A stretch of 64,000 nt of DNA, from the NCBI GenBank assembly GCA_965202585.1, contig OZ241828.1:54002001-54066000 (forward strand), read 5' to 3'. The notes below the pieces were generated by a model that saw nothing but the letters and a program-made list of their open reading frames with translations, did no database searches and had not been told where the DNA came from. Below are positions 1 to 64,000 of the stretch, piece after piece. The DNA is from Thalia democratica. Its lineage: Eukaryota. Each line of letters begins with the position of its first letter. Positions within the stretch are counted from its first letter, which is position 1. The position numbers and the translations under genes are program-made.

Positions 1-1300
1 TTAATTAGCTTAAAAACTACATTTTGTTTAAAACAGTAGCTTTGTTTAACTAATTTTTATTCTAGTACTTAAAATTTTAAGTAGTACGTATAAGCTAAGT
101 TACACAAATGTATATTTGTTTATTTTCACTTCTAATATAAATACTGATATTAACTTCAAATACTTAAGATTAAAAGGCTTAATAAAAACACTCTTAAGTA
201 ATTGAAATTTTGAGGTACTACATTTAAATTTATTTTCAAGTATTTCTTAAACCACTTTTATCTAGATGCATAAATCTTATAGACAGTTTTTAAATTTAAA
301 ATTCCAGTACAAAATATGGTTTCTACTAAGAAATCTTATTTAGACTCAGTTTAATTATTTAAATGTTAAATGTTAAATAAATTTTTAATTAGTTTTTGTC
401 CAAATAAGAATAACAACTCATAATTTAGATTATATGTTTGAAATGCGTTAGAATTTTTCTCAAATAGTATTTGGTCTTGATTAAAAAGTACTTAAATTGT
501 TATTTTTAGAAAAATATTTAAGTTATATGCTAGATAAAACTTTTAAAATTTAAATTTGTTAGAGAATTTTTTTATCAAAAACTTTTCGTTTAAGCTAGGT
601 ATTTCAAACAGATTTTAACAAAATTCTAACTTAAATATTAAACGAGTTCTCATGTTTATGATTTTAATAAACGTATTGAAGTAGTTTTCGTTCTAAAGTT
701 TTTTTTTGTTATTTAAATAAAACTACAGTAGTAACACAAAAAAAAATTTTGAACTTTATTTTTTACAAAGCTTAAGGAAAATCTACATTTTGTATATACA
801 AAAATATATAAAACTTTGTTACAGTTTGTAAAATTTCTTCTACTCGTATGTTATTTCCTATAGAAAATTTTCTTAGAAAAAAAAAGATTTTGCACTCTTA
901 ATACAAGAAGTAACATTTAAAATTTTATTTCACATAATGTATGATGTTTTTTCTAAACATAAATTAAGATCAAAACAGTTTTGTAAAACTTTCAACAAAC
1001 TACATACTTATAGCTTGAGTTTATAAGTCAGATACTTGTTTATATAAAATACTTTAGTCATTGAAGAATATCTTTTGTAAATTTTTTGACAATTTTTATA
1101 TTAAAAAATTAAACAAAATTGCTAGTATAAGTGCATAAAAATAAACGTTTTTTGTCTTTAAAGCCGGTATAAAGTTTCGAAATTTTTCTGAAACCGCCGC
1201 TAAATAAAGTTAGCAAACAAATGGACACAAATAATTTGTTTACGTGATCAAAAAACGCAACGGTCATTCTTGGGAAAATATACATGTGTCGAAAGTAGCG

Positions 1301-1307
1301 TATAAAA
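1301..1307 (+). promoter_or_regulatory. candidate TATA box of the lectin gene
   Basis: TATAAAA 60 bp upstream of the ATG at 1361, after a locally GC-richer stretch. Weak evidence in AT-rich DNA. Confidence 0.35.
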
Positions 1308-1360
1308 AAGACCTTCATCTTAAAAAAATCATCAAAACTTTTTTCTAGTTTTAAAACAAA

Positions 1361-2627
1361 ATGAAACTTTTCCTCGTACTTCTGTTGGCCACATTGGCCC
1401 GTTCAAAACCTCATCCAAAAGCAAGTGAGTTTACTTATGATCTACAGCTTTTTAAAAACTAACTTTTATGCATTGAACTATCTTTTTATAAAGTAAAACA
1501 TAAACTTTGTAGAGTATAGTTTAATAAAGCTGTACGTATAGAAAAAGTGAAACCTATCTAATTCGAAGTTAAGAGTTATTGATTCTGAAAGTTTTTACTA
1601 TTTAGTTGTCATAACTTGCTTTTATATAACACTAAGTGAATAGGACTGTAAAGGTCATAACAGTTTAACAGAACTTAAATCAGTCTTTGTTTTGTCCTAA
1701 TTTTGATATTAAAAGCTACCACAATATTTCTAACATCTTTATATTCGGTATAAAGAATATTAAAAAAATGACGTTTTTTTACGCTACAAATAAACTAAAA
1801 TTATTTTCATTAAGTATTTCGTTATATAACCAACAGTAAATTTAACTAACACTTAAAATAAAAACATATCTTATAAAAACTTAGTTTAATTTTTATTAAC
1901 AAATCAAATATTTACAGATTGTATGAACGGCGTTGTTTTCAACAACTCTTGCTATTTTACAATCCAAGGAAAAGCTTTGGAGTTTGATGTAGCAAAAGCA
2001 GCTTGTGAAGACAGTGAAGCTCATTTGGCTTACATTGAAAGCGAACAAAACTACAGAACCGTCGAATCATTCCTCGCTAAACAGCAAATTGCTGAAGGAA
2101 AAACTGATGGTGTTTACTGGATCGGAGAATATTACGACAATGTTGTTAGTGTTCCTTTTGGTTTACTGTTAACAATACATACTTATGATTAGTTTAATCA
2201 ACTTAATGGAGTAAAAAACACAACCAGGCCACTCTATTAATTAGTCCCAAACCATATTATTATAAAATTTACTTTAAAAATATTATGAAGTAGTTTCAAG
2301 TTCAAATTTCTTAAGACACTATTTAAATACTCCAATTTTAAGTTTGTTTATATACTACTCAAGTAATTACACATGAAAATACTAAAAACTTAAGTATTAA
2401 CTAAATATTAACTAAACATGATAAAACAGTCGGACAAGATAACATTTTTGGACGGTAGAGAGAGCACTTGGGATCACTTGTGGTTTCCCGGATTTCCTTT
2501 TAAATTTTACGGAGAGTGGGACTACGTGGCTTGGCAAATCAATGAAGACTCTGGATCCGATGTAAACGGGTTCTTGAATCATCCAATTGAAGCCAACTTG
2601 GTTCCAGTTTGCCAAAGAGAAATGTAG
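1361..2627 (+). CDS. secreted single-domain C-type lectin-like protein (3 exons, about 162 aa)
   Basis: Exons 1361-1424 (MKLFLVLLLATLARSKPHPKA, signal peptide, A|GTGAGT), 1918-2144 (NCMNGVVFNNSCYF...AKAACEDSEAHLAYI...YWIG, |GTTAGT) and 2430-2627 (SDKITFLDG...LWFPGFP...VPVCQREM*). Phases 1 and 0 are consistent. CTLD hallmarks present: CYF, A..AC....AHLA.I, WIG, terminal .VC. Confidence 0.88.
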
Positions 2628-3943
2628 AACTATCTATTATATCTCTTGACATTCCATTAAACTATGATATTTTAACTGATAACTCAAAAAGTAAAAAACA
2701 TTTATGCATGAAATAAATTAAGCTTCTAATTTGTCAAAATTTGTCTGTTATCTTTAAAAAAATGTTGCATCTAATTTTATTTAATAATTATAATTTTTTG
2801 AGGCTTAAATAGTTGCTTTGGGGACATAGTTTAAAATACATTCACTGAACTAATAGTTGTTTAAACTATTAAGTTTATAACTCTATATAATTTGATTTTA
2901 ATTAGGCTATAATTAATGCATAAAATAAAAGTACTTAATTTACCTAAACTCGATTTTGATGATTGTTTTTAGTTGGTAATAACCGACTTGCTGTTAGCTA
3001 GTTACAACTCCAAATTAGCTTGTAAGACAAAAAAATTCTTTTCTTACAGTAGTTTTCAAAAAGTTATAAAACAACAAATTAAATATAAACGTTAGCATTT
3101 TTAGCTTTTGAAACAAATCATTTTCCTACCAACCTCGTTTGTGAAAAAGTTAAACTTTTAGCTATTTATTTTTGCTGCTAAATTTATTATACAACTTAAC
3201 TCTAAAAGAAAAGTCTTAGTAATGCTATAAAAAATCAATTAAAGTAGTTTTTTTTGTCAAAATTTCGTACAGGCATAATAAATCTATTAGTACCTTGGTA
3301 TAAGTTGCAAACTATTCGTTTAAATTTATCAATATACCTTTTTAAAATCAACTATTAAATTAATTTTGAAAGATAAATGATCTCGTTTTACAAATAGTAG
3401 ATTGCATAAAAGCCAGGTGTTTTTCCGGCCACTATTTTGAATACTGCAGATTTTCGTTACAAGGTAAAGCTATCTTAAAATAAATATTATATACTAAGGT
3501 TTGATCATACCAATTCGATTCTATAATTAAGAATAGTAGTTATCAGTATGAATTTATTACATATTAATAAATTAGCTAATGTAATTTATGTATTTACCTG
3601 GTTTCAGACAGATTTTAATAAAGATATTAAGAGCTATTTATGTATAATATTTATTCCATATGTATTTTTTGTATAATTTAATTAATAGATTAAAAAAACA
3701 TTTAATTAAAGACAAATTAAAAATTCAATTATTTCAACCTTTTTTTGTAAATTTACTGAAAAGATCATTAAATACTACTGATTTGAATATCAACTGATCA
3801 ACATTCTAAAGCCAAAAAAGTAGAAGAAAAAAACCTTTTAAGAGTCAAATTTTATTTTTTAACTTCTTAATATGTCCAAATATTTTTTTAAAGGGCCATT
3901 ATTTCGCTGACTTAAGCCTTAGAAATATATGTGAGTAACATAG

Positions 3944-4318
3944 AGGGTTGCCAAATGTTTTTGGCGAATTTTCTCAAGATTTTCAGAATTTCGTCTCGTC
4001 CAGGTTTGTAAAAGTGCCCATTTTTGGTTCTGATTTTAGATTAAAGTTAGTTTATGGTAAAACTGTGTTAAATAGTAAAAAAAAACATTGAAAAGATACT
4101 GCAAACCTATTTTAAATAGGTTTTTTTTTATAAAAAACTTTTTGATGGTGACTAAATAAAATTATCTACATAAGAAATTTTTGGTGTAAAATCAAAATTT
4201 TACTACTCATTGTTTAAGACTTGAGGCTTTTTGTTCAAAATTTCAGGTTTTTTTTTCAAATTCCAGGTTTTTAGCTTAAGTTGTCAAACTTCAGGATTCC
4301 AGGTTTTTTGGCAACCCC
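3944..4318. mobile_element. MITE with GGGTTGCCA terminal inverted repeats (hAT-like)
   Basis: Left AGGGTTGCCAAA, right TTTGGCAACCCC, with internal repeated CCAGGTTTT motifs. A related left end lies at 16631 and a right-end-like motif near 19386. No clean TSD. Confidence 0.6.
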
Positions 4319-5184
4319 GAAGATAACAAAAACTTACAGAAATAATTAATAAGCTAAGATTGATATTCAAAGTCACTTAAAAAACACTGCATTGATAGTA
4401 GCACCATCTTAAACTAAACAAAGCTTAGAATTTGTTTTTTTAAGTCAAATGCTTATTGTAAATAACCCTATAGCTTGAAATTTTTTTTTAGGCTCATTAC
4501 GTGATATGTCAACAGATTAGCAAACAAATATTTTTAAACAACCATTTAAAATACTTGTACCTGTTTTGAAAGGTTTCCAAAGTCGAAGTATTACTTAGTT
4601 GTTTTTTAAAACTATTTAGTTGACTAACTTACATTTACATAATTATTTTCAAAACTTAATTAAATTTGGACTCACTTAAAAAGCAAAGTGTTTAACAAAT
4701 CTTTAACAAACAACTCAATTGTGTAGAAATTTTTTTATTAATGGGATATAGACTACATAAATAAAAAAAATTAACTTAATTATATAACTAAAAGATGAAA
4801 AAGAAATTTAAAGATCAGTATACTCAAAGTTTAAAATATATACTACCACTTTTAAATGCATGAAAAAACTGTTTAAAATATGAATAAAACTTTAAAAACT
4901 TTTAAAAACTTTGTTGACAGAAACATACAAATACAAACTTTACTACAAATATTTTTTAGATTTTAGATTTAAATAAATGACTATGTTAAATATAAAAAAC
5001 AATAACAAATTTACAACTAGAGATGATTGAGTTTGACCTTACTTTTTTTTAAGAAAACAAAAACATAAACATATCTTAAACAGAACTTAATTGGTAAAAC
5101 ATTAACTGAAATATAAATCAATATATGCGATGAAACTGAACTAATGTTTAGAAATTAAATAATAATCAACATAGAATTCATGTT

Positions 5185-5283
5185 TCAACGCTTCTGCTTT
5201 CTAGTTGTCCTGCGATGGAGGCACATCAGGGGATTCTGGTGAACCGCGTTCCAACAATTGTCACAATAATAACGGAAGCAATC
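5185..5283 (-). CDS. CPEB1: CPEB1 last coding exon (ZZ finger C-half)
   Basis: tag|DCFRYYCDNCWNAVHQNPLMCLHRRTTRKQKR*. Confidence 0.92.
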   Translation of the reverse strand, partial: DCFRYYCDNCWNAVHQNPLMCLHRRTTRKQKR

Positions 5284-8200
5284 CTATTTGATAAAAATTG
5301 CAATTATTCATAAAATAAACAACTTCTTTTTTCAAAATTATATAGGACTAGTAGTGTATTTTAGATGCAGTTAGTTAAAGTAGTTGATTGTAATAAAAAT
5401 TTTGGAAACTTAAATTCTAAGGATCTTTATCTCAAGTTATAAACTTAAAATGTTGAATAGAAATCAATTATTAAAAAACCAATCGATTGTCCTGTTTGTT
5501 AAAAAAAGTTGCTTAAAAATTTCATTCTAAGCTTATTAATCAGCTTTAATCAACTGACGTCGTGACTGCAGAAGTTAGGGCCTGGATGCATGCACCTTGA
5601 ACACTTGGCGTTCTCGCTCAGGTATGGTTCGATTTGTATTTCTTTTTCAAATTTGTTGTGCTGATTCACCCTCACGAATCCGGCTCTTATCGCGTTCCTG
5701 TAGCTGTGGTTTGATTGGAACGTGACTCTGCCCGAACCTGCTCGTATAAATGTGTGTTAGTAAGTTTTTAAAGCAGGGTATTTTAAAACTGCCGTCTACT
5801 ACCGAAACAAATTCTTAACACTCGTTCAGTGCGAAGCATATTCAACTGTTCAAATTGCAAACAAACCGATGGGGTACTTGTAGCGATCTGTGTCGATGCC
5901 GCTGTAGCTGACCGACCCGAACAGGTCGTTCATGACGCAGAAGAGGGAGTAGGCGGTCATCATTCCGTGCAACCCGCCCACAAACACCGTCATGCTGGAA
6001 GTGGTGGAAGCTGACTGCTGGTGCGGGTAGTTGCTGTAGCACAGCATCCACGGGATTATCTGTTGTATTTGTTGTTATATGTTACTATTTAAAGTATACG
6101 AGTTATTTTTTATCTTTAACTATTTTAAATTGAAGGTTTATTTAGAATTAAAAAAAAAAAATTGATTTAGTGGTTTTTATGTGTTTAAAAAATATTCAAC
6201 TAAAAGTGTGGTTTTTTTAATATATTCAACAAGGTTTTCATTAAATGTAAAACATTGAATACAAGCTTAGTTATTTAATAGTTAACCATAACTAAAAGTT
6301 AAATATATTTATTCTAAAATATTTTTGTGGTCATCATTTGGACAAAGATTAAATAAGTACATGAGATTTAAATACATGATTTCTAAGCATCTTAAAAATC
6401 ATTATAATAATTTTACATTTCATGACTTAGTCAAAAGTTTAAATATAAAATGCTTCTGTTGTTTTATATAGTTTCTGAAGTTATTCTAAGTATACTTAAA
6501 ACTAAAAGTTAAAAAAAAGACAAACTAAAAATTAATAGGTGCATCAAATTCATAGTTGTGCTTTTGATTTTACCTGGTGTTAGTATGTTTGAGATGGGTA
6601 GCTGTCAAATTTGCACGTGCGTACAAATTGCACGAGTGCACAAAATTGCACGAAGATACTTTTGCACGAGGGGATAAAATTGTACGAAGATAAAATTGCA
6701 CGATGACACTTTTGCACAAGTTATTTTTTTTTTAGTTTTTATAATTATTATTTAATTTTTTTATAATTATTTTTTTTACTATCACTGTTACCCCCAACCC
6801 TTTCCTTCAGTCGGGAACTTATTTTTAATTCAATTTATCAACAATTTTTTCTAATTTTTTTTTACTGTCGTGCCGTAATTTAACTCATGCAATTTTGTGC
6901 TCTCGTGCAAATTTGTCGTCGTGCAAAGTACTTTCATACAATTTTGTGTACTCGTGCAAGTTTGTTCTCGTGTTATTTAGTCCCCTCGTGCAATTTTGAC
7001 CAGTTCCCGTTTTAGGTAAAGTCAATTAAATGTGAAAATTTTCACTTAGCTTTAGATCTAGTATTGTGCTTTTATGCATCAAAATATTTTTTTTAATTTA
7101 ACATATCATATAACATTTTTACTTATACATATTATAAAAATTGTGAGTATTTTTCTTGTAATAAGTTATGGCCATAGGGGGGGTAGAAGCCATTTTTTGA
7201 CCAAAAATAACATATATTCTTATATTATAGTAATTTTTATAATCTTTCAGATGCTTTTTTTAGATTTTAAAAATATTAAGTAACTTTTTTTTATGACCGG
7301 TTATATAAAGGGTTGTCTTTATAAAGGGTAACTTTAAAACCGTTTTTCTCGAGTATTTATAAACGGGCTTTAAAACCTATCTTCTCCTTCATTTTTCAAG
7401 CAATCTTCTTCAAATTTTCAGGAAATGTTCCTTACATTATGAAAAAAAAAGCTATTTGTGAATTTTAATAATTTTAAAAAATAAAAATTTTATGACAAAA
7501 ATAAAAAATAAAAAGTGATTTTTTATCAAATTTTTTTTTTTTTTTCAAAAAAAAGGTATTTTTAATTGAAATTTTTTAAAGTCACAAATAACGTTTTTTT
7601 GTTATTGTATAAAGAATAGACTATGAAAGTTTGAAGAAGATTGCTTAAAAAATGAAGGAGGAGATAGATTTTGAATGCATTAGTCTTTTTTTGCCGTTTT
7701 AGTTTTTCCTTCCCCATAAGGAACCTGTTATGCGGCCCGACTTTGGCCGGTCATATCTCAAAAACTAATTCGAATTTTTAAAAACGGTAAAAAGCAACTA
7801 GAAGCTTAGTAAAAACTCTATAAAATAAGATCAACTTGTAAAAAACATGGCCTACCCCCCCCTATGGCCTTATTGTGTAAAACTAGGTAAAAAATAGTCG
7901 AGCCAGGAATTTACGTTAAAAATAATTAAACAATACCAAAAACCAAACAAAATGAATATCAAAAAAGTAGATTGAACAAGTCAGGCTTTAAACTAAAAAC
8001 TAAATTTATAATATTAATTAAGAAAATCATTGAAATGTATTCTTATAAAATTGTTGTATAATTAATTTTAAAACTTATGAAAAATTTAATTAAACTATAA
8101 AATTAAAAAGGTTGTTTAAAATATTTGTTACCAAATTTTTTCGAAGCTTATACGTAAAACTATTTTAAAGAAAGATTTTGCAATTAAATAAATAGATATA

Positions 8201-11200
8201 TTTTATTTAAAAAAATTAAACTTTAAAAGATAAGCTGATAACTTTTTTTTTTGAAATTTATATACTAATTCAAAGTACACTATTATTTAAGACTATTTAA
8301 TTAGTGATCATTAAAATCTAAACTTAAAAAATATTTTCAATTATTTTTTCTATTTTATGCTTTTCAAGGAAACTAGATATTATAAAAAAAAGTTTGTTTG
8401 ATTTATTTTAGCTCACTAAAATTTTTTAAGTAATCTTAGTCATTAAAATTTTTGGCCTACTTAAAATAAAAAGAATAAATCAAGAGTTGAAAACTTTTAT
8501 TTCTTATGCTAAATAATACTCATTTGTTTCCTACATTGCGGCAACACAAAGACTTGTTACAAAAGCATCAAACCTGAACTTGCTTGTTCTGCTTGCTCTT
8601 GCTGGACAGCTCGTACTGGTACTTGAAAGAGCTTCTTTCCTCCTGTGTGGCATCGCACGTGTTGATCAGTCTGCGCACCGACTCTTCCCCGTCCAGAATC
8701 AAGTACGTGAATCCGGCTGTTTGAAAAAATATTAAACAAATTTACAATTGTTGAATAAATACAAATGTAAAAAAACACTGACTGGCATGAAAGTCAAGTG
8801 TAAGAAAACTTATATTAATGCTTTTGTTTAACAAGGAGATATATAAAAACTAGTCTTACGAATAAACATAAAAACCACGAGTTTACTTTTTAAAATTAGT
8901 AATTCGTTATATCACTGGGAGATTACAAATATTAAAATATGAATGTTTCTTTTTAGTATTTTAAAAGGAACAAACAAAAAATCAATTGTTAATTTTTTGT
9001 TTAACAATTAGTTTCTTTTAATCCTTTTTTCATTGATCATTAAGAACAGATATGTTTTTCATTTAGAACTGAAGTATATAATATATATACTTAATACTTA
9101 TGTTATGGGTATATAGAATTTGAATAAAAAATATTAATTTTTTTTTAAAACAGGATATTATTTATCTTTTTAAAGAAACTACTTTTTTTTTGTTTGTATA
9201 TTTATAGATGTAAGCAATCTAAATACTCTTTAAAATCCAATATTTTATTTTTAATAATGTCTCTAAGTGATTTCCATTCGTAAAACATTATTAAAACTTT
9301 AAAATATATTTAAACTATTAGTGGTTAAAAAAATTGCTTAATTTAAATAGTGTAAAATGTATTCCTATATTGTCATTAAAACATAAAATTGTAAATAAGA
9401 TAAAAAATTTAAAAGTTGAATTTTTTTGACATGATCTATTTTACCGCAATTTTTTAAATTAATACCTTTAAAAGAGCAGGTATTAATTGAATCATTACGT
9501 TTCATTAAAAAAAAAACCTAAAGCTATATAAAGACTTTATGATAAAAAAGTTTTGTACTACTTGCTTATTAGAAAGAAACAAAAACCTTTGCTGTCGCTA
9601 TAAGAAGAACTTTTATTTTTCACTTCTCCCTTTTGAACTTCAACCAATCCAAAGTTAGCAAAAGCTAGGCGCAAAGCATCTAAAAAAAAACATGTTTAAT
9701 TGTTCGTCAACTTATCTATTTTAAATAACTTTTATACACTAAATTATTATTTGTGTATAACCGCACTAAACCGTACGCTTAGAATTTAATTCTATAGTTT
9801 TAAAAAGTGTTTATTGTTAATTCAAGTTTAATTTTTTTTAATTGATTGAAAATGGTTAATTTACTTTCATCAAGGTCCCAAGGAATACCCCCAACAAACA
9901 CTTTCACGGAGTAAGAAGGAAAACAACTGAAGTTGAGAGGTAATTTTAGCAACGTCTTTTCATACTTTATTATTTGCTTCTTTTCATCTAAGAGTTTTTA
10001 AAGATTATATTTATTAAGATAGCATTTTAGGTCAACTCAAAAACATTAAGAAATAAAGAGTTATAAAGTTTAGTGTTTAAATAAATTATTAATTAAAACA
10101 ATACTATTAAAAATATTCTAAATACATACTTTGTTGATTAAAACGTGTTATCAAATTAATCTTCTAAAAAAGTATTGGTATAAACAGACGAGGTTTTAAT
10201 CACACCAGAGTGATAGATTAAAATTTTCACTCATACTTGAAAAAACTATTTTAGTTATTTTACAAACACATACTTATATTCAAACCACTGAGCTGTGGCA
10301 AAATTTTATAGTTGGCAGCCATCAGACTGCTTACAATCTGTGGGTTGTTTGACCACATGGTGCTGGCCAGTTGCTGCAGCTTCTTTTCTTCATTTATCTT
10401 ATTAATTCCTTTTTCCTGTAGTAAATTTGAAAAAATAATAGTTATACAGTGATAGCTTACTTTGAAAAAGTTCAAAAAAACTGTTGTTCATGGGCCACAC
10501 TCAAAATCTAACTTAAAATTGATTTATTTTTTGTTGCTTTTTAAAGTTTTATATATACTTTCAAATTAAATTTGTCACACAAAAACAATATAAGGACTAA
10601 AACAGATTTTCAAGCAATATCAAATAATTAATTTTTAAGACTGTTGACCGCTTTTTCAAAACATATATTTTGAAGATATTATTTACTGCTCAAATTTAAG
10701 TCAATGTAAAAAGTTATACAAAAACTAAAAAAATAATTCATCTAAAAATTAAATTATAAATGGAGAAAAAACTAGTTTTATAACTATAAAATTTTTACAA
10801 GACTAAACTAACAAGGACTTCACTTAGTAATCCTTGATTCTCTAACTTAAATGCTAGCTCTAAACTAGCAGGTAGCTGCGCACCGGCAAGTTTTGTTGTA
10901 AAATTGTTTATGGTTTGTTTAGTAGCTTGGTTCTGAGATGAAATAGCAGCTAAAAGAAAAACAACCATTAGTGAAGCAGAAATCTATACTTTAAAAATAA
11001 AAAAAATTGTACAGTAATCTTCCTTTATTGTACCAACATATGTTTCTGTGAGTTAACGAATCAACACATTTCAACTGGGTTCTGTAAAAAAGTAATTACT
11101 GTAATGAAAGAATAGAAGCATATTATACAGTAAGTATATACATGTTTTCATTAAAATAAAATATTTTCTACAGATAATAGTTAATAATAGGTAAAATACT

Positions 11201-14200
11201 TACTATTAAATCCGACTGTTATAAAATTATATAATGTTTGTGATTATTAAGTCTAAAATAAGTAAAGTAAACTTAAGTACACAACAAAACAACATATCAT
11301 AATATAAACAAACAACTCACGTTAATGGAAAGAATGACTGATTTAAATTTTACCTTTGTTAATGAATGAAACTTTTATTGTCTTCACCGTTGTTAAGTTT
11401 TAATAAATTTTATTGATACACTAACTAATGGTTAATGTTTTATTTTGTTCAAAATAGATTACAAAATTAAAACTAAATTAACAAACTTTGCAATACAAAT
11501 TAAATAGTTGAATTAAGGCCATGGGGGGGGGGGGGGGGGGGGTAAACCATGCTTTTTACAAGTTGATCTTATTTTATAGAGTTTTTTCTAAGCTTCAAGA
11601 TGCTTTTTATTGTTTAAAAAAATTCAAATTATTTTTTGAGATATGACCAGTCAAAGTCGGGCCGCATAATAGGTTCCCTATAGAAAGGGAAAACTAAAAC
11701 AGCGTAAAAAGACTATTTCATTTAAAATCTATCTCCTCCTACATTTTTCAAGCGATCTTCTTCAAACTTTCACAGTTTAATCTTCATGTAATAACAAAAA
11801 AAACGTTACTTTGGAATTAAATTTTTTTTTTGTAAAAATATGTTTTTTTTGAAAAAAAAACACTTTCTTTTTTTTATTTTTGTGATAAAATTTTTATTTT
11901 TTTAATTACTAAAATTCTAAAGTAACGTTTTTTGCTTCTATTATAAGGAACGTATCCTGAAAATTTGAAGAAGATTGCTTGAAAAATGAAGGAGGAGATA
12001 GATTTTTAGTGTATTTTAAAATTTCCAAGAAAATTGACCCCAAAAAATTTGCGGTCCATACGTTTATATTGGACAACTTTAACAAAAAATTAAACATCTC
12101 AAAAGTTAAATGATATTTTTGAATTCTATAAAAACTGGCTTATAGTTTGTACTTTAAGCTTTCATATAAAAGCCAAAGTTAATTTAAGTAAAAAAAAATG
12201 TTGGACCCCCCCCCCCCCTATAGCCTTAACCTCATTTATATTGTGACATAATTATTAGATGTTATGAACGTATTTTGTTCATTCATTATCAACAGTAAAA
12301 TTTAAATCAGTCATTCTTTCCATTAATGTGAGTTGTTTGTTTATATTATGATTTGTTGTTTTGTTGTGTATTTTAGTTTACTTATTTTAGACTTAATAAT
12401 CACAAATATTATATAGTTTCATAACAGTCGGATTTAATATTAAGTATTTTACCTATTATTAACTATAATCTGTAGAAAATACTTTATTTTAATGAAAACC
12501 ACCTACTTTATTCTCTGCCTCTATTCTTTCATTACAGTAATTATTTTTTTACAGAACCCAGTTGAAGTGTGTTAATTCGTTAACACACAGAAACATATGT
12601 TGGTACAATAAAGGAAGATTACTGTACAATTTGTTTTTATTTATACTCTAGTGAAGTTACTTCACTAGGATCTTTTGTTAGTAAACGATTAAACCTATAC
12701 TTTTGAACAGCTATACTTTAAAAATATCTTAATTAAAGGTAAAGTTAGAAAACATATAGTTATTTAGTAGATACAATAATTTTAAGTGATTCTTTTAATA
12801 AAGAACAAATTACTATTTCTAAATTATAAAATAAGACCACCATAGGTATTATAAGTTAGCCTGTTTCACATTAATAGCCAACCTACCAGTTTGTTTTCAC
12901 TGTTTTTATAAATTTAAAGTAACTTTCGATATATAGCAATCAAAGTTTGAGGATTCAACAGGCTCCTTATGGAAGGTTTCAAGTAAATAAAAAGAAACCA
13001 GGGCTTCTGAAAAAAGGAAAACATCTGCTATTTTTATTTGTGCAAAATTTATTGATCAAAAACTAAATTCTCATACGAACTGAATGGGTTCCTATAAATA
13101 AGTTCAGTGGCTTTTGTAGATAAAATTAAACGTTTTTAAGTTGCAATGTACCGAATTTCATTTACTAGTCCCTTAACGCGTAAAACCAAACATTAAAAAA
13201 AGATATTTTTACAATTTTTCATTTAAGTTTGTTTGTATATCATAAATTTTTGATGAAAAAATTTAAAAAGCTTAACTCTTTTTTATATTATGCTTGAATC
13301 ATAACACTAGAACTATTCTTAAAATGTAAGATGACAACCAGTGACAATTTAGTTTTTATAATTATGTTTTAGAAGTATACAATAAACTAAATCTACATGT
13401 TTAAACTTAAATTATTTTCTTTAAAGAAAACATTTTCTATAAACTGTAATTAAAAATGAATTACTAAAACTTAAAAAAAAATTTTTATAAATGCCTAAAT
13501 TAATAAACCTAAAAATAAACTTACCAAACTAAGTTACAGCAGAGCGCTTTTTTAACTATATGAACTTATTTAAATATAACTTGACATAGATGTATTTTTT
13601 AGAAACATTATAAAATTTATTTCTTACTTAGGTTACCTGTGGTAGATGGCTGAGATAGTGGGATACTTGTGGCTGCACAGTTATTAAAGTTCATGTTGCT
13701 CATAGATGTTTGGGGAACATTCAAACCATGATTAACAATTGGGTGATGAGCTGTACCAGCATTACTTATTTGATTTGCAAAACTGACTTGACCAGCAACT
13801 TTCAAGTTATTATTCAAATTCAGTGGGTTTTCAATGGAACCAAGGCTCGAGTTGTTTGTGCTCAGTAACATAGCTGAAATTTAATACAACTTGGTCTATT
13901 ATCAATAAATGTTAGAAAAAGTAATACACTATTGAATTGTAAGAAAATAAATAAATACAGCCAGAATTATATTATTAATTTACCAACCTTGTTGAATTTT
14001 TTGGTTTTCCAAATACTGATTTATACTCTGTTCTACCATCTTTTTATGAATTGCCTCTTTTTCCATCTTGTTCTCGAAACTTTTAGAGGCAACTTTAGAA
14101 AACGGTGTCTGTGAAATCTGAGACAAGCCCATACTTGGAGTCAGAAGCGGAGCTACAGTTTGGTGCACCAAATTGACCGACGGGGAGTTTCTGTTTGAAT

Positions 14201-15380
14201 ACACTGATTCTGACCAAGCACTAGAGTTTTTAAATGCTTCCTGCAAGGCACTTGTTTCAAGTTGTGAGCTAAGAAACATAGAACTCTTAATAGGAGTACC
14301 ATTCCTATCGTTGGTAGTTTTTTTACTTGCATCTTGATAATTTGTGCTGAAGAATTTACTGTTGTCAACATTGTTCATATTGAAATGCTGATTTAACAAG
14401 TTAATCTCAGTGAGATTACTGTTATGATTAGGCACTATTTTTTCTTTGTCCATTAGATTGTTTTGATAACTTTGTCTTTTGTAGTCATAAAGAACTGTGC
14501 AAAAAAAAATCTTAAAGATTTGTCAAAATAAAATTGGAATAAAAAATTATACTAAAATATTTTCTTATAACAAAACTATAACATTATTTTTAAAAAAAGT
14601 CAGACATTTTTTTACACAACCAAAGGAAATAAATACAATATATAATAAATTTTTATTATCTAACAAGTTAGTTTATGGAAAATATGTACATTTTGCTATA
14701 TTACTAAATTAAAAAATATACAATTACCAGGATTTAAGTGACTTGATGAGTTTTTTCTTTGAGTCAAGTTACCAAAATCAGTAGCAGCAGATTGAAAGAT
14801 ATTTGTATCTAATCCATTAGAAATGTTACCTACATTTTTATTAGTAGTTTTAGAAGTATATATACTATTAAGAGTTTGGGGTATTGATTTGTAAGAAAAA
14901 ATGATTGAAACTAATTTACTAAACAACTTTTTAAGATTTATAGAACTTATTAAAATCATGAATAAAACTTTGAAATGTCAAAAAATCTATTATAATATCT
15001 GATCATGGTTAATTGCTTTAAATATTTTTAATTCTTAGAGGACTAAAATTTATACTTATTCATATGTATCATTTTAGACTTTAAAGTACTTAATTAAAAT
15101 TTAAAAAAGTTTGTCTTATTTTATTGTTCTGACATATGTATTTATTCAATTTACACAGTACTTAAATATATTAAACTAAGATATGTTTCTCTGTGTTAAA
15201 CAATTTAACACAGTTTCACTGAGTTTGAAGACCCAAAAGTAACTTAAAAAGTAGTTACTTTTTTGATCTTAATAACTCTGTGGAACTGTGTTTATTTGTG
15301 TTCACTACATCAAATTGGTAGATAAAAGTACTGTATAAACTGTTTTTGTTATATACTCCACAAAATTGCTTTGCTATGAT
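5185..15380 (-). CDS. CPEB1: cytoplasmic polyadenylation element-binding protein 1 (CPEB1/Orb)-like, at least 12 coding exons, at least 703 aa, start codon not resolved
   Basis: Exons (minus): 15380-15259, 14864-14728, 14494-13988, 13873-13637, 10949-10813, 10415-10274, 9987-9865, 9679-9587, 8716-8574, 6059-5867, 5737-5559, 5283-5185. All are GT-AG and phase-consistent. RRM1 YSVKVFVGGIPWDLDE...GFTYLIL; RRM2 TVFVGGLHGMM...[28 protein letters not shown]; ZZ finger IQIEPYLSENAKCSRCMHPGPNFCSHDDCFRYYCDNCWNAVH...H. GGLHG and PGP.FC are CPEB1-type rather than CPEB2-4-type. Confidence 0.92.
5559..5737 (-). CDS. CPEB1: CPEB1 exon (RRM2 end and ZZ N-half)
   Basis: cag|GSGRVTFQSNHSYRNAIRAGFVRV...IEPYLSENAKCSRCMHPGPNFCSHD|gtcagt. 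Confidence 0.93.
5867..6059 (-). CDS. CPEB1: CPEB1 exon (linker and RRM2)
   Basis: cag|IIPWMLCYSN...TVFVGGLHGMM...[12 protein letters not shown]|gtttgt. Confidence 0.95.
6596..7008. mobile_element. MITE with subterminal TTGCACG(A) arrays and an internal telomere-like motif, copy 1
   Basis: Termini GGGTAGCTGTCAAATTTGCACG and CGTGCAATTTTGACCAGTTCCC. TTGCACG repeats on the left are mirrored by CGTGCAA on the right. CCCCCAACCCTT near 6790. Same family as 21765-22235. TSD not clean. Confidence 0.75.
7170..7869. mobile_element. non-autonomous DNA transposon (Kolobok-like: RR termini, 4-bp TTAW TSD), copy 1
   Basis: TIR GGCCATAGGGGGGGTAG...CTACCCCCCCCTATGGCC flanked by identical TTAT at 7166-7169 and 7870-7873. 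Contains internal inverted sub-repeats. Confidence 0.8.
8574..8716 (-). CDS. CPEB1: CPEB1 exon (RRM1 C-half)
   Basis: cag|AGFTYLILDGEESVRRLINTC...YQYELSSKSKQNKQVQ|gtttga. Confidence 0.9.
9587..9679 (-). CDS. CPEB1: CPEB1 exon (RRM1 middle)
   Basis: tag|NALRLAFANFGLVEVQKGEVKNKSSSYSDSK|gttttt, phase 1/1. Confidence 0.85.
9865..9987 (-). CDS. CPEB1: CPEB1 exon (RRM1 start)
   Basis: tag|NEKKQIIKYEKTLLKLPLNFSCFPSYSVKVFVGGIPWDLDE|gtaaat. Confidence 0.9.
10274..10415 (-). CDS. CPEB1: CPEB1 exon (pre-RRM helix)
   Basis: cag|EKGINKINEEKKLQQLASTMWSNNPQ...SGLNI|gtatgt. Confidence 0.8.
10813..10949 (-). CDS. CPEB1: CPEB1 exon (N-terminal region)
   Basis: tag|AAISSQNQATKQ...LENQGLLSEVL|gttagt, phase 1/0, open frame. 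Confidence 0.75.
10994..11370 (-). repeat. dispersed repeat family A, inverted partial copy
   Basis: Reverse complement of about 12270-12642 (e.g. AATTGTACAGTAATCTTCCTTTATTGTACCAACATATGTTTCTGTG). The same family occurs at 16746-17222. Confidence 0.8.
11372..12642 (+). repeat. dispersed repeat family A, forward copy interrupted by a Kolobok-like MITE
   Basis: 11372-11512 joined to 12230-12540 is colinear with the uninterrupted copy at 16746-17222. Confidence 0.8.
11517..12225. mobile_element. Kolobok-like MITE, copy 2 (opposite orientation to copy 1)
   Basis: GGCCAT-G20...C-run-TATAGCC flanked by TTAA at 11513-11516 and 12226-12229. Its left portion is the reverse complement of 7700-7869. 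Confidence 0.8.
13637..13873 (-). CDS. CPEB1: CPEB1 exon (N/S-rich disordered region)
   Basis: cag|..MLLSTNNSSLG...PLSQPSTT|gtaacc, phase 1/1. Confidence 0.8.
13988..14494 (-). CDS. CPEB1: CPEB1 exon (disordered region with SP/TP sites)
   Basis: cag|VLYDYKRQSYQNNLMDKEK...NQKIQQ|gttggt, 507 nt open, phase 1/1. Confidence 0.82.
14728..14864 (-). CDS. CPEB1: CPEB1 exon (N-terminal)
   Basis: tag|IYTSKTTNKNVG...SSSHLNP|gtaatt, phase 2/1. Confidence 0.65.
15259..15380 (-). CDS. CPEB1: CPEB1 putative exon (most 5' exon that could be supported)
   Basis: cag|IIAKQFCGVYNKNSLYSTFIYQFDVV...LLRSK|gtaact, phase 0/2. The upstream partner exon was not identified. Confidence 0.55.
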
Positions 15381-16664
15381 CTGTACTAAAAAACTATTAA
15401 CTTGAAATTTTGAATATTTGCAATTAAATATATTAATTGAAAACAAAATTTAATAAACAACTCCTAAAATGTTGAAAAAGTAAGGACATCAAAAAAGTAT
15501 GTACGTTGAACCCACACAATAGTGTACTTACAAAGTATTTAACTTTAGTTTTAAGACAAGTTTTAGCTTTTTCACTTATACTATACCTAATATCTAATCA
15601 TTATAACAATTTATAATCTATATTAGTTTATTTAAGATTTACTAAATTGTTTCAAAAAATAATTGTGTAATACTTGCACTAATCAAAATCATGTCATTTA
15701 TTCATTAACTTTATTTCTTTAAATCAAAAGGTGTTATTTTTTCATAACATCTTTAATCCCACTTAATTTTAAGATATAGTGAGTACCTTATCAATGTTCT
15801 TGCTGCATTCATACGAAAATAGTACTTACAATAAATAATTATTTTTCTTTCATGTTTTTGGGTGTAATAGAAATAATTATAATATATATAAAGTATATAT
15901 TTTTTAAATGAAACTTTAACATGGAAAAAGAAAAGTTGGTTTGTTAATTATATACTTACACAAAAAGAAAAAGAAAACTTTGTTTACTTATACTTTTTGC
16001 ATCAAAGATTGAGGTTGTTTAGTATAAATCTTAAAAGCGAGTTAAAAGAAAAAACATTTTAAATTAACCAAGTTTTCGAATTTGAAACAACTTTGCTTTG
16101 TTTAATTCTAACAATATTTTTCTTGTACGTTACACTTTTAACTACTATTTCATACAGCAATGACAGTTATCATATGCTGGCTTGTATTTTAAATGAAAAA
16201 TAAATAGTCTTCAAAGTCATAAAAATAGACTATTTTACTAAAAATCTATCTCCAACTGTTTCTACATATATTTTTATGAATTGGTTAATAATTTTTTTTT
16301 AATTATTAGCAACTTCAAGAAAAAACATTAAAATTCTTGCTTTTGTTGCTAATAAAAGAAGGTTGTTTTTTTTATATAAATTCCTTTTTTTTTTCAAAAA
16401 TACCTTACTACATGTTGTAAGTTATATTAAAAAGATTGTTACCTGAAAGTTTAGTAAATTAATTTAAAAATAAAGAAGTTTGACATTGTTAGTTAGTAAA
16501 TTTTTCAAAAATTTTAAAAACTTGGTCATGAAAAATAACTGTTCTAAACTTTTGTACTAAAACTTGTTTTAAAACAGATTGTTATTAAAAAATTAGATAA
16601 AATGGTTTGTTCTATAAAAAGTATCTTCTACAGGGTTGCCAAATGGTTTTGACAAATTTTCTCC

Positions 16665-16742
16665 AGAAACTCGATGTAACATGTATATTATATAAATATT
16701 AAAAGCATTTAATAAATAATATACATGTTACATCAAGTTTCT
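16665..16742. repeat. 27-bp inverted repeat (hairpin)
   Basis: AGAAACTCGATGTAACATGTATATTAT...ATAATATACATGTTACATCAAGTTTCT, one mismatch, 24-nt AT-rich spacer. Confidence 0.85.
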
Positions 16743-16745
16743 GTG

Positions 16746-17222
16746 ACTTTTATTGTCTTCACCGTTGTTAAGTTTTATTAAACTTTATTGATTCACTAAC
16801 TAATGGTTGATGTTTTATTTTTGTTCAAAAAAGATTACAAACATAAAAACTAAATTAACAAGCTTTGCAATACAAATTAAATAGTTGAAATAACCTTATT
16901 TATATTGTGACGTAATTATTAGATGTAATGAATGTATTTTGTTCATTCATTGACAACAGTAAAATTTGAATCACTTATTCTTTCCATTAATGTGAGTTGT
17001 TTGTTTAAATTATGATTTGTTGTTTTGATGTGTATTTTAGTTTACTTTACTTATTTTAGATATAATTATTACAAATATTATATAGTTCTATATGTCGGAT
17101 TTAATATTAAGTATTTTATCTGTTATTAACTATTATCTGTAGAAATTATTTTACTTTAATGAAAACATGTATACACCTACTGTATTATATGCTTCTATTC
17201 TTTCATTACAGTAATTTTTTTT
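16746..17222 (+). repeat. dispersed repeat family A, uninterrupted copy
   Basis: Colinear with 11372-11512 plus 12230-12540. Shows the empty site AGTTGAAATAACC near 16883-16895. Confidence 0.8.
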
Positions 17223-17279
17223 TACTTTGTGAACTTTACAACTACCTTGTAAACTTGCAGTGAAGTGTTTTTTTTTAAT

Positions 17280-17571
17280 ATAAAATTTTTATTTTTTAAT
17301 TTTTTGAAATTCTGTTCTGACATTTCCTGAACATTTGAGGTAGTTATCTCAAAAAATGTAGAAGACAGATTTTTAGCAAAATAGTCTATTTTGAGGTTTT
17401 AGTATGTGCCTCCCATAAGGAACCTAATGTTGCTTCCAACTTTGACCGGCTATATCTCAAAAGCTATTTTGAATTTATAAAATTGGTAAAAAGCATCTTG
17501 TAGCTTACTAAAAACTATATAATATAGATCAAATTGTGATAAAAGTGTTTTACCCCTCCCCCCTATGCCCC
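17280..17571. mobile_element. Kolobok-like MITE, truncated and diverged copy 3
   Basis: Matches the right end of the 7170 copy (CCCATAAGGAACC...TTTGACCGGCTATATCTCAAAA...TACCCCTCCCCCCTATGCCCC) and is followed by TTAA. A further internal fragment lies near 18510-18660. Confidence 0.6.
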
Positions 17572-20500
17572 TTAATTTAATAGGTTCACTAGTATCTATA
17601 ACAAAATTAACTGATATTAGTACACAGTGGCCAAACCAGTCAAAACTATTTTTTTCAGATCATTGGGGTTAATCATGTTTTATAATGCAACTATATTTTG
17701 TAAATATTTTTTTAAGCACTCAGACACTTATAGCTGCTTAACAAAACTTAAAGTAACTTTTGAGTTATAAGTTATCTAAGTTAGTGAGTTCAACAAAATC
17801 TTAAGTAAGGAGCTATAAACTAAAATAACAATGTGAAAAGTTGACTTAAACTTATCTTTTTCATTCTTTATCCAATATTTATCAAATATAACATTAGCTC
17901 TTTTATAAAAGTTATAAGTTTAAAACATAATAAGTTTTTGTAGTTTAAAAAAAAACTAATTTTTTATCAAGATGGGGTTATTTTTGTAAAAAATAATGAT
18001 GGACCTTAATTTCTTCACATTTAATAATTGTAGATTTCATTAATTCATAAAAAATCTAACTTTTATTGGACTAGATATCAGCAGGGTTCCCACTAAAATT
18101 TCTAAGAAGTTTAGAGCGTTGAGGGGCCACCTTGATTTATATAAGTTGATGTTATATTATAGAATTTAATCTGATCTACTAGAAGTTTTTAACCTCTGAA
18201 CAAAATTCCAAAGTAACTTTTAAGATATAAGAAATCAAATTTGGTGACCTCAATAGGATCCTAATTGAAGGAAAAACTAAAAGCGCTAAAAATGACTTGT
18301 TCACTAAATATCTATCTTCTCCTTTATTTTAAACCAATAATTAAAACTTTACAGTGAAACTTTTACTAATTATTATATCAATTAAATGCAAGATTTTTTT
18401 AATTTTTTAAATTAAAATTTTATCAAAAAAACAATTTTTTTTTTTGTTTTTATCATCTAAAACTATTATTTTTCAACATTTTAAAAAACACAACAACTTT
18501 TAAATTACAAAAAGAATGTTTCCTAAAAATTTGAGGTTTCTAGCTCAAAAAGAAGGAGGAGATTGATTTTTAGAGAATTTTTAAACTTTCAAGAAAGTTT
18601 ACAATTAAAAACTTTTGGTCCATACTTTTGCATTGAAAACTTTTTTGAAAAAATCAATTTTATGGCTTTCAAAATGAAAAACTAAAGATTAATTAAAAAT
18701 ATCAAATTATGCTAAAAAAGGTGAGAATCCTACTAAAACTTTATACTGCCAAGTTGAAAACTATATTCTGCCTTAGAAGGTAACACAACATCCCCTACCT
18801 TTTATTTAGATTTTTACAATCATTTACATTCAAATTTTTCTTGTTGCCTTTAAAACAACCAAATAGTTACATCATAAAACTGTGTCTTTATTTATATAAA
18901 TTGATGCTCAATCAATCTTTCAGGATTTCCAAAGATCAAGCAGAAAAAAATTCTTGACTTTTCAAAATCAAGTTCTTAATCATAACCAACTCAAAATCTA
19001 TAACCAAAGACTCAAAAGATTTAATTCATTGCAAAATTTCAATTAGTCTCTGAAAAAAGATGAATTGCAAAAGAACTTTTTATAGAAAAAAACATTAAAC
19101 AATAAATAAAGATAAAAACTTTGTCATAGACAAGAGGACAATATCCGTTAAGAGGTATCTGTGATGTGCAACCTTATAACCCAAAGGTTCTTTGTGCACC
19201 AGGTCCTAGAACAAAATATTTTGAGCATTGTTTTTTATTGATTAAATAAACTATAATTAGCAAAATGCAGTTTGTAGTGATAATAAACTCTCTTGTTAAG
19301 AACATGACCATATCAAATTCTCTGACCTTTTTTTTAAAGCTCGAAGTTTTTCCTGACTTTTTTTTTTCTGACTTTAACAGACTTTGTGGCAACCTTGATC
19401 TGGGCTTGTAGAAAATTTTAATTTATAGAAAAGGGTCGGTATGAAATATTGGAAGTTGGGCATAAAAAAAATTTCAAAAAGTTTCTTAAACTTGCACACT
19501 ACATATCATGTTCTAGGTTAAATTTGTTTGAAAACCTTAATTGAAATTTATTGAAAAATATTTAGATACTTTTATTTTGTACATTCTGTTTTTTGTTAAA
19601 CATAATCAAGTTATAGCTTTTTTGAATAAAAACTAAAACCAAATATTAACAACAGCAATCTGTAATATTAGAAATAAGGTACATACTATAAACATTTACT
19701 GTAAACATCAGATTGCTTACAAATTTTTCTACATGAACTGTAAAAGTATTACCTCACAGCATTGTCTTATATAAAAGATTTTAAGTCCGGATTAGTCAAA
19801 AATATGTAGATAAAATCTAAATTTTGTTAATTTTTATAAACAAAAAAGACCCTTTTTAAGCAAAAAACATCAGAACTCACTCTTCCTTTTTTAGTCTAAT
19901 TTAATATAAAAATTAATATTATCAAAAGTTTAGTAGCACTAACCAGAAAAACATCCATTGACACTTAGATATTGGTCCATTAGAAGATAGGCAATGCACT
20001 TAAGTTGATTATATCTAACAGACAGTTCAAATGTTTGTTGTAAAAATTCGGGCTTCAGCTATTTTCTTTTTAAATTTTTTTAACTAACAAGGGAAACGTT
20101 AGCACGTCTAGTATGTATTTTATTTGTAATTGACTAAAAATATTTTCAATGATATTATGCAAAAAATGTTAAATTTAAATTTATTTTGTTTTCTTAATTA
20201 GAAAAAATTGTTTTTATAAAATATTTCTTTTCTAGTTTTTTTCTTAGACACATAAAGTCTAATAATATTGAGTTAAATAAGTCTTAGTCAAGTCAAGATT
20301 CAAAACTATTATTTGTAAAATATATTAGAATTAAGTTCTATTTAATTTTTAGTGTTAAAAAAAATGTTTAAACTTTGTTTCCTTAGGTATTCATTTAATA
20401 ATTATAAGTGTACAATCGCTAAAAACCTTTATTAAAAATACATGCAGTTAACATTGTTTAAGTATTAAAAGATATAAATTTTCTGTGAATACTGTTTTAT

Positions 20501-21764
20501 GATCTTATTTAAGCATTATGGATAAAAAAATAGTTGTAAAAATTGTTTTTAAATTAGTAAAATTGAAAAAAAAAAGTATTGCAAAGTGTTTGTTAACGCT
20601 TTTTTATCTTATAATTACATAAATAATCAAGTCCTAAAAAAGTCTATTATTTCTATATACATGTTCAAAATTAAAAAAACAATATTTATGAGTACGGTAA
20701 ACGGTTTCAATTAAGTTTAGCATTCAGTTTTTTTTTTTTTGGTAATTTTACTCTTGCTTAACCACCTTTAGAACTTAAAAGTTTTTTTGTTAGTCATTCT
20801 CAAACAGTTTAGTAAAACTGTATTCTTTTTTTTTGCTAAATTAAGAAGGGTATAAGAAAAATTGTTTTATAATTTTTTTAATTATTATAACAAGTAGTTT
20901 CACTGCACTAAATGCTACTTTAATTTTAAGAATAAAAAAACTTTTTTTAAATATTTATTCCTAATTTAAAAAACTTCGATCTAAACTGTTTTGATTTTAT
21001 TTTACCTATTAAGCACCAAGTAAAATTATTTAAAACAAATTAGGTTACCAACTAATTTCCATAGCCTTTTTTAAAGCGTTTTTTATAAAAACTTGATTAC
21101 CAGAAATTCAGGATCATACTCTTTATTTTGTGAAACTAAATTCTACGTACTTTAATTGATCTTTGAACAACATGTTTTTGAACATTTTTGTTTTGTTTGT
21201 ATTACATGTATTATTTTTACTATAACAAATAGATATTGAAATATAAATATTTTTTTACTTTACGCAACTTTACCAAAAATTTAATTAAACTAGTTTTATT
21301 ATTTTTCTATCTAGATAAATAGTTAACATTTACGCTGAAGTTAAAGATCTAACCACAATAAAATACTAATATGCATGAAGTGTTCTTTTTTGATTAGCTT
21401 TAAACCTAGAAAATGTCTTGTAAACTTTTAGGAAGACATGGTGTAGCATAATAACACTAAACAAAGTTAAATTTTGTAAATAATGTATTTTTACAAAAAT
21501 ATTTTGTTGTAATGTCAAAATAACAAAAAATTGCAAAATACTTACATTACTGATACGACGCACGTTTTTCTTTGTTAAACTAATGGCTAATTAAAAACTT
21601 TTAGATCATGTTAACATTACTAAAATTTGGGTTATTTCTAGAGTTTTTTTAAATACATATCTCGCATATTTGATATTTATATAAAAATCTTAAATACTTT
21701 ATTAATTTTAAGCTCAATTAAACTATACGGCGTAGTTTCCATTTTTTGATGAGTATATCGCTAC

Positions 21765-22235
21765 GGGTAAGAGTCGAATATGCACGAAGGGTCACTTTTG
21801 CACGAAGACGCTTATTCACGAGGGGTCACTTTTGCACAAAGACACTTTTCCACGGGTTAAATTTTTTTCTAATAGTTTTTTGTTTGTTTTATTTTTTTTA
21901 GGTAAAAAAATTTATTTTTTTATTTTTTTTACTACTGTTACCCCTAACCCTTACCCTCGATCGGTAACTTTTTCTTCTTCTTTTTATATTTTTTTACTCT
22001 AATTTTGTTATTTATTAAATTTCTTTTTAAATTTTACTGGCAATTTTTGTTAGTTATTACTTTTTTGTTTGTTACTATCACTGAACCCCTAACCCTTACC
22101 CTCGGTCGGTAACTTATTTTTCCTTTTATCTTTTCTCGTTTTTTACTTATAGTATTTTTTATTTTATTTTTTTTACTCTCATGCAAAAATTACCCTTCGT
22201 GCAAAAGTGTCTTTGTGCATATTTGACCCGTTTCC
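21765..22235. mobile_element. TTGCACG-array MITE, copy 2, with 8-bp TSD
   Basis: Imperfect 21-bp TIR (GGGTAAGAGTCGAATATGCAC versus rc GGAAACGGGTCAAATATGCAC). TSD ATCGCTAC at 21757-21764 and 22236-22243. Two internal CCCCTAACCCTTACCCTCG motifs. Confidence 0.8.
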
Positions 22236-22391
22236 ATCGCTACATTTACTTTTTATTTGGTCTTATTAATAGGCTCTTAAAAAAAAGTGTTATGTACATA
22301 AAGGTTTAATAAATTTTCGTTTGGGTTTAACAATGCATAAAGTTGTAAAAAAACAAATGTATCATAATGATTAATTTCACAAACTTTAAAC

Positions 22392-22637
22392 CAGGATTTC
22401 CCAAACTTTGTTTTCGAATGGCTCCCTTTGAAGAATTGAAAAAAGCTATGGCCATGGCCCCCTTCAACATAACTTCAAACTACCATTAAAAACACCTAAG
22501 ACCCTTTTTTGCTCTTCATCATCAACTCTAGAATATCTAGCGTAAGTTTCAAATTATGACCTCATTTCTTCCCTGTGGCTCCTGAACATCTGTCATAGCC
22601 CCCAAGGGGGCCACTTGGCTCAGTTTGGGAAACCCTG
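22392..22637. mobile_element. hAT/Charlie-like MITE
   Basis: TIR CAGGATTTCCCAAACT...AGTTTGGGAAACCCTG (15/16 match). Degenerate 8-bp flanks CTTTAAAC and CTATACAG. Confidence 0.75.
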
Positions 22638-24821
22638 CTATACAGTTTTAAATCGAAATTTTTAACGATCGTTTCAATAACGAGTTGCTGGCATAAGGTT
22701 TATTTTTTTCTTTAGCTGTTATCAATACAAATAAATCTGTTGTAAAGCTTTTAACATTTGTTTTTAGTTAATTAGAATGCAGGTATTTTATTTTAAAAGG
22801 TTACAAATAACTGTTAGTTTGTTAGTTTCACTTATTGTCAAAAAAGTTTTGTACCATATTCTTGAATAATATTGTATTAATTATTGATAATTCACTCTAA
22901 ATTGTTTTATAAAAGTTACTTTATTTTAGAACTCTTAAAACAATTTTTGTACAATAATACATATTCCTGCACATCGTTATTTATCAGTTATTTTTTAACT
23001 TTTTTAAGTTCTCGTACTTGTTTTTTAATAAAAACTTTCAGTTTGGTTTTATGGTTTTATTGAGTAAAAATTTACTGTAGTAGCATGTCCACTTTTTATT
23101 AGACATTTTAATTTTAAGCAAAGTTTTTGCTGTTTTTATTTTTGACGTGTTTACATTTACCATAACTAATTGGCATGTTTAAATTTTATGATAGTCTGAG
23201 TTCATCAGGGGCTGTATTCCCTCAGAATAACTTTAGACGTTCTAAAAAAACAAAGCAAATGAGTCAGTCAAGTTAACTTTTTTTTGCTAAAAAAATGTCC
23301 TAAATATGACATTTTTAATTTTTATAAGTAAAATTTGTCTAACCATATTTACTTAAAAAACAAGTCCCTTTAAAAACTTACAAAAAAAAAAAGAACTTTT
23401 GGTGTCCATGTTTATTATTTTTAAAATCGCTAATATTAAAATCCAAGCAAAAATGTTATAATAATTATTTAAAAAAGTGTTAAAATAATGATAAAAATAG
23501 TATTATAAAAACTGTACGGAAAATAACTTATAAAAAATTAATTTTGTTGTTGTTATATGCTTTATTCTTAAAGATATAAAACTATTATCCCAATAGCTTA
23601 TCATTTACTTACTACTGTATAGTTTAGCCAGAAAGGTTAAATTGAAATACTTAACTGGCAAATTTTACTGAGTTAAATTTAGTTAAATATCCTTGTTGGT
23701 AGTTGTAAAATATTTAAAAAATAAAACTGCGTGAGCTGTTTATAACCAAGGTGCTTAAGAAGCTTCGGATTTAAACAATTAAAATATAAACTATTACATA
23801 AACTCATTAGTTTATTCAGTGGTAATGTTATAAATCAAAATTTACGTGCTACATCAAAAACATAACTAAATAATAATTAATTTAGCAATACTATTTACAA
23901 TTTATCAAATGCATGTTTGAAAATTTTTATAAAAACATTTATTGAAATATGTTTTCTGTGTATAAGATAAAGAAGATCTAAAAAATTTCAGAGATAGAAA
24001 ACTCTACTTGACAAGCCCGATTTCTCCATAGTTTATTTAGCTCTTAAATGAAAATTTCATACAATTAGTATGTATATTAGTAACTATTAGTTATGTAGAT
24101 AAAAAATCTATATATAATTGTTAAAAAAATTCAAACAACGCAGTCTAAAATTTGTTGTCAAACAAAATTAAATCAATAGTATAATAAAACCTAAAATGTC
24201 TAAAAACTTACCTAAAAATGATTAAGTTGTGACAGCAGAAAAACCCTGACAAAGCTGATCAAAGAAAAAGTAAAAATATATTATACGACTGCACAACAGT
24301 TTTGCAAGGGTCGTAAGAAAGTAAGTGTTTGAAGTTGTACGCTAAAAATGTTTCAAAAAACTTCGTAGCGGAGGGTGTAACACTTTCGCTGAATTTTTCG
24401 ATACTAAGTTGCAGATTGAGTAATAAGGTACAAAATTGTTTGCATATCAAAGCCCTTTCTTATGCTTACATGAATGCTCGTTTTTTAAAATGTTATAAAT
24501 TTTTAGTAAAAAAACAAAACGAAAAGTATTAATTACTATAAAAAGAACTTTTAATACTTTTGTAAATGTGCACATACAAACACGTTGAACTGTGCTAAAA
24601 TTCTTAGAACATCATTAAAACGTTCAGAATAAGATATGTGGAAGTATAAATTGTTTAAGTAAATGTTTATTGTAAATTAAGAAAACTAAATACATAAAAC
24701 TTTATTTCTAACATATTTAAAAAAAATTTTTTAATTAATTAGTTAGTTCTTATATTTCTTAAATAAAGTATAATAAAATAATGAAAAGTATTATTATTTG
24801 GTTTTTTTTTTAACATTATAG

Positions 24822-25422
24822 GTACTACAAAATCAGACGTCAAAAAGTTAATTTATTTAGCGCGTTGCTTTACAATGGTATCTGATGAAAACAACGTTTT
24901 ATATTTAGAATTTACTTTTCTCTCAAAAGGTAGTTTTCAGATACAAATAAGCTCAAAAATAAAAAATGTTCTCAATAAAAAATTTTGGATCAGTGACAAC
25001 ACTGAAGATCGGTAAAGTTATGCAACAGTGCTTTCATTAAAAATTCTTTATTTTTACTGTAAGTTCCGGCAATAGAACATCTTAGGTTAAAGATTCAATT
25101 TCTGTAATCTAGAAATGCTTTGCAATACTTTATGAAACTCTAATCTGCAAAAAAGTTGAATTTCAAAACAGGGCTAAAGATAATTTTACAACTAGGTACT
25201 GTTTTAAACTTAGTATTAGATAATATTTTGTTGGGGTTGCATAAAAAGTACTGCAAGTTTGTAAAAAAAGATGTTTACGAGATAGATCAAAAACTTGTTT
25301 TAAAACTTAAATCTCTTCTTTTAATGCTAGAAGAGCAATTAAATTCAATACCAGTGTCCATAAAAGATGTAATTTACGTCTTTCAAAGCTTGAAAATAAC
25401 TTTATTAATTACGATGAATTAA
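24822..25422 (+). pseudogene. coding-like segments of unknown origin (possible decayed orphan gene or TE remnant)
   Basis: 24822-25011 is an AG/GT-bounded frame open for 62 codons. A second frame from about 25110 to 25422 has one internal TAA. No recognisable motif, and the pieces could not be joined in phase. Confidence 0.2.
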
Positions 25423-27199
25423 GTTAGTGTTTGATATTAATGCATCGTTTAACAATTACTTTAACCCATCCATAAGACGTTTTAGGCGATACTAGGTCGT
25501 CTTCACAAAGCTTTAGCAATTCGTCGGAGGATGAAAATCCGGTTACCTTTGGCGGCAAAATGTTTGTAACTGGTACGGCGCAATAAGCATGTTTAAGTAA
25601 GTTCAACTTGGTTTTCATCTCAAAACAAAGTTATAGTTTCTTTTGAGAGGAGACGTTATTTTTGCCTTTCATGATGCAAGCTGCATACTGCTATGATTTT
25701 ACGAAAACAAATGGACTGAAATATCTAATGAGTTTTTGGAATTTTGGAAAACAGAGTTGGTTTTTTACTTCTCAAAGTCTCTTCTTGTTTGATAACTTTA
25801 CTACGATAGCAAAAAAAATGTAAGTTTTTTAGATCTTTTTACATACTTTACAAAAATTAACTGGAAAAACTTTACTACGAAAACTTCTTCAAGTTAAAGT
25901 TGTTGAAAAATAAAGTTTAAAAATTGTTAAACATAATTAATGTTAAGTTAGTGCGTGCATCTGTTGCCCCTCAAAAATGAGTAAAGCTTAGTTTAACCGT
26001 TTTTGCGTGGAACATCACATAAATGAGCAACAAAAAACAAAAGCATCCTAGCTTTTATCAGCGTCTCGCATTTTAATTTTCAAAATCAACCGCTATGTAA
26101 AATGTATGAGACCTTAAAAAATCGACCTTCAAGTTTTTGGCTGAAATTTTTTGTACATGTAGCAATCATCACAAAAACTCATTCTACGCGTTTTAAGACG
26201 ATTTGAAAATAGTTTTATGGAGGCACTTCTTAATTATCTCAAAAAATCTTAAAATTAAGAAAAAAAGGTAAAAAAGTACAGAAAATCAGAAAATTCCTTC
26301 ATGAAATTTTCTTTAAATCGTCGTAAATTTTATTTGAAAGCATGCTTCGTTTAATTATCTTTACTTTTTTTATTCCGGAAAGAAATTGAAGTGACTATTA
26401 TAATTTAAATTTCCAAAATTACCGTTTGTTGCACTAATAATTTTTTTTATATTTAAAGCTGTATATTTATAATATACGTTTACAGCGGCCTTTCTTCATA
26501 AAATGTAACCGTCCCTTGTTTCAAATAATAGCTAGTTCACTATAAATAGTATTCAAGAACAATTTTCCTAATATTATTCTTATAACGAAGTTTAAGTATG
26601 TTCAAATTAACCAAATTTATAACAAATAAATCATTTTGCATGACCTATAGTCGATAATATTTTATATATTTCTTGATGTAACTTTTTAGAGTATGATTTC
26701 GTAAAAGTATCTAAAAAGTTTAACGAAATAGTTTAAGGCTTTTTGAAAACAAAAAAAAACGTTTTTTTAAAATAACAAAACCAGTTATCACAAAGTCTCT
26801 TAAATCTTATGTTTGAAAAATTTACAGTGTATACGAAATTTGAACTCAAGTTATAACTAAACAGCTTAATACTTTTCGCTGGTACAGTTTTTTATTAAAT
26901 TATGACAAAGTAGAAGTAAAGTTAATGTTGTAATTAGTATTGTTTTTACAAAACGTACACAGCTAACAACTGTAATTAATTTAAATAAAAACAACTGATT
27001 AAAGATATTGCTGACAATCGTGTTGTTGCTATTTGCAGCAATATATCTATTAAGAAAAATAAAGTTCACTTTGCAAAAAGTTTTACAAATAATACAAACT
27101 TTCCGATGATGACTTATCAAAGATAATAGTTTAAGTTAGTCTATCTCAAAAAATCTTAATAAACATGTTTATAGTCTTTTTGTTTTGTTTTTAATACAA

Positions 27200-27590
27200 G
27201 TAATAGATTAAGTTGTTGTGTTTCTTTTCTTCTTTTTAGCGATAGTTTTTAGTTTTTCTTTAGCTGCATATTTTAAAATGTATCATTTTCGGTTTAATTT
27301 TAGTTCGGCCAAATATCTCCCATTTTAAGTCGTATATTTGGTTATTATCTTTTAAGTCTCGTTTATAATTCGATAATTCTGTTCTGTATCTTTTTTGTCT
27401 GTTGTTAAAGCTTGTTTGATAGTTCCGGTATCTTAATTTTTTGATGTTTTATTCTGATAATCTAATTCTAAGTATTCTAACTTTGTGCTAGTTGAGCCTA
27501 ATTAGATTTTTGTTGTGTTGTCTGTTTTTAATACAATTTAAAATGAGGTTGCTTTTCAAGCACTTGCTATTTAGTGTGTTTAGTAGATCA
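27200..27590 (-). mobile_element. decayed Penelope-like retroelement GIY-YIG endonuclease fragment
   Basis: Minus-strand pieces TLNSKCLKSNLILNC, RYRNYQTSFNNRQKRYRTELSNYKRDLKDNNQIYDLKWEIFG and KEKLKTI resemble the PLE GIY-YIG pattern (PLNGKCL..N.IY...YIGL...RYNNH..SF.....TELS.YIW.LK....Y.IKW.I...EK). Stops and frameshifts are present. Confidence 0.65.
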
Positions 27591-30500
27591 GACGCTAAGA
27601 TAAGAAGTATATATAAGAGAAACTAACGTGAAGAAAAGGTAATTATGAGTTGATAAATATATCTGAGAAAATATTCTTTAAGAATTTGATATAAAGTGGC
27701 TTGTAGAAATATACTAAAAAATCGTTTATGAAAAGCCTTTGGATTCTTCTTTACTTTAAAGTTTAATTAAAAATTTGAATAAAAGTTTACGAAACCTTAT
27801 TCTTTAAACAGTTCTTGATGTAGGTGTTTTTGCAAAACTTCAAACTTTAATTTGACAAATTTTATTGTATTAAACCTATATCATAAAAGGTTTATGAAAC
27901 GATCTATTATGATTTATAAAAAAAATAAAGAATTTACTATTATATTTTGAAATTTTAAAGGGTAATACTAAGTTTTAACTTACCGTTTATAAAATTTTTC
28001 TTTTATAATAACTTTACATGAGTTTAAACTTTTTAATATAAAAACGTAGACTAAAATATTTTAGTCTGTAAAAAACTTTGAATACTACTTTTATTCCAAA
28101 TTTATTTTTAACATAGAACTTTTTTTAAGCGAACAATTAACAAAACTGTTAGCAGTTTGTACAAATTGTTTTTATATATTTAACTAGATTATAGATTTTT
28201 AACAAATTTGTTAACGGTGCTGATAAAGATAGTAAGAGTTGGATATTGGTCAAAAACTTATTCTAAAATATACTTTTATAAAACTTTGTTAATTAAGTTA
28301 ATGTAAGTATGTAGTTGTTTTTTCTTTTTAAAATACTAGATTACTAAAAATGGTCATGTTTACTTTAAGTAAGCGTAGAAAATAACAAACTAAAAACACT
28401 GGCTTTTTAACTTTTAAATTTCAATTCACGATAATTGTGTTTTGTATATACAACAACTGCGTAAGTCTTGTGTAATAACATAGTAGATGAACAATCTTCA
28501 AAATTAGCAAGGATTATGTGCATGTGAAACTAAAAAGTCTTGAATTTTGTATGCAGTTCTGTTTACAAACTAAAAAGTTAAAACCGATGTTGGATTAAGA
28601 AACAATTTTGAGTTGTAAACATATTCTTACTCTAACGAACTCTTACCAAGTAAAAAAGTAGTAAATTTAAAAATGAAGATAAGATCATTATTTAGCAGTG
28701 TATAACTAAAAATCTCGCTGTAAAAAGTACATTGTTGTTACACTAATGGTTTTTACAGGTAAAGTATTTTATAAGTGTTTTTTACAAAGAATTAAAAACT
28801 CAATTATATGAAAAAGGTTGAATAAGTAATCTCATATAAGAAATTCAGATTAATATGACAACTGTTGTTATAAGGAAAACTTGTCACTTAAGCTTACTAA
28901 TAGACGAACTTATAAAAGTTATTCTAATTTTAAAACGAACAGATATCTTTCGTTATACTAATACTAATAATAATATAGACTTAATAAGTTTTGGTTTTTG
29001 AAAATATTTATTAATTTACACTTAAACTAACTCCTCATACATTTTGATGACAACTAATGATGTCTTACTTAATGATAATTGATAAAAGTTTAGCGAAGTT
29101 GTGTCATACCTACAAATCTAACACTATGATACCAAAACTTTTCTTACTTGCATAAATAACTAAATTTGTTTTAAATAACTAATTTTTGTCAAAATAAAGT
29201 TTAGTATTAAAATAAAAAATATAAAACAACACTTTGAATGTTGTAACAACTTATTTTGGTTATTAAATTTTGTAACTATAAATGAAAAACTGAACATTAA
29301 ATTTACAATAAACATATTTTTATAAAAAATTGAAGTTTAAGTTAGTAAACTAGAACTATGGCAACTACTTACGATAAAAACACTAAACATGATTAGTATA
29401 ATTACACTTGTAACAAACATAAAAGTAAAACTTATTTACTAAAGCTTTATTTCTAAAAAAATACAAGTTAAAGTGTATAAAAACTTAAAAGGAGATAATA
29501 TTTTCTTAAAGAAGTTATTTCGTGACTTATTACGTATTATGAATTTGTTAATAACCTGTTTTTTTACGGAAGATTGTTGAATGTTTTTAGAGTTTGTTAT
29601 TAATTACTTTTTTGTTGAAATTGCACCATACTGTGTTTTCAATTTTTGTGAGTGTAAAAATGTTTTTGAAAAGTTTTTGTTTTTGTAACATTACTTTCTA
29701 GCTAGATGTTTTAAAAAGAAGTATTTATATTTAATGAAACAGTTTCACTATTATCACCAAAAATAATATAATATTTTCTAAACCAAACATGTTAGTTATA
29801 AAACGTTTACAATTTTATTGATTAGGTCTTTTACTTATGTTTTAAAATTTGATACTAGATATAAATAATTTGAACAAAAACATTAAACAACTCTTTTTCT
29901 AAACACCTCTAAAATTCTAAAATAATTAAGCTAATCATTCAAGTTAATTGGATATTTTGTATATGTTACATCAGTTTTAAATTAGCTAGTAATTAAAAAA
30001 CATATGCATAGTAGTTTGCAGTGGTGGGAAAAAAATATACAAAATTAAACATGTATTTATTCTTAATTATTTTTAACTTCAATACTTTTGTATTAAATTT
30101 TAAAATTATTTATTCTGAAAATGTATTAAGTATTAAAACTTTCTTTTATGTAAGTCAGGGGTCGGCCCGTGGGTCAAACTCGACCCAAGAAAAAATCTGC
30201 GGTTTGCATTGTATTTTATTAGCTAAAAACATAATTTAAAAAAAGTTAAAAAAAACTTTAGTGATAATTATTATAAATAGTCAAAATTATTAAATATTTT
30301 GTTCTTTCCTAATGCATTTAAGATACTTATCATAGTGCTCATTGTATCACTTTTTTGTTTGAAATAGTATTTTTATGTTAGTTTTTACACCAATCAAGTA
30401 TGCAGTACGCGAACAAGTTTTTTTTCAAATTAAAGGTTCGCGATTTATAAAATACTGTCTTCCCTGGTGTAAAATTTAATAAAGAAGATATCATATAAAA

Positions 30501-32844
30501 GAATTTTTTTAAACATTTTTGTTACCGGTTAATTCACTGTACTGACTTTTTATTTCAAGTTTATCTGTTTGAATAGTTTTGTTACATAAGTTATAATAAT
30601 AACTATTACACTGATCAAAATTAAACGAAGATCTTTTTCTCACACAGGTTTAATAGGTATTTATAAGGATAATCTGCAAAAAATCTGAATTCTTTACCTT
30701 AGTGTTTTCAGCGATTATCTATTTAATCCTCAAACTTATTACACACCTTAAGTTTTTATAAAAATTATTTAATATTAACTTGGCTAAGGTACAAATTAGT
30801 ATAACTAATATAAAAAGCTAACTTAATCCGTGACTATTACTTAATTAATTTATTTTTTATTCACTGAAAATAATACACTGAATATTTATAAAAACAATAT
30901 TTTCCTCGCTAAAACTTGTTATATTTTTTAAGAATATTTTTTAAGAATATTTTTAAAAGTTTTAAAAGTTTCTTTAACAAACTTAATATTTCTTTACTTA
31001 AACAACGCTTTATTTTGAAGGAGCTATTAATCAACAGCTAAAATGGTACAGTTTTCAATTAAAGTATAAATGAATACAGTTCGTAAAAAAGTTACCAAAC
31101 ATTTTCTTAAACATATTTTAAATGATTAGTTAATTCTTTATTTGATTTAATTAGAATTTTAAAAAAGTATATTGCACTGCAGATATAATGTCTAATTAAT
31201 AATTTTAAATTATTACTTATCATGTTCTAGTGTCCATACACAGTATACACAAAAAATTTATTTACTTTTAAGTCAGCAAACAGACTCGATAAAGCTAAAT
31301 TCCGAAAACGTTTAAGCAAATAAAGGAAATTTGCGTATAAAAAAGCAAACAGTCGTAGCTAACTTTGTCCGGTAAACTTTGCTTAGTTTATATTTAGCAT
31401 TACATTTCTAAGTTTTGATCTGAATATAATTTAACAAAACATTTTTTGACAAATGAATTTACTTTGAGTTCAAATTTTGTACTTGACTATTATGTTTTTG
31501 TTAGTAATGTAAAATCTAACGGAATGCAAATGAATGCTTTTATTTATTTCCGGTAGCTTAGCTTAATAAAGTTTACATTTTCTTTAAAAATAATTTAGTT
31601 ATAAAGTTTCTACAAAAATATTAAAAGCTTTTACAAACTTATTAAACCATTTCCTCATTTATTAAAAAATATAATTTTAGTTTTGTTATGTAATAGGATT
31701 TAAATAAATTACCGTTTCATAATTGTATACATAATAACGTATTCAAATATAAATTAAGTTGGTTTAACAAGTCTGATAAAAAGTTATGAAAATTTTACAT
31801 TATAAATAGTACGAGCTTGTTTAGAATTATTTTACAAAAATATTAAAGTACAATCTTCATTAAATATTCGATTGTTAAAGTTTGAATTTAATTAGTTTTT
31901 TGTTTTTTATACTTGAACAGTCTTATTTTTGGACGTTACATAAAAAAGGAACAAGTTTGTATGTCAAAATAGATAACAAAAATTAAGTTTTTCTATAATA
32001 GGTTATGTTGAAGTAAATTTTGTTTAAATGTTGTTAGATTTAAGTCTATTAAAAACTTTTTTTTAATTAACAAAGTAATTAGTTATAATGATTTTTTGTA
32101 ACAAAGAACATTCAGTTAACATGATTATTAAAACAGCAGCAGTAAAATACTTATTATAAACAATCGGACTTGCATGTTTAAGTTTCAAAGTACAATAACT
32201 TTATAAATAACAACAAAATATCTCAAAATGAGCGCCTTAAATTTTTACCTTTTTCGAGAATGCTTCTTTTTTCTTTTTTTTTCTACAATTTTGCGGTGAA
32301 CAAATAGTTTATATTTCATCGCACTCACGTTTGCTTTTCACTAGTGAGCCGGTCTCATGGGAAGGTAACTTGTTACGTCACAATAAGACCGCTTCATTAC
32401 CTAGCTGCCTCTAACGAACAGTTGTAGTTTATGATTGTTCAAACAACTTAGTTTGTCAAGTTTTACTTTAACAGAATTTTAATTGTGTCTGTGCAGGTTT
32501 CAATAGACAGTTTAAACTTTGAACTTTAGCTATTGAAGTTAAGTTTTTGCAGATATTATAGTAAATTTGTTATTGTATTTTTTTCATTTAATACTTAAGT
32601 ATACTTTCATTACAAAAAAAGAACTGGGTTACAAAGTATATATAAAAAAACATTGTATGCAAACTGCACATTAACTGTTTTTAATGTTTAAATTTCGAAA
32701 AAAGTATTAAATATTGAGTTTATTGTAAATAGCATAATTTAGAAGTAAAACATTTCAAGCATTTATTTTTTTTAACCATTCAGAAAGCTTTACTGTAATA
32801 AAATTAACTAGTAATTGCTACAGTTAAGAAAAACAAAAACCAAA

Positions 32845-33757
32845 ATGTACAAGAAAACTACATCTATTCTATGCCTTATGTTGGTTGCTTTGTTATTATT
32901 GGAAGAGTCCCATGGTCAGTACAAAAACGGCATGTACAGCCGACTACAGAACCATCAAAACAAGCGCGCTCTCCCAAAAGTCCCCAGGGTAAAACCCGCA
33001 GTTGATAATTTGGAAGGTTCGGACTCTGCCATCCAGCAGAAGCCGGTTTCTGATGGCGGGTACCAGGACATTTACCAGCCACCAGTCTACCAGCAGCCCC
33101 AGTTCGTCGAGGGCGGCGTCCGACCTCCCAGGGGCAACGTTTACCAGGACCCTTACCAGTACAACCCGCAACCGCCACTGTACCATGGCAACGGGTTCGG
33201 CAGGGACGTCTACCAACCGATGAACCAGTACAACCCTTACCTGTCGAATCAGCCGTTAAGCAACCAACCGCCCTACTACAACAACCCTTATAACAACCCG
33301 GTGAAAAGTTTCAACGGTCACAACCAACCTTATTTCAAAGGCAACCAGGTTGGCGGCGGCTTTGGCGTCCCGTACCAGCAAAATGACAGGCAACCCGAAA
33401 ACAGGCCGGGAACAGAAACTGAAGATGCGAAAGAAGAGGAAGTTGTCCCCGATCCCCAGGAAAATTTCAACCAGGAAAACTTCGGGAGAGACCAGTACGG
33501 ACAGGGGTTCGGTTTAAATGTGAATCAGATACAAAACTACGGACCGAACACGGACAGCTACGGTGGACCGATGAATAACTACCAGGACGGTGGTTACAAT
33601 TTCAACTACAAACCGCAACATCAAGGTGTTTCCATGAACCAAGTTCAACCGGACGGCTTCAAACCAGCTTATTATGGAAATGACCAGTTCAGAAATTTGC
33701 CTTCTGACGATTACCAGCAAGTACCAGCTTTTAATGAAAACGCATTCGCAATTCCAG
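32845..33757 (+). CDS. FBLN2: fibulin exon 1: signal peptide and Q/N/P/Y/G-rich low-complexity region
   Basis: aaaATG MYKKTTSILCLMLVALLLLEESHG...AFAIP G|gtacac. Confidence 0.88.
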
Positions 33758-36700
33758 GTACACTTTTGATTCTTTTTTACCAAAACCATTTTGAATTTAG
33801 AAAACGAATTCGGCTGTAGTACGAAGAATATTGTATTTTACATACAATCTTCAACACCAATTTTAATCAATAGAAAGTATTTATATTTCTATCTTTTTTG
33901 TAATACTTAAAATTTTTGTGGCGTCTAAAGAGTTGTTTTCTAATTGAAACTTTAAACAGTGTTAAAGAAAGTTGAGTTTAGTAAATTTTAAGCACGATTT
34001 TAACACACTTTTATGCGTTATTTTGTACTAGGGTATTGAAAGCCACAAAAGGCAAAGTTGCTTTGTACAAATACTTTTGCAAATATTTGAAACGCAGTTG
34101 TGGTCAATACAAATTCCTAAGCTTACTTAAATTATCAAACATTTATTCAGTGGCATTTGAAACGATTATGTTTGTACATGTGTTTTTGTAAATCGTAATT
34201 TGGTTTTTGAATACTAGTTTATTAAATTACACTAACCAATGTAATTCCTCATAGACGTTTTTAAATTTTTAAAACTTCATAAAACTGCTAAAATTAAAAT
34301 AGTTTAAATAAAAACTATTTAATTCTAGCTTCATTTAAGTACAACTTACATACTTAATAATAATTAGAAAAGTAGTTTATTAGTTTACAGAAGCGTTAAT
34401 GTAAGTTATACAACTTTATATTTTTTGTACTGAAGTCCTGAAAAAAACTTAACTAGTTTCATGACTTATTGCAGAAAAGCAACTGAACAAAATAAATACC
34501 GGAAACAACAAACAGTCAGCTGTGGAAGATTGCAACAACTGTCCGGAACTGAAAAATTGCTTGAACATCACGGACACCGACTGCTGTCCCAAGTGTGAGC
34601 AGTACGGTTGCATCTGTCAGGGATACCAGAGCTACGACTGCATTGACAACGGGTACAAGTTAGTATTGTTTGTTTTTACTTTGCATTTCACAAAGAAAAT
34701 TAAGACAAAAGTTAAATGAAAGTTTCTGGTAGTTTTACTTTTTAATATTTTTAAACATAAATTTAAACACTTTATAAACGCTATAAAAATATCATCTTGT
34801 TTTTCAAAAATTGTATTTAATTTGTTGTCGCGAAGTTTTTAAAAGTTTTATCAACCTGAAAATAATTCACAGAGACAAAAAAGTCCCCGAAGGCGAGTCT
34901 TACAACGTTGACGGGGGAAGTACCGTGTGTAATTGTCCAATGGGAGGAGGGCAAATTTTGTGCAGGTTCGACAATTTTTTAAATAATACTGTTTATTCAT
35001 CAAGTTGTGCATTGTATTTGATTGAAGACAGTTTTATAGATGTTAGAAAAAGTATTCAAACAATTATATTATTATAAATTTGATTAGACTTAAGCCAAAT
35101 GTAGTAATCGAGTTATAGTTCGTATTGAAGTATTTTTCTGTGTTTAAACCCCATTTATAAAACACATATATATAAGTTACAAAGAATATTTTGAAAAATC
35201 AACTTAAAATTTTTATTTCCTTAATTCAATATTAGTTTAGTGTTTTTATGATCATAAAATTAAAATACAAGCAAAATAAAAATGTCAAGGTTTAATAATT
35301 GTTACGTAAGACCATTAGTGTCTTAAACGAAAAATAAATACTAGTAATTAAAAAAACTTTTTTAAAGTAATTAAAAAATTCAAAAGAAAATCGATAATAA
35401 ATTAAGTTACCTCCAAAAGTTTCTTTGTTTACGTATTAGAGGATAAAATAAATATATTTTAAAATTGTAGACTTATTTTACTCCGTTTTAATTTTTCTTT
35501 GTTTGAGTTTTTAGAAATCTCGTACAATACTCAAAGTTTTGTTGTTTTCCGCATTATAATTTATTATTTCTAAGCCCATTTTTTATATTTTGTAGCAAGT
35601 AAAACATTACCATGTAACCTATCAACAAATTTTAAATGTGATTTAATATTATTACTAGAAATGATTAATCCAGAAATTTTTTTTATGTTCTAGATTATTA
35701 CTAAATTTCTAAATACATAATTGGTTTAACTTAAATTAACAATGTAATTACACATCTATCATCATAAAGATAAACTTCTTATATCGCTATAATTTTTTAA
35801 ATACTGAGAAAAAATATTAGTTACATATTTATTATATATACTTTAATAATTTAGAGATTAAATCAAAAGTTTACTTTTGTTTTACTTCCGTTTCTTTGCT
35901 TTAAATTTACCTTAACTTTGTAACTTAATTTGCAAAAAAAAAAATTTACTCTTAACTATGAGCAGTGCACTTTTGAAAAAAAAGGTAAAAAAACTGACTA
36001 CAAAAAGTTTTTATTCCTAAAACAAAAACAACAATCCAACATTTTTGTCCAAATCAGTTTAAAGTTTAACAAACAAAAAATTACTATCAAACGCAACACC
36101 CGTTATAACTTCTTCCTCGTCTTTCATTTTTCCCTGCTCGCAATTAGAAACGACAAGTTCGCGTTGAAAGCTTACTGTGACGTCACAACGCTTCGCAGCT
36201 ACGTGGACGTCAGTATGGAGAGCAGCAGCTCGCAGGCGGGGCAGCAGCTGACGATCAAGTGCATGCCGGTGGCGAGGGGCTGCTACAAGACGCTGATGCG
36301 CTACGACGGGTGCGAGGAGTGCTTGGTGTTCGGGTGCGAGATGAACGGCGTCAAGACCAAGGCGGGAGACAGGTCGGTTGAAACGGATTGATTTTCTAAA
36401 ATAATGTTTGATAGTTGAATTTTTCATTCGTTTTTTGCTTAGACGTATGTGGCTTTTATTCTAATGTAAAAAAAAAGCTTAAACCTTACACTGTTTTTAA
36501 ACTTTTTAAACCAAGGCAAAGCAAGCTTTGATAGTTTTTAGTAAACGTGTGTAGCTTTTATTTAAAAGTATACAATTTAAAAAACCATAAACTTTCATAA
36601 GACCTTTTTTTTAGATATCAAAGCGACGAGTGTACGGATTGTTTTTGTCCGGATCTGGGTGGTGAGTTTGTCTGCCGCCAGAAAGAATCTTGTGGTCAGA

Positions 36701-39700
36701 ATAAGGAACAAGGTATTTCATTTTGAATTTTTTTGACAAATTTTATATTTTTAAAGTTTCTTACTACCAAATCAGAAAATAAACTTTGTTCATATAGCTA
36801 AAGTAAAGTAATGTATGTTTTTGATCATTAAACGGTTGTTGCATTTTAAAAAATATGGTGTTACTAACATGGCTGCTGTTTTAAAGTGTAACTTTGAGGT
36901 TTTATAAACGTTTTTTTTAATAGAAAAAATAATAATTAAAACTCTTTCAAAAACATGTTGAATAGCATATAACGTATGAAAACTACATGAGTTTTGCATT
37001 TATAACGATACGTTTTTGCAAGCAAGTTTAATAACGTATTACTCACTGTGTTTTCACATCACCACTACTTTTACTTTAAAATGATAAATATGCGGCATAA
37101 TTTGATAAAATTGCAAATTCCTCTCTAGTGCCTTGCAAAAACTCTTTAAAAAAAAATCACGTGACTAACACCTGGCTGAGACTTACAAACTTTTTTTTAG
37201 ACTCGATGAGAAACTTGGGATATGAAAGCGGTTACCATTTACACACAGATCCCCGCCAGGCGTCCATCCAGTACGCCGACGACCCCAACCAGCCGAGCTA
37301 CGACCAGCAGATGGGCGGCAACCAGTTCGTGCAGGAGATAAACCCCTACGACATGAGGTTCCCCGGCAAGATGCAGGCCCTCGACGACGTCCAGAACGGC
37401 ATGACCGGCGATAAGAGCGCTCAAAAACCTGACAAGGTCAACTTGGAGCAGGAAAGCTTCAACCGAAACCCCTACGTCGGTTACGGGCAGAACAGCTTCC
37501 ACCCTGATTTTCAACCTGGTGTTTACCGCAACAGTTTTGAAAACAACTACGCTCAACCGATGGTGCAAGACGAGCAGAACGCAGTCGATTACCAAAACGA
37601 AGCTGAAGTTAAAACTGAAACTGACTACTTTGGAAATAATCAGGACAACTTTCCTTTAAATAATAAAAACAAGCTGGAGAACGACGAGTACGCGAACCCT
37701 GAACTGAACGCTCCGTTTCCGCAAAGAAACCAGTACTTGCCAGCAAGTAACAGGTTTCAGCCAGGAAACCAAGGAAGGTTTGAACAGGACTACAACAGAG
37801 CAAATCCTGATAACGGTTACTTTAGACCACGTGAAAACGATCTATACGGAAACCCGATAGTTCAGCCAAACATTGTTAAGCTAGAGCATAACCCTGTGGA
37901 ACAAAACAACAAGCACGGGTTCGTTGAACTAGATTCGACACAGACGCAAAACGATAATTCTTTCACTGGCAATTTGAACAGCGTTCAAGATAAGTTCAAA
38001 GAAGAGCAGCCAATCGTTCAAGACAATAAAGCCAACGACGAAGTTGCTACCGTTGAAAAGTTTCCTGAAAACGTACAAAGCCCGGGCGTGATGAATCAGA
38101 ACGGGTTTCAACAGAACCCGAGGTTTGCGGGGCACAACAGGTTTCCCCAACCTTACGGACCCTTCAACCCGTACCAGTTCAACCCGTACATGCAGAACGT
38201 GGGCAAGAAGTTTCCCGACGTCAACGGCCTCGTGCCGCCGCTTTCAATGGACAACCAGGCGGCCATCCCGCCCCAGCTCAACCCCTACCTCAACAACTTC
38301 GGCGCCACTCCCATGCTTCCGAGCGGCAGCCAGTTTGCGAACCAGCAGGAAGCAGTTCCTCGGAAGCAGGAAGCTTCTGCTGGTGACGGCGCTAAAGACC
38401 AGTTCGTGCTTCCCATGTACAACACGAACAAAGACTCGGGTGGCGACAAAGATGAAGCTTTAATTAAAGAAAACCCAAAGTTGTTGGAAGACGGAAGTTC
38501 AGTGAGAACCTTTTCTGATGAAAGGACACAGGTTTCAAAGGATAATTACGCGAAAGATAGCATAGCCTACGACTCGGTTCAACGCGAGCAGCCAAAGGAG
38601 AACAACATGTTTTACCATAGAAGACCAAACAAATTAACATCGCAGCTATCGTTAGCAGAAAAGTTAAACTTGCTGATAAACAAAAACAAAATAAAAACTG
38701 AGGAAAACAGTGGTCGGCAAAATACAGTAGCTGCTACAAGCAAGCCAAAAACAACTCGTAAGACGAAGAATTTAAAAAAGATTGAAACAACTTTGAAATC
38801 AACAACCACAGCAAAACCTACAACAACAAGAAAATTTACAACAACAAGAAAACGTACAACAACACGAAAAATTACAACAACTACAAGAAAACCTACAACA
38901 ACTACACAAAAAACAACAACTACACAAAAACCTACAACAACAACACAAAAACCTACAACAACTACAAAAAAACCTACAACAACTACACAAAAAACTACAA
39001 CAACTACACAAATGCCTACAACAACTACACAAAAACCTACAACAACTACACAAAAACCTATAACAACTACAAGAAAAGCTACAACAACTACAAAAAAGCC
39101 AACAACACAAAAAACCACAACTAAGAAAATTACGACGAAAAAAGGGCCAACAACAAATACACAGAAAGCAACCGCTAAAGATGATTCGAATGTTGCATCA
39201 AGCAGCAGAGACCAACCAAAAAATCCTTGGCAAGACATCAACCTGCTTCCAACTAGCAACGATTTTGAAACCTTCGACAACTTTAAAGAGCCAACAACAT
39301 CGACACAATCAGCTGAAATTGTAAAAAATAGCTACCGAGAAAACTCAGACGATCAAATATCATCTGTAAAGAACCCAATAGATTACCAGTACACTGACTA
39401 CCAATACACGAGTGATGCCCAGCCGGTAGATTCAGATTACTCGCCGTATCACTTCAACAGCATAGACGAGCAAATGGAGTTTCTGAGGAGTTTGTATGAA
39501 CCTAAAAACGAAACAGAAGATCAAAGCAGCAAGTATGTGTTACTAAGCTTTTTTTATGTTAAACATGTTTGAGAACTGTTCAAAAATATAAAATAATATA
39601 ATTTATTGAAAATTGAATGTCATAAAAACTGTAATAATGCTTTTAAAAGTATGGTAGTCAAAGTAAAATGGTAAAACCTTTTATAAATCTTAGTATAATT

Positions 39701-42700
39701 TGCTTTAAATTTTTCTAAGCTGTACTTATAAAAATTTAGTGCATAGTTTAACGAAACTAAAGAAATTCAATTTATATGAGAAACAGTCCATTGAGATCTT
39801 TCTTAAGAATCTTAAATGGGCTGGACTTTCCTAACTCCAATACGTCACAAAAGGCAAAGGCGTGATAATCGTGCTTTAATTTAAGGAGGGTCAAACTTTT
39901 CAAGCACTCTTGACTCGCTAAATCAAGTTGTGACGTCACAATGACAATGTGAAAGCGAGAAGCTTGGTAGCTCAAGTGTTATTTCTTATCTACGTGCTTT
40001 GTTAACTTTCAAGTTCTCATCATCGATCTATTTTTTTTTACTTTAGCACCAGTGTTCAACATTCTTTCTTTGAATATTTCTATTTGCTTTTTGAATTAGT
40101 ATAAAAAAATTATCAAAAGAGTGTTAGTGAATATAACAGCTTGTGCACATAAGTTGTTTGCATAGTTTGATGAAAGAGATTTTAGTTTTACTTAATCGCT
40201 GAATGCTTTTAAAAGTTTTCTCTCACTTGAATTGATAAAGGATCTTTGCCTAATATGTCATTATAAGGTTCATTTAAACCACAAAAGGCTCCCGTAGCCG
40301 TCAAGATTATATTTACCTTTATAAAAGTAAATAGGGCTTAAAACAACTCCCTTACTTTTTTCATTTGAGCGTGTTATAATTTGTTTTTTTATTTTATAGC
40401 TCATTAACTAAAGTCAAAATATAATGTCAAAAAACTTTCGAGTGTATATTTTCTATCATTTGAAACTAAGCCAGCCTAAACGAAAAGTAAATAAGTTTAC
40501 GACATTTTTTATCTAAGTTTGATTATGTATACGAAATTACTTTTAAAATTTTTATAATAACTTAATAAATATTTTAACTATAGTTGTTCTAAATGTATTA
40601 CTTAAAATTAATACAAATTTCAATAAAATGTGTAAAAACATAAAATTTTGATTTTATTCTATTTTCTTTAAAAAAAAGTAATTTTGTTAAAACGTTAAAC
40701 TGTCCAGAAAAAAAATATTTTCAGTAAACAAAGCTGCCGCGTTGTATTTAGGAGTTTTTTATAAACAAAGACTTTTTATAAGATTTTTTTTTATATTCGA
40801 CTGTTCCAAAAAATACTTTAGCTTCAAAGAGGTAAAGATGATATTTCCTGGCATTATAAACTTACTTAGTGAGTCTGCTTCTAATCATTGTTCTAAGCTC
40901 TAGACAATGTTTTAACGCATGTACATTGTTTTACACATTGTTTTCACGTCATATGTATAAGTTTGCTTGGGTTTATACACAAAAAGTTTTAGGATTGCAA
41001 ACTAGCTTTAGAAATGTTATGTACCACATGTTTTTTATAAACTTATATTAAATTATTTTCAGTAAACAAAGCTGCCTCGTTGTATTTAAGCATTTTTTAT
41101 AAGATTTTTTTTAATATTCGACTGTTCCAACAAAATACTTTAGCTTCAAATAGGTAAAGATGATATTACTGGCATTATAAGTTTACTTAGTGAGGCTGCT
41201 TCTAATCATTGTTCTAAGCTCTAGACAATGTTTTAACGCATGTACATTGTTTTCACGTCATATGTATAAGTTTGCTTGGGTTTGTACACAAAAAGTTTTA
41301 GTACTGCAAACTAGCTTTAGAAATGTTATGTACCACATGTTTTTTATAAACTTATATAACACACAGCGGTAAAGAGTGTTAGTATTTCAAGCACGTTTGA
41401 AATAATTGAGCTCATTTATTTTTTTTTCAAAGCTCATCGCTGCCCGACTACCCGGCCTACGACCAGACCGACATGAACTACCAGACGAAAATATTAGAAA
41501 GTTTTCCGAAGTACGATCCGGCCGCGTACAGCTACCAGTATCACGATTATGACGCTTACTATGACGATGAGTTGCCCGTAGATGATGCAAGTTAGTAGAG
41601 TTTTGTTATAAACAATTAGAATAAAGTAGTACAAAAATCAATTATTTTTATCGTAAATAGCAAAACACACGCTAGGACTTTTACAAAATTCAACTAGCAA
41701 TAAACAACTAAACTGTTTGAAAGTTTTAAAAGTTCAAATAGCTTTGTCACATTATTTTAAACATATGTCCTGACTTAAAAAAAATAAAAAAAATGTTTGA
41801 ATAATTAAGCTTAACACTCAAGTCATTTGTACTTACAAGTTGAAAAACTATTAGTGGATGAAAAAGAAATAAAACAAAAGCGATTTTTAAAACAACTCAA
41901 AGTTTTAATGAAAAATCGACTTATGCATAAAAACGCGCCTTATAAGGAAAACAATTGAGCTGAAGGATTGATAGAAATGTATACCTCATCATATGATTTC
42001 ATTGTCGTTAAACTAGCTTGAAAAAACTACGAGCAAAAACAATTTTTGTTTATAATAGCTAGAAAAATATTTAATTGAAGTTATAGTATTAAAGTTTTAA
42101 AGTACTATAGTTCAAATATAACTTAAAATGCTTTAATAATAAACTGTATTTAAGAATATGTAAGGTAGACTACAAAGCTGAAACTTTGAAAAAATTTAAT
42201 AAAAAGATAAAAGTATATGTCAAGATAAAAAATATAAGTATCAATGGTTATTCTACTTTTTTGCTACTACAACTTAATCTACTTAACAATTACCTTTAAT
42301 ATACAAGGCAAAAAATTATGACATTAGTTTTAAAGTATAGTTTCGAGACTACAGAATAAATCATGTATAAGCACTTACCAAAAAAATCTTAATGGGTTTT
42401 GAATGTCAAAAAAGTAAATACACATACAAAGCGCCTAAATAACTATGAATAGTTGTATTGTTTTTAAGTGGAGTAGCTTTTAAAATATTTTACCTAACTA
42501 AATTTTCTATAAAGCTTTTTATTCATAACATTTGTTAAGTAAAGTAAACTTTACAGTATATGCGTATATAAAAACTATTTTAAAAGCTACGACCAAAAAT
42601 TTAGTCACAAAAAGCAGTAGGCTATGTAATGTAAACTTGGCTTAAGGCTTCTTTTGTAAAAACATTTTGTTTGAATCTGCAGAGTTTTCAAGTATTTACT

Positions 42701-45700
42701 TGTTTATTTTCTATATAAATAGTGTCGTAGAAAAATTTTATTTTCCCAGAAAATCATACAACTTTAAGTTTTTGATGTTATTGTTTTTTATGTTTCGCTT
42801 CAAAAAACATGACAAGCTCTAAGCAATAAAAACAATAAGGCTTACAACTTTTTTATGAAGCGTTCTGAAATAATAATTGCTAAAGCTGGTCTCAAGGTCT
42901 TTTTTGATCAAAAGCCGCATATTAACTAAGAAAATTAATCAATTTCAAGTCAAATTTAACCAGATAAACAGATTTAGCGTCTAGAAATTTTATGCTACGT
43001 ATAATTAATATAAACCCTAACATGTTTACAAAAGTTCTTTTATGTTCTTCAAACATCAAAAACTAATATATTTTATTATTTGCTCGTGCAAAGTAAGACA
43101 TTATTTAATTTGAGGGAATTTAAAAAACTCGCCGTAATTAAGCACTAGCTGATAGCATTAAGGAGATTAGGCAGCTATTTGGTTAATACGAAGGAGCTTT
43201 AAAAAAGTTCAAGTTATTGCTGCAGTGTATTAGCAGAGCATAATAATTAGTCGTGCAAATTGAAAGCGCTGAAGAATATCAATCTTACTTTTCATAATTT
43301 TCGTAACTATCAATCTAAGTTTAAGCTAAAAAAAATAAAATATATATTTACATGTTGAACTTTCTTTTACTAAAACATTTCATAAATAAAACAAGGCCAC
43401 CCGTTTGCCTGACATCTACTTACCAGAGCGGTACCACTAATTCAATTAGTTAATAGACACTTAAAATAACTTTGAAAAAAAAAACAGCTCAGGTGTTTTG
43501 CTGGGTGTGTTCTAAACAGCACATATTGGAAAACATTTTTAGCTCCTTTTAAGCTGATTGCCATTGAATTTGCGCGCAGAACCGGAAACGCAGTGTCGCG
43601 CAAAAATTTCCTTCCTCTACATCCAGCAAGCCGTGTGTAGTCGGCTGACGAAAACAAACAAAACCTTTGTTTCTCGCGCGATCTGCTTTTGTTTTAGCGC
43701 TCAAACGCGCACTGAAAACAAGACCACAAAAGAAGGCTGCATGTGAGAACCCGACAAAGAGGCTTGCAGCGTGTTTGTGTTTGGACCTCGTGTTTACATT
43801 CGGCCCGTGAAAAGGCTTTGCTGCTGCTGCGCACAAAAGTCGAGAGCTGCAAAGGCGAAAACAACGGCCGGTGAAGGAGTGCGGAGAAAAGGCGCTCAGC
43901 GGAAAACCGCGCAACACAAAAAGCTGAAAGCGGCTTTGCAATTAGCCAGAGCAATTCGTCAATTCATACAGAATAAAAGTTGTAAACACCTCTGTTTGCT
44001 GTAAAGTTCGCCCCGGCTAGACTAACGTAATAGAATGTTTATTGTTGGGGTTTATCACTTGTTGTGCTGGTTTCAGCAAATCAATCAGCTCTTGATGGGT
44101 GGTCCCTCGTCTATTTTTGTTGTACCCCCGTTTTAACGGTGATATTTTTTAATGAAGTTGATCTCATCGAGCTCGTTTGTCTTTCAACTGCTAACGTTGT
44201 GATGGCGAGATATTTTTTGTTGTTAGTCAACAATTACTAACGGTCTTCAGCGTAACTATAATTGGCACATTTGCTTATTTCTTTCGACCAAAACTTTATC
44301 AAGCTTATGGTTTTCGTGATTTAGTGTTTTTATGGGAGATTTAACTTTTTTATGCTTGTTTACAAAAGAGAGCACGTTTTGGCTGTGGTTTCGATGAAAA
44401 CTAGTCGTCAAAAGTTAGACTTAACCGTTGTTGTGTTTGCGCGTTTGCTATTAACTGTCTAAAATAAAATAAGACCTCTCGAAATCCAATGAAATAGCTC
44501 CGAGCGCTGAATGATAGTCAATGGCTTGTTTTTATTGCTTTAATATTTCAGTGCTTCATGTGATTTGAGGTAGAAAGTTTTCAAAGCTACATATGAAAGT
44601 TTAACGACTAGAACTAGTGAGTAAGTTTATAATTTGCGAATAAGGTAAACAAAGTGGTTGGATTAAGTTTGTAAATTATACCTGTGTTGTTTATGTTACG
44701 CTAATGACAAAGATGTAGTTAATTGAACGTACACTTATGTATCTGGTTCAAATGAGTATACTAACTGCTATAATACTTTTAATATTGTCTTAAATGAAAT
44801 GTAAGCTTTTAAAAGCAAATGTTATTAAGATATTCACTTAAAACCAATTAAAGTCTTTCTTGAAAATTCTAAGAAGCTTAAGTTTTATGAGCAACAAAAT
44901 TTTTTCAAACTTCACAGCGCAACCTATACCAACCAAAAGTAGCACTTTCATACAATGGAGTAAGTTTGAAAAGTATTTGCGCCTACCGACTGCTTCTTGC
45001 ACAATGAACTGCTATAAATAACCGAAAGTCTGGCAATTTGCAGCCACCGTTTTTACATACCTGCCCTCTACATGTGCAGCATCTTGATTGATTGCTGAGC
45101 GACGCCTTTACATTTGCAAATGTAAAACGAGCAGTCGCGCACAATGGAAGGCTTGTTACATCGTGCGTTACATAGTAGCAGTTAGCGCTTCTCAAAAATT
45201 TCTATTTTCGCGTCAAATTGTTTGTTTGCCAAGGCGAGATGTCGGTAAACAAACTGAATAAACATGTGTGGATGTAAAATACAGCTTTTATTCTGATCTG
45301 AAGTGTCAAACCGTTCAAACCAAATGTTTGGCGTAAACCTTGAAAGTTTGAATAATAGGTTGATTATACGAACTAGTTTAAGTTCAAAACGTAATTATCA
45401 TTACAATTATTTGATATTAACTTTTCCACTTGTTAGTTCGTACAAGTAAAGCTACCTTTGAAAACTTTTAATGCGGCAGTTGTCATTGTTTACGCTGTAC
45501 AAAAATAGCGGGTACTTAATGAATGTATGTTCAAGCTGTTAGAAAAAAGTATCGAACAATAACAAAACTCTTTTGTTTTTACTTCAACAAAGTTATTGTA
45601 CATCATTGGTATCAATGTCTGTATCGTGAGAAACAATATTGCAAAAATTTAATCGTTAATGAACAAGCTCAAGTAAATTAGTAAATAAGGTTGTAAACTC

Positions 45701-48700
45701 AATCAGATTAAGCTTGCAGCGAGGTGAGATGTTATTACGAACAATTAATACTTGACATATAGCAAGCATTTTTCAACGATTATACTTTTTTTATTTAAAC
45801 AATACAAGACGTAACTTTGATGTTATATATTAGTTTCTTATGACCTTTTATTTCATAAGCTTCATAATGCAAAAAAAAAAAAACTTTCTTTCATCTTTTT
45901 TTTTCTTTGAACTTAAAAGTAGACAGGTTTTTTTTTTGCAATTGTTTTAATTTTTGAAAAGTAGCTGTTTTTAAAATACTAACGGTTTTTTTTCGACTAA
46001 AAACTTATAAAAAATATTAGTATAAAATGACATAACTTATTTTTTGCACCATCTCGTAGGAAGCTGTCATTTTCGATGTTTTAGATGTCTAGGTAAGATA
46101 ACAAGATAAAGATAAAACAACTCTTTTATCTCGCAAAGCTTAGTAGTTTTCTATTTAACAACTGTTTCCAATCAAGCTTATATCTGTTTTATATCTAAGA
46201 AAACCACACACATGGTACTTTTTATCTTTAAAGCAATGATAAAAACATATGGAAGCGCATATAAAACATCGGAAAGAGATGTTTATTAGGTCATTTGTTA
46301 CAATAAGATAGCTAAACAACAAGTAGAACAAAAAGTTATATTTGAACGTAATCAGTCTGTTTTTGTTTTCAAAAGAGTTATTGTATTTAATGAATAAGAA
46401 TTGACGTTTTAAGTGGAGTTTTTAGCATTTAAAAAAAATAATACTATTATTATGTTATTGAATAAATTACATGAAGTGAAAAGTATTTCCCAAAGTAACA
46501 ATTCTTTTATAGTTTCAATAGTTTAGTTAAACCTTTGTTTTATTTCAAAAAAAAATTAGTAGAACTAAATAAGATTCCTTTATATTTTTATTAATATCAA
46601 AAATCTTATAAACTTAAATTATTGATAATATACTAATTTTAAAGCCTATCTCATAAATATTTTTATAAAACTAACAGTGTACAAAAAAAATATTTTATTA
46701 TCGTCTTTTATAAGTATAACAAAGATACTGGTTTGGTAGATTTAAGTACTAAATAAAAAGTATTATTTTTTCAACTTAAAATCTTGCTTTTTGTTAATAA
46801 AAAAGATTATAGATCAAAAATTTATTAATAAAAAATTATACACTGATCAAGTTTCTGTTCTTCAAACCATAAATTTGAAATGAAATTCGTTTTATTTGCT
46901 TTGCTCTCCTTAAGTGTAATATCAGCAAGAAAGTTAGGTAAGAACCTATTTCATTAATTTTAATATATGTTGTACTATTTATTATATTTATACTTGCTCA
47001 ATGTTTCATCAGTAAAAAATAGTTTATAAAACAATTAATTTCAACTCTGTTAACATTTCAAAAGGTGATCAACTACTAGCAATTTTACTAATTAATAAAT
47101 AAAAGGAAGTTGAATACATTAAATTTTTTTGTTTTAAGCTCGTTAAGAGCTTTTAAGTTTGACTAAAAACTTTAAACAGTTTTCAAAAGTCGTTAATAAC
47201 ACTGGTTTGACCCATAACTTAATCAAGTTGTTGTTAACCCAACTTGCATCTCGCTAATGCTGCACGTTTTTTAACCAGCGGCTTCCAAATATTCGCAAAA
47301 ACGAAAAACGCTAATCTGATTTGAATTTTTTCAACTTAGTTAGCGGTCTGTTCGCCTCGCGCGCCACAAGGCATCTGGTAAACAGCAGCGTTTATGTCGT
47401 TATTTAGCCCACAACAAACAGAAGCTGCTCAGGGGGCTTAAGTCAAGAGAGAAGGCTTAAACGGCGCTGTGTCTTTTTCTTAACAAGTGTTAATAGTAAA
47501 AATTCCAGTAGATCAGCACTGCAGTCACGTGTTTATTGAATTTGCAGAGAGCTACGAGGAAGTTCTGAACTTTTGCTGCCAGGAAGGAACGAAGTGGGGG
47601 AGCAGCCATTCCAGTTGCGAGGGAATCAACTTGAAGGTTGACGTCTACTCTCAAGTCTGCTCCGTTGTTTCTGTTAGTTTCAGATTGGTTGTAGAGCTGT
47701 TTACAAACTATTTTGGCGAAAATGTCATTTGTTAGTCAAACATAGTTTCATACGTATTGTAGATATATTTTTTAGTTTTATTTTGAACTTTAGCTTGGGT
47801 TTTAAAGTGAATAGTTTTATTAGCCTGAGATTTCGATTTTAAATACATGGCGAGAGTTTTAAAATTTTGAATATTTCATTCAAGTTAACATTGTTAGTTT
47901 TATGTGTTATAAACTTATAATTTACTTTTTCTAAACACTTTTATGTTAGAGAGAATCGGACATAAATGAAAGAGTTTGGAAACTTAAAAAGTAATCAATT
48001 TTTACAAGGCTATAATGAGCATAAGATATATTCTTACGCACAACTAGTTCAAAGAAGTTATTGTTTTTTCTAGATAATTGAAATTTAATATGAATATTTA
48101 TTTAGCTTGTTTTCGTAGCATGTTTTCTGCATAAACTAAAAAAGGGTAACAATACAAAGCATTCTATCACTACTACAAGGTTTGGTTAATTTTTCGTTGC
48201 AACTAAAATAATGTCTTCTTGTTATCAAAACAAACTTTCTACAATGGTCTTTACTTTGTTTAAAGCATCGTAGGTCAAAAGTCCTCTTAGCATTTAATTA
48301 CTAACGTTGAACTCCAAAACAACTTAACTAGCTACTTGTTTTTATTTCTAGTGCTGAACATCTACGCCCCTATTTAACCCTTTGAATTCCATGTTTGAGC
48401 AAAACCAAAAACGCTTTCTACTCCAAACACTTCACTGTAATTACGCCGGGTGAGCACAATAGCAACGAAAGCGCCGACTGCCGAGCCGATGGAGTCTTTC
48501 TGTTTGACTTCCACCAACACAAAAGATTAATTTCCCTTCCCGCCTGCTTGCCTAGCTGTACAAGCAACACTTGAAAGCTTTGAAGTGCGTCGGAATTTCA
48601 AATTTTCAACGAGAATGAGTCCTGCAGCAAATTCTGTGCCGAACAATGGCAACGATGACGCGGGCTGACAAGTCATCACGATGTCATCATGACCACGTGA

Positions 48701-51700
48701 CTTCCTGCACTTATACTTTTATTTTTTTGCATTGAAATGACAAGGTCGCTAGTTCACCATACTGTCAAGTGAAGAGGAAAGCGCAGTAGAAAACAATGAA
48801 GTAATAATTGTAAGCTGTCGCTCCAATCAAGCTTGATTTACTTATCTAGATTGCCGTGCAAAAAATAACTTCGCAAATGTTTTTATTGATTTGGGTTGAT
48901 AAAATAAAATTAATTAGTTAAGTTCGATTTGTTATATATATTTAGCAGCTCTGAAATGTTAACAATGATTTATTGCAATAATTATAGCTAAACATGATTA
49001 GATATATGTGATCATAACTTATCACAATTAAAAACAACTTTATTCGCAACTTATGATTAATGTGCTATAATAAATTTGTTTTAAACTATTAAGGAATATT
49101 TTAAAAGTCATAAGTTTACTTTTCTCATTTAATAATTAATACCGATTTACTCTGCTTAATCTTATAAGTAGACATTTATTCCGAGAACCTTTATGAATTA
49201 CGGTGTATACTTTGTTAATAGAATGATTAGTTAAAAAATTGCTTCACGTATAGAAACTAATTAATAAATGGAAAAATTATAACTTGATTAGCGTGAGAGA
49301 GTGTTGCTATAAGAGCGAACACACAACAAATTATTACTGAGTAAGCTTCACCATAAGCAGCTTTTAGATAAGGCTAACTAAATAGTGAATAATTGATAGT
49401 TTTCTGTTAGTATTTTAAAACTTTTTTGACTCTTAGCAAAACTTTTTAAAGATAAAGTTTAGGTTTTTTAACCTGATTTAACTTTAAGTTTTTTTTATTA
49501 AAGAACTTTTAAAATCGGTTGCAAAGAAATTGTTTTTCTACTGTTAAAACTACGGCATTTGAGTTTAAGCAATTTGCCACTTAACATTATCAAAGCTAAC
49601 CAAGTCAAAAGGTTACACCTTTAAAGATATATCTCTCTTTGACGTACTGTCCTCTAGCCAACATTAAAGGTCAAACGTAAAATATTTCATATTAGCAAAC
49701 ATACTTTTCTAAACTGTTTGTCATGAAATTTATCTACTTTAAAGAAAACGTTGTGACAAATGTACTTCGTTTTGACAAAATTTAAAGAGTTCATTTATAT
49801 TCAAAACGTTTTAATTTTAATCATTTTAACTTTTTTACAATGATGCGACTATTTTCAATATTTCTAAAGCTAGTAATAAAACGAAATTCAAAAAAAATAA
49901 ATTCAATAGGAAAAGTGCTGCACAAAGCAAGTGAGCGAACAATCTTGTGACGCAGGAATTCACGTTGCAAGAAACATGACGTCATGTGACGTAATGACAC
50001 AAAACAAAGACCAGTGTCAGAAGGACAATCAGAAGGTTTGTAGTAAAAACTTTTAATAAATAATACATTATTTTATAGTGCATTTTGAAATATAAAGGAG
50101 GATTACACTTAATTTTATGTTGTTTTACTGTTTTTTTTTGTAAAACATATTTGAGGACACTTTACAAAAGAAAAATGTTAATAAAGTATAGAAACTACAT
50201 TGAAACAAAAAAAAAAACAGTATTTTCTAAATGAAGTTTAAGCTTTAGTTTTAATTTACTAAAACTATCGCAAACATGAGTTGTTTAGCTATCATAACCA
50301 CTAAAAATAACGTTGAGTTTACCCGCGCTTGCACACATTTAACAAACAGCAAACACATATAAATGATAAACAGTTTATCGCTTAGCCTGTTTGTTTTGGA
50401 ATTACTCTAGCTTGTCTCTGATAAAAATGCTGCGGTGGTGTTAACTTGCTTGTTTACTTTAAACAAACCTCGTCAAAAATGCCAAGCATTTCAATCCGAC
50501 ATGTAAACATTCTCGATACAAACACGACTATTTTCTGCAGACGTGCTGCGACTGTTGCGCCCTCGGACTGAAGTCTCGAAACCTGGGGCTGAGCTGCGAA
50601 ATGCAAACTCTAGGTAAGATGCGATAAAACAAACAAAAACTTGAAAGTTAAAGTAATAAAAGTTAAAATAAAATTTAGGACAACCGTGCAGTATGGCTTA
50701 CACGAAATGCTGCAACAATGGGGAATACACTGAAGACGAACTGCAAGGTGTGTTTGTTGTTTCAATTAACCTATTTAATTTGGAACACAAAAGTTTTTTA
50801 AGGCTGAAACATAAATGAGCCTTGATCATTTTGATAACCTAATTAACTTGCCGTAAATTCTAATAGTTTTCAAGTGGTTTGCATTGTTTTCTTTCAAAGC
50901 TAAACGCTTACAAGTATTTTCTTCATACAGGCAACTTTGAGAATGGAACTGATGAAAAATTTTCAGACAGTGAGTAATAAAAATTTCACTTTTTGTTGTA
51001 ACTAACAAGTTATGTAAGAGAAAACATCGTTATTTAATTATTGTTTTGCTAAAAATAAAATATTGACTAACAAATTTTTAAAAATCTACCATTACTAACA
51101 AAAAAAAATTCAACTAACTTTTATTTTGCTTTGTATCTTACTTTCATTACCAAATATAGCATAGCAAATTTTAGATTTTCATGTGAAAAAAAGCTTATCT
51201 GCAGTAGAGATTTCAGCATTTTTGTATCCAAAAAGCTTCTTTATGATCTTTTAGCATTCAAGGGTGTAACTAATCTGGTATTAAATTATTCAAAGCTTAT
51301 TGAACATTAACATTTTTATGGCTATAAATACTAAGACACTTATGTCAAAAAAAAATTATTTAAGATATTTATATCTACTGTGTATTAAAAATTTAATCTT
51401 TAAAGATTTCATACAGCTGCTTTAGTTAACCCTAATTGCTTTTTAAACCTGTTGAAATCAAGCATGTAAATCTCAGGTTGCCATGAAAACAATTGTGATC
51501 ATGAGTGCGCCTATCGCCATAGCAATGGCACTTTCAGATGCCGGTGTCGTCACGGGTTTTATCTCCATGACGACAAAAAGACATGTCTAGGTGTGTGTAA
51601 GATAATTCGTTTATAAATTGTTACTTTGAAGTTCAACTTTCTGACAAAGAATTTAGCTTACTCTTACCAAATTTTCTTTTTATTTAGACCTGTTGATTTA

Positions 51701-54700
51701 ATTTAGCATGTCGTACATAGCTTATAGAAAGTAGAAAACAGCTTTTAGACATTAACGTTTTTGTAAAACTGTCGTACATTTTGATTCTATCTTTAAGACT
51801 ATTTATTTATTTTTTAAGCTCAATAAATTGTAATATTATCAAACCAAACATCACTTCTATACACCAAATATGTGTTGAACTTGTATAACATTAGTCTTTG
51901 GCGTTCATCTATTACAAAATGCTTGAACAAGTAATTTTTGCAACTCTAACTTAATAATTTTTAAATCTAAAAAAAAACTTTTAAAATATACTACTTAGTT
52001 TTCTTTTTTGTTCAGACACGAACGAATGTGCGCTGGGAACCCACAACTGCAACTCGGGAGAAATGTGCTTCAACACGGAAGGAGGATACGAATGCAGGAG
52101 GAGGTTGTCGTGCGGCACCGGCTACGTACTCAGCAATGACAACACTTGCGAAGGTAACAACTTTCAATAACTAGTATTAAAAAGTTCAAATAACATAATA
52201 TATAGTCTACCGAATCAGTTTCAGAATCACACAGTTACCTTACTTTTATTTGGATATTGACGAGTGAAGGTACACTTAAGTTATTGAAATAAAAAATTGA
52301 ATAACAAAAATTCAAGCAATTGGCGCAGCTAACACGGCCTTGAGTTTACTTTTCGAAATCACAATAAGTTTTTTATGTTTATTCTGTTTTTTTTTTCTCC
52401 AAATTTTTTGTTTTTCAGATATTGACGAGTGCCTGCTGAAGATAGACGGTTGCAGGGCGTCAACGACCTGTCTCAACATCGAGGGGTCTTTCAGGTGCGT
52501 GCCGAAGCAGTGCGGGTCCGGGTTTGTCACCGACGCCACCGGTGTCTGCATTGGTCAGTTGTGGATAATGCATTTTTATTAGTTTCAAGGTTGCAATTTA
52601 AACTTTTTGAAAAACATATTTATGGGAAAATTAATCTGAAGTCAATTAGTTATTTTGTTTGCATACGAAACTAGAACATATCGAGTCGAAAGCGCAGTTT
52701 TATCTTAATTCGGTGTAAACAAACGCGTTTTGTAAACATACCCAACATGCCTTCTTAATACGGTAATAAAGTTTACACATGTTTGTAATATAAGCCGAAA
52801 CAATAAAACTATTGTTTGTTGATATAAAAATTGAACTACTTTTAAAGTTTTATTTTAAGTATTCACGAGTAATAAAACAAACCAAGTTGATAGAGTTAAA
52901 AAGTTTGTAGATTTTGATAGCTCTATGCTATCTGTAAAAATACAATCAATTACATTTGACATTTTGAGTAATGGAAATTTCTTGTATAAAGATAAATTAA
53001 CATCGAAACGATAACAATTTTTATTTATCTTTTGATTTATCTTAACCTATTTTTACTCTCACATTAGTTTTAAATAAACTTTATATCTATTTATTGATAT
53101 AAATTAAATGTGAGCTTTTTAATGCTAGCTTTTAAACTTTATTAAAATTACTTAAACACATATAAAAAAACTTTTTATGTAGTGAAACAAAACTTACTAA
53201 ACGTAAAATACTCAAACAACTGATATCTATAACTTAAAGCAATCGCTTTTGTCGATAATAATAAAGGTCACTACCTAAAAGCAATAAATGCAAAGTTTGT
53301 CTTATGTGAAACATTTGCATTCGTGTTTAATTAATGTATATTTGTATCATTATTTTTTATATAGCCTGTAGACATTCAAAATTTTTGTTTTTTGTTTAAG
53401 ATTTCTGATTAATTTGTAAAAAAAAACATATTTCAGATTTTATTGTTCGAAAATTCTGTTTATTTTAAGAATTAAAAACTTTAAAAATAAGTAGATGTAA
53501 ATTATTTAAAAAGTTGTTTACAGCAAAATACAAGTTAATTTTTTTAACCAGTTTAATGTTGTTTTTGTTTTTTATTTCAAAATAGAATATGAAAAGGGTA
53601 AAAGTTTTTACAAACAATACAATGTTTGTACGAATCTAACCACTACTGTAGGTTTTTCTAATAAAAATCAAAAACAGTTCAAAAAGTTTGAAATCCATTT
53701 AAACAATTAGATACAAAAAACAAACGTCATACAGATTGTTAAGCGGTTTTGGTTTAAGTTTGATTAATTTTAACAAAAAATATATAACAAAAGAGACAGG
53801 TAAAGTTTTGTATCGAATATCAGCTCAGAACAGTTTGATATATTGTTTTAAATGATTGATAGAAAAAATTGTTTTTGTCTATTAGTCATCATCAAAGAGC
53901 TAATTGTAATGAACTGTAAAAATAAGTTTTCACAAACTATAAGATATATCTGCACAAAGTTAAACTTTGACTTAAATAATAAAAACGATGTTTTTTCTTG
54001 TAGTGTGTAAGTTATAAAAACCTGGTTAAAAAATAACTTATAGTGTTCGTAAAATTATCTTCATACTTTAATATATAAAGTATAAGTTTTCGATAAACAG
54101 CTCAAATTAAATTATTTTCAATTTAGAAAAAAATTAATTTGCGGCAAATAAGCTGAATCTAAAGCTCCATGCTAACGAAAAATTACTAATGGGCTATATT
54201 ATATTAAAAATACTTTTCTGGAGTAATGAATTATTAAAGTATAGCAACGAGGTTAATCTTATAATTGCGGTGTGAGATTTTTGCCTACATTTTGTCGTTA
54301 AAACAGCGCGCAGTACAACGAAGCATAATTATACACCTCAGTTTAACACCTACACCAGAGAAAAAAAAGGTGCAATTTTTTCTAAGAAAACTTACAATTT
54401 ACGTTTAGAATAAAAAATTTGGTTAAATTTAAGATCATGCCCAAAAAATTGGTTTGCAATAATGTACTTACAACTCTACACTTAAAAAACGTTCAGCATA
54501 TTACATTGTATTATGGAGCACAAATAGCTGATTTATTAGCAGGGAAACAACAAACTGAAATTCATTGCATAACACGAGCGCATTTTCTTTGTGGCTCTGA
54601 GAAATATTTAGACAAGTGCTGTCTCACCGCAATCATTAAAATTTGTGTCTGATTTGCTGAATTCCAAGAATATTTCAGAGCGCTTCGGCACCGCTGTATA

Positions 54701-57700
54701 GAAAAAAAAAACTTTTTCTTTTGCGACCTTGCAAAGCTGCACGCAAATTAAATGGTCGAGCCGAATGGCCGCCCGCTTACTTCTAAATCCCCTCCATTGT
54801 AGGCTGCATTAGCGTGCGGCGACCCCGAAATACCATATAAAGCTGGCCAGCAATTGTGGGAAAAGGGAGATACTCTTGCCCAGTGTTTTGCCTTGGAACG
54901 AGATCAAGATTTTTACAAATTAAAATTTTGCACTTTCACGTCTGAAAATAACTATTTTTTTAGGCCGATTGCTTTTTAATTAACACTAATTTACAAGCGA
55001 TTTCAAAGTTTCGGTCTGGTTTTAATCCGCGCTCCTTAAAACCTATCACGGCATTTTTGCTGCGTTAGTAAATTTGAAAACAATTTCGAACAAAATTGAA
55101 ATAAAAAACTAATTTGAAAACTAGTATTCTAATTTTAGGCAGCAAAAGTTTAAGAATTTTAATTTTGCAGACATCAACGAGTGCTTCAGCAGGGACTACA
55201 TCTGCCCGCCCACCGCTACCTGTGTGAACATGGCGGGAGGGTACGAGTGTCACTGCGAACACGGGCGCCAGCTCAACACCGCTCGCAACACTTGCGATGG
55301 TTAGTTTTGAAAACAAATTTTATTTTATCATACGAATGCATGATAGTTTTTTTAGTTAATTGACATTTTTTAAGTTATTTGTGATTTTAAAAGTTTAATG
55401 TGCTAGGCTACAAGAAGAATTTAGCTAAGAAATTGTATTTATATTTAAACATTGTTAAGAAACATCCATATTAGGTCTAAACTCTATCAGACTATTATGC
55501 TAGTTTGTGTACACAAATGTCTTACTCTTTCTACTTAACCTTTACTGATACATGATAATCAAAAAAAAATATTTAAAACTTCTAAAAGATATTGACGAAT
55601 GTGCATCGCCACTTCTGAACAACTGTGACGCATCAATCGAAGAATGCGAAAACACTGAAGGCAGCTACAAATGCAACAGGATTCCAAAATGTGACCCAGG
55701 ATACCAACCGTCTGTTTATAATGATACCATTTGTGTTGGTAGGTATAAAGTTTTACATAGACATGCTTTATAAAAATTGAACCAAGAACATAAAAGTATT
55801 AAGTATTACAATAACAGGGTTGTTTTTTAATAACATATGAATGTTTACTTAATCTTTTAGTCAAATAAATTCTTAATTTTATTAAGTTACACAAAACGAT
55901 TTTAAAGACGTAAGTTTTAATAAATTATTTTAGATGATAAATTTTAATTAGTTTGTATTTAAAATGTAAAATTAATAAATGCACTATAAAACTTACCAAA
56001 AAAAAAATTCTTACAGACATCGACGAATGCAATGAAGGGCTCCACAGTTGCCATGGTGACGCGTTCATCTGCGTAAACTTGGAGGGCACTTTCGAGTGCA
56101 GGGAACCAGCAGTGTGCCAGGTGGGCTGGAAACAATCTGAAGACTTACTCTCGTGTGTTGGTTGGTAACTTAAGCAACTAATATAAACATCCTTAAAATC
56201 TAACAAAGTATATAAACTCAATTTAAAATCCCTTTTCAGATGTAGACGAGTGTATGATGAACAGTTGCGGTCTAGGGGGTTTTTGCGTAAACAACCCAGG
56301 TTCGTACGAGTGTGTGTGCAATCAGGGGTGGCAGCTGAAAATAACTGATGACGGTTACACCTGTGAAGGTTGGGTTTTATCTGATAACTTAATCTCGCGT
56401 ATTTGTTTGTGTTCGCTTTTGATGCAGTAACATGAGAGTTAGCAATCAAAAAGTAGGCGATTGAAGTTTAAGGTGTAGCTATTCAAATTTTTTCTGTAGC
56501 CCAGATTTTATCAATAATTCGAAATAGCTGAAATATTTCTTAGAACATTAATAGACACTTTAGACTTTCACATATTTAAATGGGACGAATTCATATCCTA
56601 CATGCCTCATTACATTTTCTCATGCTATAAACATTCGATAGTAATTGCAACCCAAAAACTTTATAAAAACCGATAGAAAACCGCAACCTCAAATTAACAC
56701 ATTTACTTAAAAAGCAAAAACACAGGTGTTGAAAAAAATGCTTGATTAATTCCTTGACCGACTTATTAATAATCCCACCTGTACAGATATCCGGTTTAAA
56801 AGCCAATAAAGAATTAAAATACAAATACTTGTGTGTGCGTGTGTGGTAAGAACTTCAGTCGCTGTTTCAATCAATCTTAGTTTGTAAACACTTCTAAAAA
56901 GTATCCAAAGGGAACTTCTCAAAACTGAGCTGACGTATCAGAAAGTTTTTATATTTGTGTTTTTATCAAAACTTGTGTAAACACGAAAGTTGATTTATAA
57001 CAGCGCGCTTTTGACACGGGTCATTAAGAATTCATTGTAGAGCTGTCATTTGAAAACAAGTTTTTAAAAGTCTAAAAATATCATCTTAAAATAAATATGA
57101 CGCGAAGCGTCTATATTAGTGTGTTCAGATGCCTTCTTTTTTGTCAGCTAATCACAAAGCAAACAAAAAATTCAAAAGTTTTTTTTTCTTCTTTCAGATG
57201 TCAACGAGTGCACTTCGGATGAACTCAACCCGGATTGCCAGTACAACTGCGTGAACACTCAAGGCAACTATTTTTGCGAGTGCCCGACCGGATATTCATT
57301 GATAGGCGGAAACAAGTGCCAAGGTATTTTAAGTTTTTATTTTAAATATAACTCTAAGTTTTCTCTGTTCGTTTTTTTTTTGCGTTTTTAATGATTATTT
57401 ACTCCAATATATAAAGCTACATTACCAAAATATTTGGCTTATTTTAAGTATTTTTTCACAAAGCTTTGATTTTCCATGCTAAAAGATTCTTTTTATCAGG
57501 AAATCTGACACGGTCAACTTAACCTGCGAAGACTAACATCAAAAAACTTAAGCCTTAAAATAAAATAAAAAGCGCTGGCCACTTTTACATTAACCACCGC
57601 GTGTATTTTTTCAGACATTGACGAGTGCGCGCTGGGCAGGGCGACGTGCACCGACGACGAGACTTGCTTCAACACCAAGGGAAGCTTCAAATGCGTCAAC

Positions 57701-58810
57701 ATCACGTGCCCGGCCAACTACGACAAGCTTCCGAGAAGGTCAGTTTGTTGCGTAAGAGGATTGTGTGCGGATCGCTTGCACGCACGCACAATCCTTCCGA
57801 AATGTCACCCGTCTATTAACGCCAGATTGGCGATTAAAACGCCGGCTTAAAGTGAACACTGTTACTTAATTAAGCGTTTCCTTTAATTACTTTGTAAGTT
57901 ACAACTAGACGCGTAGGTGTGTTCAAACAACAAGCTGTTTTCAAAGCCGTCTTTTGTTAATTGCAGCTACTGCTACTTACTGCAAGTTTATTTTTACAAA
58001 TCGCTTTGACCTAGTAAATGTTAAGCATTTCAACATAGGATATAGTAATAACGGTTTAAATTGGTTTTTAACTTGAGAATTTTCTAATTAGCTTCAGCGA
58101 GCCAAAAGATTAAACTGATAGTTTCTTACTTCAGTATGCTGTTAACAGCTTTGTTCAAATGGTATTAAACAGTATTTCGATAAATTTCTAGGCAATAAAT
58201 TACTTATGCATTTTACAGTAAAAAAAAAAATCAATTAAATTACTTAAAAAATATTTTAAAAACATTATTCTCAAACCTTGCTTGTTTTCTAATGCTTAAA
58301 ATAAGAATTTTGTTAACACTAGTAGCACAAACACACCACCACGTTTTGCTGTTTTTTGCACACTTTTTTTTTTGTGACACTCACCGTTCACCACACAGGA
58401 GGTGCTCCCGCATGTCGTGCAGCAGTATCAGGAGCGTGGGAGCCGGCAAGAGGTACAGGAGCACGGAGAGAAGAAGATGCTCGAGGCTGCCCAAGCAGAT
58501 CGTCCACCACAACATCAGCCTGTCCAACAACACGCAAGCCAACAAACCTCTCTTCCGCATGCTGGCGTACAAGCACTCCTCCTCCTACCTGTCGCACCTC
58601 TTCGAGATTACCAGCGGCAACGACGACGGCGCCTTCGCCGTGGCAAAGACCAGGAAGGACGGTCGGATCGCCGGGATCGTGTTCCCGACCGTGGACCTGG
58701 TCGGGCCGAGGGACTACGAGCTGGAGCTGACGCTGAAGATGACCAGAAGGAGAAAGTACATCACCCTTGTGGCGAGACTGTACATATACGTGTCGGAGTT
58801 TGCTTTTTGA
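32845..58810 (+). CDS. FBLN2: fibulin-2-like extracellular matrix protein, long isoform (21 coding exons, 5997 nt, 1998 aa)
   Basis: Exons 32845-33757, 34475-34658, 34873-34965, 36148-36372, 36615-36712, 37201-39532, 41433-41590, 47548-47672, 49910-50035, 50541-50613, 50679-50747, 51477-51590, 52016-52153, 52419-52553, 55171-55299, 55589-55738, 56017-56160, 56240-56368, 57198-57323, 57615-57738, 58399-58810. All are GT-AG and the total is divisible by 3 with no internal stop. Domains: signal peptide, fibulin-2 Na motif (GCICQGYQSYDC...VPEGESYNVDGGSTVCNCPMGGGQILC), 3 anaphylatoxin modules, 9 EGF/cbEGF, and a C-terminal domain ending LYIYVSEFAF. Confidence 0.92.
34475..34658 (+). CDS. FBLN2: fibulin exon 2: Na Cys-rich domain
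   Basis: cag|EKQLN...EDCNNCPELKNCLNITDTDCCPKCEQYGCICQGYQSYDCIDNGY|gttagt. Confidence 0.9.
34873..34965 (+). CDS. FBLN2: fibulin exon 3: Na domain
   Basis: cag|KDKKVPEGESYNVDGGSTVCNCPMGGGQILC|gttcga. Confidence 0.9.
36148..36372 (+). CDS. FBLN2: fibulin exon 4: Na domain with insertion
   Basis: tag|RNDKFALKAYC...IKCMPVARGCYKTLMRYDGCEECLVFGCEMNGVKTKAGD|gtcggt. Confidence 0.85.
36615..36712 (+). CDS. FBLN2: fibulin exon 5: end of Na domain
   Basis: tag|RYQSDECTDCFCPDLGGEFVCRQKESCGQNKEQ|gtattt. Confidence 0.9.
37201..39532 (+). CDS. FBLN2: fibulin exon 6: 2.3-kb cysteine-free (Nb-like) exon with mucin-like repeat
   Basis: tag|DSMRNLGYESG...TEDQSS|gtatgt, inside the 814-aa ORF, no Cys. Confidence 0.9.
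38814..39143 (+). repeat. coding minisatellite (about 18-21-bp units) encoding (K-P-T-T-T-T-Q/R)n
   Basis: AAACCTACAACAACTACACAA-like units, about 17 degenerate copies. Confidence 0.9.
40715..41357 (+). repeat. recent intronic tandem duplication (2 units of about 310-335 bp)
   Basis: TTTTCAGTAAACAAAGCTGCC...ATAAACTTATAT occurs at about 40715-41048 and 41053-41357 with few substitutions and small indels. It explains the twin ORFs at 40869 and 41190. Confidence 0.9.
41433..41590 (+). CDS. FBLN2: fibulin exon 7: Tyr/Asp-rich segment
   Basis: aag|NSSLPDYPAYDQTDMNYQ...YSYQYHDYDAYYDDELPVDDA|gttagt, phase 2/1, GC3-rich. Confidence 0.82.
43400..44260. promoter_or_regulatory. CpG-rich intronic island, candidate internal promoter or enhancer
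   Basis: Abrupt GC/CpG enrichment without a credible ORF, about 2.6 kb upstream of the internal signal-peptide exon. Contains an ETS-like ACCGGAAA. Confidence 0.4.
46880..46937 (+). CDS. alternative first coding exon (signal peptide) of a short fibulin isoform
   Basis: gaaATG MKFVLFALLSLSVISARKL G|GTAAGA. The phase-1 donor matches the phase-1 acceptor at 47548 and gives a 683-aa product. Confidence 0.72.
47548..47672 (+). CDS. FBLN2: fibulin exon 8: anaphylatoxin module 1
   Basis: cag|SYEEVLNFCCQEGTKWGSSHSSCEGINLKVDVYSQVCSVVS|gttagt. Confidence 0.88.
49910..50035 (+). CDS. FBLN2: fibulin exon 9: AT1 end and AT2
   Basis: tag|EKCCTKQVSEQSCDAGIHVARNMTSCDVMTQNKDQCQKDNQK|gtttgt. Confidence 0.88.
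50541..50613 (+). CDS. FBLN2: fibulin exon 10: AT2 end and AT3
   Basis: cag|TCCDCCALGLKSRNLGLSCEMQTL|gtaaga. Confidence 0.92.
50679..50747 (+). CDS. FBLN2: fibulin exon 11: AT3 end
   Basis: tag|GQPCSMAYTKCCNNGEYTEDELQ|gtgtgt. Confidence 0.9.
51477..51590 (+). CDS. FBLN2: fibulin exon 12: EGF 1
   Basis: GCHENNCDHECAYRHSNGTFRCRCRHGFYLHDDKKTCL, phase 1/1. Confidence 0.9.
   Translation, partial: VAMKTIVIMSAPIAIAMALSDAGVVTGFISMTTKRHV
52016..52153 (+). CDS. FBLN2: fibulin exon 13: cbEGF
   Basis: DTNECALGTHNCNSGEMCFNTEGGYEC...TCE. Confidence 0.93.
52419..52553 (+). CDS. FBLN2: fibulin exon 14: cbEGF
   Basis: DIDECLLKIDGCRASTTCLNIEGSFRC...GVCI. Confidence 0.93.
55171..55299 (+). CDS. FBLN2: fibulin exon 15: cbEGF
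   Basis: DINECFSRDYICPPTATCVNMAGGYECHC...TCD. Confidence 0.93.
55589..55738 (+). CDS. FBLN2: fibulin exon 16: cbEGF
   Basis: DIDECASPLLNNCDASIEECENTEGSYKC...ICV. Confidence 0.92.
56017..56160 (+). CDS. FBLN2: fibulin exon 17: cbEGF
   Basis: DIDECNEGLHSCHGDAFICVNLEGTFEC...SCV. Confidence 0.92.
56240..56368 (+). CDS. FBLN2: fibulin exon 18: cbEGF
   Basis: DVDECMMNSCGLGGFCVNNPGSYECVC...TCE. Confidence 0.93.
57198..57323 (+). CDS. FBLN2: fibulin exon 19: cbEGF
   Basis: DVNECTSDELNPDCQYNCVNTQGNYFCECPTGY...KCQ. Confidence 0.93.
57615..57738 (+). CDS. FBLN2: fibulin exon 20: last cbEGF
   Basis: DIDECALGRATCTDDETCFNTKGSFKCVNITCPANYDKLPR|gtcagt, phase 1/2. Confidence 0.93.
58399..58810 (+). CDS. 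FBLN2: fibulin exon 21: C-terminal fibulin domain III
   Basis: cag|RRCSRMSC...FEITSGNDDGAFAV...VGPRDYELELTLKM...LYIYVSEFAF*. Confidence 0.93.
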
Positions 58811-59174
58811 TCAGGGCCGCTGAAATGATTTTTTTTTCGAATGCAAAGATGGACAGTTGGATGGGCCGCAGGATTGGAAAAAGGCACTTTTGGGTGCAAG
58901 TGTGAATGAAATTGACTTTAGAGACACGTTTTTGTGTGACTAACAGTTTTGATTTTTTATTTTTTTTCAAATTTTAGATCTAACAAACAAAAATTGTTAA
59001 GTATTTTATAAACAAGCTGCTTTTATTTTTTTGTTACTAACATTATTTATAACTTATAAAGCTTTAAATTTTTTGTATAAATGACAAAAAATATTTTTTT
59101 AGCTACTGCCAACTGTTTTTTTTAATGTTCAACGCTCAGTTTTCACACTGAAAAGTTTAGTTTACAATTTCTCT

Positions 59175-59376
59175 AATAAACTTTTAATAATCTATAAATA
59201 ACGCATTATATCATCGTAAAGTTTTCATAAAAGCTTTTAAGAAATACTGCCTTGAACAATGTTTAATGAAGTATTAACAATTATTGAAACGTTTTTTAAG
59301 AGCATTCACAAACGTGTTTTGAAATGCTCACAAAAGTTACTTTGTTTTGTGGATGCGCGGTTAATGCATAAATAAA
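59175..59376 (+). terminator. candidate polyadenylation signals of the fibulin gene
   Basis: AATAAA at 59175-59180 and 59371-59376, downstream of the stop at 58810. Low specificity in AT-rich DNA. Confidence 0.3.
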
Positions 59377-62029
59377 CTTTATATCAGTGAACAATGCAGT
59401 GTGCTTCTAAGTAGGTGTTTACTCAACTCGGCATTACTTTTGTAAGATGTGTTTCCAACACAATCAGGCACTCAACCGCTCGTTTCAACCAACTTTTTAT
59501 ACATCACGAAATTACTTCGGTAAATATTTGTTTTTGTACGCTGCAATAGCATTTGTAAATATCTTCTAGTACTTTAGCAAATGTTGAGGTATATTTAAAC
59601 AATATTTCAATAAAAAATTTCCAGACAACCTTTAATGACCTTTTGTTTATGTTATAGATGACAAAAAGCTATTTATAAGTTTTCAAACAGTTGATTTTAT
59701 CTGAATTAAGTTTATTTAGGTGCAATCCAAAGTTATTAAACGCTGAATTATTTTCAAGATTGAGCCTCATTGGTGCCTAGGTACTTGTTTATTGCGTCAC
59801 AATAGTAAACAAAAAGAGGCAGGGGCGAATTGCTACTATTTGTACGGCGTCGCGACAGCTATGAGCTGGTAGATTGCAAAATAAAGTATTTAGAATATTT
59901 TAAGTCAAACAAATAAACAGCATGACTGGTTTTCTATGCCTACACACTTGTTCGCTGTTTGTTTTGTGTGATATTTAGTTTGAAACTCTCGCACGAGTTT
60001 CTTGTATTTCTTTTATGTTGACTAATTCAAATTTTGTACGTAACAAGTACTATATATAAAACCAGTTACGTAAGCTATATTGAAATAATTTATAATTTAT
60101 TGTTAAAGTTGATTTATTACAGTTTAAGTTAAGTAATTTTCGAAAGTTCTTACTCAAGTAAAGCTACCAAACCTCATTGCTGTATGCATTTAGTCGTGCA
60201 AACCAATTAGTAGCTATGAGTTACAAAGAAGCAAACAATGTAAACAATTTAGCTTTGTAGTCGAGAGCAAACGTCATAACTGCCTATTTCATGTCATATG
60301 TCATAAATAGTTCGTTGATAAAGTTTCATAACTTACATCATGTCGGGAAAAATTTACAACTTGTTCAACATAAAATTGCATTTTCGGTTAAAACTTCTTT
60401 GTTGTAAAGTTTCCTTCTTTCAATTAACATGCTTTTTGATGTATCCAGTAAAACAGTTTCATAATTATATGAATGAAAATTAATTTAACTGTTTTTCAAT
60501 AAGTAAGTTTCTTTGTATGATCAAAAAAGTTATTTTTATTTAGACAATATTAACCATTAAAAAATTTATGTTTAATTTAATCAATAGTTGCCTTGCAAAA
60601 CTTTTATTAATAAATGATTATATACACAAACAATATGACATTAAAATAACTAAATATTTACACAGATTGTACAATTCTTTTATAACAATGTCTGCACGTG
60701 TAAAGTAATGAACATATGGAATTTATTAAAGCAAAACTTTGTTTACTTAAGTTCAACAACCTTGCGAGCTTTTTTTAGAGTAAAATTTTTTGGCTAAAAG
60801 ACTAAAAACTAAATACTTTTAATCAGCGTCTTACCTTTTTGATGCTATTAAAAGATCAAAAAGGCATATGTCAATTATGTTTTCTTTAATTAGGTTCAGT
60901 ATAAACAAAGGATCTTTTTCAGGAACATTTTAAAAATTCTTTGAAACTAGGCTCTATACTTTTGTTTGTTTGTGAAGGCATGAACCACAACATCTATCTA
61001 TAACAAAAGGATATTTTTATATTATAAAATCACAAAAGTATTTCTTTAGTAATTATTGCACCGCGAGTGACAATTTTAAGATTACAATTTACGAAAGGTA
61101 TCAGTTTAAATTTTTAAACATTCATTGTCACGAAAATATGCCTTATCTACTACCATAAAAGTTTGTTTTAATTCTAATGTACCAGATTATCCGAAATTTT
61201 TCCACTTTAAAAACTTTTCAGATGTTTTTATAAATATTAAGTTTAATTCGATAAAGGTGCACGTTACATTTTAAGCAATAAAATTTTAACATACTATAAA
61301 GAACTTACAAAATCGTGAGTAATTTTAGTTAAAACTCAGCGTTTAAACAGCCTGCATTGTAAACTTTAATTAAAATTGTATGAACGAATTGAATTTTGTT
61401 AGCCTTTTGATCTAATAATGTTAAGTTGTTAAAACTTTGTAGAAATTGATAAAAGATATTTTGTTAGATGTACCGCGGTATGATATTATCAAAATAAATA
61501 TTTTACAAACGAAAAACTGACAACAAATTAGCTTTATATAGTTTTGAAAAGTTCTTTACATAGGAGAAAAGTTCTTATAAAAGTTTGTTAAAGTTTATTT
61601 CTTTTTTATAAAATGTTATATTAAAAGTAAATTTTGGAACAGAATAATTTTAAATCTTGTTCTTTTTGCATATTTTAGAGGTATATAATACTGGATAAAC
61701 ATTCTTATTTAGACTGTTGTGTTTAATGTTTATACTTAAGTTTATATAATATATTTGAAGGTTGTTTTTTAAGTACAATAAAAATTTAGTTATAAAAACG
61801 ACTTAAACAACTTTTTTTAGTTTTGAAGAAGTTATAAAAACGCTGTACTAGAATTAGTTTTATTACAAAATTAATAAAACTACTTCAAATTATAAAAATG
61901 ACCATTACACAAAAACTATATCATTTACATATTATTTATTAGCAACAAAAAGTTTTAAAACACTAGATTAATTTTCAAACAAATACCAAAGTGTCACCTT
62001 TAAACTCGCCAAACGCTTTCATGTATTAA

Positions 62030-62580
62030 TACACAATCGCATTTGCAAACTTTCGACCGCAACATAACAATTTCAAAGCGACTTCCAACTGCGGCAGTCA
62101 GCTAAACTCTCGCCATAAACCGACTTAAGTTCCGCGCCTTCAAAGCTTTTCGACCAGGTGGCTTTCGGACGGCTTGAACTTTCGCTTCGATGCGTGATGC
62201 TGCTTCAAACGAACATATGAAAAGCGAAAACATTTCCAAGTGACAAGTAACATCAGCAAAAAGGTCGCTTCGATGCGAACGTGCCAATCCGAATGTGTGC
62301 GCGCGCCGAGATGTTTGGCTCAGTTGTCGAACATTTTGTTTTGGCTGAGCGGGCGACCGAGCACAATGGAGACTGTTTGGGTCGTCGTGGAATGCAACCT
62401 TGTTTTTGACCGCTGCGCCGGTCGATGTTTGGTTTCCAACTGTCTGGCAGACCAAACAATAGGAGCACACAAAACGAACGCGGTCTAATTATTTTGTGAT
62501 TTCACACACGGGGAGGGAATGCGTCTGTGAAGCATGCAACTACACACGAGACTGGCAATTGTGATGTTCGCACATTTGTT
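62030..62580. promoter_or_regulatory. intergenic CpG-rich island, candidate cis-regulatory element
   Basis: Sharp GC/CpG enrichment, and the overlapping short ORFs lack any motif or splice support. Confidence 0.35.
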
Positions 62581-63749
62581 CTAAAATAAGATATTTTTGC
62601 ACACCGTGCTTAAAAGTTTACTGGAGCTTGTCAAATAATTACTACAGTAAGCCGGGTTAAACGAACTTTTAGGAGCTTTGGTAGAAAAATTGAAAGTAAA
62701 CCCTCAAAGCACAATATGCAAGCACGATTACACATTTACAGACTGAGCAACATATTAAAATTTTTATAAGCTGTCATTATTAAATACCGTAAGGCGAAAA
62801 TAAATTTGAAGACTTTATATACCAGCTTAATTTTAATCTTATTTTGTCTGGCTTTCTCAAGTCATTTTAGAAAAAAAAACCTCAACGCAACGCGTTGAAT
62901 TCAAAGTTATAAACAAGTAATACGCAGATAAGAAAATATCTTAGAAGATGATGAGGATAGCTAATCTGTCAAGGTTTATCGCAATTAGCTCTAATGTGGT
63001 CGCACCTTTGATGTACTTATCAACAGTTTTTGTTGCCGTTGATTAAGAGAAGTTATCTCATACCTATTAATATACGTATAACTCGACAATGACAGTTCAG
63101 TCGTAAGCGCAACTTGTGCTTGGTATACGGAGGTTATCTACTTGTGCAAAACAGTTTTGTTTTCCTCGAAACATCATGATTTGCTGACGTGAGCCGAAGA
63201 CAAACGATGGTAACTCGATATCGCGGCGGTTCGTGTCCCTTCTATATTTTTGTTGGGTTTTCGTAAATAAGTTGCACGATTAAGCCCGCTCCGGCTTGTT
63301 TACCAAGCTTTAAACGCTTGACCAGTTTCCCAGCCTGTTCACTGCGCTGTGATGTAATGCTGCTAACTTGGTTTGTCGAAAAACTTTGTGAAATAATATT
63401 TGGTGATAATTACACTTGTGAAACTCACAACGGTTTGTTGGTTGTTTCCTTGTTCGAACTTTAATTGTTAAGTTTTTGACTTTGAACGTAAAAGTAGCTT
63501 ATTTAAACGAAATTAGTAACATTAAATATTTTCAAACTTGTACTTTCATATTATTGATAATTTTTTAATAGTTTTACTGTTTAATGTATTTACAGATTAT
63601 ATTAAAAGTATAAAGCAGTTTTTAAAATTAAAGCAAATAACATTTCAAAAAAACTGTGCTTACTTACTCGGAATGTTTAAAAACCAACTTCAAACTCTGT
63701 CTGTATATAAAAAAAGAGCAATAAACTATCTAAATGTTATTATCGCTTA

Positions 63750-63881
63750 TTACGTCACAGGAGCTTGATTAAGTGCGTCACCAGAAAAAGCTGCAGTGAG
63801 TCTTGCCTGGACAAGCCGAGGGTCATAACTCACGTCAGGGTTGACCTTTCTAGCATACCAGTGGTCCCAAGAAGTAGGGAC
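63750..63881 (-). CDS. probable last coding exon of an unidentified gene extending beyond the window
   Basis: ctag|VPTSWDHWYARKVNPDVSYDPRLVQARLTAAFSGDALNQAPVT* with coding-like composition. The window ends in CTTAC (minus-strand GTAAG donor at 64000), which defines a 119-nt intron. Confidence 0.6.
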   Translation of the reverse strand, partial: VPTSWDHWYARKVNPDVSYDPRLVQARLTAAFSGDALNQAPVT

Positions 63882-64000
63882 CTAGTCAACTTTAAAAAGG
63901 TTATAAATTTAGATCTGCTGTAACTGGATTTAAAAAAAAGTATATTTGTATATTGTCAATCTGCTAAGTTTATCTTTTTTAAGTTGCGTTTCTGTCTTAC

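Follow-up and report, generated by a model that had tools for sequence, protein, structure and literature searches.

The window (the whole stretch of 64,000 nucleotides of Thalia democratica DNA that was analysed) carries on its forward strand a fibulin gene in which two candidate 5′ ends precede one shared series of exons (Table 1). The upstream part begins at ATG 32845, 61 nt downstream of a strong acceptor, and continues into a Cys-rich region where Pfam FIBL-2 (PF24532) scores 49.7 bits at window positions 34787–35074, with a cut-off of 27. Additionally, the N-terminus of mouse fibulin-2 matched three window exons by tblastn (E values of 2e-7, 1.6e-8 and 7e-3), the Styela long form likewise matched the Na-like exons by tblastn, and the Styela equivalent of this domain matches vertebrate FBLN2 at an E value of about 1e-33. 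By these similarities, the upstream exons encode a true fibulin-2 N domain. The Nb-like region that follows contains a Thr-rich mucin-like tandem repeat at 38800–39121, recognised from the translation and by TRF as a 21-nt unit present 16 times, and an equivalent Thr-rich stretch is present in Styela. An earlier note on this DNA had proposed a long form of 1998 aa with Na and Nb regions; both regions stand, whereas the length was lowered to about 1,922–1,950 aa in the best models, the sequence alone allowing several in-frame choices of 5′ exon borders within this range.

The shared exons begin with that of anaphylatoxin-like module 1 (AT1), which is entered in phase 1 and left in phase 0, ending at 47672 before gttagt. 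Three CC..C..C modules in the exons between 47548 and 50747 align along their entire length to FBLN1 and tunicate fibulins, and it is on this alignment that AT membership rests, since Pfam ANATO scored 17.4 bits on AT1 alone, under its cut-off of 21.4. RNA joints were observed for 50035 to 50541, 50747 to 50931 and 51590 to 52016, and loose contig ends define the intron 50614–50678. Eight of the nine EGF-like exons begin with D-[IVT]-[DN]-E-C, and the orthologues P0034 and P0006 each have eight PF07645 matches. Fibulin_C (PF22914) reaches 61.6 bits at window positions 58400–58807 (cut-off 24.6), and the C-type terminal exon that encodes it is 46–58% identical to its tunicate homologues. The D-type exons were found with the C-terminus of the Tara protein P0034 (E values of 1e-7 and 4e-8) and are arranged as in Ciona isoforms X1 and X2. 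The predicted product thus carries the hallmarks of a class I fibulin, namely three AT modules, tandem calcium-binding EGF modules and Fibulin_C.

Table 1. Exons and modules of the fibulin gene (window positions unless stated; a slash marks the exon–intron border)
Feature	Position	Strand	Basis or remark
Long-form first exon: ATG, predicted signal peptide MYKKTTSILCLMLVALLLLEESHG, Gln/Pro/Tyr-rich region	32845–33625	+	324-codon open frame in 25%-GC DNA, splice scoring; 3′ border uncertain, 33589 or 33625
Cys-rich fibulin-2 Na-like domain, 4 exons	34475–36712	+	Pfam, tblastn; borders from splice scoring and homology
Individual Na-like exons	about 34475–34658, 34873–34965, 36199–36372, 36615–36712	+	approximate
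Large low-complexity exon, Nb-like	37201–39532	+	823-codon open frame; 5′ border 37201 or 37249
Last N-region exon, Nb-like, acidic and Tyr-rich	41433–41590	+	donor GAT GAT GCA A/gttagt, phase 1
Candidate alternative first coding exon (mini-exon)	46880–46937	+	sequence; 19 codons + 1 nt (MKFVLFALLSLSVISARKL)
AT1 exon, acceptor shared by both 5′ alternatives	47548–47672	+	sequence, RNA contig
AT2 and AT3 exons (within 49910–50969)	49910–50035 (AT2), 50541–50613 (AT3)	+	RNA joints, in-frame model
Small exons finishing AT3 and making the linker	50679–50747, 50931–50969	+	RNA joints, in-frame model
Nine EGF-like exons, all phase 1	51477–57738	+	in-frame model, RNA joint, blastp against tunicate and vertebrate fibulins
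EGF-like exons, first five	51477–51590, 52016–52153, 52419–52553, 55171–55299, 55589–55738	+	
EGF-like exons, last four	56017–56160, 56240–56368, 57198–57323, 57615–57738	+	
C-type terminal exon: Fibulin_C and stop	58399–58810	+	Pfam PF22914
Alternative D-type C-terminus, first exon	63761–63899	+	tblastn
D-type last exon	L007:2323–2460, past the window end		tblastn

The second 5′ end lies in the intron that separates the N-region from AT1. A 58-nt ORF opens there at ATG 46880 and closes with the base G at 46937, followed by the phase-1 donor G/GTAAGA, whose GT starts at 46938; this donor scores 8.7 bits on a matrix derived from donors of the same gene, which themselves range from 5.7 to 11.6. 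The AT1 exon lies 610 nt away behind the acceptor tttgcag/AG AGC TAC, so that the G of the mini-exon and the AG of AT1 form a Glu codon, and SYEEVLNFCC follows. Since the donors at 41590 and 46937 are both in phase 1, as is the acceptor at 47548, two mutually exclusive ATG-bearing 5′ exons are phase-compatible with the same core. This candidate internal signal-peptide exon, with the ORF, donor and acceptor described in the earlier note, was confirmed in the sequence, with one correction, namely that the start context is GAA-ATG and not AAA-ATG. Both starts, 46880 and 32845, satisfy a home-made n/h/c rule, which is the sole basis for the predicted signal peptides. Together with 15 downstream exons, the mini-exon forms an open frame of 696 aa that comprises a predicted signal peptide, three AT modules, nine EGF modules and Fibulin_C. 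The order of parts given previously was therefore right, whereas the length of 683 aa was not, because the 39-nt exon 50931–50969, which is supported by RNA joints, had been missed.

The short form resembles the C and D variants of vertebrate FBLN1, with which it shares the order of its parts and a similar size (696 versus about 675–703 aa), and it is 36% identical over its full length to mammalian FBLN1. In both genes a mini first exon of 18–19 codons closes on a phase-1 G before an exon 2 that begins with AG AGC, and both possess two alternative C-termini, one encoded by a single exon and the other by several. Unlike in FBLN1, however, the candidate FBLN1-type first exon of the window is nested within an intron of a more extended transcription unit. 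The long form, on the other hand, follows vertebrate FBLN2 in presenting a predicted signal peptide, a Cys-rich Na-like and a Cys-free low-complexity Nb-like region, three AT modules, EGF modules and Fibulin_C, and the phase-1 junction of its N-region with AT1 falls on the same residue as that of Takifugu FBLN2. It differs in that the tunicate N-region is much longer than that of FBLN2, has the Thr-rich mucin-like repeat and is divided into about seven exons, against one in Takifugu.

Gene structures were compared with Ciona isoform X1, Styela, Fundulus FBLN1 and Takifugu FBLN2, and the position and phase of the mini-exon were found to be kept in Ciona, Styela and vertebrate FBLN1, in agreement with the earlier proposal. 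In each of Ciona, Styela and fish FBLN1, the first exon closes on a phase-1 G, and the CC motif comes nine residues later. The annotated signal-peptide exon of Ciona ends CCA G/GTTTGT and its AT1 exon begins AA AGC; in Styela, an unannotated candidate with the donor GAA G/GTAAGT lies 126 nt before AT1; in Fundulus FBLN1, exon 1 consists of 18 codons plus G/GTAAGG and exon 2 begins AG AGC. Exon 1 of Takifugu FBLN2, which ends GAA G/GTATGT, is joined to AT1 at the same residue. These comparisons point to 46880–46937 as a real, conserved alternative first exon. No signal-peptide-like exon was found in intron 1 of Takifugu FBLN2, the one FBLN2 locus examined. Shark and mackerel "fibulin-2" models of 786–815 aa were considered as short FBLN2 and rejected: their N-termini are not signal peptides and they were taken as partial models.

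Among tunicates, whose fibulins are 41–47% identical, the orthologues have been annotated in different ways. Transcript-derived short proteins of 706–712 aa, in which AT1 immediately follows the signal peptide, are available from Ciona (XP_078489164, XP_078489117), Phallusia (CAB3245011) and a Tara Oceans metatranscriptome (ERR1719427_808436); Ciona intestinalis LOC100179828 and the "fibulin-2-like" cDNA of Phallusia mammillata represent this form, with the signal-peptide exon just before AT1. For Styela clava LOC120328917 ("fibulin-2-like"), a long form of 1,566 aa is annotated, RNA-guided models joining the N-region to the core, and the NCBI annotation has no short isoform. The Ciona locus is split by NCBI into a 978-aa FIBL-2 gene and, 2.4 kb downstream, a 712-aa gene. 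None of these annotations gives both forms from a single gene.

Only one RNA set with this gene was available, a marine metatranscriptome (X1) stored as contigs and of low power. One of its contigs covers 47543–47641 and extends 5′ into the end of exon 41433–41590, its loose end (..TATGACGATGAACTGCCCCTAGATGA) being the 3′ end of that exon. The junction from 41590 to 47548 is thus present in RNA, and the N-domain and the AT–EGF core share one mRNA. The junction contig is 741 nt long and has a depth of 156, versus 197–260 for the downstream exons. No contig contains the mini-exon or the junction from 46937 to 47548, and depth is 0 over 46800–46999. Therefore, since the only contig that runs into AT1 from 5′ contains the upstream exon, the short form is absent or rare in this sample, and of the two junctions anticipated in the earlier note only the long one was recovered. 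A protein search with the AT1 exon (46–145 aa) gave no candidate in a collection from which fragments of this species' transcript in that size range are absent, and exact matching to JGI metagenome contigs was powerless, as the positive control 41590/47548 was blank together with 46937/47548. The DNA runs X2–X4 were rejected as evidence of constraint: they diverge by only ~2–3%, so that ~1.6 differences would be expected in 58 nt, and the absence of listed variants in the mini-exon comes from runs too close to show it.

No strong acceptor or recognisable promoter was found upstream of the mini-exon. The best acceptor within 200 nt 5′ of ATG 46880 scores 3.3, against 9.6 upstream of ATG 32845. 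Since these 200 nt offer no good trans-splice acceptor, the mini-exon most probably has a promoter of its own within the 5.96-kb intron; both this choice of promoter and the use of the short form in Thalia democratica are what we infer.

In the phylogenetic tree, the tunicates form a group with support of 100/100 and vertebrate FBLN1 and FBLN2 one of 96/95, which places the tunicate gene as probably branching before the FBLN1/FBLN2 split. This agrees with the pre-duplication type of gene previously suggested, AU tests rejecting the alternative placements weakly (p 0.035 and 0.08). The genome of this species yielded no further fibulin locus with AT modules, in line with the earlier note. A whole-genome scan with Pfam ANATO (PF01821) was blank and too insensitive, having missed even the window's own modules.

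The best explanation, which we hold to be quite probable, is a single tunicate pro-orthologue of FBLN1 and FBLN2 with two alternative first coding exons spliced to one AT1 acceptor. The locus would be the only such tunicate gene. Its upstream start, ATG 32845, would add a signal peptide, the fibulin-2-type Cys-rich N domain and the long mucin-like region, giving a product of about 1,900–1,950 aa, while the mini-exon, corresponding to exon 1 of vertebrate FBLN1, would supply the signal peptide only and lead to the 696-aa protein. One gene can thus probably make two matrix proteins, a long one like fibulin-2 and a short one like fibulin-1; of the earlier claim that both arise by alternative starts, the long half is supported by the RNA junction and the short half found no counterpart in X1. 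That the mini-exon is in use can nevertheless be considered a good deal likelier than its disuse.

The zero coverage of the mini-exon, together with a long junction at a depth similar to that of the downstream exons and an upstream region devoid of a strong acceptor or recognisable promoter, would also fit an ancestral FBLN1-type exon 1 that has fallen into disuse here, only the long form being made. This seems rather unlikely, given that an unused ORF would hardly keep its ATG, hydrophobic core and consensus donor intact over time in a 75% A+T intron and that the short form is expressed in other tunicates. Moreover, the long architecture is common to the models of Styela and Ciona savignyi, which implies that the two starts have existed side by side since the tunicate ancestor. 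Somewhat less likely still are two tandem genes, a FIBL-2/mucin-like gene followed by a fibulin-1-like gene starting at the mini-exon, with the junction from 41590 to 47548 as read-through. Such an arrangement corresponds to the NCBI annotation of Ciona and is suggested by the stop within two codons past the upstream donor in both Ciona and the window, in the latter followed by AATAAA about 30 nt on. However, the length and depth of the junction contig relative to downstream exons speak against it, the two parts are joined in the Styela RNA-guided models, and the identical join in vertebrate FBLN2, at an identical codon, marks the fused product as ancient and functional.

The origin of the mini-exon by chance was evaluated by scanning the whole window, on both strands and in all phases, for ORFs that resemble a signal peptide and lead into a GTRAG donor. 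Only two matches were obtained, the mini-exon, which is the sole one inside its 5,957-nt intron, and another at 1361, which resembles a genuine first exon. Third-order Markov nulls trained on introns of the fibulin gene predicted 0.011–0.016 such exons per 5,957-nt intron, and the equivalent Styela intron yielded exactly one match of the same scan for a null expectation of 0.037. Given this null and the single match, chance is unlikely. Thus, although Phe, Leu and Ile are frequent in A+T-rich coding and the expectation rises to 0.32 ORFs per intron when any GT is allowed as donor, a fortuitous meeting of ATG, hydrophobic run and GT in an A+T-rich intron is very improbable in view of the GTRAG-donor null and of an exon 610 nt from AT1 with the exact split-codon position common to Ciona, Styela and fish FBLN1.

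Among the major organisers of basement membranes and of the elastic matrix are fibulin-1 and fibulin-2, customarily viewed as paralogues distinguished by the N-terminal domain that fibulin-2 has gained. The structures of this locus and of Ciona, Styela and the two fish genes indicate that the fibulin-2 N domain is older than vertebrates and that a single pre-duplication gene already had both types of 5′ end. It is about an even question whether the tunicate–vertebrate ancestor had one fibulin gene that made both protein types by alternative first exons, later partitioned after the vertebrate genome duplications. FBLN2 would then have lost the internal signal-peptide exon and retained the N-domain exons upstream of it, and in FBLN1 the internal exon alone would have been retained. 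This corresponds to the subfunctionalisation model, in which one of two 5′ alternatives of a pre-duplication gene is kept by each vertebrate paralogue, and it is in line with a Takifugu FBLN2 devoid of the internal exon and a Fundulus FBLN1 that starts at the mini-exon. The scenario is a plausible and well-founded hypothesis, drawing on tunicate and fish gene structures and on one tree. No publication on a tunicate two-start fibulin was found in a search outside which lay Segade 2010 (Gene 464:17), the main paper on fibulin evolution.

Each vertebrate paralogue may thus have inherited one isoform. If so, the fibulin-2 N domain would be no vertebrate novelty, the difference between FBLN1 and FBLN2 would have begun as one between isoforms, and the family would offer a clean, testable case of subfunctionalisation through partitioned alternative first exons. 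The comparison also shows the current tunicate annotations to be each incomplete, that of Styela giving the long form only and that of Ciona being split in two genes. Tunicates are, furthermore, experimentally tractable, and the long and the short form could be eliminated in them one at a time.

The 58-nt exon at 46880-46937 (the mini-exon) is, on the comparison of splice layouts across species, a conserved counterpart of FBLN1 exon 1, lying within a gene whose long-form N-terminus is, by alignment, fibulin-2-like. Its reading frame and phase-1 donor, as well as the phase-1 acceptor at 47548, are present as an earlier note had described them, and joined to a downstream model assembled from reading frames, splice sites and RNA joints, the mini-exon opens a 696-aa protein. 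The 683 aa proposed earlier omit the 39-nt second linker exon, and the start context reads GAA-ATG instead of AAA-ATG. For the long form, the frame 34787-35074 matches Pfam PF24532 (FIBL-2; 49.7 bits, cut-off 27), the mouse FBLN2 N-terminus aligns with three window exons (E 2e-7, 1.6e-8 and 7e-3), and the equivalent Styela N-terminus matches vertebrate fibulin-2 at E ~1e-33 with 41-48% identity. In-frame long-form models comprise 1,922-1,950 aa.

Features of the fibulin locus (window = G000:C4:54002001-54066000 of the 802-Mb, very A+T-rich genome)
Feature	Position	Strand	Details
Tandem repeat	38800-39121	+	21-nt unit, 16 copies; Thr-rich, mucin-like (TTTTQKP); in large N-terminal exon
Exon before AT1 in long transcript	41433-41590	+	ends ...GAT GAT GCA A/gttagt, phase 1
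Mini-exon	46880-46937	+	ATG opens MKFVLFALLSLSVISARKL, then one G, then GTAAGA; 58 nt coding, phase-1 donor
AT1 exon	47548-47672	+	preceded by tttgcag; G+AG = Glu, then SYEEVLNFCC...; first anaphylatoxin-like (AT) module
Two small linker exons, after AT1, AT2 and AT3 exons	50679-50747, 50931-50969	+	
EGF exons (n=9)	between linker exons and terminal exon	+	all phase 1
Terminal exon	58399-58810	+	
Exons of second C-terminus	63761-63899; L007:2323-2460 (G000:C4:54067323-54067460)		

Read-through of the donor after exon 41433-41590 (41591-41625) meets a stop after two codons, with AATAAA ~30 nt later. The equivalent read-through in Ciona (locus L006, ~6721-7572) stops at once, the NCBI model there being a free-standing 978-aa FIBL-2 protein, and from these two observations a third, N-terminal-only product is possible. 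At the other end, an additional C-terminus spread over several exons (..SLIKCVTRKSCSESCLDKPRVITHVRVDLSS.. to ..VYLYVSPYGF) was observed 3′ of the single-exon Fibulin_C exon, in a layout shared with Ciona isoforms X1 and X2 and resembling the FBLN1 C and D variants. Since one of its exons falls in the DNA just past the window end (L007), the gene extends beyond the window.

RNA data containing this gene came from a single run, a 2016 marine metatranscriptome kept as contigs (run X1), which was examined over 46400-52399. A 741-nt contig of depth 156 aligns to 47543-47641, and its 642 unplaced 5′ letters end in TTATTATGACGATGAACTGCCCCTAGATGA; apart from a few population differences, this matches exon 41433-41590 at its 3′ end. 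The predicted 41590-47548 junction is therefore real. The long form dominates in this sample. Depth over 46800-46999 was zero, and the 46937-47548 joint, also predicted, was absent from the joints listed for these contig-level data, which speaks only weakly against the short form because contigs drop rare variants. Thus, of the earlier proposal that one gene yields both architectures, the long form is documented by RNA here, and the short form is found as such in other tunicates only; from the mini-exon we infer that it is probably in use in this species as well. A fossil exon would agree with the zero coverage, but given the intact ATG and consensus donor, this reading is unlikely. The same run confirms introns 50036-50540, 50614-50678, 50748-50930 and 51591-52015. 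In addition, the last ten letters of exon 50931-50969, TTTTCAGACA, occur in this run ahead of the EGF1 exon (51477-51590) and also ahead of the EGF2 exon (52016), which suggests that the 114-nt EGF1 exon is skipped in frame in some transcripts.

A search of 1.8 billion representative proteins with the terminal exon yielded Ciona savignyi models and Styela clava XP_039251429 ('fibulin-2-like', 1,566 aa). The latter has the architecture of the window long form, with a signal peptide, a Tyr/Gly-rich stretch, a Cys-rich domain, a long low-complexity region, three AT modules, EGFs and Fibulin_C, and the Thr-rich run in its low-complexity region is equivalent to the mucin-like repeat of the window. 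The Styela AT-to-C-terminus query recovered short proteins that pass straight from signal peptide to AT1: Phallusia mammillata CAB3245011 (709 aa; MLLTGYLLFLFGFAKSLAQNPASFENVLSACC), Ciona intestinalis LOC100179828 X1 and X2 (712 and 706 aa; ..MFINFVRLIVLLTLSCVVECQLPESFENVLTACC) and the Tara Oceans metatranscriptome protein ERR1719427_808436 (710 aa). The 696-aa product shares 47% identity with the Tara protein, 44% with Phallusia and Ciona X1, 39% with Ciona X2 and 41% with Styela, compared with 36% for a mammalian FBLN1 and 29% for mouse FBLN2.

In Fundulus FBLN1 (L013), exon 1 consists of 18 codons plus G/GTAAGG, and exon 2 begins AG AGC (Glu-Ser), nine residues ahead of the CC motif; the window shares this layout, down to each base of the junction. 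In Takifugu FBLN2 (L012), residues 1-428 come from exon 1, which ends GAA G/GTATGT in phase 1; AT1 begins TG TCC at the same position, and no signal-peptide-like phase-1 exon was found in the 4.45-kb intron 1. Thus, the window locus places both a 5′ part of FBLN2 type and an exon 1 of FBLN1 type ahead of one shared acceptor. In the 9.2-kb Styela intron before AT1 (L005, OZ123518.1), the scan described below gives exactly one site (two adjacent ATGs, one donor; null expectation 0.037), a candidate exon at L005:28842-28929 (MNILKTGSGFACLKLSFIVFLCGISSGQE; donor GAA G/GTAAGT, phase 1) located 126 nt upstream of AT1 and unannotated, LOC120328917 being annotated with long isoforms only. The Ciona signal-peptide exon ends CTC CCA G/GTTTGT, and AT1 begins 274 nt on with AA AGC TTC (G/AA = Glu-Ser); 2.4 kb upstream, on the same strand, there is a separate 978-aa gene model containing Pfam FIBL-2. 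The Ciona arrangement would suit two tandem genes joined by read-through, but beside the single long architecture of Styela and the spliced 41590-47548 junction this reading is improbable, somewhat more so than a fossil exon.

Two alternative first coding exons would instead splice to the one AT1 acceptor. A strong acceptor (score 9.6) stands 61 nt ahead of the upstream start ATG, which would fit spliced-leader trans-splicing there. No good acceptor occurs within 200 nt of the mini-exon (best score 3.3), which would make a promoter inside the intron the likelier source of the short mRNA.

The mini-exon is confirmed and is not a chance occurrence, a reading that is very improbable: in 6 Mb of third-order Markov sequence trained on introns of the gene, such exons with a GTRAG donor occur at a rate of 0.011 per 5,957 nt, against 0.32 when every GT counts as donor. 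A second, looser peptide rule gives 0.016. The donor scores 8.7 bits on a matrix of donors from the same gene, whose scores run from 5.7 to 11.6. The scan rule (an ORF that begins at ATG, runs for 15 codons or more and shows a signal-peptide-like n/h/c pattern, then GTRAG) gave two matches in the whole window, on both strands and in three phases: the mini-exon and a site at 1361. The latter (ATG 1361, + strand) opens MKLFLVLLLATLARSKPHPKA with donor GTGAGT, and a C-type-lectin-like open frame comes after it (1890-2189); 1361-2189 is probably another secreted-protein gene, with 1361 as its first exon.

Genome-wide searches with AT1 and AT2 revealed no other locus, and the terminal exon, apart from this locus, matched weakly once, on contig 7 (G000:C7 ~2540000-2544650; Fibulin_C E 0.008). 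There, about five calcium-binding EGF modules accompany the weak Fibulin_C match, with no AT module within 35 kb upstream, and the gene therefore appears to be a short, fibulin-3/4/5-type fibulin. A separate FBLN1 orthologue, which would have spoken against the earlier reading, was not found within the sensitivity of the exon-by-exon search. In a tree of the AT1-to-EGF9 core (27 sequences, LG+C20, rooted on arthropods), tunicates form a clade (100/100) with the window sister to the Tara protein (100/98), and their sister clade (96/95) comprises vertebrate FBLN1 and FBLN2 together with a lamprey sequence. This placement favours the pre-duplication gene proposed earlier, which is preferred and not settled, AU tests of the alternatives being marginal (tunicates+FBLN1, p = 0.035; tunicates+FBLN2, p = 0.08).

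Full-text literature searches on fibulin in Ciona, tunicates and amphioxus, anaphylatoxin and alternative promoters yielded no account of a dual architecture for tunicate fibulins. ANATO has been treated as a domain acquired by FBLN2, with its earliest detection in fish (PMC4224354); in contrast, tunicates already combine AT modules with an N domain of fibulin-2 type. That ancestral isoforms were partitioned between FBLN1 and FBLN2 after duplication has about an even chance of being right, and this reading is now directly testable.
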